A stretch of 53,592 bases of DNA from a virus. Its lineage: Duplodnaviria; Caudoviricetes. The position numbers and the translations under genes were made by a program. This document shows positions 1-53,592 of the stretch, one piece after another. Under the pieces are notes generated by a model that was not told where the DNA came from, made no database searches, and saw nothing but the letters and a program-made list of their open reading frames with translations. Where the stretch lies: positions 1-53,592 of the IMG/VR virus record IMGVR_UViG_3300033143_005707, one strand, 5' to 3'. Within the stretch, counting starts at the first letter, position 1, and every line of letters starts with the position of its first letter.

Positions 1-114
1 TAAATGAACTAGCAATAGCCATTAGATCACCTTTCTCAAATGGAAAGCCGTTCCAAGTTCCCGTGGCAAATACTTCAACTTCTAATTCATACATTTTTCT
101 TTCTCCTCACGTAA
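1..114. repeat. 114-bp direct terminal repeat, left copy (assembly overlap of a circular contig)
   Basis: 1..114 is identical to 53479..53592; the protease ATG (53572) maps to 94 and overlaps the end of the radical SAM ORF, so gene order continues across the junction. Confidence 0.95.
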
Positions 115-798
115 AACTTTTTTATCTATAATATCATTGGGTATAACTTGTGAACAAGAATCACATAATTTACCTTGATTTATTACTAAATTTTTAACTT
201 CATTTCCTACATTGTCTGATACATGATAACCTTCATAATCAAAACAGCATGTCGTTATATCACCATTACTCAATACTGTCGCCCATCCTTCTTTTAAATA
301 TATACATTCTATAACAGGCGCAGTTTCTTCCCATTCTATCTGGCCTGCCCAGTTAAGGGACGATGTAACGAAACTTGCATTAACATCTGCAAGTATTCCA
401 TATTTCATAGCTAGGTCAATTGTTTTCTTTGCTCGCTCAGGTCTATGCAATGAGATATATAATTCAATATTTAATTCAGCAAGTTCTTTAATTTCTTCTT
501 CACTAACCTTAATACCGTTTGTTGAAAGTAAGATGCGTTTACCATATTCATCACGAGCTAATCTACACATGCTCATAAATAAAGGATTTAAAAAACTTTC
601 TCCCATTCCTGTTAAACTTAATTCAGGTTGTGTTCCTTTTCTATCATAATAAGAAACATGATTCATAGCCTGTTCAAATGTTTCCATGCTCATGTGCTGT
701 TTAGGTCGTTGCATTTTAGAATGCGGGCAATACTCACAAGCAAGATTACATTCATTAGTAATTTCTATTTGATGAATCCGTGTTACTTGAACATTCAC
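82..798 (-). CDS. Radical SAM protein with SPASM/Twitch-like C-terminus (paralogue 2)
   Basis: CNLACEYC (CxxxCxxC), GMGESF, STNG, C-terminal C...GDITTCCFD...CDSC; likely GTG start at 798 overlapping the upstream stop (GTGA). Confidence 0.88.
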   Translation of the reverse strand: MNVQVTRIHQIEITNECNLACEYCPHSKMQRPKQHMSMETFEQAMNHVSYYDRKGTQPELSLTGMGESFLNPLFMSMCRLARDEYGKRILLSTNGIKVSEEEIKELAELNIELYISLHRPERAKKTIDLAMKYGILADVNASFVTSSLNWAGQIEWEETAPVIECIYLKEGWATVLSNGDITTCCFDYEGYHVSDNVGNEVKNLVINQGKLCDSCSQVIPNDIIDKKVLREEKEKCMN

Positions 799-1484
799 GC
801 TGTATGCACTCTCTGTTCTTCTGGTACAGATAAATGACACTTATTACATAGGCTATAAGGATACATCATTAGAGTCTCTAAATCATCATCATTAACATGA
901 CCAACAATACCTTTTCCTTCTCCATCAAAACAACATCTGGTGACCATGCCGTCAGCCATAACAAATCCCATTTGATCGCGTATCCAAGAACATTCATTAC
1001 CTTTAGGAGCGGTCACTTCCCAATCAACTTGACCAGCCCAATCAACAGAAGCAATAGATGGATCAGCACTAACTCCTTTCAGTACACCGGCTTTATTAAG
1101 CATATTAACAGCAGGTCCAGCTTTTTCAGGACGATGCAAACTAACCCATACGAAAACATTATTACGTTTTAATGCTTCCACATTTTGTTCTGTTAATGAA
1201 ACTCCATTGGTTGCTAAAATTAAATTACGTTCATTACCTAGAGCTATACGAGCATGATCAACATAGATATCAAAATTTGGATGCATTGTACTTTCGCCGA
1301 TACCGGCTAAGTTTAATTCTGAACCTTGAGTTCCAAGTTCAACAAAACGCCTTACCCAAAATAAAGAACGTTCAAAGATTTCTATATTCATATCTTCTTT
1401 AGCTCTTTTCATATGTGGATGTACACAATATTTGCAACGTAAATTGCAGCGAGATGTTATCTCTATTTGATGAATAGTATTCAT
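795..1484 (-). CDS. Radical SAM protein with SPASM/Twitch-like C-terminus (paralogue 1)
   Basis: IHQIEITSRCNLRCKYC, GIGESTMHP, ATNG, C...GMVTRCCFD...CNKC. Confidence 0.9.
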   Translation of the reverse strand: MNTIHQIEITSRCNLRCKYCVHPHMKRAKEDMNIEIFERSLFWVRRFVELGTQGSELNLAGIGESTMHPNFDIYVDHARIALGNERNLILATNGVSLTEQNVEALKRNNVFVWVSLHRPEKAGPAVNMLNKAGVLKGVSADPSIASVDWAGQVDWEVTAPKGNECSWIRDQMGFVMADGMVTRCCFDGEGKGIVGHVNDDDLETLMMYPYSLCNKCHLSVPEEQRVHTA

Positions 1485-1503
1485 TTTATATGCTCCAAGG
1501 TTA

Positions 1504-3864
1504 TCACATAAATCCTTTTTGTGGTGTCATTGTTGGTTCCCCACCTTCTACAAAGTCTTCTTCATCTACTTCAGTAACTGGAATTAATAAAGATCTACAG
1601 TTATAATGATTTGGTGGACGGTATGAAGCATTTTGCTCCCACCATTCCATTGGATGATTACCACGAGTTTCTTCATCTAAGTGCTTACATATAGCAGTTG
1701 TTCTTCCATCTAATATTGCTGAATATTCATATCCAACAACAAAACCATCTAATGATGGATCTGTAAAATAGGAGTGACGTGCCGTATTGATGGCGTCAAA
1801 TGTTCCAGTTCGTATTATTGTACGGATACGCGCATCGGGATTCGCCACTCCTAAAGCCTCACCAAGCGCATCTTTCGCTTGATCCAAACTTATAAGTCCT
1901 TTTGTTGCTGCCGTTTTATAGATTTCTTGTTCTACTTCATACCAAGTTTTATCATAACGAGCACCATTTAAAATTTCTTGTTCAATGATATTAACTGCTT
2001 CATCAGTAAAATTGCCTGTTATCTTAAACGCTTTCGTTTTAAAATAATCCGTGGCTATAAGGTCAACTCTTTCTGGTGGTATCGTTCTAGAAAAACCGGA
2101 GCCTTTTGCCTTATCAATTTCTAATGCTGCATGTTTTATTCCTTCTTTAAAACCTTCCCTTAGCATAGAGTTTTGAATTGTATTCAGTTTTCTTTTTAAC
2201 TGTTTATCAACCTTTAATAAACGAATATTCTTACTAACATTTTCATCTAACAATCCACCCTGTTTACCCTTCTCTATAAGGTCGGCAAAGATCATGTCCA
2301 TTGTATCCGCTGTTTTGGCATGGTATTCATCAACGATACTATCAGTTGTTTTCCCAATAACCGCAAAATCACAGCGACGCAATGATTTGGTAAACGCACT
2401 AACAGAGATAAGTCCTTTACCTATAATAGTAGATTCTTTAGTTAGCTCCTCATCTTCCTTTTCTTTTTTATCTTCTTTAGGGGGTTTATCTTCTTTGTTT
2501 TTTTCATCTTCTTCTACGTTAGCGTTATCATCGTCGTCACTATTATCAGAATCACCATTGTCACTAGCAATGCGACTTTGTCTTTCTTCTTCAGCATTGG
2601 CCAAATCCTCTTCACTAATTTCAGGGAATTCCATTAATTCGCGCAAATGACTTTCATCGGTAGAAGTTCTTGTAACTGCTCCGGCTGTAACTAAAGTTGT
2701 CCATGTGTTTATTATTTCTAATTTCTTGCTACCAGTAGCGGGCTTGAATTTAAATCGTGGCCATGCATCATCACCAAAATTAACTTCTGCTAACTGTCTA
2801 AATAATTGTTCGTTAATCGCTTCTTCAAGCCTTGTCGCATCAGCTTCCAATGTCCACAAGAAAGCCTCAAGCTGACTTGTTGCTTGGGAATTAGAACCAT
2901 TTTTTCCTTGCGGTGATACTCCAAGCAAATTCGGCACCAATAGAGCTCTAGAAATCGCTGTATCATTATCGTCAATCGCTTCTTTAAATGAAACATTGTT
3001 ATTTGGATAATCACTATTAAATTCTACAGAGCTTGGAATTATTGCTCCGGTGGACATTTGGATAGTGCTTAAAACAGTTTGTAAATCAGCATACTCTTGT
3101 GAGCCGCGTGTTATTGTTTTCCCATCTTTTGCTTGGAACCAACGGAATCCACCTGAGTGCCGTTCAAGCCAAATATTGCGAAACTTATATATAGCATCTT
3201 TACTGAACCAAGCACGATATGCTTCCCTTAATTCACTACCACCATAATGTTCATCAATATCGGAGTTTACGACATACTTAATAAATTTATTCAATTCCAC
3301 CGTTTGGGTTTTATTGTTTACTTTTTGAGTTGTTTTTATTTCTTCCCCAAATTCATCAACATGGAAATAAAACGTATCATAAGGTTTTAATTTTAACTTC
3401 TTAATTCCCCACCATGTAACATTATTAAACTCTATTTGACTGAATATTTTTTCAGTCATAGAATAGCCATTATATATGGCTGACATAATCCCATTTAAAC
3501 CATCTATGAAGCTACCTTCTAATTGATTAATAATTTCATAACTTAATGCAATCCGTTTTTCTGTTTCCTTTTCTGATAAACCATATTTATCCCCGTCCAA
3601 TGTAAAAATATAGTCCCGTGCTGTAACTGCATCACGCTTGAATTTAACAGATGCTTTCACCTGTTCGTCCTGCATCATTTTCTTATATATAGCAGGACCT
3701 CTACGGCCAATTAAATCATCTGGATTATATTTTTCAAAATCAGAAATGTTATAGATAACAGATTGCTCTGACCAACCAACATTTCCAGCAGGAAGATTTT
3801 CAACTTCTCTTACTTCTGGCTTAAATAAAAGCTCAGAAACTTTCTTTCTAAAATTAGGCATCAT
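1504..3864 (-). CDS. Portal protein (DUF935/Mu gp29-like) fused to Mu gpF-like minor head domain
   Basis: Follows TerL; N-terminal portal-like region (YGGSELREAY..W..K), acidic linker, C-terminal YSAILDGRTT.IC..LD...PPNHYNCRS motif of Phage_Mu_F; start placed at MMPNF. Confidence 0.82.
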   Translation of the reverse strand: MMPNFRKKVSELLFKPEVREVENLPAGNVGWSEQSVIYNISDFEKYNPDDLIGRRGPAIYKKMMQDEQVKASVKFKRDAVTARDYIFTLDGDKYGLSEKETEKRIALSYEIINQLEGSFIDGLNGIMSAIYNGYSMTEKIFSQIEFNNVTWWGIKKLKLKPYDTFYFHVDEFGEEIKTTQKVNNKTQTVELNKFIKYVVNSDIDEHYGGSELREAYRAWFSKDAIYKFRNIWLERHSGGFRWFQAKDGKTITRGSQEYADLQTVLSTIQMSTGAIIPSSVEFNSDYPNNNVSFKEAIDDNDTAISRALLVPNLLGVSPQGKNGSNSQATSQLEAFLWTLEADATRLEEAINEQLFRQLAEVNFGDDAWPRFKFKPATGSKKLEIINTWTTLVTAGAVTRTSTDESHLRELMEFPEISEEDLANAEEERQSRIASDNGDSDNSDDDDNANVEEDEKNKEDKPPKEDKKEKEDEELTKESTIIGKGLISVSAFTKSLRRCDFAVIGKTTDSIVDEYHAKTADTMDMIFADLIEKGKQGGLLDENVSKNIRLLKVDKQLKRKLNTIQNSMLREGFKEGIKHAALEIDKAKGSGFSRTIPPERVDLIATDYFKTKAFKITGNFTDEAVNIIEQEILNGARYDKTWYEVEQEIYKTAATKGLISLDQAKDALGEALGVANPDARIRTIIRTGTFDAINTARHSYFTDPSLDGFVVGYEYSAILDGRTTAICKHLDEETRGNHPMEWWEQNASYRPPNHYNCRSLLIPVTEVDEEDFVEGGEPTMTPQKGFM

Positions 3865-5356
3865 AATTTGCAGATTCCATATGGCCAAATGTTTCAGGAG
3901 TAAAATGTGCTGCGTTCGCATAATTTGGAGATTGAGTAGCGTATTGCATTGCTAAACTATCAGCACGATCTGGGGAAGGAAGTCCCGCTTGCTTAATCCT
4001 TCTTTTTGGTTCTATGTCATCAACTTTTTCATTGTCTTTATTCCTTTTAATGCTTAAAAGGTGTGAGCGATATTCATCTTCATCATCTATAGAATTTGGT
4101 AAAGAAATAATCGCACCTTCAGCAAATGCTTCATATAAGGCCATATAGGATTGGACTCTTCTATTTCTCCAAACAGAAGGACTATCCGATTTTTCACCAC
4201 CTTTATATACAACAACATTTTGATTTAGCTTCATTAAGTAACCGGCAGTTCCGGATCCGCAGCCTATTGAATCAACAACAAAATCATCACCCTTAGCAAC
4301 ATCTCCGCCATATCCTTTAAACATTTCCAGCCCTGCTTCAGCCGCTTTAATCGGAGCTTCAGCTGCATTGAAATAAAATTGTTTTTGGGAAAGAACTATA
4401 CGGTAGGATTGATAAACTTTACAGACTGTTATAACAGTAGAATCACCACCACCATCGGCCACATCAATTGAGACTCGTATAGTGGGGTGAGAACCATCTT
4501 CATATTCTTCACTATCCAATGAACTTTCAATATACTCCATTGGAATTAATAGGTATTCATCAAACGCAGCAAATTCACCCATCGCTCTTATTAAAGTAAT
4601 TGGGGAGTTCGCTCCATATTTCTTAATCATGGTATCAACCCATTCTTTAGAAACTAATTCAGGTGCGTCTTCTTGCTTAATATGAAATTTAAAATAAAGG
4701 TCTCTTACGCCACGCTTACAATGATGATTATAAAATTCGCCTTCCGTGCGTGTAGGATTTCCTATTTCTACAGATACCGATCCCAATGTGGTTAATGCGC
4801 CTTCAATAACAGGAAACATAGGATCTAGTCTTTTTGCAGAAGCTTCATCAATTAAAAATAATTGCGGATCATCATGATAACCGGCTAAATTATCAGGGTC
4901 ACTTGCTGTTTCTGCTATAGCCCCCCAATCCGGATCACCAAAACAATCTATGTCCATTCCCTTTACTTTAATATTTTTTCTATAAAATTGATCAGCATGA
5001 GCCATAGCACCACGATAACGAGGCCATAATCTTCTTGTTAGTTGCGCTTCTTTGGGAGCAGTACAGGCAATCTTCCCAAATGTAGTAAAATTCCAAATAT
5101 GCATCAGCAATGCAAGGACTTGAGTTTTACCAGTACCATGACAACTGCGAATAGTTATCCGGCATAATCCTTTATGATTAATAATGGTGGGACGTCCTTG
5201 TATTTTTCTCCGTACATCAAAGACTGCATTGATAGCATCTAATTGCCAATCAAGTGCGGGAAAACCGAGAACATCGGTAAAAAACCATTGAGGATTATCT
5301 TCTGCATGAAGGGCAGCAGCTTTAAATTCATCCATCTGCTTTGTGATGGCATTCAT
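3854..5356 (-). CDS. terL: Terminase large subunit
   Basis: Walker A-like RSCHGTGKT, Walker B FLIDEA, IGNPTR coupling motif, nuclease SIDVADGGGD and SPDRADSL. Confidence 0.92.
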   Translation of the reverse strand: MNAITKQMDEFKAAALHAEDNPQWFFTDVLGFPALDWQLDAINAVFDVRRKIQGRPTIINHKGLCRITIRSCHGTGKTQVLALLMHIWNFTTFGKIACTAPKEAQLTRRLWPRYRGAMAHADQFYRKNIKVKGMDIDCFGDPDWGAIAETASDPDNLAGYHDDPQLFLIDEASAKRLDPMFPVIEGALTTLGSVSVEIGNPTRTEGEFYNHHCKRGVRDLYFKFHIKQEDAPELVSKEWVDTMIKKYGANSPITLIRAMGEFAAFDEYLLIPMEYIESSLDSEEYEDGSHPTIRVSIDVADGGGDSTVITVCKVYQSYRIVLSQKQFYFNAAEAPIKAAEAGLEMFKGYGGDVAKGDDFVVDSIGCGSGTAGYLMKLNQNVVVYKGGEKSDSPSVWRNRRVQSYMALYEAFAEGAIISLPNSIDDEDEYRSHLLSIKRNKDNEKVDDIEPKRRIKQAGLPSPDRADSLAMQYATQSPNYANAAHFTPETFGHMESANYDA

Positions 5357-5721
5357 GAAGTGAGTGCCGCTTTCATTAAATCGCCAAAACTACCAAACGA
5401 AGAACCGGAATCGCCAGAAATCCTTTTCAATAACAGGTTTATAGAATCTTGGCTTTCTTTATCTTCTTTAAATACGGCATTGACTAATAGCTTTTCACTT
5501 AACTTTGCTATAATCTTTTGGCGGATATAACTATGAACCTTTAATAAACCGTCTTTATATTTTTCTATATCAAATGGGATTAACAGAATCGCTTCATCAA
5601 AGTCACTTAAAATACAACAAAGCTCAAAGTCCCGCATAAAAGGATGGAATGCCTTTCTTTCTTTTTCATTCTTAAGAGTTTTTAAGAAAACTTCACTTGC
5701 CATTGAAAATTTCGTTTCCAT
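5353..5721 (-). CDS. Putative terminase small subunit
   Basis: 122-aa helical ORF directly upstream of and overlapping terL; position only. Confidence 0.5.
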   Translation of the reverse strand: METKFSMASEVFLKTLKNEKERKAFHPFMRDFELCCILSDFDEAILLIPFDIEKYKDGLLKVHSYIRQKIIAKLSEKLLVNAVFKEDKESQDSINLLLKRISGDSGSSFGSFGDLMKAALTS

Positions 5722-5803
5722 TATTTTTATTAAAAATTTTCCTACGACTTAATAGGTGCAAGCCTAACACATAATAAGCCTATATACAAGCGTTATATTA
5801 TCC

Positions 5804-6187
5804 TTATTTTTCAAGGTATTTGGAAGCCCATTCAATAAAAATTCTTTGATTAATCCGCATGAATCCTCGTTTACATCCAATTTCTTTTGCCGATATAAGA
5901 AACTCCCATGGTTTTCTGTTTTGCCTGAAACATACAACTGGAACCGCTTGATAAGTGAATTCTTTTTTACATTCAACTACTACTTGCCTCCACCATGAAT
6001 CAAAGTCTAGTATTTCACATCGTTTTACTTCAAAATAAAACGGTTCTATATCAGTAACATCCGACCCACCAGAACGCACTTGCTCAAGGTTCCGTGTTGG
6101 CATTGGAACATTCATGTTATCATATAGCCATTTACAAAATTCACGTTCTCCAACTGCTCCTTTTGTCCTTATGTTTATTCTACCCAT
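5804..6187 (-). CDS. Holliday junction resolvase-like PD-(D/E)XK nuclease
   Basis: RTKGAVGERE, GGSDV, FEVKR, PVVCFRQNRKPW. Confidence 0.8.
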   Translation of the reverse strand: MGRINIRTKGAVGEREFCKWLYDNMNVPMPTRNLEQVRSGGSDVTDIEPFYFEVKRCEILDFDSWWRQVVVECKKEFTYQAVPVVCFRQNRKPWEFLISAKEIGCKRGFMRINQRIFIEWASKYLEK

Positions 6188-6317
6188 TATCAACCTGTCT
6201 CATCAGCATAACCATTAAGCTGATAAACATTGAAATGGGAACGGTAATTAAAAATTCAAAATATAGTGCTATAAAGAAAAGTTCTACTACTGAGGTGTTC
6301 GCTATTAATTCATACAT
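6180..6317 (-). CDS. Small membrane protein, 45 aa (not in ORF track)
   Basis: Manual translation MYELIANTSVVELFFIALYFEFLITVPISMFISLMVMLMRQVDNG with GAGGAGA RBS. Confidence 0.55.
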   Translation of the reverse strand: MYELIANTSVVELFFIALYFEFLITVPISMFISLMVMLMRQVDNG

Positions 6318-6365
6318 TTTATTCTCCTCTCGTCAAAAGCCATTTGGGATCCTCTGTCGGTTTGT

Positions 6366-6455
6366 GATTTTCTGCTCCCAAATTCCTAACCGTTCTATAA
6401 TCCTATTTTTTTCTCGGCGATCCCCGATTTTCCGCTCCCAAATTCCGTACCGTTC
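6366..6455. repeat. 30-bp imperfect direct repeat pair, 60-bp period
   Basis: GATTTTCTGCTCCCAAATTCCTAACCGTTC (6366-6395) vs GATTTTCCGCTCCCAAATTCCGTACCGTTC (6426-6455), 27/30 identical. Confidence 0.85.
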
Positions 6456-6562
6456 CATTTTCCCATTTGCGTCTCTGGGATTATCCGTTTTTTCATGTTT
6501 TTTTCATGACGCTTCCTCCGCTCCCATTTGTCCGTTTGAGAAATCTTGTTTTTCTCTAGATT

Positions 6563-6988
6563 TCACTTGAGCAAATCATCAATAAGGTTTTTCATTTTCT
6601 TACCGTTTAGGTACTCGTTTTCATTCTCATTAATCGCCTCCATTAGAGCGTCTACTATACGGGAATAATCCCTATGCCCTTTTTGGCTTTTAACGATTTG
6701 CATCATTGATTCCATTGCTTCACCGGAAACCTGAAGTGGCGCGAAATCCCCGATCATTTTCAAAGTTTTTTCTTGCTTCTCATTTAGGTCAAAAAGCATA
6801 TAGATTTGCATTGCCTTTTCGCTTCCGTGCAATACAGCGATTCTTTGAAATTCAATTAACATGCGATCCAAATGAATCATCTTGTTTTTTTCTTCCCCTA
6901 CATAATCAACTATTGATTTTGAGGGATAAAGTTTTACTTCTCTTGCCATTCTCATTGCAAATTCTGTAGGAAAATATTCATCATTCAT
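6563..6988 (-). CDS. Hypothetical protein
   Basis: 141-aa ORF with AGGAG RBS. Confidence 0.7.
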   Translation of the reverse strand: MNDEYFPTEFAMRMAREVKLYPSKSIVDYVGEEKNKMIHLDRMLIEFQRIAVLHGSEKAMQIYMLFDLNEKQEKTLKMIGDFAPLQVSGEAMESMMQIVKSQKGHRDYSRIVDALMEAINENENEYLNGKKMKNLIDDLLK

Positions 6989-7263
6989 TTCGTTGCTCCT
7001 TTATATGTTTATACTTGGTTGTACTTTATTATAGTACAAACTCTAAGTGGTTGTTTTCTATTTCTATTCTATTATAAAGACTATATATATATTACTATAT
7101 TAAGACCCTGCAAACACCTATATTTGAGCATTTGAAGGAGGGTGCGTGGGGGCGTGGGGCGAATTCTGATATAAAAGTACAAACCCCTGTTTTACCTTTA
7201 AAAACATACACTTATCCTGTATTATATCCTGTATTATTGTGATACAAATGATATAAACGGATA

Positions 7264-9492
7264 CTATTCATCAGGGAATCCATAATACTTTGCCCGCTTA
7301 TTAGGAATTTCTACCTGTACTAACTGGCCAGACCTTTCAAATAATCGCGTTATCTTTTCTATCCGTTCTACAATATTCTTTTTATCCGAATTATCATCTA
7401 GATTTCTTAATAGTTTTTTCTGGCTAGATATAACCCGAGTTACTTCACACAACGGAACAGCGTGATATCCTTTAATCGCTTTTTGATAGTTTTTCTGTGC
7501 AGCACGTTCACCGGATATTAAATCACTAAACGCATTAAGGATTCCTTCCGCCAGAGGATCAATAGACGTATTGATATATTCTTTAATCGCATATAATTTA
7601 CAGTCAGCCCAATAATTCAATAATGGGAGTAACAACTGAGTATCAAACTTTTCTATTTCTTTCCCATGCTGTTCAGCCCAATTCTTACTAACTCCTAATA
7701 CTAGGGTATAAATCTGCTCAGCGGTGATTTCCAATCGTTTAAGCATTTTTATGCAATTATCATCATCGCCTGCTTTTTCTTTAATTTCTGTTTCCATCCA
7801 TTTACGAAGAGTATCTAACCCTTCATCGTCAGGCATTAATACAATTTTCTTTTTATGCTTAGTTGGTGAGTTTTCGTAAAACTTGAGTAATTCCTTATTT
7901 ATACGATGTTGATGTTTTTTCTTTCTAACGAATGATTTATCAAAAGGGTCTTTATTGCTGCTATGAACAGTTATAATCATACGTCCTAATAAACCGCTAT
8001 CAATCAGATTAGATTTTAAATATGAGGATATCGTTTCAGGTTGGGTATACAATAGGATTTGACAATTCGGGTCTTTAATGGTTTTTACTTCTTTGCCAGA
8101 TTTCATTTTACCCATGATTTCTTGGCCGTCAACAACATCTACGATTTTACTTTCTAATGCTTTTACATGAGAATTAGAACCGCCTGAATTACTCATTTGT
8201 TGAAATATGTGAGTTGCTTCAGTGTTTATCCAAAAGAAGTTTTCTGCTTCATTAAATGATTCTAAAAAAGCGGTATCACTTGTTATGCTTTCGTGCCTTG
8301 ATGCCATATCGGAAAAAGGCGAATGTTTAATTCCGTTATCTTTAAATATTTGATTTAGCGTTCTTATGATTCTTTTACTGTTTACATCTTTACTTGCCGT
8401 TGACATTGCAATACCGAGAAATGCAAGGTTAGGCCGCAATCCCCATTCTGTTACATAATTAGAATTCAATAAATAACTATGAACACTTAATATAGTAGGA
8501 AGTAATAATTCTTTTTCTAATGTGCGGGGAAGTTTTTGAAACTCTTTCCAAATCAATGGCCACGGCTCTGGCCAAGTATTCAACAAATCTTCTGGGAGTT
8601 GTGGCGTAATTGACTTTTGTTTTTCAGACCTTGTTATCTTTCTAACCGGAGCTAATTCGCCATTAATTTTTTCTACTGCTGAATCATAACATTCATCTAA
8701 ATGCCGTTCATCAAATCGGCTTGCTATATCACCCTGACGCTTATGGTCTACATCATCATAGTTAATTCCTTGATGTAAAATGTGCATCGTTTGATTAAAT
8801 AATTCTTTATTCATGCCACGACCAGCGCAAGATAAAGCGATGCTAATCATGCTCCCATGAAGGTCATTCGTGCTCACTAATTCTTGGACAGCACTTTTCA
8901 TGCTGAACGTTCCATGGCTATCAGTATAATTTGATTTCTTTTTTTCTGCTGGGGGAAAGGCTGTTTTAATAACTTCCCATTTATACTTGCGGAAATTACC
9001 ACCAATTACTTTGACGCGAAACTTTCCTGCTTTATGATGATATGTGGAAGGGACTCTTAAAACGCGACTTATATCACGCGCTTTTTTATCGCAGTTATGT
9101 TCGTCAACCATTGTTTGCATGACGCGTTCAAATTCATCATATTTCTTTGTATTGGTTAGCCAATAATAATGATATTTATTTTTAGATGAATTAACTACTA
9201 TAGAAGGTGGTAGTGGCCAGTCCGTTATTAATTTTCCGCTATCATCGTCTTCTACCCAAACTGCGCGAACTCTTAATACTTTATTTTTCTTACGTTGACC
9301 AGCGGGAAATTTGTTTACTGTGAAATATATTCCAAATCCAATTTTGTTTAATGGCTTAATTTCGCTTTCATTTATAACACCTTTAAAACCACGGTCATGG
9401 TGACCCTTTTTACTTTTAAGATCATCGCCAGCACTATACTGAATCTTATTTATATTTTTATTAAAGAGCTTAAGAAATTCTTTTTGGTTCAT
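7264..9492 (-). CDS. DNA primase (RepB-like N-terminal domain) with C-terminal helicase-like domain
   Basis: IYFTVN, VWVEDD, PSIVVNSS..KYHYYW, D..RVLRVP primase motifs; C-terminal region with SGLLGR resembling DUF3987-type domain. Confidence 0.75.
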   Translation of the reverse strand: MNQKEFLKLFNKNINKIQYSAGDDLKSKKGHHDRGFKGVINESEIKPLNKIGFGIYFTVNKFPAGQRKKNKVLRVRAVWVEDDDSGKLITDWPLPPSIVVNSSKNKYHYYWLTNTKKYDEFERVMQTMVDEHNCDKKARDISRVLRVPSTYHHKAGKFRVKVIGGNFRKYKWEVIKTAFPPAEKKKSNYTDSHGTFSMKSAVQELVSTNDLHGSMISIALSCAGRGMNKELFNQTMHILHQGINYDDVDHKRQGDIASRFDERHLDECYDSAVEKINGELAPVRKITRSEKQKSITPQLPEDLLNTWPEPWPLIWKEFQKLPRTLEKELLLPTILSVHSYLLNSNYVTEWGLRPNLAFLGIAMSTASKDVNSKRIIRTLNQIFKDNGIKHSPFSDMASRHESITSDTAFLESFNEAENFFWINTEATHIFQQMSNSGGSNSHVKALESKIVDVVDGQEIMGKMKSGKEVKTIKDPNCQILLYTQPETISSYLKSNLIDSGLLGRMIITVHSSNKDPFDKSFVRKKKHQHRINKELLKFYENSPTKHKKKIVLMPDDEGLDTLRKWMETEIKEKAGDDDNCIKMLKRLEITAEQIYTLVLGVSKNWAEQHGKEIEKFDTQLLLPLLNYWADCKLYAIKEYINTSIDPLAEGILNAFSDLISGERAAQKNYQKAIKGYHAVPLCEVTRVISSQKKLLRNLDDNSDKKNIVERIEKITRLFERSGQLVQVEIPNKRAKYYGFPDE

Positions 9493-9509
9493 TATTATTT
9501 TATCCCATT

Positions 9510-9549
9510 AAAAAAAGTCAGGAACCTTAATGGGGTAAAGATCCCTGAC
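9510..9549 (-). terminator. Terminator-like hairpin in primase leader
   Basis: Minus strand GTCAGGGATCTT...AAGGTTCCTGAC followed by T7, ending ~18 nt before the primase ATG. Confidence 0.55.
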
Positions 9550-9585
9550 CAATAACATGCTATCACCGTCGCAATAACTGAGAGC

Positions 9586-9614
9586 ACTATACACTATATA
9601 TATAATGAAAGCTA
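9586..9614 (-). promoter_or_regulatory. Putative sigma70 promoter for primase
   Basis: TAGCTT-N17-TATAGT on minus strand. Confidence 0.45.
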
Positions 9615-9626
9615 ATCGGATCTAAT

Positions 9627-9655
9627 TTGCTATTGGAATAATCTTTTGTTATTAT
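9627..9655 (+). promoter_or_regulatory. Putative sigma70 promoter for early genes
   Basis: TTGCTA-N17-TATTAT with TGn extended -10; followed by leader hairpin 9668-9727. Confidence 0.6.
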
Positions 9656-9762
9656 AAATGCTCAGTAGTTGGCAGCAGGTTTTTTCGGTTCCATCCAGTC
9701 CGAATGTTCATAAACTTGTTGTCAACTCTTTTATTTAAAACTGGTCAAACTGGTGAACGATA

Positions 9763-9948
9763 ATGAAAATAGTTACGGTAGATGCCGGAATAGAATTCTG
9801 TGAGTGCTGTCATGTTTTTGGAAATGAAACACTTGTTCAAATTCCATTAGTCCAGCTCGCTGCACCATTGCAACTGAATCCAAAGAAATTTGTTCACCTT
9901 TGTAATGACTGCATTGAAGAGGCTGCGAACTTAGGTGAAAACAAATGA
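9763..9948 (+). CDS. Small Cys-rich hypothetical protein
   Basis: CECC...LCNDC putative zinc ligand pairs; first gene of overlapping early cluster. Confidence 0.6.
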   Translation: MKIVTVDAGIEFCECCHVFGNETLVQIPLVQLAAPLQLNPKKFVHLCNDCIEEAANLGENK

Positions 9949-10181
9949 ATGAATATGAAAAGAAAGAAGCAGAGCTTGAATTGCTCAAGTGTACTGCATG
10001 TGATGGTAAAGGTTATGGTTTTGATAAAAATAATCCCGATAATCAATGGGAATGTTTAAGATGTAATGGAACAGGAATACACTATGATGATGAAAAGAAA
10101 TGTCCTCATGGTCATGTTTATATTTGTAGCGAATGTAATGCAGATTATTCTAGAACCGGAAAAAAGATAATGGAATCATAA
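9945..10181 (+). CDS. Zinc-finger protein (CxxCxGxG repeats)
   Basis: CTACDGKG and CLRCNGTG plus CPHGH..CSEC. Confidence 0.65.
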   Translation: MNEYEKKEAELELLKCTACDGKGYGFDKNNPDNQWECLRCNGTGIHYDDEKKCPHGHVYICSECNADYSRTGKKIMES

Positions 10182-10495
10182 TGAAAGAACTTTTAATGAA
10201 TCTATATAATCTTAACGAAGAAGAATATAATAAACTTGCCAAGCGTTATAGTGATAAAAAAATATTTGAAGCACGATGGGAATTTATGATAATGGAAGGG
10301 AAGACCCGTCCTGTAACATCTTTTGTAATGGGCTATTATATAGAAAAGCATGGTGACTTTTTAAGCAGGGGCAAACGGTTACACCATAAGATAGCTAGAG
10401 CTATATATGAGTGTATGGATGCACATGGTAAAGTTGAAGTATTGGGCGATATAGAATTCTATAAAGAAGAACATAATATAAAGGATGAAGATTAA
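10181..10495 (+). CDS. Hypothetical protein
   Basis: Stop/start coupled ORF. Confidence 0.65.
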   Translation: MKELLMNLYNLNEEEYNKLAKRYSDKKIFEARWEFMIMEGKTRPVTSFVMGYYIEKHGDFLSRGKRLHHKIARAIYECMDAHGKVEVLGDIEFYKEEHNIKDED

Positions 10496-10731
10496 TGACC
10501 AGCGAAATAAATTGTTCTTTTTGTAATTGCGAAAGTAAAGACCGTGAAATCATGGTTATACTAAAGGGTCATGTAATTTGTGATATATGTGTAAAAGAAG
10601 CAAAGAAAATATGTGATGAAGAAGTACATGAAGCAAAGGAAAAGAAAATTTATAAGGTCGCCAAAATAGCGGCTGAAAATACTGTTATAATGGCTTATGA
10701 CATAAAGGAAAAATCAAATGTTACTGCATGA
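10495..10731 (+). CDS. ClpX C4-type zinc finger protein
   Basis: CSFC-x~19-ICDICV matches zf-C4_ClpX pattern. Confidence 0.75.
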   Translation: MTSEINCSFCNCESKDREIMVILKGHVICDICVKEAKKICDEEVHEAKEKKIYKVAKIAAENTVIMAYDIKEKSNVTA

Positions 10732-10936
10732 TATTTTAAATATATCTCTTTTTGTATTCGCAATGATCCTAACTATAAATGCTTGGTTAATAGTTGGATT
10801 TATTTGGGTAGTCTTATTAGAAAATGTTAAGGGCGAAGTTGAATTTAAAGATGTTATTTTAATGAGCTTTACTTGGCCACTAACAGTGATGATTATTATA
10901 AGTGATAGAAAGCAACTCAGTGTTAAAAACAAATGA
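10718..10936 (+). CDS. Membrane protein
   Basis: Two hydrophobic segments, WP motif. Confidence 0.6.
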   Translation: MLLHDILNISLFVFAMILTINAWLIVGFIWVVLLENVKGEVEFKDVILMSFTWPLTVMIIISDRKQLSVKNK

Positions 10937-11226
10937 CGCCTAAATTTTCAGTTGGAGAAACCGTTATATTTTACTACACTGATGTTCCAAAGCATCAGTA
11001 TCTAATGGGTGAAGAATGCGAAATATTAGAGATAGTAAAACATGATTATTTTGTTAAGCAGGGGTATGACTTTTACTACCTGCTTTCAATAACTGATTCA
11101 GATGGTTCAAAATTAGCATGTGTTGAAAAATGCTTAAAGAAAAAGAGTCCACCACCAGAAGAAGAAGAGATTGATTGGATGGAAAAACTAAACTTAAACA
11201 ACATAAAACAACTGGAAAAAGTATAA
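10933..11226 (+). CDS. Hypothetical protein (SH3/KOW-like start KFSVGETV)
   Basis: Coupled ORF. Confidence 0.6.
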   Translation: MTPKFSVGETVIFYYTDVPKHQYLMGEECEILEIVKHDYFVKQGYDFYYLLSITDSDGSKLACVEKCLKKKSPPPEEEEIDWMEKLNLNNIKQLEKV

Positions 11227-11555
11227 TGTTTGAGCGTGTAAGCAAAGGCAGGACTTATAAAAGCGTGACGCAAGATCATACTTTTTATACTACTATAAAC
11301 CATGACGATGATGGAAAGATTATAGAATTGTTCGTGCGGTTGGATGATGCCAACTTATTTGAAATGGTAAGTTTGGTCACACGGTTTTCTTCTATGCTTT
11401 TGCAATCGGGAGTTAGCCCTATTATAATAGCTAAAGAATTAAAAGATGTTTATAGTCCGGTAACATCTCACATAATTCCTAAAACAAATATAACTTGCCC
11501 TAGTATAATCGCAAGAATTGGAATGGTCTTGGAGCAACACATAAATGAAATATAG
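11226..11555 (+). CDS. Stand-alone TSCPD-like domain (class II ribonucleotide reductase C-terminal domain)
   Basis: FYTTIN.D.DG.IIELF, VTRFSSMLLQSGV....I.KEL, CPSI...IG..L; start at MFERV. Confidence 0.65.
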   Translation: MFERVSKGRTYKSVTQDHTFYTTINHDDDGKIIELFVRLDDANLFEMVSLVTRFSSMLLQSGVSPIIIAKELKDVYSPVTSHIIPKTNITCPSIIARIGMVLEQHINEI

Positions 11556-11703
11556 AAAAGATCATATTAGGCGCATGGCAAAAGTAGTTATAAAAAGCAG
11601 AGGAACAACTGAATATAATTTACTAATGAATGAAATGTTTATTAGAACAAGAAAAAGTGAAGTAGTAGTTATGAATAAATTAATAGACTTAGCATATAGG
11701 TAA
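11545..11703 (+). CDS. Small basic hypothetical protein, 52 aa (not in ORF track)
   Basis: Manual translation MKYRKDHIRR...LAYR with GGAG upstream; fills the gap. Confidence 0.5.
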   Translation: MKYRKDHIRRMAKVVIKSRGTTEYNLLMNEMFIRTRKSEVVVMNKLIDLAYR

Positions 11704-11708
11704 ATATC

Positions 11709-11960
11709 ATGAGCGGAAAACAAGATAAAATTTTAAGAAAAGAAAATCAAATTCAGCAAAAGGATTTAAAGCACTTGGTTGATAAAGTAATACAACGGCA
11801 AATGCAAATGCCTTTTAAAAAGAGAATGCGACTGGCACTTAAGATAATGTTTAGCAGTGACATTTTCTTACTGATACTTTTCTTTATTATTAGTCAGGCA
11901 CTATCACTTGGGATTCTTCTCCTGTTTATAAGCCTGTATCAAGTCTGGGGAGGAGCTTAA
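11709..11960 (+). CDS. Membrane protein
   Basis: Basic N-terminus, hydrophobic C-terminus. Confidence 0.6.
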   Translation: MSGKQDKILRKENQIQQKDLKHLVDKVIQRQMQMPFKKRMRLALKIMFSSDIFLLILFFIISQALSLGILLLFISLYQVWGGA

Positions 11961-12042
11961 TAATGAAACTTAAATTAATACATATAATTTTAATTGTGGG
12001 TTTAGCATTCTTAATTGTTCTATTTAAAAATGCGTATGCGTA

Positions 12043-12315
12043 ATGAATAAGAAAAATTACGACTTAGTTTTTAAACTAACCTCCTTAACCAATGATATTA
12101 AAGGCACATTGGAAAAGCAAGAGAATGATTTAATATTGGCGATTGCTGCTAACAATAGAAGGGAGATTGAAATTAAAAAAATGGCTGCAAAAATATTAGA
12201 GCTAGAAGAAGAAGAATATACAGTTCATAAAGGCAAAAGTTATTCAGTTAATAGTGAGGAGATAGCATCACTAGGGTTAGCACTTGCTAAAGCAATCGGG
12301 GAAAAAAATGATTAA
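12043..12315 (+). CDS. Hypothetical coiled-coil protein
   Basis: 90-aa ORF in operon. Confidence 0.6.
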   Translation: MNKKNYDLVFKLTSLTNDIKGTLEKQENDLILAIAANNRREIEIKKMAAKILELEEEEYTVHKGKSYSVNSEEIASLGLALAKAIGEKND

Positions 12316-12751
12316 GTCTATAATAACGGATAAAAAAGAGTTGTCTAAAATTTGCACAATGGATGGCTGGGATATCCGTGGTGTTTCTTCAGACTTGCTA
12401 GAAACGGCTAACCACTTGTATAATGAATGTGCTGGCCTTGCCGCAAATCAAATCGGTTTTAACGCTCGTATTATAGTGGTAAAGCTGGCTCATGGTTTTG
12501 AATTAATGGTTGATCCAAAGGTTATAGAATTATCCGGTAAGTTTAAAAATGGAAAAGAAGGTTGCTTGTCCCGTCCCGAAACAATTAAAAAACCTGTTAA
12601 TGTTAAACGCTATTACAAAGTAGAAATAGTTTATGCAAATGCTGAAGGCGAATACATAAAGAAAACTTTTAAAAACTTTTATGCACGAGTAGTACAACAT
12701 GAAATGGATCATTTGGATGGAATTTTGATAAGTGAAAAATATAATGATTAA
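12308..12751 (+). CDS. def: Peptide deformylase
   Basis: All three motifs: AGLAANQIG, EGCLS, QHEMDHLDG. Confidence 0.93.
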   Translation: MIKSIITDKKELSKICTMDGWDIRGVSSDLLETANHLYNECAGLAANQIGFNARIIVVKLAHGFELMVDPKVIELSGKFKNGKEGCLSRPETIKKPVNVKRYYKVEIVYANAEGEYIKKTFKNFYARVVQHEMDHLDGILISEKYND

Positions 12752-12935
12752 TTCCATGCCCCTCAGCACTTATGTATTTAGTCAAGATAGAAAACTATTT
12801 GACAGGTATATGAAACATGTGAAAGCAGCAAGTACAATCAATGCTTTTTTACATGGTAGTTTATATCTTCAACATGATTCATATACTACAGCAGATGTTT
12901 TTCTTAGCATGGTTAAAAAGGATTATAGAAAATGA
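12732..12935 (+). CDS. Hypothetical protein
   Basis: Coupled ORF. Confidence 0.5.
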   Translation: MKNIMINSMPLSTYVFSQDRKLFDRYMKHVKAASTINAFLHGSLYLQHDSYTTADVFLSMVKKDYRK

Positions 12936-13132
12936 AAATGTTTAGGAACATAGAATTCTGCAATTCTGATTGTGTAAAGACTAATTGTCGTAGATTTATT
13001 ACAAAAGAAATTGTTGAAGAATCTAAGAAGTCTATCTACTTTTTTTATACCTCTGATTTTTCATCATTTTGCGATAAATATGAAACTCAACCAAATTTTC
13101 AAAAAGCGTATATAACCGGAGAAATAGAATGA
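12932..13132 (+). CDS. Small Cys-containing hypothetical protein
   Basis: FC.S.C...C.R pattern, coupled ORF. Confidence 0.55.
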   Translation: MKMFRNIEFCNSDCVKTNCRRFITKEIVEESKKSIYFFYTSDFSSFCDKYETQPNFQKAYITGEIE

Positions 13133-13305
13133 GCCAAAAACAAGAATATCACTTTTGTAAAATTTGCGGACAAAACACTCTTCATGTAGTGGATAGGCCA
13201 AATCATATCCTGCATCTATTATTATCACTTATAACATGTGGCCTATGGATTCCATTATGGTTATGGTTTTCTATCGGCTGCAAAAAGAAATGCGTCAATC
13301 ATTAA
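13129..13305 (+). CDS. Small membrane zinc-ribbon protein, 58 aa (not in ORF track)
   Basis: Manual translation with CKIC...NHILHLLLSLITCGLWIPLW...C; CCGGAGA RBS, ATGA overlap. Confidence 0.7.
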   Translation: MSQKQEYHFCKICGQNTLHVVDRPNHILHLLLSLITCGLWIPLWLWFSIGCKKKCVNH

Positions 13306-13358
13306 ACAATTTTATTAACCGAGCAATTTTGCTCATTACAAACTGGAGAAGAAAAATC

Positions 13359-13526
13359 ATGTTTACAAGACATAATGCAAACTCATTGGGCGAACTTGCC
13401 CGCAAAGCGACACAAGCTGCTCAAGTACACGGAACAGATTGTGAAATTGATGTTGATGGCCAGACAATTCAAATTTGGAAAAACGATAATGTAGTTGGTG
13501 AAATCGTTTTGGAAGAACAGGAATAG
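13359..13526 (+). CDS. Hypothetical protein, 55 aa
   Basis: Start MFTRH follows AAACTGGAGA motif. Confidence 0.65.
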   Translation: MFTRHNANSLGELARKATQAAQVHGTDCEIDVDGQTIQIWKNDNVVGEIVLEEQE

Positions 13527-13530
13527 TCTA

Positions 13531-14226
13531 ATGGCTGTTAAGATTAAATCCACTAAAGGTCTCCATAAGAATGGAATTAAAGTTCTTGTGTATGGCAAGG
13601 GTGGCATCGGTAAAACAAAGTTAATGGGAACAGCACCGAATCCTATTATCTTAAGTTGTGAAGGTGGTTTACTATCATTGGAAGAAGATGATATAGACTA
13701 TATAGATATAAGCTCAGTAGATGATATATATGAAGCCTATGATTTTGTTAAAAGCAAAAAAGGCAGAAAGTATGAAACTGTTGGTTTAGATTCTATTTCT
13801 GAAATAGCTGAAATTGTTTTGCTAGACTTTAAGGATAAAGAAAAAGATGGTCGTCAGGCATACCAAAAGATGGCTGAAGAAATGTATAAGATTGTTCGTA
13901 TGTTTCGTGACCTTAGGAAAAGGAATGTTGTGTTTAGTGCCAAGCGTATGTCGCAAGAAGATGCGGATACAGGGATGACACAATACGTCGCATCGATGCC
14001 CGGAAAAGCAGTTGTAAATTTTTTACCTTATCAATTTGATGAAGTTTTTTACATGACATTTCATGAAAACGATAATGGAAATAGACAGCGAGTACTTATG
14101 ACAGATACAAGTTATGAGCACGACGCAAAAGATCGTTCAGGCAAACTAAATAAAATGGAACGCCCGAACTTAACTAAAATATTCAGAAAAATTTCTGGAA
14201 AATCAAAAAGGAAAAAACGAAAATGA
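13531..14226 (+). CDS. AAA_24 / Sak4-like ATPase (recombination)
   Basis: LVYGKGGIGKT Walker A, LDSISE, AKDRSG. Confidence 0.85.
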   Translation: MAVKIKSTKGLHKNGIKVLVYGKGGIGKTKLMGTAPNPIILSCEGGLLSLEEDDIDYIDISSVDDIYEAYDFVKSKKGRKYETVGLDSISEIAEIVLLDFKDKEKDGRQAYQKMAEEMYKIVRMFRDLRKRNVVFSAKRMSQEDADTGMTQYVASMPGKAVVNFLPYQFDEVFYMTFHENDNGNRQRVLMTDTSYEHDAKDRSGKLNKMERPNLTKIFRKISGKSKRKKRK

Positions 14227-14855
14227 GCAAGTTACCGAAGGCGTTTAAGCGCAAAGACCATGATCCAATGAAGGACTTTACTGCTATACCAGCAGGTGAA
14301 TATGTAGTTAAAATTACAGATTCTTCTTATGTTGCTAACAGCAAAAAGAATGGCCACATTCTAAAAGTTATTCTTACTGTTCAAAATAAAGAGCATAAGG
14401 GTGCGAAGATTTTTGTAAATTTAAATCTTGATAATCCTTCTGAAAAAGCAGTTGAAATTGCGAACAGTGAATTAGCAACATTATCTGATGCTATTGGCAA
14501 AGCAGTAATTAAAGACACTAATGAATTAGTTGGAAAAATGTTAGTTGTTAAAGTTAATAATGTTGATGAAAACAACAACGTCAAAATGTATTCTAAAATT
14601 GAAGAAGGCAAAGATGATTTAGATGATGATGATGATGACGATGACAAAAAAGGTGACGATGATTCTAGTGCCGAAGTTGATGCCGATGAAGTTAAAGCCA
14701 TTGCTAAAAAATGTAAAAAAGCAATTGACGGCGATGACTTTAAAGAACTTTTAGAAGATTATGACATTAAGAAAATTAAAGAAATTGATGACCTTGATGA
14801 TGATGATTTGGAAAGCCTAAAAGAAGATCTTGAAGAAGCACTAGAAGACGCTTAA
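14223..14855 (+). CDS. DUF669-like ssDNA-binding protein with acidic tail
   Basis: F.AIPAGEY.VKIT, follows Sak4-like gene, very acidic C-terminus. Confidence 0.75.
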   Translation: MSKLPKAFKRKDHDPMKDFTAIPAGEYVVKITDSSYVANSKKNGHILKVILTVQNKEHKGAKIFVNLNLDNPSEKAVEIANSELATLSDAIGKAVIKDTNELVGKMLVVKVNNVDENNNVKMYSKIEEGKDDLDDDDDDDDKKGDDDSSAEVDADEVKAIAKKCKKAIDGDDFKELLEDYDIKKIKEIDDLDDDDLESLKEDLEEALEDA

Positions 14856-14941
14856 ATACAGGCTCCACAGCCGAGTTGCCGTGAGTGATGGCCAAAACTT
14901 AAAAGAAATAATCACTCCCTTATTTAAAACTGGAGACTACT

Positions 14942-15154
14942 ATGCCTGAAATATTTTTAGATTTTGTTGAGGTTGATGAAAATTATGTAACAGTAACAGC
15001 CGGTGACGGAGTGATACATTACATAGATAATTTCATGATTGATAAAAGCCTATTAAGAGATATGAAAAATAATAAAATTGCAATGGGCGAAAGTATTTTA
15101 ATTGATTTAAGCGATAAATACATTCAGCAAAATGGGGTCATTGAATGTTTATGA
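14942..15154 (+). CDS. Hypothetical protein
   Basis: Preceded by TAAAACTGGAGA. Confidence 0.65.
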   Translation: MPEIFLDFVEVDENYVTVTAGDGVIHYIDNFMIDKSLLRDMKNNKIAMGESILIDLSDKYIQQNGVIECL

Positions 15155-15247
15155 AAAGATATGATAAACAGGCATTAATCGTACAAGCCATATTCATTAT
15201 TGCTTTTATAATGTTAATAATAATGGATGAGTCTTTAAGGAAATAAG

Positions 15248-16099
15248 ATGTTACTGCCGGATAATAAAAAAACTACTGAATACGTTATTGAAAATAAAAA
15301 ATATGGTGGAAACAAACCTCGCGATTATTTAGGCATGAGCAGTATCGGCAGGGAATGTTTACGCGCCCAATGGTACGGATGGAGATGGTCTAGGATTGTT
15401 CAAATTCCTGCTCGCATTAATCGTATTTTTACTCGGGGACACCTAGAAGAATCTAGTATTATTATGGATTTGCTTGCCGTTGGAATAAAAGTATTTAGGA
15501 GAGATGGTGAAAAGGTTATAAATTTAACTGGCGCAATAGGAGAAGAACAAGAAGAAATAGATGGATTTCAATTACATAGTTCTGGCCATCCCGATGGTCG
15601 TTTATTAGGCGTAATAGAAGCTCCAAAAACAGAACATCTTTTAGAAATGAAAACCATGAAAGATAGCAAGTTCCAAACGCTAAAGGAGCTAGGAATTAAA
15701 AAAGCCTTTCCCGTTTACCTAGATCAAATGATTATGTACATGGGAAAATTAAAGCTAACAAGAGCTCTATTTGTAGCAACTAATAAGGACAACCAAGCAC
15801 GGAAATATATTCGTGTGAAATTTGATAAGGAAAGATTTAGTGTTTTGGAAAACAGGGAAGAAGCTATAATTTTAAGTGAGCAAGTTCCACCAAAAGAATA
15901 TAAAGCAACTTGCTACCTTTGCGGGTGGTGTAATTTTCACCAAATTTGCCACCTTGGAGCAGTACCAGAAAAAAATTGCAGAACATGTGAACATGTAAAT
16001 TTAATGCCTAAAGGAAAATGGGAATGTGACATAACAAAGAAAAACCTTTCACCAAGAAAACAATTCCGTGGGTGTAGAAAATACAAGAGACTGTTTTAA
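15248..16099 (+). CDS. Cas4-like PD-(D/E)XK exonuclease
   Basis: LGMSSIG..C, SGHPDG, LEMKT, Q..Y, C-terminal CxxC clusters. Confidence 0.82.
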   Translation: MLLPDNKKTTEYVIENKKYGGNKPRDYLGMSSIGRECLRAQWYGWRWSRIVQIPARINRIFTRGHLEESSIIMDLLAVGIKVFRRDGEKVINLTGAIGEEQEEIDGFQLHSSGHPDGRLLGVIEAPKTEHLLEMKTMKDSKFQTLKELGIKKAFPVYLDQMIMYMGKLKLTRALFVATNKDNQARKYIRVKFDKERFSVLENREEAIILSEQVPPKEYKATCYLCGWCNFHQICHLGAVPEKNCRTCEHVNLMPKGKWECDITKKNLSPRKQFRGCRKYKRLF

Positions 16100-17757
16100 T
16101 GAAAACACCTCGCTGGTATCAAAAAAGATCAGTAAAGAAATCGCTAAGGGCAATCAAAGAAAAAGAAGTTCACCCTGTAATAGCAGTCCCAACTGGAGCA
16201 GGAAAATCTTTAATCCTATGCCTTATTACAGGCGGATACCTTGATGAAAATATCACCAGAGATGTTTTAATTTTATCCCACCGCTCCACTATCCTAGAAC
16301 AAGATTTATCTGCGCTTGAAGAACAGTTTCCTGAAATAGAAATTGGCTTGTATTCGGCTGGATTAAAAAGTAAATTAAAAAAGAAAATAACAGTTGCCGG
16401 AATACAATCAGTATGGAGGAAGCCAAAAGAATTTGACAATGTTGGATTAGTATTAATAGATGAAGCACACCTTGTCAATACAAAAAATGCAGGAATGTAT
16501 CGTGAGTTTCTTAAAGAAATAAAGGCGAATTATGTTGGCTTAACGGCAACTCCTTTCAGGCTTGGTCATGGTTATATATATAAGGGCAAAGGCGCACTAT
16601 TTAACAACCTTGCATACGACCTCACGAGCACTAGAAACTATAATAAACTTGTTGATCAGGGCTTCCTTGCCAAAATGTTCAGCTATAAAACAGTATTGAA
16701 ACTAGATGTTAAAAAAGTAAAACATCTTGGGGGAGACTTTGCCAAAAAAGATTTGTCTGCAAAATTTGATAGAGATTCTATAACTGAAATTGCCTGTACA
16801 GAAATTGCAAAGGCAATGAAGAAATTCAATTTAAAAAGAGGATTAATCTTTGCGATAGATACAAAACATGCTGACAATATCAGCCAGTATATAAATGAAA
16901 TTGGGATTAGCTGTATAGCAATTCATTCCAAAACCGGTAGTGGAAAAAATGAAGCTATCAAGGAATTTAAAAGTGGTAAGTATCAAATGGCAGTTGGAGT
17001 TGAAATGCTTACAACAGGATTGGACATACCGGAAATAGACATGATAGGATTATTAAGGCCAACTGAATCCGCATCATTACATGTGCAAATGATTGGCCGT
17101 GGTGGGAGACCATTATATGCAGAGGGATTTGATATAAGCACACTGGAAGGGAGAAAGGCTGCGATAAAAGCAAGTGTAAAACAATTCTGTATGATATTAG
17201 ATTTTTCAGGAAATATTGCTCGGCTCGGACCAATAAATGATGTCCATGTAATTGAAAAGAAAAAGAAGAAAAATGGTACTGGCGATCCCATAATGAAAAC
17301 TTGCCCTAAGTGCAAAGTTGAACATTTTGCAGCAGTAAGAAAATGCAATTTTTGTGGCCATGAATTTGAATTTAAAACGAAGCTAACTTTAGAATCAACG
17401 GACATTGCTGTTTTGGCAGCAAGGAAAAGTATTGAAAAAGCGGTGACTTCAGCTGGAATTTGGATAGATGTAAATTCTATAGAATATAATATCCATAGCA
17501 CAAAAGGAAAACCGTCTTCTTTGCGTGTAGCTTATCGTTGTGGATTTAGAAAATTTTATAAATATATCTGTATTGACCACGGATACTTCCCACGGCATGA
17601 GGCGAAGAAATGGGTTAAGGCAATGATGCCTGAAAATAAAAAAATGCCGCAAAATCTAAAGCAATTATTCGCAATAAAAGATTCTTTAAAAGTTCCAGAA
17701 AAGATTTTCATTACCAGAAATGGAAAATGGAATGAAATTTCAAAATTTGAATTCTAA
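16099..17757 (+). CDS. SF2 DEAH helicase (RadD/YejH-like) with zinc finger
   Basis: PTGAGKS, IDEAH, GLTATP, LTTGLD.P, QMIGRG.R, CPKC..CNFC. Confidence 0.9.
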   Translation: MKTPRWYQKRSVKKSLRAIKEKEVHPVIAVPTGAGKSLILCLITGGYLDENITRDVLILSHRSTILEQDLSALEEQFPEIEIGLYSAGLKSKLKKKITVAGIQSVWRKPKEFDNVGLVLIDEAHLVNTKNAGMYREFLKEIKANYVGLTATPFRLGHGYIYKGKGALFNNLAYDLTSTRNYNKLVDQGFLAKMFSYKTVLKLDVKKVKHLGGDFAKKDLSAKFDRDSITEIACTEIAKAMKKFNLKRGLIFAIDTKHADNISQYINEIGISCIAIHSKTGSGKNEAIKEFKSGKYQMAVGVEMLTTGLDIPEIDMIGLLRPTESASLHVQMIGRGGRPLYAEGFDISTLEGRKAAIKASVKQFCMILDFSGNIARLGPINDVHVIEKKKKKNGTGDPIMKTCPKCKVEHFAAVRKCNFCGHEFEFKTKLTLESTDIAVLAARKSIEKAVTSAGIWIDVNSIEYNIHSTKGKPSSLRVAYRCGFRKFYKYICIDHGYFPRHEAKKWVKAMMPENKKMPQNLKQLFAIKDSLKVPEKIFITRNGKWNEISKFEF

Positions 17758-17774
17758 ATAAAATTTCTATCAAA

Positions 17775-17799
17775 AACCCTTTTCAAAAAGGGTCTTCTT
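17775..17799 (+). terminator. Hairpin after helicase (possibly bidirectional terminator)
   Basis: ACCCTTTT-CA-AAAAGGGT flanked by A-run and TCTTCTT. Confidence 0.5.
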
Positions 17800-17800
17800 A

Positions 17801-17862
17801 AGCACATTCTGTGCCAAAAATCTCTCCTTGTTAGTGACCGCTATTATGGCACGATACCTGCA
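17801..17862. promoter_or_regulatory. Two back-to-back sigma54 (-24/-12)-type sites
   Basis: Minus TGGCACAGAATGTGCT (17816-17801) and plus TGGCACGATACCTGCA (17847-17862), both GG-N10-GC. Confidence 0.55.
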
Positions 17863-17865
17863 TAA

Positions 17866-17948
17866 CCACTATATGTAGTGTCAGTTAGTGTCTACTAACC
17901 ACTATATATAGGGGGTAGTACGGCAGGGCGATCCCTATATAATAGTGT
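17866..17948. promoter_or_regulatory. Tandem NrdR-box-like palindromes
   Basis: CCACTATATGTAGTGT (17866) and CCACTATATATAGGGG (17899) match acaCwAtATaTwGtgt at 14/16 and 13/16; weaker third copy at ~17932. Confidence 0.55.
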
Positions 17949-18453
17949 AACCCCAAACGGGAAAGCACGTCGCTACCAGCACACCGGAAAGCCGCTTTGG
18001 AAAAAACCACTTAACGGATCGGTCACTTTTCTGAAAACAAAATCCAAGATGGAGGCATTACAAAATTTTGGTAAAGGAAATGAAATGTGAATACGCCAGA
18101 AGATTTTCACACTGGTTAGGATTTCTCGGTAACATTAATCCGCAGGACATTTTCTTAAAGTTAGAAATTTCAGATTGAAAATAAAATTCATAGGAATTTC
18201 CATGTGATAGATTAACCGCGTTTAATAACTGCATGTTAAAACTTTAAAAAATAAACTTTTGGAAAACTTAAGAGTTAACACTAGCAAAAAACAATAACTG
18301 TTTTTTATAAATGCCAGATTGTACCTAGTAAGAAATTAAGGACATAAGCAAAAGTTTTGATAACGATTAGGATTAGCAACCCTAGTCAGTATCATAAAGC
18401 ATTCTAATTTTGGAGTGCTTTTAATACTGATAAATAAAACTGGAGATACAACT

Positions 18454-18768
18454 ATGCAAATTACATATAGAAAAACATTTAATATCAACTTCGCAGCAGC
18501 TTGCAATTTTTACTTGGCTGTTTTCCTAGATGATTATGGCCGTGATGGTAATGGAACTTTTGATAAAGAAGATTTAGAAAGGTTCCTGCAGGAAACAACC
18601 ATTGGATCTTTCCTAGTAGATGTTGAACAACGGCTAGAAGAAGAAATTGAAATGGGCGATACACCTATTGAAGAAATAGATTGTTTAATTCATTTTAAAG
18701 ACGCTAACGAGCAAGATGGTTACTTGGAAATTTACACACATATTTCTGAGTTATTTTTTAGCAAATAA
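18454..18768 (+). CDS. Acidic hypothetical protein
   Basis: Start MQITY follows TAAAACTGGAGA. Confidence 0.7.
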   Translation: MQITYRKTFNINFAAACNFYLAVFLDDYGRDGNGTFDKEDLERFLQETTIGSFLVDVEQRLEEEIEMGDTPIEEIDCLIHFKDANEQDGYLEIYTHISELFFSK

Positions 18769-18814
18769 TTTATAAGGGCGAAAGCCCTCGGATTTTAAAA
18801 CTGGAGATACAATT

Positions 18815-19087
18815 ATGAAAACTGATATTAAACATTTAAAAACTATTTTAGAATCACTAGACCCGACAAGTGAATTACATGAAACACTTGAAATGATAAT
18901 TGAAGATAAAGAGCAAGAGGAAAAGTTTAACGTAAGGGAACTTATAAACTTTACTTTGAGTAGAAAAGGTTATGGTATAAAAACAGATGAAGAAAGTGGT
19001 ATAGTGGTAGTTAGGAAACAAGATGAAATTTGGGACTTTACAATACCAATGAAAGTTGTAACCAAAAATAATCCAAAGGGAGAATAG
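18815..19087 (+). CDS. Hypothetical protein
   Basis: Preceded by GGGC-GAAA-GCCC hairpin and TAAAACTGGAGA. Confidence 0.7.
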   Translation: MKTDIKHLKTILESLDPTSELHETLEMIIEDKEQEEKFNVRELINFTLSRKGYGIKTDEESGIVVVRKQDEIWDFTIPMKVVTKNNPKGE

Positions 19088-19089
19088 AC

Positions 19090-19290
19090 ATGCTTAGAAT
19101 AAATTACATACCAGAAGATATTAAAGTCGGTGGTTTCTTTAATAATTTTGAAGAGGCTGAACAATTTATAGAAAATGATATGCTTAGTCCTGACATGATG
19201 GATTATGAAATTATAGATGAACATGGCGATCCGGTTGAATGTGAAACGCCAAACTGGGAAATGAATTATCTTAACTTGTCAACGCAGTAA
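19090..19290 (+). CDS. Small acidic hypothetical protein
   Basis: GGAG RBS. Confidence 0.6.
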   Translation: MLRINYIPEDIKVGGFFNNFEEAEQFIENDMLSPDMMDYEIIDEHGDPVECETPNWEMNYLNLSTQ

Positions 19291-19301
19291 GGAGAATAAT
19301 C

Positions 19302-19556
19302 ATGGAACTATTATTAAAAGTAAATGCAACAGAATCTGAAATATATAATGGTAAAATTGAATTAGCTGAATTACAGGAAGCAGTTGGAGGAGGGCTGATT
19401 GAAATTATCAATTTAAGGAATGCAATAATGATAGTAAATGAGGAAGGCTTAATTAAAGAATTTCCTTATAACATTTTAGCTTCCGGCTATGCAGGAATTC
19501 CAATTGTTGGTCAAGCAGTTTTATTAACGCATGAAAGCATGGAGAAACTAAAATGA
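19302..19556 (+). CDS. DUF3846-like protein
   Basis: LQEAVGG..IE, MIVNEEG, N..AS, IVG.AVL. Confidence 0.7.
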   Translation: MELLLKVNATESEIYNGKIELAELQEAVGGGLIEIINLRNAIMIVNEEGLIKEFPYNILASGYAGIPIVGQAVLLTHESMEKLK

Positions 19557-19735
19557 AAAAACATACACCATGGATTTCAACCATAAGAGTTTTCTCACCA
19601 AGTGCAAAAGAACTGCAAGCAATAATGGTCATGGAAAATAAAATGGTCTGCACAATTAATGCAAGCAGTTTAAATTTCGCGGCAAAGTGCGGCAATGAAA
19701 TTATTTTTAAATTAATAAAGGAGAGCAGAACATGA
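19553..19735 (+). CDS. Hypothetical protein
   Basis: ATGA-coupled ORF. Confidence 0.5.
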   Translation: MKKHTPWISTIRVFSPSAKELQAIMVMENKMVCTINASSLNFAAKCGNEIIFKLIKESRT

Positions 19736-19896
19736 AAACTTTATTTTTATTATTATCATTAATTTTTCTAACAAGTTGTTGCGGTTGGAAAAGTATTTTA
19801 GATACAGAATCAAAATACTATCAGGCACACCCTGACAGAGAAGGTTCAGTATTTCAGCAAATAAGGGAAGACAGAATAGGAGCAGGCGATGAATAA
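19732..19896 (+). CDS. Small lipoprotein, 54 aa (not in ORF track)
   Basis: MKTLFLLLSLIFLTSC lipobox; AGGAGA RBS, ATGA overlap. Confidence 0.7.
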   Translation: MKTLFLLLSLIFLTSCCGWKSILDTESKYYQAHPDREGSVFQQIREDRIGAGDE

Positions 19897-20164
19897 TAAA
19901 GTAAATGATATTCCATTAATGAGAGTTTGTTCCGTGTGGCTTGCATTTGACAATGCGGATTATTCTAGAATAAAATTATGGTCACAAATAATTTGCTGCC
20001 CTGAAGCAGCACTGGAAGAATCTATTAAAAATGTTCAGTACCTGAGGAATAATAAACTTGGAATAAAAACAGAAGATGTTTTTTTAAAACTTATCTATGA
20101 TAGAATGAAAAAGCTAACCACGAGCGGAATGAAAGTTGTGTTCACTGGTATGCGTAAAAAATAA
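19889..20164 (+). CDS. Hypothetical protein
   Basis: AGGAG RBS. Confidence 0.6.
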   Translation: MNNKVNDIPLMRVCSVWLAFDNADYSRIKLWSQIICCPEAALEESIKNVQYLRNNKLGIKTEDVFLKLIYDRMKKLTTSGMKVVFTGMRKK

Positions 20165-20191
20165 ACTTAAATTAAAACTGGAGAATATACC

Positions 20192-21352
20192 ATGAGAAAA
20201 CTACACGCATCACAAAAGAAAATGATTCTTGATTTTGCAGGAATAATTTCAATAAGTAAAATGCCTAAGAAAATTTCAGAAGTTGACACTATCCTTAGTG
20301 CTTTTAAAGAAACTCAACCCGAGCAGTATGCTCATGCCTATGACGTTATTATATTAAGAAAAACAGATAACGTGGATGCAACTTCTATTGTTGCCGCAAA
20401 GGTTTCTGAAATTGTAGAATCCAATGTTGCTATGCAAGAAAGTGAAGCCATAAGAAAAGTCCAGGACGGATTTTTAGCCATAGCCAAAGAATCAAAAGAA
20501 GAAATAAAAATAGAAGCGCAAAGGGAAATTGCAAAAGCAAGAAAAGAGTTTGTTACTTATCAAGTTAAGGTTGGAAATAACAAGCCAAAGAAAATGAAAA
20601 AAGGAACTGTCCTACCGGAAGAGTTTCCTAAGCTATTGGAGTTAGCGCAGGAACGAGTGAATATTTTAATGGTCGGACCTGCAGGATGCGGAAAAACTCA
20701 TGTTGCTGGCTTAATTGCAGATGCCTTGGATTTATCTTTTGCATCCCAGTCATGTTCAGCAGGTGTTAGCGAATCCGTTTTCACTGGCTGGTTATTGCCA
20801 ACAGGAAGCAATGCAAAGTTCACTCATGTTATGTCAGCATTTTTAGATAAGTATGAAAATGGTGGTGTATTTTTACTTGATGAATTAGATGCAAGTGATC
20901 CCAATGTTTTGGTTTTTATTAATCAAGCTCTTGCTAATGATTGCTTTATGGTTCCACAAAGGTTTGAAAAACCATTGTTTAAAAAACATAAAGATTTCAT
21001 TGCAGTTGCGGCAGCGAATACTTTCGGGCATGGTGCTGATGAAATGTACCACGGAAGAAATTCACTTGATGCTGCTACGCTTGATAGATTTAAAATTGGA
21101 ACAGTTGCTATGGACTATAGCACTATAGTTGAGCAAGCTATTATAGAAGCGGAAGTTTTGGAATGGGGATTAGAAGTCCGTCGTTTAATTGCTTCACATA
21201 GTTTGCAAAAAATTATGTCAACGCGAGTAATGAAAGATGCGACTACTATGTTCCGTGGGCAAGATTGGTCAATGCAAGATATTGCGAATAGTTATTTTGC
21301 AGATTGGTCTGCTGAAGAAAAAATGTTAGCTAACGAATTAATGGTGGCTTAA
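20192..21352 (+). CDS. MoxR/CobS-like AAA+ ATPase
   Basis: GPAGCGKT, FLLDELD, AAANT.G.G, LDAATLDRF, STR. Confidence 0.87.
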   Translation: MRKLHASQKKMILDFAGIISISKMPKKISEVDTILSAFKETQPEQYAHAYDVIILRKTDNVDATSIVAAKVSEIVESNVAMQESEAIRKVQDGFLAIAKESKEEIKIEAQREIAKARKEFVTYQVKVGNNKPKKMKKGTVLPEEFPKLLELAQERVNILMVGPAGCGKTHVAGLIADALDLSFASQSCSAGVSESVFTGWLLPTGSNAKFTHVMSAFLDKYENGGVFLLDELDASDPNVLVFINQALANDCFMVPQRFEKPLFKKHKDFIAVAAANTFGHGADEMYHGRNSLDAATLDRFKIGTVAMDYSTIVEQAIIEAEVLEWGLEVRRLIASHSLQKIMSTRVMKDATTMFRGQDWSMQDIANSYFADWSAEEKMLANELMVA

Positions 21353-21353
21353 A

Positions 21354-22241
21354 ATGATTATTAAAGAAAATTCAGAAATGATTAGTGTTCACTTTGATAG
21401 CATGGTTGATTTAATGCAATTTAAACCGGAGGTAGAAAAAAACAAACAAATATTTGATGGATACATAAATGGAAAAAGCAGGAGGCACTATAGAGACGCA
21501 TGGCTTGGGAAAGTTACCACTAGCAAAGAGATAGTCAACATGGCATTGCTAGGGGATAAGGAAACTTATAAAGTCGCATTAGGAAGAATGGAAAAATTCA
21601 ATAGCGATAGAGTAAGTTCTGCATCTCAACATGTGCAAAAGATTAAGCGCATTAAAACCCGTAGTGACATGGGAGATGAATTAGATATCCATAAAGTTTA
21701 TCAAGGAAATTTAAGTCACGCATGGAGCAAAACAAAAAGGATAGAAGTTGATGTAAAGCATCACCTTGTTACTATCTTTTTAAACATAAACGGAAATGGA
21801 ATGGTAAAAGTAGCAGATACGATATGGAGGTGCGCTTTAATTTTAAAGCTAGTTAAGGAAATTCAACTGGCAGGAAAAAGTGTGAAGATAGTTGTTGGTG
21901 GTATGGTATGTAATGCAATGATTCAATCTAGCAAAAAACTAACAACTTCCATTACGGTGAAAAAATATAATGAAACACTTTCACCGGAACGGTTAGCTGC
22001 GATGACTAACATTGGATTTTACCGTGTGTTTGGATTTGCTGCTAAAGAATGTCAGCATAATAATGTTTATTCATCTGGCGGACAACCATTAAGAATTAAT
22101 AATTCTAAAATGACAATTCACTTACAGGAGGAAGTTGATAAAGGTCACACTAAACCAATATTTCTAGATAGAATATTAAATGAACACGATGCAATTAGAG
22201 AATTGAAAAATGCTTTTCAACAAATGAAAAGTTTTACTTAA
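21354..22241 (+). CDS. vWA-like (CobT-like) partner of the AAA+ ATPase
   Basis: Adjacent to MoxR-like gene; GDELDI followed by a vWA-like strand/helix pattern with degenerate MIDAS. Confidence 0.55.
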   Translation: MIIKENSEMISVHFDSMVDLMQFKPEVEKNKQIFDGYINGKSRRHYRDAWLGKVTTSKEIVNMALLGDKETYKVALGRMEKFNSDRVSSASQHVQKIKRIKTRSDMGDELDIHKVYQGNLSHAWSKTKRIEVDVKHHLVTIFLNINGNGMVKVADTIWRCALILKLVKEIQLAGKSVKIVVGGMVCNAMIQSSKKLTTSITVKKYNETLSPERLAAMTNIGFYRVFGFAAKECQHNNVYSSGGQPLRINNSKMTIHLQEEVDKGHTKPIFLDRILNEHDAIRELKNAFQQMKSFT

Positions 22242-22248
22242 TTTGAAT

Positions 22249-22277
22249 TTGCTTTCGAAATAAAAAGTAAGTATCAT
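22249..22277 (+). promoter_or_regulatory. Putative sigma70 promoter
   Basis: TTGCTT-N17-TATCAT, then hairpin TGGCA-ATCA-TGCCA and TAAAAACTGGAGA. Confidence 0.6.
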
Positions 22278-22320
22278 TAGCAAATGGCAATCATGCCAAA
22301 TAAAAACTGGAGAAACAACA

Positions 22321-23109
22321 ATGAGCAAGTATTTAATAAATGCAGATTTCACTATTGTAATGAAAGGCAAAGCCGTCACTCGTAGTAAATTGGAAACTGA
22401 AGATTTTATTTATGATACAGATGGCGACGGTCTTTCAGTTGCACAAATGAAAGAAGTTGCTAAGGCAAATGGAATTAAAACGAAAGGGAAGTCAGCAAAA
22501 GATATTAAAGCATCATTTGATGATGCATTATCAAAACTCAAATTACCGGAGAAAAGAAAAATGAGCGAAACGGAAAATGTTGTAAAAATTGTCAAAGACG
22601 GTGTAGCAGCAAAAACCTCGGAAGATGAAATATTAATTGAAATTGTTCAGTCGGGCATCAAGTTCCAACAAGCAATTAAAATGATGAAAAATGCCATGAT
22701 TGAACTTGGCTTTTCAATTAATTCAAAAGAGCGTTATGAAAAAGCTAAAGGGCTCTTGGAAGATGATGATTTTGAGCCAGAAGAATATTCTGAAGTTGTT
22801 AGCATGGCCAAAGAATTATCTGAAAAAATTGGTGGCACTACAGAAGCGCAAGCACTTCAGCAAATTCGTAAATATTGTAAGGAATTTGAAGTTGACCTTC
22901 CTAAGAAAGTTAAGGAAAAGAAAACTTCTTTGGCTATCCGCGTTATGACTTGGATTGTTTCAAACTGGGAATCCGAAACTAGCGAACTTGAAGAATGGCT
23001 AGAAGAACTTGAAACAAGTGAAAAAGCTATTTCCAAGTTTACAAAACAATTTGATGCAGTTAAGAAAGAAATTGAAACACAAGAAAAAGCTGACGCTGAT
23101 TCAAAATAA
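22321..23109 (+). CDS. Highly charged (K/E-rich) helical protein of unknown function
   Basis: 262-aa ORF with its own promoter and terminator. Confidence 0.75.
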   Translation: MSKYLINADFTIVMKGKAVTRSKLETEDFIYDTDGDGLSVAQMKEVAKANGIKTKGKSAKDIKASFDDALSKLKLPEKRKMSETENVVKIVKDGVAAKTSEDEILIEIVQSGIKFQQAIKMMKNAMIELGFSINSKERYEKAKGLLEDDDFEPEEYSEVVSMAKELSEKIGGTTEAQALQQIRKYCKEFEVDLPKKVKEKKTSLAIRVMTWIVSNWESETSELEEWLEELETSEKAISKFTKQFDAVKKEIETQEKADADSK

Positions 23110-23139
23110 AATATAAAATGAAATTTATTTTATAAAATA

Positions 23140-23176
23140 GAAATGGGATTCGCTTCGGCGTTTCCCATTTTTTTTT
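23140..23176 (+). terminator. Rho-independent terminator
   Basis: AAATGGGA-TT-CGC-TTCG-GCG-TT-TCCCATTT then T-run. Confidence 0.85.
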
Positions 23177-23423
23177 GGATATAGAAAATCCATGGAAAGT
23201 GGCGCATTTTAAGCCCGTATGGGGTGCGCTGGTTTTTGGCCTATACTGGCAAGGCAAAAAGGCAAAAGCCATAGAGCCAGCCTCTATGCCATATACAGGC
23301 CATTTTTAAGCAATCCTGCCCTAGTAGGCAATAGGCATAAAAACTCCTGAGAATGGCTTAGAATTCCTTAGGTGGCACTTATAAAAAGGCATTTTTTATG
23401 CCATAGCAGGTCTCCAAAAACAC

Positions 23424-24326
23424 ATGAAAAAAATTTTATTTCACAGTTTCTCTTTCCATCATGATAAATATATGAAAAAAATTCATGAAATTATCAGCGG
23501 AAGTATTTTTATCAGCCAAGAAAATAAATCTAAAATTGAAAATTGTGATTTTGAAATTGGGGTAACAAACTCGTATTTAGGATTCAACACCACGGACTTG
23601 ATTAAAAGAAAATCTAAAGAAAGCAAGTTAATTTCCTTATGCCATACAACTTTTGGATGGAGCGAGAATATCAGTTTAAGCCGATTAAATGAAAACGGTT
23701 TTATTTTTGCTGCCCCAGAATTTTGGAAAGTAAAAGAAAAAGAAAGGGTAATTTCCTACCGTGGTCATTATATGATGTTGTATCACTATTTTAATAAACC
23801 AGCTATAGAAAAAATAGATGGTGTTTTATACCTGCCTCCTTCTGGGATTAAAAAAATAGAAGAAGTTATGGAAATAATTAAAAACATAAAACAAAAAATT
23901 TATATTAAGCTGCATCCAATTAGTGAGCTAGATAACTTTCCCATAAATTGGTCTGAATCTGCAAAAGGTTTGCAGCTAAAAGATTATAAGAAAATTGAAA
24001 GTGATAGAATCAAAATTATAACAAGCAAGGAAATGTCATTGGAAATGGCAATAGATGCTTTTGATTTTATTATAGGAACGCCTCCAACTTCCGCACTTAT
24101 AGAAGCGATAGCAAGAGGCAAAATATATAATCAGAATAAGAAAGTTATTTATACAAATAATATGGAAGGGATCCCTGAAAAATACGGGATAGAATTTTCT
24201 AGTTCGCCAAAGATAAAAAACTTTGGTACAATTAATGAATCAGTTATTAATCAAATTGTTATCGGTAAAGAAAAACAAGTAAATGAAATTAAAAAACTTT
24301 TAAGCATGGAGATAGAAAATGGGTAA
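23424..24326 (+). CDS. Divergent GT-B-like transferase (HP motif; sialyl/Kdo/glycerophosphotransferase-like)
   Basis: ISLCH, VLYLPP, IYIKLHP, DFIIG...TSALIEAI pattern of GT-B C-terminal domains. Confidence 0.5.
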   Translation: MKKILFHSFSFHHDKYMKKIHEIISGSIFISQENKSKIENCDFEIGVTNSYLGFNTTDLIKRKSKESKLISLCHTTFGWSENISLSRLNENGFIFAAPEFWKVKEKERVISYRGHYMMLYHYFNKPAIEKIDGVLYLPPSGIKKIEEVMEIIKNIKQKIYIKLHPISELDNFPINWSESAKGLQLKDYKKIESDRIKIITSKEMSLEMAIDAFDFIIGTPPTSALIEAIARGKIYNQNKKVIYTNNMEGIPEKYGIEFSSSPKIKNFGTINESVINQIVIGKEKQVNEIKKLLSMEIENG

Positions 24327-24621
24327 GAGTGATGAGAAATTTGTAGTTAAAGAATTAATGGCAGCAGCAGAACTATATAAAGAAAGGAATGCCGAGTATG
24401 GCGACAACTATAAAAAAGTTGGTCAGCTGATGCTTGCATACTTTCCAGATGGAATAACTTTAAAAGAAGAAAAAGATTTTATAAGGTATTCAATGTTCAG
24501 TGCCGTGGTTAATAAAATGTTCCGCTATGCAGTAAAATTTGATGATGGCGGGCATTATGATTCCGCTCGTGATGCTGCTGTTTATGCAACAATGTTAAAT
24601 GAGATTGACCATGAAGAATAA
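24319..24621 (+). CDS. Nucleotide-modification-associated (Nmad1/DUF1599-like) helical protein
   Basis: ERNAEYGD, K..RY, DS..D..VYA.M pattern. Confidence 0.6.
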   Translation: MGKSDEKFVVKELMAAAELYKERNAEYGDNYKKVGQLMLAYFPDGITLKEEKDFIRYSMFSAVVNKMFRYAVKFDDGGHYDSARDAAVYATMLNEIDHEE

Positions 24622-25159
24622 AGATAAAATAATATTAGACACGGAAACAACTGGTTTGCTTGAACCTGCTGCTGCTTTAGTTTCTCAACAGCCATACATG
24701 ATTGAAATTTATGCTGCACGACTAGACCATAAAAATAAAATTATAGATGAAATTGAAACTTTTATTAGCTGTCCTATTGAAATTCCAAAGTTTATAACTA
24801 AGATAACAAATATAGATGATGACATGTTGCTAGGTGCTCCGGATTTCATAGAAATATATAAACCGCTAACTGAATTATTCTTGGGAACAACTGAATTAAT
24901 CGGACATAACATTAGTTTTGATGCTGGCATAATATGGGCTGCATTAAAAAGGATAGATAGAGAGTTTAAGTTTCCATGGTGTCCGGAGTGGTATTGTACA
25001 ATGGAAAATAGCATGTACTTGGAAAACAAAAGATTAAAACTTTCTAGGTTGCATGAATATGCTACAGGCAAGCCTCATAAGGATGGTGCTCACCGTGCGA
25101 AACAAGATGTGCTTGCAACTTTAAGATGTTATGAATGGTTACAGGAGCAGGGAAAATGA
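24611..25159 (+). CDS. dnaQ: DEDDh 3'-5' exonuclease (Pol III epsilon-like)
   Basis: LDTETTG, GHNISFD, HRAKQDV. Confidence 0.88.
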   Translation: MKNKDKIILDTETTGLLEPAAALVSQQPYMIEIYAARLDHKNKIIDEIETFISCPIEIPKFITKITNIDDDMLLGAPDFIEIYKPLTELFLGTTELIGHNISFDAGIIWAALKRIDREFKFPWCPEWYCTMENSMYLENKRLKLSRLHEYATGKPHKDGAHRAKQDVLATLRCYEWLQEQGK

Positions 25160-25341
25160 AAATGATAAAAACAAATGAAGAAGAAAAAATAGAAGTCGCA
25201 AGAGATATGGCTCATCCAAGTGGTAATGAGTGGCTGGGTGATCCAGAGTTTACATTTAGCAGCCATATATTTTTTGATGGAGAAGATGCAGTTGCATTTT
25301 TCATTATCCTATTTGTAATAATAGTGATTTCACTAAAATGA
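25156..25341 (+). CDS. Small membrane protein
   Basis: C-terminal hydrophobic segment; coupled ORF. Confidence 0.5.
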   Translation: MKMIKTNEEEKIEVARDMAHPSGNEWLGDPEFTFSSHIFFDGEDAVAFFIILFVIIVISLK

Positions 25342-28172
25342 AAAAAATGATTAACCTAGCACTACGCACCGAGTTTTCTTTTCAAAAAACTTATGGCTTC
25401 TTTGATGAAATTATTGACGGACAAGATAAAATTGTAGGAGTAGCAGATATAAATAATACCTTTAGTCATTTTTATCTAAATCAAAAGTGTAAGGAGGTTG
25501 GTAAGAAAGCTATCTTTGGTGTTCGCTTAATGGTTGTTAAAGCACCGGAAGAAAGGATCCCTCCGCGCGGACAATTCGGACCGGAGTATATTTTCATAGC
25601 AAAAAATTATGAAGGCTTAAAAGAAATATATAAACTAGTTGAAAGATCTTATGATTGTTTTTACTATCGTGCCCACGTTGGATTAGTTGATGTTTGGAAA
25701 CTTAGTGAAAATGTAATTGTTATCGCACCACATTTTGAAATGGATGAACGAATAGACTATATAGCAGTATGTAACACAACAAGTTCCATTGCTCTAGCAA
25801 GTTCAATTCCTAAGGTTGCCATAAACAACAACTGGATGGTTGAAGCGGATGATAACGAAGTATATGAATTATTTGCTGGTAAAAGAAAAGTAGAAAAATA
25901 TACTTTCCCTCAGCATATCCTTAGCACTAAGGAATGGATGTTTCACTATAATGATAAAGTGGCAATAAAAAATACGCATGTTATAGCGGACATGTGTGAT
26001 GTAGAGTTTCCTCATGCCGATCCTGTTGTATATAAAGGTAAAGATAAGATAAAAACACTATGCAGAAAAGGTGCAAAAGAAAAAAACATTGATTTAAAAA
26101 ACCCTATATATAAGGCTAGGCTGAAAAGAGAATTAAAATTAATAAAAGATAAAGACTTTATAGATTATTTTATGATTGTGCAGGAAATGGTTCGGAAAGC
26201 AAAAGCTGAAATGTTAGTTGGTCCTTCCCGTGGTTCAAGTGCAGGATCCCTTGTATGTTATTTGCTAGGCATAACCGAAATAGATCCCATCAAATGGGAT
26301 TTAATATTTGAAAGATTTATTGATGTAAATCGTTTTGATATGCCGGACATAGATGTAGATTTTCCAGACATTAAGCGGAGCAAAGTAGTTAAGGAGCTGA
26401 TAAGAACAAATGGAAGGGACAATGTTAAAAACATAGCAACCATTTCTAAAATGAATCCGCGTGGTGCTATAGGTGATTTTGCAAAAGAGCTGGGCATTAA
26501 TCCGGAGGAAGTTGAAGTAATTAAAAATTCTATAATTTCTCGGTCAGGTGGTGATGCCCGTAAAAATTATTGCATAATGGATACGTTTGAAACCACGGAT
26601 ACAGGTAAAGCATTTATAAAAAAATATCCACAGATGGAAGCAGTAGGGCGGATAGAAAAACATTCACGTCATTCCGGTACACATGCAGCAGGTATTATAG
26701 TCGCTACAGAACCATTGCATAATTTCGCAAGTATAGATCCTAGGGATAATACAATTCAAATAGAAGGCAAGTCTGCTGAAAAAATGAATTTGCTTAAAAT
26801 AGATTGTTTAGGTTTGTCAACGCTTACTGTACTTGAAGAAATTGCAGGGTTAATAGGAATGGACTATAGGGATTACTATACTATAGAGGCGGATGACGAT
26901 AAAGTATTTAAAATATTTAGAGAAATAAAAGTAAAGGGAATATTTCAGTTTGAAGGACATGCGCTTGCAGGACTATGTAGAAGTATTAAAGTTACAAACA
27001 TAGAAGATATTATTGCCATAACCGCACTCGCGCGTCCGGGTCCTCTCCATGGTGGTGGTGCTGCAAAATTTGCAAAGATACATTCCGGCCTAGAGGAAAT
27101 TGAATATGTAATGAAAGATAAAGATGTTGAGCGTATAACTAAAAATACGATGGGCGTTATAGTTTACCAAGAACAAATAATGCAAATCCTAAGGGATGTT
27201 GGTGGCTTTCCTTGGGCTTCTGTTGCAACTGTCCGTAAGTTAATATCTAAAAAAAGTGGTATAGAATTATTAAATAAATTCAAGTTGGAATTTATAGAAG
27301 GATCAGTTAAAAAAGGATTAGAAAAAGAAGATGTTGAGGCGGCATGGGAAAAAATATTAAAATTCGCACAGTACGGATTCAATAGAAGTCATGCCGTGGC
27401 TTATGGCCTAGTAAGTTATTGGACTGCATGGGCTAAAGTTTATCACCCCATTGAATTTTTAGTCTCAAATTTAAATCATCCCAAGGGTACTTTTTCATCA
27501 ATGCGTTTAATAAGGGAAATGAAAGAAGACCATAAATTTGAATTTATACCTTTTGATTATGAATTGTCAGAAGACAAATGGAAAATAATAGGAAATAAAG
27601 TTGTTGGTCCATTGACAAATATAGATGGCATAGGAAATGCGAATGCTATTGCTATAATGAAAAAAAGAATAACAGGTGCTCCAAACACGGCAAGCATACA
27701 AAAGAAACTTGATGAACCTAAGACTACATTTGATATCTTATATCCATGTGATCATTATTGGGGAAGGCTTTTCCTATCTCCTAAATCTTTTGGCCTCCCT
27801 AAGAAACCAACGGTCGTTAAAAGAGTTAATAAAAAAGGAACATTTTTTATAGTTGCTCAGCTTATAAAGAAAAATGTTCGTGACCTTAATGAAGCTCGCC
27901 ATGTGTTAAACCGTGGTGGTGAAATTTTAGATGAACATACAAAGCTATTAAACATAACTGTTGAAGATGACACTGGAAGTATAATGTGCAGGGTTAATAG
28001 ATTTGATTTTGATAAGCTGGGAAAGGAAGTTGCGGAAGAAGGTGAAGAGGGAGTAGACTGGTACTTAATAAAAGGAAATATAATTGCAGATGATATTATA
28101 TTTTTGTTCATATCGGAAATTCATAAATTAGGAGACGGGTACAGTGAAGGGCAAACTATTAGAGATATTTGA
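25338..28172 (+). CDS. dnaE: DNA polymerase III alpha subunit (family C)
   Basis: GPSRGSSAGSLV.Y, FERF, MPDIDVDF, HAAG, LLKID.LGL, YQEQIM, YGFNRSHA, OB-fold VEDDTG. Confidence 0.95.
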   Translation: MKKMINLALRTEFSFQKTYGFFDEIIDGQDKIVGVADINNTFSHFYLNQKCKEVGKKAIFGVRLMVVKAPEERIPPRGQFGPEYIFIAKNYEGLKEIYKLVERSYDCFYYRAHVGLVDVWKLSENVIVIAPHFEMDERIDYIAVCNTTSSIALASSIPKVAINNNWMVEADDNEVYELFAGKRKVEKYTFPQHILSTKEWMFHYNDKVAIKNTHVIADMCDVEFPHADPVVYKGKDKIKTLCRKGAKEKNIDLKNPIYKARLKRELKLIKDKDFIDYFMIVQEMVRKAKAEMLVGPSRGSSAGSLVCYLLGITEIDPIKWDLIFERFIDVNRFDMPDIDVDFPDIKRSKVVKELIRTNGRDNVKNIATISKMNPRGAIGDFAKELGINPEEVEVIKNSIISRSGGDARKNYCIMDTFETTDTGKAFIKKYPQMEAVGRIEKHSRHSGTHAAGIIVATEPLHNFASIDPRDNTIQIEGKSAEKMNLLKIDCLGLSTLTVLEEIAGLIGMDYRDYYTIEADDDKVFKIFREIKVKGIFQFEGHALAGLCRSIKVTNIEDIIAITALARPGPLHGGGAAKFAKIHSGLEEIEYVMKDKDVERITKNTMGVIVYQEQIMQILRDVGGFPWASVATVRKLISKKSGIELLNKFKLEFIEGSVKKGLEKEDVEAAWEKILKFAQYGFNRSHAVAYGLVSYWTAWAKVYHPIEFLVSNLNHPKGTFSSMRLIREMKEDHKFEFIPFDYELSEDKWKIIGNKVVGPLTNIDGIGNANAIAIMKKRITGAPNTASIQKKLDEPKTTFDILYPCDHYWGRLFLSPKSFGLPKKPTVVKRVNKKGTFFIVAQLIKKNVRDLNEARHVLNRGGEILDEHTKLLNITVEDDTGSIMCRVNRFDFDKLGKEVAEEGEEGVDWYLIKGNIIADDIIFLFISEIHKLGDGYSEGQTIRDI

Positions 28173-28749
28173 AATTAATTATAAGATGTCTGCGCTAACA
28201 AGATTTTCGCAAACGCACCTTATAAATGAAGAATCAGTTTTGGAACATACTGGTTTTGTTTGCATGATGTCATATTACATTGGTAACAAAATGATAGAGG
28301 AGGGTTGCGATTTAAACATTGGAACGCTCATGTGTAAAGCAGTAGCGCATGACATTGATGAAATTATTACAGGGGATATTCCAAGGCCAACTAAATACTA
28401 TAATGAAGGCATTAGGGAAGCCATTCAATTTATTGAAGAGGAAAACATGGAAAAAATATCCACGCAAATGGATTTTGGATATATGTTTGATGACTGGAGC
28501 GAAGCAAAAAGAGGAAAAGAGGGTGGCATTGTTGCGCTTAGTGATGCACTAGCGATACTATATAAGGTATATTATGAGGCTGTTAAGTTTGGCAATAAAA
28601 CAATTATAGATCATTTTAGATTTATTCCAGCGTCCCTTGAAAGAATAGAAAAAAGAATAATAAAAGATACTGGTCATTCTGATTTTTTGCAATCGCTTAT
28701 AAAAGAAGCTAAACTACTATGCTTAACAATATCAAAACTGGAGCAGTAG
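28144..28749 (+). CDS. HD-domain 5'-deoxynucleotidase (YfbR/DatZ-like)
   Basis: RF, ESVLEH, HDIDEIITGDIP.PTK, V..SD. Confidence 0.85.
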   Translation: MKGKLLEIFEINYKMSALTRFSQTHLINEESVLEHTGFVCMMSYYIGNKMIEEGCDLNIGTLMCKAVAHDIDEIITGDIPRPTKYYNEGIREAIQFIEEENMEKISTQMDFGYMFDDWSEAKRGKEGGIVALSDALAILYKVYYEAVKFGNKTIIDHFRFIPASLERIEKRIIKDTGHSDFLQSLIKEAKLLCLTISKLEQ

Positions 28750-28750
28750 A

Positions 28751-29872
28751 ATGAAAATTAATATAGTTAAATTAAATTGTGAGGATGAAAATGAAACGTC
28801 ACTTTCGCTTCGTGCTTGGGAATATTCAAGGTCGCCTGGGAATACAACTGCTGAGGAAATATTTGAATTAAATTTGCCAGTAAATGAAATGCCAAGTGCA
28901 ATCCTTGAAATTGAATCAACAATTTTAGAACGTGAAATAATTGTTAGCATGAGGGATCATAATGTTTGGGCTAGGACATCACGCGTTGATGATCCATTAA
29001 AATTTGATATACCAGTTATCATTAACCTTGGTAAGTATAAAGATTTAAAAGAAGAATCCATAAGCCTGATGACTGATGCAAAAAATATTGGGATGCGACA
29101 AGATGAATATAGAATGTTGCTGCCATTAATTGCATTAACAAAATATACGATTTCTATAAACTTACGTTCCTTAATTTTACTTCGTAATTTCTTTAAAGAT
29201 CTTTATGACACTGGTATTTATAGGTCAAACCTTCCGCCTGTTATATTACTAGGTGCTTATAAAAATTTATCTAATGTTATTGTTAAAATGACAGGTAGTG
29301 CTAACCTTGATAAATATCCAAATATTAATTTGCTGCCAGTATTAAAAGAAAAAACCAGTGGCAGACACGGAGGTTTTATAACGTACTCCGGAACAATTAA
29401 TTTTGGATTAAGGTCGCATCTTATAAGGCATAGAAGCGTTTTTATGAATGATAATTTACTTGAAATTATAAATTCAGAATCCTTTGATAAACTAACATTA
29501 GAATCTAAAGTTGAAATTAATGTCACATCAAGTGTTGAATTTTGGACGCGCATAGTTTCAAATCGTAGTTGTTGGCTTGCACACTATGGAATGTGGAAAG
29601 GCTTATTAGATGAAGTTTCTAAACACATAGATAGTGATATAGATAAAATCCTTCCGTGCAGTTGTGGTGCATGTCCGTTTGGAGCAGACAATGAATTGCG
29701 ACTAGAAAATAAAGATCCTAATCCCCCATGTCCAATTTATATTTCTAATAATAACATTGTGACAAATAAAAAAGTTATTGATGAAATGGTAAACCAAATG
29801 CTTGAAGATGAAAGGCCAGTTTTCTGGGCAGCTGAAATTAATAAAGCAAGAAAAATATGGAGTGGTGAATGA
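28751..29872 (+). CDS. Divergent tandem-domain ThyX-like flavoprotein
   Basis: Domain 1 RDHNVWARTSRV and DEYRMLLP...T.Y...INLRSL; domain 2 SHLIRHRS and R.CWLAH, C-terminal Cys cluster. Confidence 0.65.
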   Translation: MKINIVKLNCEDENETSLSLRAWEYSRSPGNTTAEEIFELNLPVNEMPSAILEIESTILEREIIVSMRDHNVWARTSRVDDPLKFDIPVIINLGKYKDLKEESISLMTDAKNIGMRQDEYRMLLPLIALTKYTISINLRSLILLRNFFKDLYDTGIYRSNLPPVILLGAYKNLSNVIVKMTGSANLDKYPNINLLPVLKEKTSGRHGGFITYSGTINFGLRSHLIRHRSVFMNDNLLEIINSESFDKLTLESKVEINVTSSVEFWTRIVSNRSCWLAHYGMWKGLLDEVSKHIDSDIDKILPCSCGACPFGADNELRLENKDPNPPCPIYISNNNIVTNKKVIDEMVNQMLEDERPVFWAAEINKARKIWSGE

Positions 29873-30495
29873 TGCAGCCATGTAAAAAATTAATACTGTT
29901 TGATCTAGACGGTGTCCTTATTGATTCTAAAAAGAATATGGAAATGGCTTGGCAAGTTGTACAAGAAAAAATGAATGTGCCAGTTGCCTTTGAAGAATAT
30001 TTTAAACATATCGGTAAGCCTTTTAAAAACATAATGGAAGCACTGGAACTTGACGCGTGGACTTATGAAATAGAAAGTTTATTTAAGGAACAATCTATTT
30101 TAAATATAGATGAAGTTAATTTTTATCCCAATGTTGAAACAGTTTTGTCACAGTTAGGGAAAACATATCAACTAGGAATAATTACTTCAAAGGACAGGGA
30201 AAGAACAGGATTAATACTTTCTAGGTTAAATAATAAATTTGAAGTAGTTGCAACTCCCAATGATGCTTTAAGGGGTAAGCCAGCACCGGATCATTTATTA
30301 CATGCTATGGCAATAAGAAATGTTGATCCAAGTGAAACTATATATATAGGAGACATGGAAGTTGATTTGGTTGCAGCACGGAGAGCAAAAATTGACTATA
30401 TACATGCACTATGGGGGTATGAATCTGATGTGCTATGCCATCGTTCAATATCAAAAATTGAAATGCTTCCTCTTTTGCTTAAGGAAATGCAATGA
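29869..30495 (+). CDS. HAD-family phosphatase
   Basis: FDLDGVLIDS, ITSK, KPAPD, YIGDMEVD. Confidence 0.9.
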   Translation: MMQPCKKLILFDLDGVLIDSKKNMEMAWQVVQEKMNVPVAFEEYFKHIGKPFKNIMEALELDAWTYEIESLFKEQSILNIDEVNFYPNVETVLSQLGKTYQLGIITSKDRERTGLILSRLNNKFEVVATPNDALRGKPAPDHLLHAMAIRNVDPSETIYIGDMEVDLVAARRAKIDYIHALWGYESDVLCHRSISKIEMLPLLLKEMQ

Positions 30496-31223
30496 GAGTT
30501 GTAGGATTAATTCCTTGCCGATATAGCTCAACAAGATTTCTTGGAAAGCCATTAGCAATCATAAATTATAAGCCAATGATGTGGCATGTTTATCAGCGGT
30601 GCATGGAATCCTCATTGCTAAATCAAGTTTTTATCGTAACCGATAATACCGCAATTTTTGGAGCAGCCAAAAGACTAGGATTAAATGTTTTAATGACAAG
30701 AGGAAATCATGAAACAGGCACGGACAGAATTGCTGAAGCAGCGGAAACACTGGATGCAGACTACTATGTAAACATACAAGGCGATGAGCCAATGATGGAT
30801 CCCAATGTAATTGACTTGGTTGCCATGGAAATAATAGATTGCCTTGACGAAACTGTTGTTGCATCAAATGCTTTTTTAGAAATAAAAAATAAGGCTGAAA
30901 TTAATGACCCAAATGTGGTAAAGGTTATTTTTTCAAAAAATAAATTGGCACTAGCGTTTTCTAGATCTGCTATTCCATATTCAAAAGAAAACCATTGTAA
31001 ATATTATAAGCAATTAGGAATATACGCTTTTAAAAAAGAAGGGCTATTACTATTTAAAAATACAAAACCACTAGAGATTGAAAAGATAGAAGGAGTTGAA
31101 ATGTATCGGCTAATTGAAAATAATTATAATATAAAAATGATTGAAGCACATGAAGAATCAATTTCTGTAGATACTCATGAAGACCTTAATAGGGTTATTA
31201 AAGCAATGGAGAAAAATAAATGA
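30492..31223 (+). CDS. kdsB: 3-deoxy-manno-octulosonate cytidylyltransferase (CMP-Kdo synthetase)
   Basis: IPCRYSSTRF.GKPL, GTDRIAEA, NIQGDEP, VKV, FSRS.IPY, GIYAF, E.IE..E.YR, SVDT.EDL. Confidence 0.88.
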   Translation: MRVVGLIPCRYSSTRFLGKPLAIINYKPMMWHVYQRCMESSLLNQVFIVTDNTAIFGAAKRLGLNVLMTRGNHETGTDRIAEAAETLDADYYVNIQGDEPMMDPNVIDLVAMEIIDCLDETVVASNAFLEIKNKAEINDPNVVKVIFSKNKLALAFSRSAIPYSKENHCKYYKQLGIYAFKKEGLLLFKNTKPLEIEKIEGVEMYRLIENNYNIKMIEAHEESISVDTHEDLNRVIKAMEKNK

Positions 31224-31648
31224 AAGTATATATAGCCGCACCATTTTTCAATGAACAACAATTAAAAACAGTTGAGCAAATTAAATTATTGCTCACCGAT
31301 TTAGGGATCAATTATTTTAGCCCAAAAGATGAGTGCATGTTTATCAAGGGTGAAACAAAGCCGGAAGATATTCTTAAAATGAATCTTGATAACATTGAAG
31401 AATGTACTTGTATGATAGCAGTAACTGAAGGGAAAGATATGGGGACATTATTTGAATGCGGATACGCACATGCAAAAGGTCAAGACATTATTTACTTTTG
31501 GCAAAATATAGACCCTTCATTAAAGTTTAATCTCATGCTTAGTGCGAGCAGCTATGTTGTGGCCAGAACATATAAAGATCTAGAAAAAGCATTATGCATG
31601 ATAGACATGGGATTAGCCGGTGAGCAGTTTGTAGGCGAGCTGGAGTGA
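31220..31648 (+). CDS. Nucleoside 2-deoxyribosyltransferase-like / nucleotide N-glycosidase
   Basis: KVYIAAPFF, YFSP, D.GTLFECGYA, NLML. Confidence 0.85.
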   Translation: MKVYIAAPFFNEQQLKTVEQIKLLLTDLGINYFSPKDECMFIKGETKPEDILKMNLDNIEECTCMIAVTEGKDMGTLFECGYAHAKGQDIIYFWQNIDPSLKFNLMLSASSYVVARTYKDLEKALCMIDMGLAGEQFVGELE

Positions 31649-31986
31649 TAAAATTAAGGTGGTATTTAATGGGAAGGTTTAAAGGCTTTTCTGAAACGGA
31701 AAAAAGTTTTGTTCGTGGGGTTTCCCGTGTGCCGAATTCAATAACTTTCTTTTGCAAAGACTGCGGAAAAACTTGGCTGAAAATAAAAGTTATTTCTGAT
31801 GAAACTATGTGGGAGTCAAAGCAAAGACTATGTCCAAATTGTGGTCCTGCCCCGCTTGCAATTTCAGAAAATGGAGTTTGGAAATATCCATTGCCTGAAA
31901 AACTAGACAAACGTGAAATGGAAGCCATGAAAAAATGTGGTGGCTTTAAAGGATATGAAGCCCATTTAATAACAGGAGGTTCATAG
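31645..31986 (+). CDS. Zinc-binding hypothetical protein
   Basis: CKDCG..W and CPNCG. Confidence 0.6.
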   Translation: MIKLRWYLMGRFKGFSETEKSFVRGVSRVPNSITFFCKDCGKTWLKIKVISDETMWESKQRLCPNCGPAPLAISENGVWKYPLPEKLDKREMEAMKKCGGFKGYEAHLITGGS

Positions 31987-32309
31987 TGAAACAAAGATGG
32001 TTTGCAACTGAGCCAGTTAGGAAAAGCGGAGTAACTTATTATGAAATTTATAATAAATTAAATAAAACGAGAGTGTTTTGTCAAACAAAAGAGAAACGTT
32101 CAGTTGCTAGGATAGCAATTAAGGCAACACTTGAAAGAATGAATAGATCACGATAAGGAAAATAAAATGAAAGATGACATGAAAGAATTAGCTGGCGTTA
32201 TGGTTGTAATATCTTTTTTTAGATATGCGTTCATAGCTATTATTTTAACACTAGGAGAACCGGACTTAATAGACGGGATATACAATCTATTAAGCTCGTT
32301 CCAATAAGT

Positions 32310-32555
32310 TCATTTACAACTGCTCGCCCAATCTTGAAGGGCGATGTAGTTCTTCCTTACTGTTCCAAATATTGTTACGTTTTTAATTTTAATAAACGCT
32401 TCAGACTTTTTATCAGTTACTTCTTTCAATATTGGTGGTGTAACTTTAAATTTTGCCGGAAGCACTCTCATTGGCCTTACGGACGGCTTCGTTGTACAGG
32501 CTGTTAAACTTACGGTGAGCAGCAGGACTAGAACAGATACCTTTATTAATTTCAT
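32310..32555 (-). CDS. o-spanin (lipoprotein)
   Basis: Signal peptide with LTAC lipobox, Pro-rich, overlapping i-spanin 3' end. Confidence 0.7.
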   Translation of the reverse strand: MKLIKVSVLVLLLTVSLTACTTKPSVRPMRVLPAKFKVTPPILKEVTDKKSEAFIKIKNVTIFGTVRKNYIALQDWASSCK

Positions 32556-32775
32556 ATGCTTTTCCTTTTAATTTTTCAACTTGTTCTTTGTAATTCTTAA
32601 GTTCAATTTCAGCCTGTAATAGAAGCTCCGAATCCTTTAGTGCTTGATCATTAAAAACTTCAACTTCCTTTTCAATTACTTCCTTTTCTTTATTTCCTTC
32701 ATACCAGCTATGAACTTTCCAGCCGCCGATAAAAGAAACTGCGATAGCTCCTGCAATTAAATAAACTTTAATCAT
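32446..32775 (-). CDS. i-spanin
   Basis: N-terminal TM (…GGWKVHSW), coiled coil, single Cys. Confidence 0.7.
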   Translation of the reverse strand: MIKVYLIAGAIAVSFIGGWKVHSWYEGNKEKEVIEKEVEVFNDQALKDSELLLQAEIELKNYKEQVEKLKGKAYEINKGICSSPAAHRKFNSLYNEAVRKANESASGKI

Positions 32776-32953
32776 TTTGTTTATTCTCCCTGTTACGCCA
32801 TATAGCTAAGATACCCGTGATGGCAATACCATACTCAGCCATGCCGCCCGATATCTTACCGAACCAGATGAACGCGTGAAAAGTAATTAAGATAACTATA
32901 ATTAATTGTAGCGTAGTTGATTCTTTAAACTTCTCAATCATGTTTTTCATCAT
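32768..32953 (-). CDS. Putative holin (2 TM)
   Basis: Two TM segments, charged C-tail, in lysis cluster. Confidence 0.5.
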   Translation of the reverse strand: MMKNMIEKFKESTTLQLIIVILITFHAFIWFGKISGGMAEYGIAITGILAIWRNRENKQND

Positions 32954-33270
32954 TAATGTTTTCTCCCTGTGGAATGTTCAAGAATAAGTTTAGCACAAAT
33001 AGTCCCGCAATTATTCACAACGATTGTTTTCGCCTTTGATTTGTAACCGTATGATTCTGGCTTAATCATTTTGGCAACCTCGTGAACTTGCTTTATTGTA
33101 TATCCTATCTCTTTATCTTTCTCTACAATAACAGCATCTTTCTCATAAGAAGCATAAGCATTGTAAGCAGTTGCACTACAGAGAAAAGCATAAACAGCGA
33201 GGATAACTTTCACGCTATCCACCATGAACTTTAAATGTTTCATAGCTTTTTTAATCATTTTAATCACCAA
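32953..33270 (-). CDS. Membrane-anchored hypothetical protein
   Basis: One TM, lysis cluster. Confidence 0.55.
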   Translation of the reverse strand: MVIKMIKKAMKHLKFMVDSVKVILAVYAFLCSATAYNAYASYEKDAVIVEKDKEIGYTIKQVHEVAKMIKPESYGYKSKAKTIVVNNCGTICAKLILEHSTGRKH

Positions 33271-33677
33271 AATTTAAGACTAACACCCACGGCAACAGCG
33301 CGAACTTTTTTTCCAGTTATTGTTTCAGCATAAGAACCACTTAGCAATGAGCCGTTATAACCTACAGCACCAGCAACGGAGAGAGCCTCTGTGCCTTCAA
33401 CATTTCCATAGCCTGCAAAGCCTTGCCATTTATCACTTGATAAATCAAATTGTTGCTGGCTCATTGTTACGCCCAAAACAGCACCAGAATAATCATCAAT
33501 ACTATACTCTATAGAAGGGGAATTATGATGATGATAATCACTTGCACTTGCACAAGAAGAAAAAGAACATAGTAATATTCCAATCAAAATAGAAACTGGA
33601 ATTATATATGTTAGTCTTTTATTTTCAGGGTTCAATTCGTTGTACCATTTTGATATTGCTAATTTAATTTTGTTCAT
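33264..33677 (-). CDS. YadA-anchor-like (trimeric autotransporter beta-barrel) protein
   Basis: Signal-like hydrophobic segment then GAVLGVTM...AGYGNVEGTEALSVA...AVAVGVSLKFW; start MNKIK with AGGAG RBS. Confidence 0.55.
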   Translation of the reverse strand: MNKIKLAISKWYNELNPENKRLTYIIPVSILIGILLCSFSSCASASDYHHHNSPSIEYSIDDYSGAVLGVTMSQQQFDLSSDKWQGFAGYGNVEGTEALSVAGAVGYNGSLLSGSYAETITGKKVRAVAVGVSLKFW

Positions 33678-34054
33678 TGTATTACTCCTGCTTTGATTAA
33701 ATCCATAATAAAATGCGCTAGTCCTGCAAGTATAGTTGCAAGGATTGTTGCACCACCCATAATCCATTTAAACTTTGATGTGTATAAAATAAATTCATTC
33801 TTATCTACAAAACGCTTGCCCATTTTAACGGTCATGTCTTTTTCTAAAGTTGCCCTGCATTCCATCATTTTAACAGGAGCTTCATCAATATGTTTTATTA
33901 TTGTTTTATTAGATTCATGTAGTTCGCTAAAGTTTTTATCATCATCAGCTTTATGATCTAAAAAATCTTCTCTCCCCATGCTAACTAATGTTTCAACTCT
34001 TGCTATGGAAACTTGCATTTCCATTTCAGCCTGTGAGTAAACTTTCTCGGCCAT
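33674..34054 (-). CDS. Holin-like/hemolysin XhlA-like membrane protein
   Basis: Coiled coil + C-terminal TM directly after endolysin. Confidence 0.45.
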   Translation of the reverse strand: MAEKVYSQAEMEMQVSIARVETLVSMGREDFLDHKADDDKNFSELHESNKTIIKHIDEAPVKMMECRATLEKDMTVKMGKRFVDKNEFILYTSKFKWIMGGATILATILAGLAHFIMDLIKAGVIQ

Positions 34055-34623
34055 TACATAAACTCCATTAATGCTTGTGCTATATTAAAACATGCAACTT
34101 CACGATGCTCTTGTATTAAATCTTTGTGATGAATAAATTCTGGTTCAATAATAACAGAAGGACAATGAGTTTTTGCCAAGAAATAATCAATACCAAATTT
34201 CTTATTCATTCTATAGTAACCTTCCATTACACCATTCCAATGTGTTCCATAAAATGGCTCAATAGTTTTTTGAATGTCCGTGGCTAATTCAATTCCCTTT
34301 TTACTTTTTGGATAATGAAGGGTTAGCGCACCACGGCCAACATTTTTCATTTCTCCTTCATCAACAATGCCATCTTTATTTAAATCTTCCCAGACCTTTG
34401 CACTATTGAAATGAATTTCTACTGCAATGCTATTAATTGCACGTTCATTTATGAAGGCAACCTTACTTTTTAAAACACCGAATGGAACTAACATCGCTTT
34501 CTCTTCACCGATATTCTCAAATATTAATTTTGCCCATCTTGATGCTTCATCAAATTCACAAAAGTCTTTAAAGCATGCTCCGACTTTTGTTTGGTGATGT
34601 CCTGCGCTTATTAAAATCAACAC
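34054..34623 (-). CDS. Endolysin, N-acetylmuramoyl-L-alanine amidase (Amidase_3)
   Basis: ISAGH, E, VEIHFNS, PSVIIEPEFI. Confidence 0.88.
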   Translation of the reverse strand: MLILISAGHHQTKVGACFKDFCEFDEASRWAKLIFENIGEEKAMLVPFGVLKSKVAFINERAINSIAVEIHFNSAKVWEDLNKDGIVDEGEMKNVGRGALTLHYPKSKKGIELATDIQKTIEPFYGTHWNGVMEGYYRMNKKFGIDYFLAKTHCPSVIIEPEFIHHKDLIQEHREVACFNIAQALMEFM

Positions 34624-34922
34624 GTACTCCCTTCATCTTTTGTATGGAAAGTTCCAAGTATACAGTGACCTAATTCATGTCCCCATATACACCATGTATA
34701 AGAATCATGAACAAACTCAATCATCGGTATCCAAATATGACAACGCTTTAAACTAAACGAAGCATAGCCAGCTATTTGCCTTCCTAGATAGTCTTTACCT
34801 AGATCTTTATCAAATGTTATGTGCATCTTAAAATCTGTACTAATCCTATCTTTAATTATTAACGGATCTGATTGACAAGATATAATTAATAAACTTAAAC
34901 ATATTAATAGTATTTTATTTAT
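34617..34922 (-). CDS. Lipoprotein with HExxH metallopeptidase motif (possible ATA start)
   Basis: WGHELGHC; frame extends upstream of ATG 34826 to signal peptide INKILLICLSLLIISC. Confidence 0.55.
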   Translation of the reverse strand: MNKILLICLSLLIISCQSDPLIIKDRISTDFKMHITFDKDLGKDYLGRQIAGYASFSLKRCHIWIPMIEFVHDSYTWCIWGHELGHCILGTFHTKDEGSTC

Positions 34923-35236
34923 ACTATCACCGATTCAAAATCAAACTTGCCCATCTCATCAGGCGTTAAAATATGGCTGCACATGGATCGAGCGTTTGGC
35001 GTTTTTGAATATAATGTATGAGCCTTTCCTGCTGGTATCTCAATCACGCTGGTTGAATCATGCTCGGTTTTCACTTCTGTTCCGTCCTCTTCTCTAACGA
35101 TTAAAATAACAACGCCACTCAATACATAATGATAATGAGGAAATTTGTGAACATGCTGGCGCATAAAATCGCCCACTTGTTCAAATAAAATAAACTTAAC
35201 CGCTATATTATCAATTTGAAATACATCAGATTTCAT
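34919..35236 (-). CDS. Cupin-domain protein
   Basis: QHVHKFPH..YVLSG and IPAGKAH cupin motifs. Confidence 0.75.
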   Translation of the reverse strand: MKSDVFQIDNIAVKFILFEQVGDFMRQHVHKFPHYHYVLSGVVILIVREEDGTEVKTEHDSTSVIEIPAGKAHTLYSKTPNARSMCSHILTPDEMGKFDFESVIV

Positions 35237-35565
35237 TAGTTCCTCCTTAAAGCATCAAGCGCGGCTTGATCTTGCACGTTTTTAATTGCTTGAATTGGTA
35301 GCGCAAGACGTTCTTTTGCCATCAATATTTTTTCACGATCAATTAATTCGTTTATGTATTCACCTTTAGCGGTGTTTAATAATAAAGCATCATAACGCGC
35401 TTGATTTAAAACAATCGCGCCGCCTGTATAATCGAAAACGGCATGACCGTATTTATTATTTAAAATAGAATACATCTGTTCTTTTGCTACTTCAGGCAAT
35501 CCGCCAGTATTATTTTTAATAATATCTAAAATCGAATCATCTGTATCTATAATTAAAAAAGGCAT
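35236..35565 (-). CDS. Hypothetical protein (possible tail-fibre chaperone)
   Basis: Follows fibre-like gene. Confidence 0.55.
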   Translation of the reverse strand: MPFLIIDTDDSILDIIKNNTGGLPEVAKEQMYSILNNKYGHAVFDYTGGAIVLNQARYDALLLNTAKGEYINELIDREKILMAKERLALPIQAIKNVQDQAALDALRRN

Positions 35566-35576
35566 TCAATAGTCTC

Positions 35577-36113
35577 CTATAAAGTTGGATCGCCGCCGGA
35601 TTGTAATAACGCGCTCTCAGCAACCATTATTTGAAAGCGGCAACTACCAGAATTATCCCCACCAGTACCACCAGAGGCAACATACATCTGAATTTTCTCA
35701 CCAGCGGCCACGGTAATATCTTCTTCATAAGTTGCATTATTTCCAGAGCTTACACTTCTAATCGTTCCTTCTGCTACCCCGTCAATATAAACTCTAAAAT
35801 TCATAGAGTTAGATTTATTAGAATTAGTCACAAACATTCTAGAGTTCACAACGCCAGCGCGTTTCATGAAAAATTCTTGCGTCTTTACGTAACTCGTTCC
35901 CAAGCCTGTAATCCACGCTTTTTCAAGTGTTTGTCCTAACTGATAATTGCCGCTTGTTAAAGCGGGAAACATTATCGGATCAATATAGCCATCTGCAAGC
36001 TGAGGAGCACCGGCATCTTTATTCGGGATAGCCGAAATATCGTTTTGTAAATTTGTCATTTGTGCAGCAGTTAAAATCTGACCTACTGAAAATGATTGTC
36101 CTGTCCAAGTCAT
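35577..36113 (-). CDS. Short tail fibre / receptor-binding-like protein
   Basis: N-terminal F.VGQILTAAQM.NL attachment motif, beta-rich C-terminus. Confidence 0.6.
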   Translation of the reverse strand: MTWTGQSFSVGQILTAAQMTNLQNDISAIPNKDAGAPQLADGYIDPIMFPALTSGNYQLGQTLEKAWITGLGTSYVKTQEFFMKRAGVVNSRMFVTNSNKSNSMNFRVYIDGVAEGTIRSVSSGNNATYEEDITVAAGEKIQMYVASGGTGGDNSGSCRFQIMVAESALLQSGGDPTL

Positions 36114-36341
36114 TTACATTTCCTCTTGTAACTTGTTTATAAATTCTGAAACCTGATCCTTATGGAAAGGACATAGCATCATAGAAGTGTTTTCCGTGGT
36201 TAATGGAACCCCATCTTCTGGAGCTTTTGCTGCAATGCCTTGTATGATGCACCAACCTTCCCATCCTGAACCATAAACTTTTTCAGTTTCTATTCTTTCA
36301 CATAAATCACATTTTCCTGTTCGTAACATTGGCATTGCCAT
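36114..36341 (-). CDS. Small zinc-binding tail-region protein
   Basis: CDLC...LCPFH. Confidence 0.6.
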   Translation of the reverse strand: MAMPMLRTGKCDLCERIETEKVYGSGWEGWCIIQGIAAKAPEDGVPLTTENTSMMLCPFHKDQVSEFINKLQEEM

Positions 36342-36346
36342 TTCTC

Positions 36347-37525
36347 CTAAGTTAATACTTCAAAACTTCCAAGTGTTGAAGTGTCTAATATAAATGGAAA
36401 GGCAAATTGAGATCTATCAACGCTAAATTCAATTGAACCTTTATTTATATTTATTTTTTGTTCCATTATTCTAAAGATATCATCAACTTCATGAAAACTA
36501 TCTACTATAGAAATCGTTTCTCCAACTAGCCTAGCAAAACCATTTAAGTAGGTTTTCATTTCAACCGAATCAAATGGATCTCTTATAACTTGTAATTTTC
36601 TTTGTGCAAAATTAAGAGCTGAACCAGAACCAACGTACCAAATCTTTTCATCACTTTCTGTTTCTTCTCTTAATCCAAAACTATTTACAGAAGAAGTTGC
36701 AACATCAAATACAGTTGTTTGATGATACTTACTTGCAACATCATAGTCTGCAAATACATATTGCTTATTTACAATCTCTACATCACTAAATTCTAATACT
36801 AAATCATCTATTGTATTATTGTTAAAAGATGAAACAGCAGCATCAATGGTGCTGAACCTATGAAATGTAAATCTATCTTCGCTTATATATATAGCAGATA
36901 ATGTGTGCTTTCCAATTTTCCTTAAAACTTCTAATGATTTTTGACCATCAAATTCAGCTTGCATTAAAACAGAGTCAGCACTAAAAACATCAGACCATGC
37001 CAACCAAGAATCATAATCAATATCTGGATTATTACTACTTCTTAAATCACTGTAACCACCATAAGAAGTTATCGCATACCATGCAATGTCGGCAGGAAGA
37101 TAATTGCTATCGGTATAGCTAACTGGATCATCTGAAGAACCCATGACACGGTTAGTTAGTTGTTTAAATTTATCAACTATTGTAAGCTCAGTTGATTCTC
37201 CAATATATTTAACTCGTTCAGACTTACCAGCAAACAAAGTTATTAATTCATCTCCACTTGTCGGATGGGTATAGCCGAATTCAACTTTTGTATCTTGGCG
37301 TAATAAGGTTTTATCTTCCCTTAAAAAATTCATGCCCATATCGCCATTGGCTAATCTAATATTTAATTTTATTGCACGAATATCATTCCATGAAGTTTTA
37401 AAACTAGGCCAATTAGAAACTCTAGAACTATAATCACTTGAGCCAATAGTAAACTTCCGTACAAGATTATTGGGGCTCTTTAAAAGAGTTTGTTCATGGA
37501 ACCAACTTGTTACATCATAGGCCAT
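36347..37525 (-). CDS. Tail tip / baseplate hub protein
   Basis: Position after Dit; SVNSFGLRE, LVGETISI hub-like motifs. Confidence 0.65.
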   Translation of the reverse strand: MAYDVTSWFHEQTLLKSPNNLVRKFTIGSSDYSSRVSNWPSFKTSWNDIRAIKLNIRLANGDMGMNFLREDKTLLRQDTKVEFGYTHPTSGDELITLFAGKSERVKYIGESTELTIVDKFKQLTNRVMGSSDDPVSYTDSNYLPADIAWYAITSYGGYSDLRSSNNPDIDYDSWLAWSDVFSADSVLMQAEFDGQKSLEVLRKIGKHTLSAIYISEDRFTFHRFSTIDAAVSSFNNNTIDDLVLEFSDVEIVNKQYVFADYDVASKYHQTTVFDVATSSVNSFGLREETESDEKIWYVGSGSALNFAQRKLQVIRDPFDSVEMKTYLNGFARLVGETISIVDSFHEVDDIFRIMEQKININKGSIEFSVDRSQFAFPFILDTSTLGSFEVLT

Positions 37526-37526
37526 C

Positions 37527-37880
37527 TTAGTATGTGCTCAACTCTATTGAACCTTTAAATGAATCATTATAAGGTTTTATAAATTCACTAATCGGTAAAT
37601 TCCTACTTGAAATATGAACTGAAGTTACTGCGCTTCCGCCCTCTTCCATCCATAGCAATTCTGTATTATTGTTCCACCAGCTATTTACAATAGATTTAAA
37701 AGAGCTATCAACAAAAGAAACTTTAAATGCAACAACTTTATATTCACCCCATTTATAAACATACTCCGCACCGGAACGAGTTCGGTTACGGGATTCAATT
37801 TTTTTATCCCGCTCCCTGTAACTCCATTCCGGTTCAACCGTTATGCCATTGGAACTATCAACAAATAATCTAAAAGCCAT
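37527..37880 (-). CDS. Distal tail protein-like
   Basis: Immediately after TMP; RTRSG, I.L terminal strand. Confidence 0.6.
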   Translation of the reverse strand: MAFRLFVDSSNGITVEPEWSYRERDKKIESRNRTRSGAEYVYKWGEYKVVAFKVSFVDSSFKSIVNSWWNNNTELLWMEEGGSAVTSVHISSRNLPISEFIKPYNDSFKGSIELSTY

Positions 37881-39898
37881 TATACCGCCTCTATATAGTC
37901 TGGTCGTATGCCTTGTTTTCCAAGGCGATTAAATGAGGTTATTACTTTATCCGCAACTAGCTCATCCATTTCATCTTGGCTCATTTTCAATAGCACATCT
38001 GCATTAGTGGCATTTTCCAATATATGAACTTCTAAATTTTCTATTGAAATACCATTGCCACCGCCACTAGATTCTGGACTATTTATAAATGAAGTAAAAT
38101 CTTTATTTTGATTCGGGCTTAAAACACGTTCCCCTTTATCAAGCAAGTATGTAGATTCTTTAGGAACATTAGTTAAGCCTCCGTGGGCAGCACCATATGT
38201 CGTTCCTCTAATTTTAGAAATATCGGACATGCCTTTTGCCAACATGATCCCAGCTGGAATTAAACCCCATGGATAACCACCACCATTTTTATAAGAAAGC
38301 TGAACCGAAGTTGGTAGTGAAACTATAGCAGTCGCCAGAGCAAGAGCTTTTTGAATTTTAAATATTATTTTATTATTAGCCTTAAATGAATTCATCATAG
38401 AGGAGGCATTGCTTAAAGCACCAGCAGCATCTTTATTTCTTATTGCCTTTGCGAATTCAAATGAACCTTTAATCCCAGAATTTTTAATTGAAGCCAGATT
38501 ATCTTGGTGCTCTTGTTCAAGTTGCTCAACTAGTAGCTTATGTTCAGCCTCAGTCATATCGCTCATAACAAAATAGTTTTCTAAATCCATTAACTTAGTT
38601 TCATAAGATATACGGATAGCTTCTTCTTCAGATAATAAAGAAGTAACAATAGCGTTATATTGATCTGTTATTCTTGTTTGTTGTTCTGCAACATACTTGT
38701 CATCTATGCCAGTTAGATCTGGAGCTACAGTTGCAAGATTTTTCTTAGTCTCTTCAACTACTGTTTCTAGTTCTTTAAATATTACAGCAGCTTCTTCTTG
38801 GAAACGCTTAATTTTATCACTAGGCATTTCTTGTTCAACAAGGGATTGTAATTCAGTCTCAAGTTCTTTAGTTCTTTTTCCAGCTTCCTTAGCCATTGTA
38901 TTAATGGCTTCAAAACCAGAAGTGTCAATATCGGTACTGAATAAAAAGTTAAACTCTTCAACCATGCCTTTCATTACATTGGAAATATCCTGCACCTTTC
39001 CAATTATATGTTGAGCAACTAATGAAAATGCAATTTCCAAGCCTTTCCAAACTACATGCAAGCCATGGAACATATCCATTAAGAATCCAATGACGGTCAT
39101 GGCAGCATTTAAACCACTTATCATTCCATTTGAAAATTGTTGTGCAGCATCACCAGCATTTTCCATGGAGCGGCCAAGTGTTCTATCAAAGGCTATTGCA
39201 AGTGATTTTATATAATTAAATATGCCAGCATCGGAAATATTCTTTTTAATGGTAAACCATTTATCTCCTATCATGCTCAGCACACCGTCCCAAGTGGTTG
39301 CCATTTTTGCAGAAGCACCACGGAATTTTGAAGCAGGATCTTCAAATGCTTCAATTAATCTTTTCTTGGTTTCTTCTGCAGAAATAGAAACACCTGCTTC
39401 AAATCCTAACATGGCAGTAATCCCACGTTCGCGAAACATGTCAGCAGCATTTGCTCCGCCAGCTAACATCCTTTGCATTTGGGAAGTTGTGTCCTGTATT
39501 GATAAACCGGATACAGTTGCTAAATCTGCAATCACTGGCATCCATTGGGAAATTTCATCAACGCCACCTTTCACTACTCCTGCCAGAGCAGTCGCAGATT
39601 CCATAATTGCATCATATGAAAATGGAACCGTGGATGCGAATTTTGCCATTTCATCAAATGCTCTTCCGCCTTCTTGTGTACTGCCAAGTAATGCATTCAA
39701 TCTAATTTGAAGGTTTTCAACTTTGCTCCCAACCGCAATAATTTCTTTTGCGGTTAGTGCAAAGGCTGTGACAGCCGCGACTCCTATTACAGCAGAAGTT
39801 TTTGCAACCCTTTTCATTCCGGCTCGCATTTTATCCATCGCCTTAACTGCGTCTTCTGAATTGCCTTTAATAATAAATTGAATTACATTAGTTGACAT
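37880..39898 (-). CDS. Tail tape measure protein
   Basis: Ala/Gly-rich helical, FASTVPF TMP motif, C-terminal AHGG...GERVL. Confidence 0.9.
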   Translation of the reverse strand: MSTNVIQFIIKGNSEDAVKAMDKMRAGMKRVAKTSAVIGVAAVTAFALTAKEIIAVGSKVENLQIRLNALLGSTQEGGRAFDEMAKFASTVPFSYDAIMESATALAGVVKGGVDEISQWMPVIADLATVSGLSIQDTTSQMQRMLAGGANAADMFRERGITAMLGFEAGVSISAEETKKRLIEAFEDPASKFRGASAKMATTWDGVLSMIGDKWFTIKKNISDAGIFNYIKSLAIAFDRTLGRSMENAGDAAQQFSNGMISGLNAAMTVIGFLMDMFHGLHVVWKGLEIAFSLVAQHIIGKVQDISNVMKGMVEEFNFLFSTDIDTSGFEAINTMAKEAGKRTKELETELQSLVEQEMPSDKIKRFQEEAAVIFKELETVVEETKKNLATVAPDLTGIDDKYVAEQQTRITDQYNAIVTSLLSEEEAIRISYETKLMDLENYFVMSDMTEAEHKLLVEQLEQEHQDNLASIKNSGIKGSFEFAKAIRNKDAAGALSNASSMMNSFKANNKIIFKIQKALALATAIVSLPTSVQLSYKNGGGYPWGLIPAGIMLAKGMSDISKIRGTTYGAAHGGLTNVPKESTYLLDKGERVLSPNQNKDFTSFINSPESSGGGNGISIENLEVHILENATNADVLLKMSQDEMDELVADKVITSFNRLGKQGIRPDYIEAV

Positions 39899-40136
39899 TT
39901 TTTTGAATCACCTTTAAGTATTCACTTCGTAAAATTTCAAACATTTCAACAACTATATTTTCTTGTTCAATATAACTTTTTCCATCCGGCCAATAGATTC
40001 TATCAATCCCTTTTTCTACCCTTCTATGACAGTGTGTAAAAGCATCTATCCATAGCTCCATTGGCTCACCGCAAATATAAAAAGAATTATATTCTATTCC
40101 TTCAAAGTATCTTCTTGCGGCACTTCTAACTTTTTT
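39888..40136 (-). CDS. Tail assembly chaperone -1 frameshift extension (gpGT-like)
   Basis: A AAA AAG slippery site at 40136-40130; -1 frame is open to TAA 39890-39888. Confidence 0.8.
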   Translation of the reverse strand, partial: KKVRSAARRYFEGIEYNSFYICGEPMELWIDAFTHCHRRVEKGIDRIYWPDGKSYIEQENIVVEMFEILRSEYLKVIQKNVN

Positions 40137-40498
40137 TCTTCTGTTGCACCTGCAAAACTAGCAGCCATTAAATCGCTCATCATTTCTGAGATTAAGCTCA
40201 TAAAATAAGTTGCACCTTCTTCACCAAACAAATCCTCTTTTGTCATTTCACCTTTTTCTGTTTCATCATCTGTTAAACCAGTTAACGAAACAACATGGGT
40301 TAATAACACTTCACAAGACTTATCCGCAAACTTTAATGAATCTTCAAACGCCATTGTTATCTGCCCATCTTTATCCGGCTGGGACATAAATGGAGCAAGA
40401 GTAATCGCGTCCTTGCGATGTAATCTTTTCATAACCACGACAACCGTGTCGCCTTCAAATTTATATGTTTTCTTAATTTGTTTTGTAAACTTACTCAT
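40094..40498 (-). CDS. Tail assembly chaperone (gpG-like)
   Basis: Between tail tube and TMP, with slippery site near end. Confidence 0.8.
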   Translation of the reverse strand: MSKFTKQIKKTYKFEGDTVVVVMKRLHRKDAITLAPFMSQPDKDGQITMAFEDSLKFADKSCEVLLTHVVSLTGLTDDETEKGEMTKEDLFGEEGATYFMSLISEMMSDLMAASFAGATEEKKLEVPQEDTLKE

Positions 40499-40522
40499 TG
40501 AGTTTTCTCCTAGTAGATAAAA

Positions 40523-41491
40523 TTAATATGCGACTTGAGTATTGATTAAAGTTATTTCCATACTTGAACCACTATCAACACTATATTTTCCTTTCGCTGT
40601 TATTGCCATTTCAATATATCCCGGTCCTTCTGCTGCTGGAGCGGCTTCTTCATATCTCATTGCTGGCAACTTAATCGTTAGTGTTTCATAATAACCAGAT
40701 TGAATTTGAGTAGGACCAGTGAATGTCATTATTAATTCACGTTCGGATTGGCTTAAAAATTCCTGAAACTCATCTTGGTTTTCAAGTTTAATTGTACCGG
40801 AAACAGAAATAGATCTGTTGCTTGTACGCTTAACACGAGAAGGATATTTACTTCCATTTAATGTATGGCTCGCTTCAAGCCCACCATCATCAAGAGTAAT
40901 TGTCATATCCATTATTTCTGTAATTCCAACACCGGCTAATGAAATTGAGTTTGCATCCCAAGTCCAGCGTTTGCCTGAAGGATAACTTGCTGCAACATTC
41001 GCAACTTGAGAAAAGTTGCCACCAACATAATCCACTTTTGCTTTAAGCAATTCACCGTTTGCAATACTGAATTCTAATGTTGACCCATTTAGATCACTAT
41101 ATAACATAGAAGAACCGACATCACGATAAGCATAAACAGTGACGGGATTATTTGCAGACTTATCATCAAAATCAGAAACGCGTGGTTTAAATAAGCGTGT
41201 TTGGATTTGATCAGAGCTAACATTAGAAACTTCTTCCAGTACTGATTTTATCATTGCACCTAAAGCAATCGGCTGCGCTTCACAATCAATAGTTCCATCA
41301 ACTGAACGAGGTCCTTCATAATTATCGCCTTCATCAAATATGCCGCGCATATTTTCTGATAACAAAGGTGGTATCATTAATTTTATATTTTCAGAAAGAT
41401 TAGGGATAAAATGAATTGAACCCACGTCTCCTGCCGTACCATAAGAATTTTGAAAAATAATTCCAAGGTTACTTTTTTGACCGTAAGCCAT
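40523..41491 (-). CDS. Major tail tube protein
   Basis: Phage_tail_tube-like pattern, ends ITLIN...AY; position. Confidence 0.8.
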   Translation of the reverse strand: MAYGQKSNLGIIFQNSYGTAGDVGSIHFIPNLSENIKLMIPPLLSENMRGIFDEGDNYEGPRSVDGTIDCEAQPIALGAMIKSVLEEVSNVSSDQIQTRLFKPRVSDFDDKSANNPVTVYAYRDVGSSMLYSDLNGSTLEFSIANGELLKAKVDYVGGNFSQVANVAASYPSGKRWTWDANSISLAGVGITEIMDMTITLDDGGLEASHTLNGSKYPSRVKRTSNRSISVSGTIKLENQDEFQEFLSQSERELIMTFTGPTQIQSGYYETLTIKLPAMRYEEAAPAAEGPGYIEMAITAKGKYSVDSGSSMEITLINTQVAY

Positions 41492-41682
41492 TATTCACTC
41501 TCCTTTCTAATTTGTTTCTTAACTTTAATAGAAGGCTGATTATCAACCTCTTCTGCTAAGCCTTGTTTAATAAAACTATTTGCCATATCAGCAGGAAGGA
41601 TTTTAATTTCATCTTTTCTACCCATGCCATAGGAAGGAATCATTCTTTCCTCCCCAACCCATTTAACTTCTTTCATTTTCAC
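41491..41682 (-). CDS. Small hypothetical virion-region protein
   Basis: Coupled ORF. Confidence 0.55.
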   Translation of the reverse strand: MKMKEVKWVGEERMIPSYGMGRKDEIKILPADMANSFIKQGLAEEVDNQPSIKVKKQIRKESE

Positions 41683-42125
41683 GATGTTGCTACCTCCATA
41701 TTGAATGTAATGCTTGCGCCTTGAAAATGAACTGACGCTCTATCTGTTTCTATATAGCCTTGCTCAACTTCAAAGTTATTAATTATATCAACTGTTCCAC
41801 CTAATGTTGTATCTTTTAAAATTGCATTTATTATTTTCTGCACATAACCTTCTAATACTTCTTCACATTTTGATGCAGAAATAAGGTCTGTATATTGAAC
41901 AATAATTCTTAATGAAGGAGTTGCTTCCCAATTATTCATGCTACCTAAAGTTCGTGGTGCGTATCCGACTTTGCCCCTGTATATACCTATCCATGGAACC
42001 CTATTTGGATCGTAATTTATTATTTCACCGACTACAACATTCTTGCGATTCATAAATTCCGATACTTCAATGTTTTCATTAAGTATTTTTTCTACAGCTT
42101 TTGTTATGTCGTTGAAATTAATCAT
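41679..42125 (-). CDS. Tail terminator-like protein
   Basis: Position; D.TLGGTV motif. Confidence 0.6.
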   Translation of the reverse strand: MINFNDITKAVEKILNENIEVSEFMNRKNVVVGEIINYDPNRVPWIGIYRGKVGYAPRTLGSMNNWEATPSLRIIVQYTDLISASKCEEVLEGYVQKIINAILKDTTLGGTVDIINNFEVEQGYIETDRASVHFQGASITFNMEVATS

Positions 42126-42622
42126 TTGTTTATACTCTTTTTAACATGTGCGTTCATTATTTTTTCTGCGCCTTCTTCAACTTCTTTATCAACTGGTAAA
42201 ACTCTTCTTTGCGGAACATTTATACCCTTGTTATGAGTCTTAGAGTAAGGTAAATCTGATCCTACTCCTGCAATTTTCTTGCTTGCAAATGGCAAGAACG
42301 ATGCTCTTAATCTCCCAGTGTCTTGTAATAATTTTGCACTTGTATCAATTCCGCTACCTTTAACTCTTCTTTTCTTTACATTGAATCTTTTATCATGCCT
42401 TCTTGATTTTCTTCTGCCGCCAATTTTAAATGGTTGCCAGCCGCCAACACTATCACCTTCACTTTTAAAATTCTTTTGAACCCATCTATCTAAAAATATA
42501 GATATTTTAGTAAAGGTTGTTTTTGTTTCTTTTAACGCTTCCTTGCGATCCCTATATCTTTCCCTTAACGCTTTAAGCGTCGGCTTAAATGTAAACTCAA
42601 CTTCTTTATTCTTTGCCATCAT
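42122..42622 (-). CDS. Virion morphogenesis / tail completion protein (Mu gpG-like)
   Basis: NF..EG, W, LQDTGRLRAS, Y...HN.G..VPQR. Confidence 0.75.
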   Translation of the reverse strand: MMAKNKEVEFTFKPTLKALRERYRDRKEALKETKTTFTKISIFLDRWVQKNFKSEGDSVGGWQPFKIGGRRKSRRHDKRFNVKKRRVKGSGIDTSAKLLQDTGRLRASFLPFASKKIAGVGSDLPYSKTHNKGINVPQRRVLPVDKEVEEGAEKIMNAHVKKSINK

Positions 42623-43049
42623 TAATATCGCTAACTTGATTTGGATCTGTTTCCCATTTTTCAACTTCACCTAAATCAAATATTGGCTTATAACCTGAAG
42701 TAGTTGAATAAATCGTGTCGCCAACTCTGCCGATAACTTCACCACTGGAATCAATCATTGCTTCACCACCTGAAGTTAGGCGTTTGATTCTTTCCATAAA
42801 GTTTTCTTTTAAGGTTTTAGATTCATCAATCTTTAAGTTTCCAATTCTTAAGTATGCAAGTTCAATGCAAAGGTCTTTCATTGTTTCATTGTTATTTGAG
42901 AACGGGACTGTATATGCAGTCGCAAGCATACCTTCAACTTGATTCTCTACAGCACCTAACCAAGCAGATCCAATTTCCGATGCACCACCCACGTTATCAA
43001 TCGCTGGATAGCGGATAACAATATCATCCCAGTCTATATATTTTCCCAT
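42606..43049 (-). CDS. Head-tail adaptor (Mu gp36/gpJ-like)
   Basis: Y...D, L...Y.VP, L.IELAY pattern. Confidence 0.65.
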   Translation of the reverse strand: MGKYIDWDDIVIRYPAIDNVGGASEIGSAWLGAVENQVEGMLATAYTVPFSNNNETMKDLCIELAYLRIGNLKIDESKTLKENFMERIKRLTSGGEAMIDSSGEVIGRVGDTIYSTTSGYKPIFDLGEVEKWETDPNQVSDINDGKE

Positions 43050-43318
43050 TAGTCTACTTCTCCTAATGTTGCTTGAAATCTTATTCTATTTTTATACGGC
43101 TTTCCATTTATCGTGGCTATAGTTTCAGCAACATAGAAGGCTGGAGTATCTGCTATCGTATGGTCAAAATAATAATGGCCATTTCCAGAACTTACCATGG
43201 AACCTGTTTCAACTGCTGTTTCGCTACCAGTAAAAATAGAACAATTAATTACAGATGGAGTGACACCGGAATTAATCATTGTTATTTGAATGGTATCGCC
43301 TATCAAATGTTTTTTCAT
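43049..43318 (-). CDS. Ig-like small structural protein
   Basis: Beta-rich, G.YYFD. Confidence 0.5.
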   Translation of the reverse strand: MKKHLIGDTIQITMINSGVTPSVINCSIFTGSETAVETGSMVSSGNGHYYFDHTIADTPAFYVAETIATINGKPYKNRIRFQATLGEVD

Positions 43319-43322
43319 ATTC

Positions 43323-46022
43323 TTAATTCCTTGTATCTATTTTAATATTAGAATTTTCTGTATTCATAAAAGGTCTATTAGACTTACTTTCACTATATAA
43401 TTCAACTATAGATTCTTCTGTTTTTGTATACGTGTCAACTGGATTATAATCAGGTGAAATTAATTTATTAAATTGATTACCCCATACATAATTTCCTTTA
43501 ACACCATCACCTGCATACAAAGGTATTCCTATTGGTTCTACCGTATGCGGAACATCTGAAAAGAATACAAAAGCGCGTAGTGAAGTTTGCACTGTTTCAA
43601 ATCCTCTTAATGTAATTCTGTAATACCCATTATTTTCTTTAGTAAGTTTAGGGGCAATTGCATAAAATGTTTTCTCATCTGCGTTAGGATCATAATATGT
43701 TATTCTTGAAGTTCCATTTATTAAATCAATCTCAACTACTTGAGAATCATTAGCAGGACTAAACAATCTAAAAAAGGCGTATCTTATATCTAAATATTTT
43801 AAATGAATTGAAAACCCATAAAGAGAATTTACAATAGTAGGGTAGATTCTATAAAGAGCACCACCATAAGTTGAACCGACATTAGGAATCATTTTATCAG
43901 CAGTAAGTTCACCATTAGGATCAGTACCAACATTTGGATCTATAGTACAAGTTGATGTGAGATAAGCGGCATTATCCATCTGTTCACTATATGTTGCTAA
44001 GTTTTCAAACCACTCTAAAGCATGTCCTTTACCTTTAGATGTGCTTATCTCTACACCTTTACTTTTAATATTCATTAATATATAACCACGGACAAGTGAC
44101 CATAACTCTCTTACAATTTCATCTTGTAAGTTTACATTATCAGAAAGTATCCTTTGAAGTCCTTGCGGTACAGGTATATAAGTTCTTATTATTGCATCAA
44201 ATAGCTCGGTATTATCTAGTAATAATCTACTTAGATTTTTATCTTGCAATAAACTATCAACGGCGACTATAGAACTTAAAACACCACGAGTAAATTCTTT
44301 ATTATATAATTGATTATCTGATACGCTTATGCTACTTCCAAATATTCTTACAACAACATCAGCGATGGAGGTGATAAGAGAAGAAATTGCATCTTGCACA
44401 TTTGCCGAATCATTTAATGATCTTCTTAATAACTTCGCTGTTAGCGCAGCATCGTTTAGACCTACTAGGCTAGTCAATCCCCGAGTTAAATTTGAAATTA
44501 TATCAAGTGCATCAAGTATTTCTATTTCACTTGATAAAACTCTGGTAAGAATTATACCTTGTAACAGGCTAATTATCGCATCTGTTATCTCCGTGGTGTC
44601 AGTAAGTTTTCTATTTAATAACTTTTCAATCTGTAAAGATTCATTAAATTCAACTGCGCTTGACAACAACCTAGTTGAATTAGAAACTAATAAAATAGCA
44701 TCAAAGATATTTAACTCACTAGATAAAACTCTGGTTTTTATAACCCCTTGGATTAAACTTACTATTGCATCGGCTACTTCAGTATTGTCATTTAGAGAGC
44801 GAAGTAATAATTTTTCAATATGCAAAGTGTCGCTTGCGCTAACACTCCCAATTAATAATCTAAATAATAAAGCACTTTGACTTACGTTATCATTTATATC
44901 TAATGAGCTTGCCAATACTCTGGTGAATAAAACGCCACCAAATATTTCTCTTAATAATAAATCAAACAGTTCAATATTATCAGTTGCTAAACGAATCGCT
45001 AATACTTGTGCAATTAGTTTATCATTAATTTCTAAGTTACTAGATAAGAATCTTTCCGCTATTACATTTGCAGACTCTATTGTTCTTATTATATTGTCAT
45101 TTGCATCTACGTTATTCGCAGTTGTATAATTTATATCTTGTAATCTTTCTAGCGTTCCATCGTCAACATTAATATTACTACTTAATGTTCTTTCAATGGC
45201 TGCAACATAAAGCTGAATAGTTCTTATTAATAAATCATTTGTATCCAGTGTGCTTAACAATGCGCGAACCAGAAGTTCTTCAACAACGGCACTATCCTGA
45301 ACATTTAAACTTGAGGCTAAAGTAACAAGGTGAAGTGATGTGGATTTTATTTCATCACTTACGTTTAAGCCACTACTTAAAATTCTTAATATCGGTGCAA
45401 CTGAAACAACACTTGAAATAGTATCGTTTAAATTTAAAGAACTGATTATGCTTCTTAGTTTATTTTCATACGCTTGCTGCTGGTCTTGTGCATCTATATC
45501 ACTGTTAAGTGTACGCTCGTATATAGTGCTCGTTGGTGCTGGCGTATAAGTTATAACAACCTGAAGCGTATCTATGTGCCAAGTGTTAGCCGTAGGCATT
45601 CCACCTTGAACCCCGACAACATCTACTTGCATTCCATTTAGCTGCGCAACTGTCCAATCACTATTCCATGCGCCAGTATTTCTTGATCCTAAAGTTTGAT
45701 GGGTGTTAGTAAGTTCTCCTGCTGAACCACCAACTGCACCTTGAGGAGTTCCACCAATAACTAAATCAACTTCAAAACTTTCATCGCCACCATCGGTAGT
45801 AACTCTGCCACGAAGAACTATAGCAACATTAGTAATAGTATCTGCATCAACAATATCAACAATGTCAGCCATATCAATAGTGACAACATCACCTTCACCA
45901 GTTGCATCTGAAGAAATTTCATTCCCATCAGCCGCAGCAATACCTTCAGATATATTACTACCTGTTCCATTCCAGCCTGTGCCAGAATAAACACCATCAG
46001 GAAATAGAATTTCTTCAGCCAT
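43323..46022 (-). CDS. Long repetitive head fibre/spike-like protein
   Basis: Many ~20-23-aa R.L.S.....D repeats; C-terminal NL..YSE...NGYYRI...YVWG.Q carbohydrate-binding-like domain. Confidence 0.6.
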   Translation of the reverse strand: MAEEILFPDGVYSGTGWNGTGSNISEGIAAADGNEISSDATGEGDVVTIDMADIVDIVDADTITNVAIVLRGRVTTDGGDESFEVDLVIGGTPQGAVGGSAGELTNTHQTLGSRNTGAWNSDWTVAQLNGMQVDVVGVQGGMPTANTWHIDTLQVVITYTPAPTSTIYERTLNSDIDAQDQQQAYENKLRSIISSLNLNDTISSVVSVAPILRILSSGLNVSDEIKSTSLHLVTLASSLNVQDSAVVEELLVRALLSTLDTNDLLIRTIQLYVAAIERTLSSNINVDDGTLERLQDINYTTANNVDANDNIIRTIESANVIAERFLSSNLEINDKLIAQVLAIRLATDNIELFDLLLREIFGGVLFTRVLASSLDINDNVSQSALLFRLLIGSVSASDTLHIEKLLLRSLNDNTEVADAIVSLIQGVIKTRVLSSELNIFDAILLVSNSTRLLSSAVEFNESLQIEKLLNRKLTDTTEITDAIISLLQGIILTRVLSSEIEILDALDIISNLTRGLTSLVGLNDAALTAKLLRRSLNDSANVQDAISSLITSIADVVVRIFGSSISVSDNQLYNKEFTRGVLSSIVAVDSLLQDKNLSRLLLDNTELFDAIIRTYIPVPQGLQRILSDNVNLQDEIVRELWSLVRGYILMNIKSKGVEISTSKGKGHALEWFENLATYSEQMDNAAYLTSTCTIDPNVGTDPNGELTADKMIPNVGSTYGGALYRIYPTIVNSLYGFSIHLKYLDIRYAFFRLFSPANDSQVVEIDLINGTSRITYYDPNADEKTFYAIAPKLTKENNGYYRITLRGFETVQTSLRAFVFFSDVPHTVEPIGIPLYAGDGVKGNYVWGNQFNKLISPDYNPVDTYTKTEESIVELYSESKSNRPFMNTENSNIKIDTRN

Positions 46023-46266
46023 TATCTACCCACTGTAAACAGCAGTCTCCTGTTTCTCTTTTTGGCATATTATCAGGCCATTCTTTACAGGCTACATTAA
46101 ATTTATTACAATCAAAATCCGATAGTAAATTTAATTTTTCTGGTTTACGCATTAATTCACAACCATTATCAATATGATAAATGCAATCAGAATTTTCATC
46201 ATTAGGAAACTGAGGAGACTGTCTACAGCAACTACCATCACATTCTCTTGTTTTAATTAGTTTCAT
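46015..46266 (-). CDS. Cys-rich YkgJ-like (CxxxCC) metal-cluster protein
   Basis: CDGSCC...CIY....C...C...C..WP...CC. Confidence 0.55.
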   Translation of the reverse strand: MKLIKTRECDGSCCRQSPQFPNDENSDCIYHIDNGCELMRKPEKLNLLSDFDCNKFNVACKEWPDNMPKRETGDCCLQWVDNG

Positions 46267-46964
46267 TAATTAGTAACTCTACGATTATATTCAATATTTA
46301 TTTTCGTGCCTAAATTTGAAGCTGCTGCTGCTGCTGCCGCTTTAATTTCTAATGCCAAGAAACCATGATCCAACCAAGCGGTATCATTATTAGTATAATC
46401 AACTACTGTATCATTACTTAATTTATATTCAGTAACTACAGCACGTGTATCACCTGAACCATCATAGATATAAGTAAATCCACTTCCAACTGCGCCTGAA
46501 TGATTAGAGCGGCAGCCAAATACACCGAGTGTTGCATTATCTACATTTCCAAATGCCGCCAGTGTTACTGTATAAGTATAGGGGGGAGATCCCCCTCCAT
46601 CACCAACACTGTTAGCAATTTGAACTATTGCACCCGAACCGTTTGAACCACTTGTATCAACTCCTGTAAATTCAAATATGGAATAAGATTCTGCTGCGCT
46701 ATTGGGATTGTTCCAAGATACTACACCTGAACTTGGACTAGATCCCATCGCTCTAAAAATTGTACTTCTATGTCCAGCATAGGTAACGTGAGTAACTTTC
46801 ACCCATGTTAAACCATTTCCTGCTACGCTTGTTGGATCACTATCACTATCATGATTAATACATAGTAATACTAAAGCATCAGCAGTAGGTGAAATACTAG
46901 CTGAATCAAAAGGTGAATTATATGCATTTGACCCACCATCTAATACATTAAGTGCAATAGCCAT
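46266..46964 (-). CDS. Ser/Gly-rich beta-sandwich virion protein
   Basis: Composition and position in morphogenesis operon. Confidence 0.55.
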   Translation of the reverse strand: MAIALNVLDGGSNAYNSPFDSASISPTADALVLLCINHDSDSDPTSVAGNGLTWVKVTHVTYAGHRSTIFRAMGSSPSSGVVSWNNPNSAAESYSIFEFTGVDTSGSNGSGAIVQIANSVGDGGGSPPYTYTVTLAAFGNVDNATLGVFGCRSNHSGAVGSGFTYIYDGSGDTRAVVTEYKLSNDTVVDYTNNDTAWLDHGFLALEIKAAAAAAASNLGTKINIEYNRRVTN

Positions 46965-46970
46965 TAAACA

Positions 46971-47396
46971 TTAAGCCCAATCAGTTTCAGCGATCAAATT
47001 ATTTATATTTGAAAGTAATGAAGGCATCTGAACATTTGTTACAATTAATAAACTAGAATTACCTTCTGCATCTAATCCATTAGAAACAGGTACAGGTAAA
47101 TTAGCTATCATGTAGTCCTTAAATGATTGCATTTCAGATTCAGTAGAAGTTGCAGTAGCACCAACATCAAAAGAAGCACCTAATTCATTTTGAGAATACG
47201 CGCCCATTCCTTGTTTAGTTTTTTCTGCTGCAAATACTTGAACAGCTTTAGCGTTTATAGTTAGTAAACGCCTTAGCTTTTGTTCAGAGATATTTCCATT
47301 TCCCACGAATTCCAAGGAAACTTCATTTGCTGCGATATTCAAACTACGAATAATATTAACAATTTCATGGAATGATTCATGTAATGTTTTAGCCAT
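46971..47396 (-). CDS. Hypothetical protein
   Basis: 141-aa ORF in morphogenesis operon. Confidence 0.6.
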   Translation of the reverse strand: MAKTLHESFHEIVNIIRSLNIAANEVSLEFVGNGNISEQKLRRLLTINAKAVQVFAAEKTKQGMGAYSQNELGASFDVGATATSTESEMQSFKDYMIANLPVPVSNGLDAEGNSSLLIVTNVQMPSLLSNINNLIAETDWA

Positions 47397-47406
47397 TATC
47401 TGACTC

Positions 47407-47943
47407 CTATAGAGCGTGTGAACCGATTTGTATTTCCATTTGTACTTTAAGGAAATCCGAAGCGTTTAATGTTGCATCAACACTATTAACATGATTTCCA
47501 AAAATACCGGAACCAGAACTAGCATGATTAATGATACCAGCAGAAGCAAGAGCGACACCTGTTAAGGTATCTGTATTTCCTGCCCATGTTGCAACTAAAA
47601 TCGCAACCTCATTAGAGCTTACTATAGTAGCTCCAATCTTCCGACTAACTTCACCAAGACCAGCTTGAGTAGACCCAAGTGAACCTTGATTAGTTACTGT
47701 ACCGATTGCAATATATTGAAACGCGGAATTAGTACCAGTGGCATCACCAATCATTAATTCTGCGATTGCATTTAAACCGTCCTTGGTTACAATGTTTTCA
47801 CATTCATGTTTTTCAACGGAACCATCAGCACGAGTAATTTCAAATTTCCATTTACCCTTAACGGCTAAACCGTCACCTAAGTTTCCACCAATAGTCTGCT
47901 TAAATTTATTAAGCAATTTTTGTTCAGAAGTATCTTGACTCAT
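47407..47943 (-). CDS. Virion structural protein (fibre base-like)
   Basis: NIVT..GL, YIAIGT, LGEV.R, AGI motifs typical of fibre-attachment domains. Confidence 0.6.
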   Translation of the reverse strand: MSQDTSEQKLLNKFKQTIGGNLGDGLAVKGKWKFEITRADGSVEKHECENIVTKDGLNAIAELMIGDATGTNSAFQYIAIGTVTNQGSLGSTQAGLGEVSRKIGATIVSSNEVAILVATWAGNTDTLTGVALASAGIINHASSGSGIFGNHVNSVDATLNASDFLKVQMEIQIGSHAL

Positions 47944-50938
47944 AATTTTTTACCTTTTCGTTAAATAATGCTTTTAATAAATTTTCAGCATGTTCTTTAT
48001 TGGCGAAGTGCGCCATAACAGGCAATGCCTGTTCCATTTTAATTCCACCATTCATTTTTGAAGTATCAATAGCAAAACCCATTTCAAATCCTTCGCCAAG
48101 TATTTTAGCTAACAGACTATAAAATTCCATTCCATCAACTAACATTCTTAGATGATTTCCTTCAAGTAGTTCTTCCCAAATTTTAATTCCTTCTACTGCC
48201 CGCTCTTTCATTTCATTAGTTATGTGACCACCATTAACTTCAATCTCATATTTACACATTTGAGAAAGGTCGCGCAACCACAGGAATTTACCCAATACAC
48301 GATCAGGATATTTTTTACGATCACGAACTAATAAATCTATATTACGATCAAACCTTTTACGGCGAATAATTTCAGTAGAATAACCGTGGTGTGCAATTTC
48401 CAAATCGGGAATTAACTGAACAAATCCAACGCCCTTGTTTAATTCTTTTTCGGGATGCTCATGCACTACACCATAAAATTTAATGCCCTTATGATTTCTA
48501 AATAAGCGGCAAGGCAAATCAGTTTTCATAACGCCTAAAGGTTCAATGGCGAAATGATGTTGCTTAACTGCATAGCCATCAAATTGATTGTTATGAAGAT
48601 ACTTATATATACGCTCAGGGTGAATTAAAATTTCATCTGCATCTAGCCAGAAAATCCAATCACCGGAAGCATCTTCAATAGATAAATTACGCGCTTCATC
48701 AAAACCGATTTCCAAAGGAGACTTAATTGTAATGACCTTAACTATAGGCCAGTTTCCTTTTATAGTTTCTTTGAAATTATTAATGATACCAAAAGTATGA
48801 TCAGTAGTATTTTCATCAACGGCAATTATAATTTCATCTGATATTTCTTTAATTGAATCTAGGCATTGCTTTAAACTTCCTTCTCCATCCTTAACAATTA
48901 AACAAGAAGAAACTGTTTGACGGCCGACCATGTTATTAAACTTGCGGACATAATCAATGCTGCGAGAAATTAATCCACATGGGTTTTTGAATATTGTTAT
49001 ATAACTCCCTAGCACATTGCCCCATTTTGAATTGCCAGAAGGAACAAGAGCAATATTAAATTCAGGATAGTGACCCCATAAATCATGTAAATCGTCACGC
49101 TCAAAATGATGCACATGAGCTCGCCACGGATAATGTTCTTCATAGCCTATAGCTTCCCAAGGTCCGAATGGTGTGGTTAAAATCATCATTGAATCTTTAT
49201 CTTTAAGATAGTTACATAAAGTATCTACATAATATTTTGGATCACCAATATGTTCAATCACTTCTGCCGCTATAATACAGTCAGCTAATGCAATTGATGT
49301 GATTTCTGCACCGGATTCTGCGAATGCTTTAATGATTCCGGTTTTATCTTTTTGTGGGATTGTCCCATGGATGAATTTGGCATTTCCGATTCCTGTTTCT
49401 CTGCACCAATCATTCGCTGTTTGAACATTAGATAATGTAATGTCAATACCTGTAAAATTTTTGTCTGGGAATCGCTTCGCAAGATTAATGGTATAATGTC
49501 CGTGAGCGCAGCCATAATCCAAAATGGTAGAGCCGCTAGGAAGAGACTTGATAATACTACTGACATGCTCAAAACGAGGATTACCATCCAAATTTTCTTC
49601 ACCATAATTTACTCCACGGTCTTTTTCATAATCGTAATATTTTTTATAATGTTCTTCCCAGTCATTGTTGAATGCAAACCCGTAACACTCGGATAATTCT
49701 TTTGTTACACCTGCAAGAATATTATCATCTAAATTATGCTCTGCCGGAATAAATTCATTAAGGGCATAAATATCGCTTGTATGAAGCATGTGGCGAGCCT
49801 TTGCTGCACTGGAGTTATTTCTATTCATACAAGTATGAACATGATCTAGTAACATCTCCGTGGCGTGAATCCATTCATATTTTTTAGCAGCAGCCGATTG
49901 GATTGCCCTCAATGGAGGATATTTTTCAGTTTTTTGAATTGCATCAACAAACATTTGCAAATCTGGCAATCCATCTTCACTTAATTCTAAAAGAATGCTT
50001 CCGCTATCTCTACAAGTTTCTGGCAACGCACCTTTCGTGGTTGAAATAAATGGTAGTCCTGCGGCCATACATTCCATCGCCGTTATACAACTTACTTCTT
50101 CAAAATCTTTTGCCGAAACATTTGGAGTTGGATAAACCATTGCATCACATTGGCGCATAACATCTGCCAATTCTTGTTTCGTTAACGCTCCTAAAATTGT
50201 CACGTTAGGTAAATCTTCACAACGCTGAGCTAGGTACTGATAATAATCTTGAGATTCAGCAGTTGTGTTTTCATAAGCACAAACATAGAGATGATATTTT
50301 TTATCAATCTTTGCAAGGCGTTCCATAATTCCATTGTATGCAACTAAGTGTTCTAGTCCACGTTCAGGGCGTGAGGAATAAAGTAATGATACTTGGTCTG
50401 AACGGCTTTTTTGTAAATGGTCTATAGTTAATTCTCGTTCAAACAAACTTAAATCAACACCGTTTTGAATTGGGAAAACATTATCAGGATTAATTCCATA
50501 AACTTCAACGTATTGTTTTTTATGAAATTCAGACACTGTAAGGATACCGTCCATGTTCCATAAGTTACTTTGAACAGAAACATTATTACGGACTTGAGCA
50601 AGGTCATGAACCCACCATAATTTAATTTTCGCAGCCCATCCATATTGAAATGCAGCAGGATGACGCTGAATAATTAAAACATCGTGTGGTGTGTTTTCAG
50701 CATAAAAATGAAAACGATCACCAAGTGGAGTTTGCTCAGTTGGACTACCAGCAAAAACATACTTGACTCCGTCCCATTCACCCTCTTCTTTTTCATTTGT
50801 GAAAAGGGTAACTCTATTTCCTTTGGCAGCTAATTCTTTCGCCATATAATAAGCGGCAGTTTCACTTCCACCAAGTGATTTAGATTTTATAGTTGCGCCG
50901 TTGAACGGCAGACCCATACAGTGTATGACAATGAACAT
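47924..50938 (-). CDS. Multidomain glycosyltransferase: GT4 - SAM methyltransferase - GT2
   Basis: N: SLGGSETA, YSSRPERGL, EVSCITAMECMAAGLP; middle: ILDYGCAHG, AEVIEH, LTTP; C: SSCLIVKD, WIFWLDADE, VHE. Confidence 0.88.
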   Translation of the reverse strand: MFIVIHCMGLPFNGATIKSKSLGGSETAAYYMAKELAAKGNRVTLFTNEKEEGEWDGVKYVFAGSPTEQTPLGDRFHFYAENTPHDVLIIQRHPAAFQYGWAAKIKLWWVHDLAQVRNNVSVQSNLWNMDGILTVSEFHKKQYVEVYGINPDNVFPIQNGVDLSLFERELTIDHLQKSRSDQVSLLYSSRPERGLEHLVAYNGIMERLAKIDKKYHLYVCAYENTTAESQDYYQYLAQRCEDLPNVTILGALTKQELADVMRQCDAMVYPTPNVSAKDFEEVSCITAMECMAAGLPFISTTKGALPETCRDSGSILLELSEDGLPDLQMFVDAIQKTEKYPPLRAIQSAAAKKYEWIHATEMLLDHVHTCMNRNNSSAAKARHMLHTSDIYALNEFIPAEHNLDDNILAGVTKELSECYGFAFNNDWEEHYKKYYDYEKDRGVNYGEENLDGNPRFEHVSSIIKSLPSGSTILDYGCAHGHYTINLAKRFPDKNFTGIDITLSNVQTANDWCRETGIGNAKFIHGTIPQKDKTGIIKAFAESGAEITSIALADCIIAAEVIEHIGDPKYYVDTLCNYLKDKDSMMILTTPFGPWEAIGYEEHYPWRAHVHHFERDDLHDLWGHYPEFNIALVPSGNSKWGNVLGSYITIFKNPCGLISRSIDYVRKFNNMVGRQTVSSCLIVKDGEGSLKQCLDSIKEISDEIIIAVDENTTDHTFGIINNFKETIKGNWPIVKVITIKSPLEIGFDEARNLSIEDASGDWIFWLDADEILIHPERIYKYLHNNQFDGYAVKQHHFAIEPLGVMKTDLPCRLFRNHKGIKFYGVVHEHPEKELNKGVGFVQLIPDLEIAHHGYSTEIIRRKRFDRNIDLLVRDRKKYPDRVLGKFLWLRDLSQMCKYEIEVNGGHITNEMKERAVEGIKIWEELLEGNHLRMLVDGMEFYSLLAKILGEGFEMGFAIDTSKMNGGIKMEQALPVMAHFANKEHAENLLKALFNEKVKNYESRYF

Positions 50939-50981
50939 TATATATTCTCCGGTTTTCTTTAGTTGAATTAATTAAAAATTA

Positions 50982-51149
50982 TTATTTAGATGATTTAACG
51001 ATTTTCGTTTTTTCGCCTACATCTATATTGTGCAACTCTTTCAGCTTATCAGCCGATTGAGCAGTACCTTTTTTTCTCAACTTGTCAATGTTTTTTAAAA
51101 CATCTTCGCGATTTTTATCTTCTACATGTGGTGTTAAAGCCATTTTCAT
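50982..51149 (-). CDS. Small basic protein, 55 aa (not in ORF track)
   Basis: Manual translation MKMALTPHVEDK...VKSSK, GGAGA RBS. Confidence 0.6.
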   Translation of the reverse strand: MKMALTPHVEDKNREDVLKNIDKLRKKGTAQSADKLKELHNIDVGEKTKIVKSSK

Positions 51150-51169
51150 TTCTCCAATTTCATTTTTTT

Positions 51170-51210
51170 AAAAAGGACCCGAGGAACCAACCATGAAGAT
51201 TCCCCGAGCC
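51170..51210 (-). terminator. Terminator after major capsid gene
   Basis: Minus GGCTCGGGGAATC...GGTTCCTCGGGTC then TTTT. Confidence 0.65.
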
Positions 51211-51226
51211 AATACCCAACTAACTC

Positions 51227-52183
51227 TTAAGAGGAGCTCGTTACGTTAGTCAGCAACATGCCATATTCAGCACCCGTTACTTTTTCCTCTTGATAGTAAC
51301 CAACTTCTATATCTTGAGCTTTTTTCTTAGTGTCATAAGGATGACGCTCAACTTGGAAGTTTGGTAAACCAGCTTGATTCCAACGGAAAGAATAACCAAA
51401 ACTTGGACGCTCTTTACTTGCACTCATCGGAGTGTAATGCGCCAAAACATGATCATCCCAAATCGTAGATAAGTTTTCAACTAAACCTTCACCAGCAGTA
51501 TTTTGGAAAGTACCGCCAACTTGAAGATCTTCAATTTCAAACAGATCCTTAACTTGCTCAATAGATGCGTAACCACCTCCATTATTAGTACCATAGATAA
51601 TATTCCGTACATCAGTATGACGACGGAAAGTTTGCCATGCCTTGATTCCGAAAGTTAAACGGTTTGGACGCTTGCCAGTAGAATACTGAACGTTATCCAA
51701 AATCGTATTAATATCACCAATAGGATCAGAACCAGCACCACCATCATTCCATGCACTACCAACGGCAGAATATGAACCAACATTAGAACCAGACGTAACC
51801 TTATTCGCAACACGAACTTCCCAATCCAATAACAACCCATCCATCACCAATTCCGTTTTACCGTTATTGAGATTATCTAAATAGATTGCATCAGCATTTT
51901 TAAAATCTTCAATTGGAATTGAGGATTTCAACGCATAGTTTTTGGCGTAGTACGTTTCCGAACTCACACTTTCTTCAATACGTTTAGCTTCAGTAGCCGG
52001 AGCACGTTTAGTATCGTGGATACGTAAACGGTCTTCGCGACTCCATATAACATAAAGATCAGACTGTTTTGCCACATCAACAATCGGCATAATCATGTCG
52101 GCGATAAAACCTTCAGGACGATAACCTAATGCGACTTCTGACAGAGCCTTATCAATATGTAGATCTTGAGCAGTAGCACCCAT
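51227..52183 (-). CDS. Major capsid protein
   Basis: ID..LS..A.GY....FIAD...P.V.V, G.RPN, PSFGY.F; after protease and cement gene. Confidence 0.85.
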   Translation of the reverse strand: MGATAQDLHIDKALSEVALGYRPEGFIADMIMPIVDVAKQSDLYVIWSREDRLRIHDTKRAPATEAKRIEESVSSETYYAKNYALKSSIPIEDFKNADAIYLDNLNNGKTELVMDGLLLDWEVRVANKVTSGSNVGSYSAVGSAWNDGGAGSDPIGDINTILDNVQYSTGKRPNRLTFGIKAWQTFRRHTDVRNIIYGTNNGGGYASIEQVKDLFEIEDLQVGGTFQNTAGEGLVENLSTIWDDHVLAHYTPMSASKERPSFGYSFRWNQAGLPNFQVERHPYDTKKKAQDIEVGYYQEEKVTGAEYGMLLTNVTSSS

Positions 52184-52194
52184 AATAAAACTCC

Positions 52195-52545
52195 TTATGC
52201 GATTAGCATTCCGTTAGCAAAGTTGAAAATACCTTCACCAATTCCACCAGAAGAAACAGCCGCGATTGCGCGACCAATACATGATTGACCAGATGTAACA
52301 GTGGACATATATCCAGATTCTGTTACGGTCAATAGCGCACCCGCATTAATCGCAGCTTTTGCGACATAGCGACTACGACCAAAATATCCAACAGTTAAAT
52401 CTTTTCCAGAAGCATCTGGTTTATTTTGTTGGATACCCATAGCAAGAGCATTTGCAGCGATTGTTCCACCAACTACGACAGCCTTATATTGAGAAGCAGA
52501 TAAATCCGCTCCGGCTGCCAATGGAATACTTTCTAAATATGACAT
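52195..52545 (-). CDS. Capsid cement/decoration protein (DUF2190-like)
   Basis: Ala/Gly-rich 116 aa between protease and MCP. Confidence 0.7.
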   Translation of the reverse strand: MSYLESIPLAAGADLSASQYKAVVVGGTIAANALAMGIQQNKPDASGKDLTVGYFGRSRYVAKAAINAGALLTVTESGYMSTVTSGQSCIGRAIAAVSSGGIGEGIFNFANGMLIA

Positions 52546-52546
52546 T

Positions 52547-53572
52547 TTAAGCCTCCATCATTTTAGTGTAACGATCAGCTAAATCAAGATCAGCTTTAAG
52601 GACTGCGGTTTTCGCAATAGAGAATTTCTTCTCACCATGTTTTGCCATATACTCATTTGTCCGAGCAACAACAATTTCACTTGGCGACTTATCGCTTTCT
52701 TGTTCAACAGCATTCGCCTTCAGGCGAGCTTGTTCTGCACCAAAATATGTTGGATTAGCATCAATCGCTTTTTCCAAAGATTCAACAGCAAATAAAGTAG
52801 CTTCTTTATTTTCTGCCTGATCATATGAAGTCAACATTTCAGTACGAGTAAATGGCGCAATCTTTTTATCCTTGACCATTCCGTCCAAACGCTTTTCTAA
52901 TAAACCGCGTTCTTCAACTTGCTTACGATTCTGCTCAATAGCTTCATTCGCTGCAAACTTTGCTTTATTGTCAATCTTGTCTTTTTCAAGAGCAGTATTG
53001 GCAGTAACAAGTTTCGCAGTTTCAGCCTGAGAAGCAGAAAGCTGTAATTTAAGCGTTTTCATTTCTTCGCTTTCTTCAGCCATTTCTTTACTCCTTGATT
53101 TCGTTTCAATTGATGTTGCTGTAAAGGCAACACGTTTTTTAAAGGAAAGTGGATCTTTACTCATATAGCTTGTCAAATCAGCAATCGTATTAACAGCCGG
53201 TATATCCGCACCGAGCAACGCTACTCCAGATAAGACTAAATCATAAACACTTCCTTTATGTTCAACACCATATTCCAATTCTATTGAAACATGTTTATAC
53301 AACTTCTTTGTCATTGCATCATATACAATTTTTGGCATGTCCGTAAATTTTGCTACTAGCTTTTCACCACGGACAAATAAATCAGTAACCCAACCCAGAG
53401 CGGGCTGACCATCGGTCATTCCTTGTTCTTCATTATGTCCAAATTTTAATGGTACATCATGAACTTCTTTTAGGGAACTAAATGAACTAGCAATAGCCAT
53501 TAGATCACCTTTCTCAAATGGAAAGCCGTTCCAAGTTCCCGTGGCAAATACTTCAACTTCTAATTCATACAT
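52547..53572 (-). CDS. Head maturation protease/scaffold (Mu gpI-like)
   Basis: K.GH, PALGWV, Y..VS.E, L.GVALLG...PAV; coiled-coil C-terminal scaffold. Confidence 0.82.
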   Translation of the reverse strand: MYELEVEVFATGTWNGFPFEKGDLMAIASSFSSLKEVHDVPLKFGHNEEQGMTDGQPALGWVTDLFVRGEKLVAKFTDMPKIVYDAMTKKLYKHVSIELEYGVEHKGSVYDLVLSGVALLGADIPAVNTIADLTSYMSKDPLSFKKRVAFTATSIETKSRSKEMAEESEEMKTLKLQLSASQAETAKLVTANTALEKDKIDNKAKFAANEAIEQNRKQVEERGLLEKRLDGMVKDKKIAPFTRTEMLTSYDQAENKEATLFAVESLEKAIDANPTYFGAEQARLKANAVEQESDKSPSEIVVARTNEYMAKHGEKKFSIAKTAVLKADLDLADRYTKMMEA

Positions 53573-53592
53573 TTTTCTTTCTCCTCACGTAA
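53479..53592. repeat. 114-bp direct terminal repeat, right copy
   Basis: Identical to 1..114. Confidence 0.95.

Follow-up and report, generated by a model that had tools for sequence, protein, structure and literature searches.

A replication operon of a marine phage combining a divergent ThyX-fold enzyme, a GT-B-fold transferase and an inserted kdsB gene: a possible thymidine hypermodification system

Does a single operon of a marine phage encode the means to build a modified DNA base, and would CMP-Kdo take part? The question is raised by the run of genes at 23424-32156 of IMGVR_UViG_3300033143_005707, a complete, A+T-rich marine phage genome (53.6 kb, 35% GC), all 53,592 nt of which constitute the window analyzed here. 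An earlier note had proposed that a ThyX-like enzyme creates a reactive pyrimidine, that a HAD phosphatase and KdsB supply CMP-Kdo, and that a GT-B transferase attaches the sugar to DNA.

Layout of the operon

All ORFs of the run lie on the + strand, and those at 23424-31648 overlap at their starts and stops by 4-29 nt, except for the pair at 28749/28751, which merely abuts; the ORF check thus bears out the description of a co-oriented, mostly overlapping gene run. Upstream lies a gap (23110-23423, + strand) with a terminator-like hairpin at 23200-23231. Because a promoter scan returned 49 sites versus 41.5 expected from shuffles and so did not rise above them, the placing of the operon start in this gap is a suggestion.

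The first gene (23424-24326) encodes P0001, a protein of 300 aa identified from a predicted model and Foldseek as an HP-motif GT-B-fold transferase of the TagF/KpsC-like kind. It is followed by a 100-aa DUF6378-like helical protein (24319-24621), immediately 5′ of a DnaQ-type 3′-5′ exonuclease (24599-25159; PF00929, 1.2e-19; phrog_192, 3e-41); by a 68-aa ORF without assigned function (25135-25341), for which no match was found in Pfam, PHROG or NCBIfam or in four relatives; and by a DnaE-type DNA polymerase III alpha (25338-28172; PF07733, 9e-66; PF17657, 1e-37), which is 72% and 68% identical to those of the closest relatives. Next come a YfbR-like HD phosphohydrolase of the deoxynucleotidase/dNTPase type (28144-28749; PF12917, 2.7e-22; phrog_7076, 6e-18; PDB YfbR 2paq, 3.6e-10); ThyXL, a divergent ThyX-fold enzyme of 373 aa with a C-terminal four-cysteine region, recognized by profile and predicted model (28751-29872); a HAD subfamily IA phosphatase (29869-30495; PF13419, 3.8e-31); the CMP-Kdo synthetase KdsB (30492-31223; PF02348, 1.2e-43); and an NDT-family protein of the nucleoside deoxyribosyltransferase or dNMP N-glycosidase type (31220-31648; PF05014, 1.1e-15; PDB 6evs, 1.1e-9; CMP N-glycosidase 4jen, 3e-3). 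Two small ORFs (a 113-aa zinc-ribbon-like protein and one of 56 aa; 31645-32156) end the run, with sub-threshold zinc-ribbon matches only and no match in four relatives.

Eight of the nine gene labels in the earlier note (GT-B, DnaQ, DnaE, HD, divergent ThyX, HAD, KdsB and NDT) were retained. The ninth, “Nmad1-like” for 24319-24621, was not borne out: the matches found were phrog_4889 (1.2e-13), a weak DUF6378 hit (E 0.04) and DUF6378-type Atlas neighbors. Profile searches of the complete genome detected no ThyA (PF00303), TGT/DpdA (PF01702) or PurZ-type (PF00709) gene, in agreement with that note. Outside the operon, a 1004-aa GT4-methyltransferase-GT2 protein is encoded at 47924-50938, adjoining the capsid genes. 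The operon is best read as the replication module of the phage.

ThyXL and the conserved HD, ThyXL and NDT genes

Pfam Thy1 (PF02511) matched ThyXL at E 1.5e-3 and 18.8 bits, under the 24.8-bit cut-off, and its identity to canonical ThyX, which it exceeds by roughly 170 residues, is 13-15%. Its AlphaFold model (pLDDT 92), on the other hand, matched ThyX structures in Foldseek (E 3.5e-6, prob 1.0, TM by target 0.60-0.67). ThyXL therefore shares the ThyX fold, with a weak alignment (hhalign E 4e-3, prob 7.8%) that pairs several Arg residues of the core, but it has a second half that ThyX lacks as well as a cluster of cysteines, and a PDB sequence search up to E 1 gave no match. In the window, and likewise in all five relatives of 96% completeness or more, ThyXL is the one gene of the thymidylate synthase family; neither a normal ThyX nor ThyA was found in these genomes. 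The distant relatives Ss1 and VA-RY-3 (DnaE 44% identical) contain a normal Thy1 gene (PF02511, 4e-38) at a similar place, and ThyXL, HD and NDT were not found in them. This complementary distribution, like the aligned Arg residues, favors an ordinary nucleotide economy, in which ThyXL is a very divergent dTMP synthase standing in for the canonical ThyX, host deoxynucleotides are channeled into the A+T-rich phage genome by the HD enzyme (from dNMP to deoxynucleoside) and by NDT (through base exchange), the DNA is canonical, and the genes for P0001, KdsB and HAD are morons or auxiliary genes with no link to the trio. We regard such an economy as a substantial possibility, if not on balance a probable one; the distance of ThyXL from canonical ThyX, its extra residues and the missing PDB match speak against it.

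The gene content of related loci was determined by tblastn in 71 IMG/VR viral loci retrieved with a ThyXL profile. NDT was found in 70 loci, ThyXL in 69, HD in 65, the 24319-24621 protein in 58, DnaQ in 55 and DnaE in 52. HD, ThyXL and NDT are present together in 65 of the 71, usually with DnaQ/DnaE adjoining; NDT lies directly 3′ of ThyXL in 61/69 loci, and the three genes are contiguous in 59/65. The conserved core is thus the HD/ThyXL/NDT trio and not the proposed Kdo pathway: the expected co-occurrence next to dnaE held for the trio and failed for kdsB (0/71) and largely for the P0001-type transferase (2/71). As the majority of relatives have the trio without a transferase, the trio functions without decoration, which suits plain dTMP synthesis and salvage equally. 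In relatives, the variable slots flanking the module hold tailoring-type enzymes, which speaks for hypermodification: SDRs in L036, L045, L047, L058 and L062, besides an aminotransferase (L045) and a sulfotransferase (L055). A YfbR-like HD enzyme and an NDT-family enzyme, DatZ and DmtZ, are described as a pool-clearing pair of Z-genome phages, where they likewise accompany genes of nucleotide synthesis (PMC12884076), a further point in favor of hypermodification; by contrast, the window is without a PurZ-type gene, and the pair is joined there by a pyrimidine-type (ThyX-fold) enzyme.

The P0001 family and Yersinia phage YerA41

P0001 had no match in Pfam, PHROG or NCBIfam. Its AlphaFold model (pLDDT 91.5) matched the GT-B enzymes GT4 2jjm, BshA, YojK and TagF in Foldseek (E 2e-5 to 9e-4, prob 0.98-1.0, TMq 0.42-0.50), and the protein contains a KLHP motif, of which H164-P165 is invariant or near-invariant across the family; S223/E227 are conserved as well. 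The reading of the 23424 ORF as a GT-B enzyme with KLHP is thereby upheld on the predicted model. P0001 has the same fold as the CMP/CDP-donor HP-motif GT-B-like enzymes TagF, which is among its best matches, and KpsC/KpsS (beta-Kdo transferases), and it keeps the HP motif; however, it is smaller, and neither the 16 family members nor the YerA41 proteins match Pfam Glyphos_transf or Capsule_synth. Its donor cannot be read from the predicted fold. The family is rare (16 representatives among 1.84 billion) and adjoins ThyXL in three arrangements: in the window, in L004 (between HD and ThyXL) and in L038 (just upstream). A weaker HMM match lies in the ThyXL-bearing Vibrio phage Va2. This recurrent placement within or adjoining the trio argues against an ordinary nucleotide economy.

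The T4-type hmC pathway employs a ThyA-family hydroxymethylase, a dCTPase and GT-B glucosyltransferases. Its logic, in which a modified pyrimidine nucleotide is made, the canonical one is removed and a GT-B enzyme glycosylates after replication, may be shared by the window, but the candidate base-modifying enzyme is of the ThyX rather than the ThyA fold, and HD and NDT would clear the pool; no T4 glucosyltransferase was among the best 50 Foldseek matches to the P0001 model.

The thymidine of YerA41 has been shown to bear an oligosaccharide-like group of ~1 kDa (about 1044 Da) (PMC9023294). Its protein YerA41_081 (QSM00782.1) is 28% identical to ThyXL (94% coverage, E 3e-23) and retains all invariant non-cysteine residues, the four cysteines being missing. 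The sole Thy1-like match of YerA41 falls in this protein, its only thymidylate-synthase-family gene, and PF00303 gave no match in the phage; a homology-based table entry lists QSM00782.1 as a thymidylate-synthase variant for 5hmdUMP synthesis (PMC12686479). Next to the polymerase, gp143 is a YfbR-like HD protein (PF12917, 6.9e-22) homologous to that of the window (E 3e-15), and YerA41_086 is an NDT-like gene. The P0001 HMM matched gp147 and gp152 (E 1.2e-26 and 9.2e-12), and hhalign aligned P0001 with the two over 254 columns (prob 98.9%, E 3.2e-17), whereas a control with the window's own GT4 domain, another GT-B, gave prob 0.3%. Both gp147 and gp152 lie in a sugar block adjoining the polymerase, with SDRs and a cytidylyltransferase. 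The co-occurrence of all four families in a phage with hypermodified thymidine (PMC9023294) argues against an ordinary economy and renders plausible the pyrimidine-modification scheme of the earlier note (a ThyX-fold enzyme, HD/NDT clearing, the phage's own polymerase and an HP-motif GT-B). That the scheme lacks precedent does not hold: sugar-decorated thymidine is described for SP-15, YerA41 and Carin-5, with KpsC-like (Kdo-transferase-like) GTs and cytidylyltransferases annotated (GenBank; PMC12686479).

Four components are shared with this group through YerA41, namely ThyXL, a polymerase-adjoining HD protein, an NDT-like protein and the HP-motif GT family, and the GTs of either system come with a cytidylyltransferase. 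However, SP-15, YerA41 and Carin-5 have genomes of ~145-220 kb with a UDG-fused PolA and a multi-gene sugar block, whereas the 53.6-kb window has DnaE/DnaQ and a single GT; YerA41 has IspD-SDR where the window has KdsB, and the four-cysteine region of ThyXL is missing from YerA41. Modified thymidine was shown in those phages, and the window is known from its genes alone. Moreover, the DNA of YerA41 and Carin-5 is reported to have resisted standard sequencing (PMC9023294, PMC12686479), whereas ordinary metagenome sequencing sufficed to assemble the window and its relatives, which favors an ordinary economy and speaks against near-complete substitution by a group of the same bulk in this phage.

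The kdsB and HAD genes and the sugar donor

The window KdsB exceeds the NCBIfam cut-offs (NF009905, 260.9/255; NF003952, 259.8/193; TIGR00466, 166.2/155.2), and its PDB matches to KdsB/KpsU range from 1e-30 to 6e-41, the best being the capsule enzyme KpsU (1gq9, 5.7e-41). Its gene is translationally coupled within the operon, inserted together with that of HAD between ThyXL and NDT, and no other nucleotide-sugar synthetase was detected there, which makes CMP-Kdo the leading candidate donor. It is conceivable, then, that KdsB, with HAD as an analogue of Kdo-8-phosphate phosphatase, raises CMP-Kdo and that P0001 places Kdo or a related ulosonic acid on a ThyXL-derived pyrimidine. The HP motif of P0001 and its neighbors in fold and features, among them the CDP-glycerol transferase TagF, fit this full scheme, as does the GenBank annotation of gp147/gp152 as KpsC-like beta-Kdo transferases, a label of the depositors that was not reproduced here. 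Gram-negative hosts make CMP-Kdo, and a GT-bearing relative without kdsB (L004/G001) is thus compatible with that donor. We nevertheless consider the full scheme quite unlikely. Among relatives keeping the other genes, kdsB and HAD are absent (0/71 loci, 0/5 whole viral records and 0/4 ThyXL-carrying isolates), which is the outcome that the earlier note had itself named as refuting its proposal. The IspD-SDR paired with the YerA41 GTs is not a KdsB and points to CDP-alditol-type donors for P0001-type enzymes. A literature search returned, in the portions of the sources it reached, no report of Kdo on DNA. HAD as a partner in Kdo supply is not supported either: it belongs to subfamily IA, its best NCBIfam/PDB matches are of the phosphoglycolate phosphatase, PpaX and beta-PGM types and not of the KdsC type, and no such HAD gene adjoined kdsB in 69 bacterial kdsB loci.

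Alternatively, KdsB, HAD and possibly P0001 may serve an acceptor other than DNA, either host LPS or capsule (for superinfection exclusion or envelope upkeep during infection) or, with the large multi-GT protein at 47924-50938, virion proteins. The presence of this second GT protein and the kinship with KpsU are consistent with such a role, as is the host-like character of KdsB, which is 54-61% identical to bacterial KdsB (54% to a Candidatus Thioglobus protein), as expected for an auxiliary gene captured recently. Cyanophage S-SCSM2R is reported to carry kdsA and kdsB as auxiliary genes for the cell wall (PMC12801897), and tblastn gave a match in that phage. By equivalog cut-offs and structure matches the window KdsB resembles these proteins, but it lies within a replication/nucleotide operon without kdsA rather than in a cell-wall gene block. 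The position of the insert amid a tightly conserved nucleotide operon, and the fact that P0001 relatives with context adjoin only ThyXL or the polymerase-linked sugar block of YerA41, render a non-DNA acceptor rather unlikely.

The explanation that we tentatively prefer, at a little under an even chance, is a compact YerA41-type system for hypermodification of thymidine at pyrimidine C5, with KdsB/HAD best read as a recently inserted, lineage-specific add-on. It draws on gene identities, folds, conservation and YerA41 homology, from which we infer all the chemical steps. ThyXL, as a flavin-type ThyX-fold enzyme, would yield dUMP substituted at C5 (5-hydroxymethyl-dUMP, for example), either in place of dTMP or in addition to it; removal of the competing canonical nucleotide would fall to the YfbR-like HD hydrolase together with the N-glycosidase/transferase of the NDT family; DnaE/DnaQ would polymerize the altered nucleotide pool; and P0001 may decorate the base after replication from a CMP- or CDP-activated donor, for which CMP-Kdo would be the foremost candidate in this lineage. 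Modified DNA in this marine phage is therefore plausible.

The operon and its conserved trio

The best single reading of the operon at 23424-32156 (+), which we hold tentatively and at a little short of an even chance, is that it would encode a pyrimidine C5 modification system of the type found in the Yersinia phage YerA41, because a trio of genes (a YfbR-like HD protein, the ThyX-like protein ThyXL and an NDT-family protein) is conserved, is present in YerA41, and is accompanied by a rare transferase family common to both genomes. All of the ORFs named in the earlier note were found; they run in one direction and most of them overlap, by 4-29 nt. The labels DnaQ, DnaE, YfbR-like HD, HAD phosphatase, KdsB and NDT are borne out by Pfam, PHROG and NCBIfam. 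The HD protein (28144-28749, +) scores 79.8 bits against PF12917 (cut-off 25.9) and matches YfbR in the PDB (3.6e-10), and the NDT-family protein (31220-31648, +) scores 58.2 bits against PF05014 (cut-off 28.8), matches PDB 6evs (1.1e-9) and carries, within the motif ...LFECGYA..., a Glu that we take to be the catalytic residue. The protein called "Nmad1-like" is DUF6378-like instead, as judged by PHROG, Pfam and its Atlas neighbours, which are DUF6378-type; the Nmad1 Pfam family gave no match at E up to 5, and only DUF6378 (0.04), Tudor_5 and CMV_1a were returned. A Pfam-family search of the complete window found no ThyA, TGT/DpdA or PurZ-type gene, in agreement with the earlier note, and a Z-base scheme (no PurZ-type gene), a deazaguanine scheme (no TGT/DpdA) and a ThyA-type hydroxymethylase were rejected on these grounds.

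ThyXL (373 aa; 28751-29872, +) had been labeled a divergent ThyX. It falls under the gathering cut-off of Thy1 (PF02511; 18.8 bits vs. 24.8), yet its structure model, built on 25 homologues (pLDDT 92), matches ThyX: a Foldseek search of the PDB gave 144 matches at E up to 1e-3 (best E 3.5e-6, probability 1.0), and the structural matches listed are all ThyX/FDTS structures. As modeled, ThyXL has the ThyX fold. The 25-member profile found no ThyX among PDB sequences at E up to 1, returning chance matches only. ThyX enzymes carry the motif RHR followed by Ser, and arginines that bind dUMP; in the ThyXL family, R68, R78, R121, R139 and the triplet R226-H227-R228 are invariant, and the register with two phage ThyX sequences is weak (hhalign probability 7.8%, E 4e-3). 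Four cysteines (C274, C303, C308, and C327), invariant in the 25 family members, are kept in Xanthomonas phage phiXF1 and all lost in YerA41; they probably form a structural metal site that is not essential for catalysis.

The ThyXL family comprises 38 proteins in a collection of 5.8 billion, from which alignment A1 was made. Single-protein scans of IMG/VR with ThyXL or KdsB gave no matches; a scan with the ThyXL-family profile retrieved 71 viral loci, many of them short contigs, in which genes were sought by tblastn with the window proteins. NDT was detected in 70 of these 71 loci, ThyXL in 69 and HD in 65, followed by the DUF6378-like gene (58/71), DnaQ (55/71), DnaE (52/71) and the transferase (2/71). 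NDT lies directly after ThyXL in 61 of the 69 loci having both, and 59 of the 65 loci with HD, ThyXL and NDT have the trio side by side. In other relatives, the variable slots beside the module are occupied by SDRs, by an aminotransferase or by a sulfotransferase.

In the main rival explanation, ThyXL is no more than a divergent thymidylate synthase, and the role of HD and NDT is to recycle deoxynucleotides. Normal ThyX or ThyA is absent from the window and from all five complete ThyXL-bearing relatives, and the more distant cultured phages Ss1 and VA-RY-3 (DnaE 44% identical) carry a normal ThyX and no trio; such a complementary distribution fits a plain thymidylate synthase. Furthermore, most relatives are without any transferase, which fits ordinary dTMP supply or salvage, and the related genomes were assembled from ordinary metagenomes, which fits canonical DNA. 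We consider this explanation a serious one, albeit rather doubtful.

Likeness to phages with hypermodified thymidine

A tblastn search of 50,697 phage records with ThyXL gave five hits: phiXF1, the Yersinia ruckeri phages YerA41 and GN1, Vibrio phage Va2 and, weakly, a Streptococcus phage. Sugar-decorated thymidine itself is already known from SP-15, YerA41 and Carin-5, which are described as hypermodified by glycosylation of a linker at thymine C5 (PMC13697223). According to the description of YerA41, its DNA resists restriction and ordinary polymerases, and its thymidine bears an oligosaccharide-like substituent of ~1044 Da on a 104-Da linker (PMC9023294). In YerA41, the ThyXL match falls on gene 081 (QSM00782.1), which was deposited as hypothetical and is listed in Table 1 of a later paper as the YerA41 thymidylate-synthase variant for 5hmdUMP synthesis (PMC12686479). 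It retains every invariant family residue but the four cysteines. YerA41 has no ThyA-family match, and its sole Thy1-like match falls in gene 081; in the window, likewise, ThyXL is the only thymidylate-synthase-family gene. The literature search, PMC8989533 included, returned no paper on a ThyX-fold hydroxymethylase in the portions of text available.

The remaining members of the trio also have counterparts in these phages. A YfbR-like HD gene (tblastn E 3e-15 to the window HD) lies directly upstream of the YerA41 polymerase, and YerA41_086 (41695-42231 of the YerA41 stretch L081), deposited as a mannosyltransferase, matches the window NDT (26% over 144 aa, E 2e-6) and is probably an NDT-like N-glycosidase or transferase. 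The gene after ThyXL in phiXF1 is NDT-like, and an HD gene precedes ThyXL in the Streptococcus phage. The pairing of HD with NDT in the window parallels that in Z-genome phages, in which DatZ (YfbR-like) and DmtZ (NDT family) are reported to remove dATP and dAMP (PMC12884076). The replicases differ: YerA41 has a UDG-fused A-family polymerase (SP15-like DNAP), whereas the window has DnaE and DnaQ.

The transferase common to both genomes is P0001 (300 aa; 23424-24326, +), which had been proposed to be a GT-B protein with a KLHP motif. Its model has a GT-B fold (pLDDT 91.5), and the motif is present in the C-terminal domain with its His-Pro conserved (H164 invariant and P165 at least 90% in 16-17 sequences, YerA41 proteins included). 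Foldseek gave probabilities of 0.98-1.0 to 2jjm, 3mbo, 7vm0, 3l7l/3l7j, and 1v4v, with TM values (0.42-0.50) that are probably modest because of the domain angle; the best structural matches are GT4, BshA, YojK, the CDP-glycerol transferase TagF and UDP-GlcNAc 2-epimerase, and the Atlas structure search returned TagF-family clusters (TM 0.69-0.71). P0001 itself matches no Pfam, PHROG or NCBIfam family, none of 16 members of its family matches Glyphos_transf or Capsule_synth (Pfam) at E up to 1, the family profile gave chance matches only in the PDB, and tblastn with P0001 found no match in the phage records. The family is rare, with 16 representatives in 1.84 billion, three of which are covered by genomic context. 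A scan with its sub-alignment recovered only a known contig (L152, the contig of the related locus L004), and none was found in JGI metagenomes. In L004, P0001 has its homologue between HD and ThyXL, and in another related locus, L038, just upstream of ThyXL.

The P0001 HMM finds the YerA41 proteins gp147 and gp152 directly (E 1.2e-26 and 9.2e-12), and profile alignment with both over 254 columns, which brought the HP and the S-x-L-x-E motifs into line, gave an hhalign probability of 98.9% (E 3.2e-17); in a control, the P0001 profile against the window's own GT4 domain gave 0.3%. Depositors annotated gp147 and gp152 as KpsC-like beta-Kdo transferases, a label that was not reproduced, neither protein having a Pfam match at E up to 0.1. 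Both are encoded in a block beside the YerA41 polymerase, together with two SDRs, an esterase, an IspD-SDR cytidylyltransferase and a phosphodiesterase. The cytidylyltransferase, YerA41_151 (43990-45357 of the YerA41 stretch L082), is an IspD-type enzyme fused to an SDR, an architecture known for CDP-alditol synthases. The YerA41 modification is described as containing a repeating residue of 184 Da (PMC9023294), which by arithmetic equals a tetritol-phosphate residue (C4H9O6P). The YerA41 decoration may accordingly be teichoic-acid-like and not a sugar chain.

KdsB, the HAD phosphatase and the sugar donor

KdsB (30492-31223, +) exceeds three NCBIfam cut-offs (NF009905, 260.9/255; NF003952, 259.8/193; TIGR00466, 166.2/155.2) and falls under those of two other KdsB models (NF003950, 195.9/234; NF003948, 174.7/281). 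Thirteen distinct KdsB/KpsU sequences in the PDB, every one bearing the name KdsB, match it over residues ~3-237 (E 1e-30 to 5.7e-41). Its closest homologues are bacterial-type proteins (54-61% identity); one of them (54%) is from Candidatus Thioglobus, a hint that the host may be a gammaproteobacterium of the SUP05 type. In NCBIfam, the HAD protein (29869-30495, +) scores best with subfamily IA models (AHBA_synth_RP, PpaX, PGP), without reaching the equivalog cut-off of any. Phosphoglycolate phosphatases, beta-PGM and HAD-type pyrophosphatases make up most of the 42 entries that it matches in the PDB (E up to 1e-5), the others likewise being of the HAD fold, and none carries the name KdsC. 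KdsC, the Kdo-8-phosphate phosphatase, belongs to HAD subfamily IIIA, and a KdsC assignment was rejected in view of these subfamily IA matches.

The two genes sit exactly between ThyXL and NDT, which are adjacent in most relatives, and by this placement they are an insertion. Their GC and GC3 are like those of neighboring genes, and thus there is no compositional sign of recent transfer. None of 69 bacterial kdsB loci has a HAD homologue nearby, a count that misses the closest donors because the kdsB genes retrieved are only 33-41% identical. By tblastn with the window proteins, KdsB and HAD were found in none of the 71 related loci; the KdsB Pfam family was found in none of five related records taken whole, of which four are 96% complete or better, and in none of four cultured phages carrying ThyXL. 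The complete genome of L004 has no kdsB. None of the 120 best KdsB homologues, moreover, is encoded on a contig of 55.5 or 53.0 kb, the lengths for the two closest ThyXL homologues (P0005 and P0006), an indirect sign that their contigs lack the gene. The earlier note, which proposed that CMP-Kdo made through KdsB and HAD is transferred to DNA by the GT-B protein, had itself named the absence of these genes from relatives keeping the others as a refutation of that proposal, and this is the distribution found.

For Kdo on DNA there are points on both sides. The operon has no donor synthetase other than KdsB, P0001 is of a predicted CMP/CDP-donor kind, and Gram-negative hosts provide CMP-Kdo anyway; against this, kdsB is unique to the window genome, HAD is not KdsC-like, and the YerA41 glycosyltransferases are paired with an IspD-type enzyme. 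We regard Kdo on DNA as quite unlikely, and the literature search returned, in the portions of text available, no paper on Kdo-modified DNA. Alternatively, KdsB may serve in cell-envelope or virion glycosylation, for which cyanophage kdsA/kdsB genes offer a precedent as regards the cell envelope (PMC12801897); this, too, seems unlikely, though not remote. It is tempting to speculate that P0001 would decorate a 5-substituted uracil in DNA, itself derived through the ThyX-fold enzyme, with Kdo or a related CMP-activated ulosonic acid, and that, more broadly, the trio (at least 65 marine viral contigs) would form a widespread flavin-dependent route to modified pyrimidines, in which swappable tailoring genes (GT, SDR, aminotransferase, sulfotransferase, KdsB) give phage-specific decorations, although we judge this combined scheme improbable.

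Genome setting and significance

The window spans the whole of a complete viral record in IMG/VR (53,592 bp; GC content ~35%), which has direct repeats at its termini (a 114-bp repeat). The early/replication arm consists of plus-strand genes (~9.7 to 32.2 kb), and the minus-strand remainder forms the structural arm (portal, terminase, tape measure, tail tube, capsid, and protease). Twenty-three of 81 window ORFs are matched in any of four complete relatives (G001, G003, G004, and G005), and all of these lie within 5.8-31.6 kb except for two that match G005 weakly, the portal and the tape-measure gene; no similarity of the structural arm (tape measure, tail tube) to the four genomes was detected. 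By these comparisons the genome is mosaic, with a replication arm common to DnaE-type relatives and an unrelated structural arm, and the trio accordingly moves together with the DnaE replication module. Megablast of the operon region against the phage records gave no match, and the promoter count of the region was not above that of shuffled sequence.

An ATP-dependent DNA ligase (PF01068) follows NDT in close relatives (L004:11598-12656; L047:8250-9338), and ORFs of ~350-370 aa occupy this place in many related loci. In the window it holds two small ORFs only (31645-32156), and no window ORF matches the ligase. A 1004-aa fusion of GT4 (GT-B), SAM methyltransferase and GT2 domains (47924-50938, −), absent from the four relatives compared, adjoins the major capsid and protease genes and may glycosylate virion proteins or join another modification. 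Two adjacent radical SAM proteins (82-840 and 795-1484, −; PF04055, 1e-13 and 3e-10), with a weak QueE-like PHROG match, are encoded in the stretch that separates the portal gene from the end of the genome. Other genes include a peptide deformylase (12284-12751, +; PF01327, 1.5e-31), a common auxiliary gene of marine phages, and a stand-alone TSCPD-domain protein (11175-11555).

The biosynthesis of sugar-decorated thymidine in SP-15, YerA41, and Carin-5 is unsolved, all three being large phages that are difficult to sequence. Here, homologues of the suspected key genes (a ThyX-fold enzyme, HD, NDT, and one transferase) and a donor synthetase are packed into ~8 kb of a 53.6-kb genome, and such a compact operon opens the pathway to direct tests by heterologous expression. 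Should ThyXL prove to be a thymidylate synthase and nothing more, the finding would amount to a divergent enzyme family and a captured kdsB gene. If, on the other hand, it is a flavin-dependent hydroxymethylase or similar enzyme, such an activity would be new to the ThyX fold, and many marine phages would carry modified pyrimidines that go unseen by current metagenomics.
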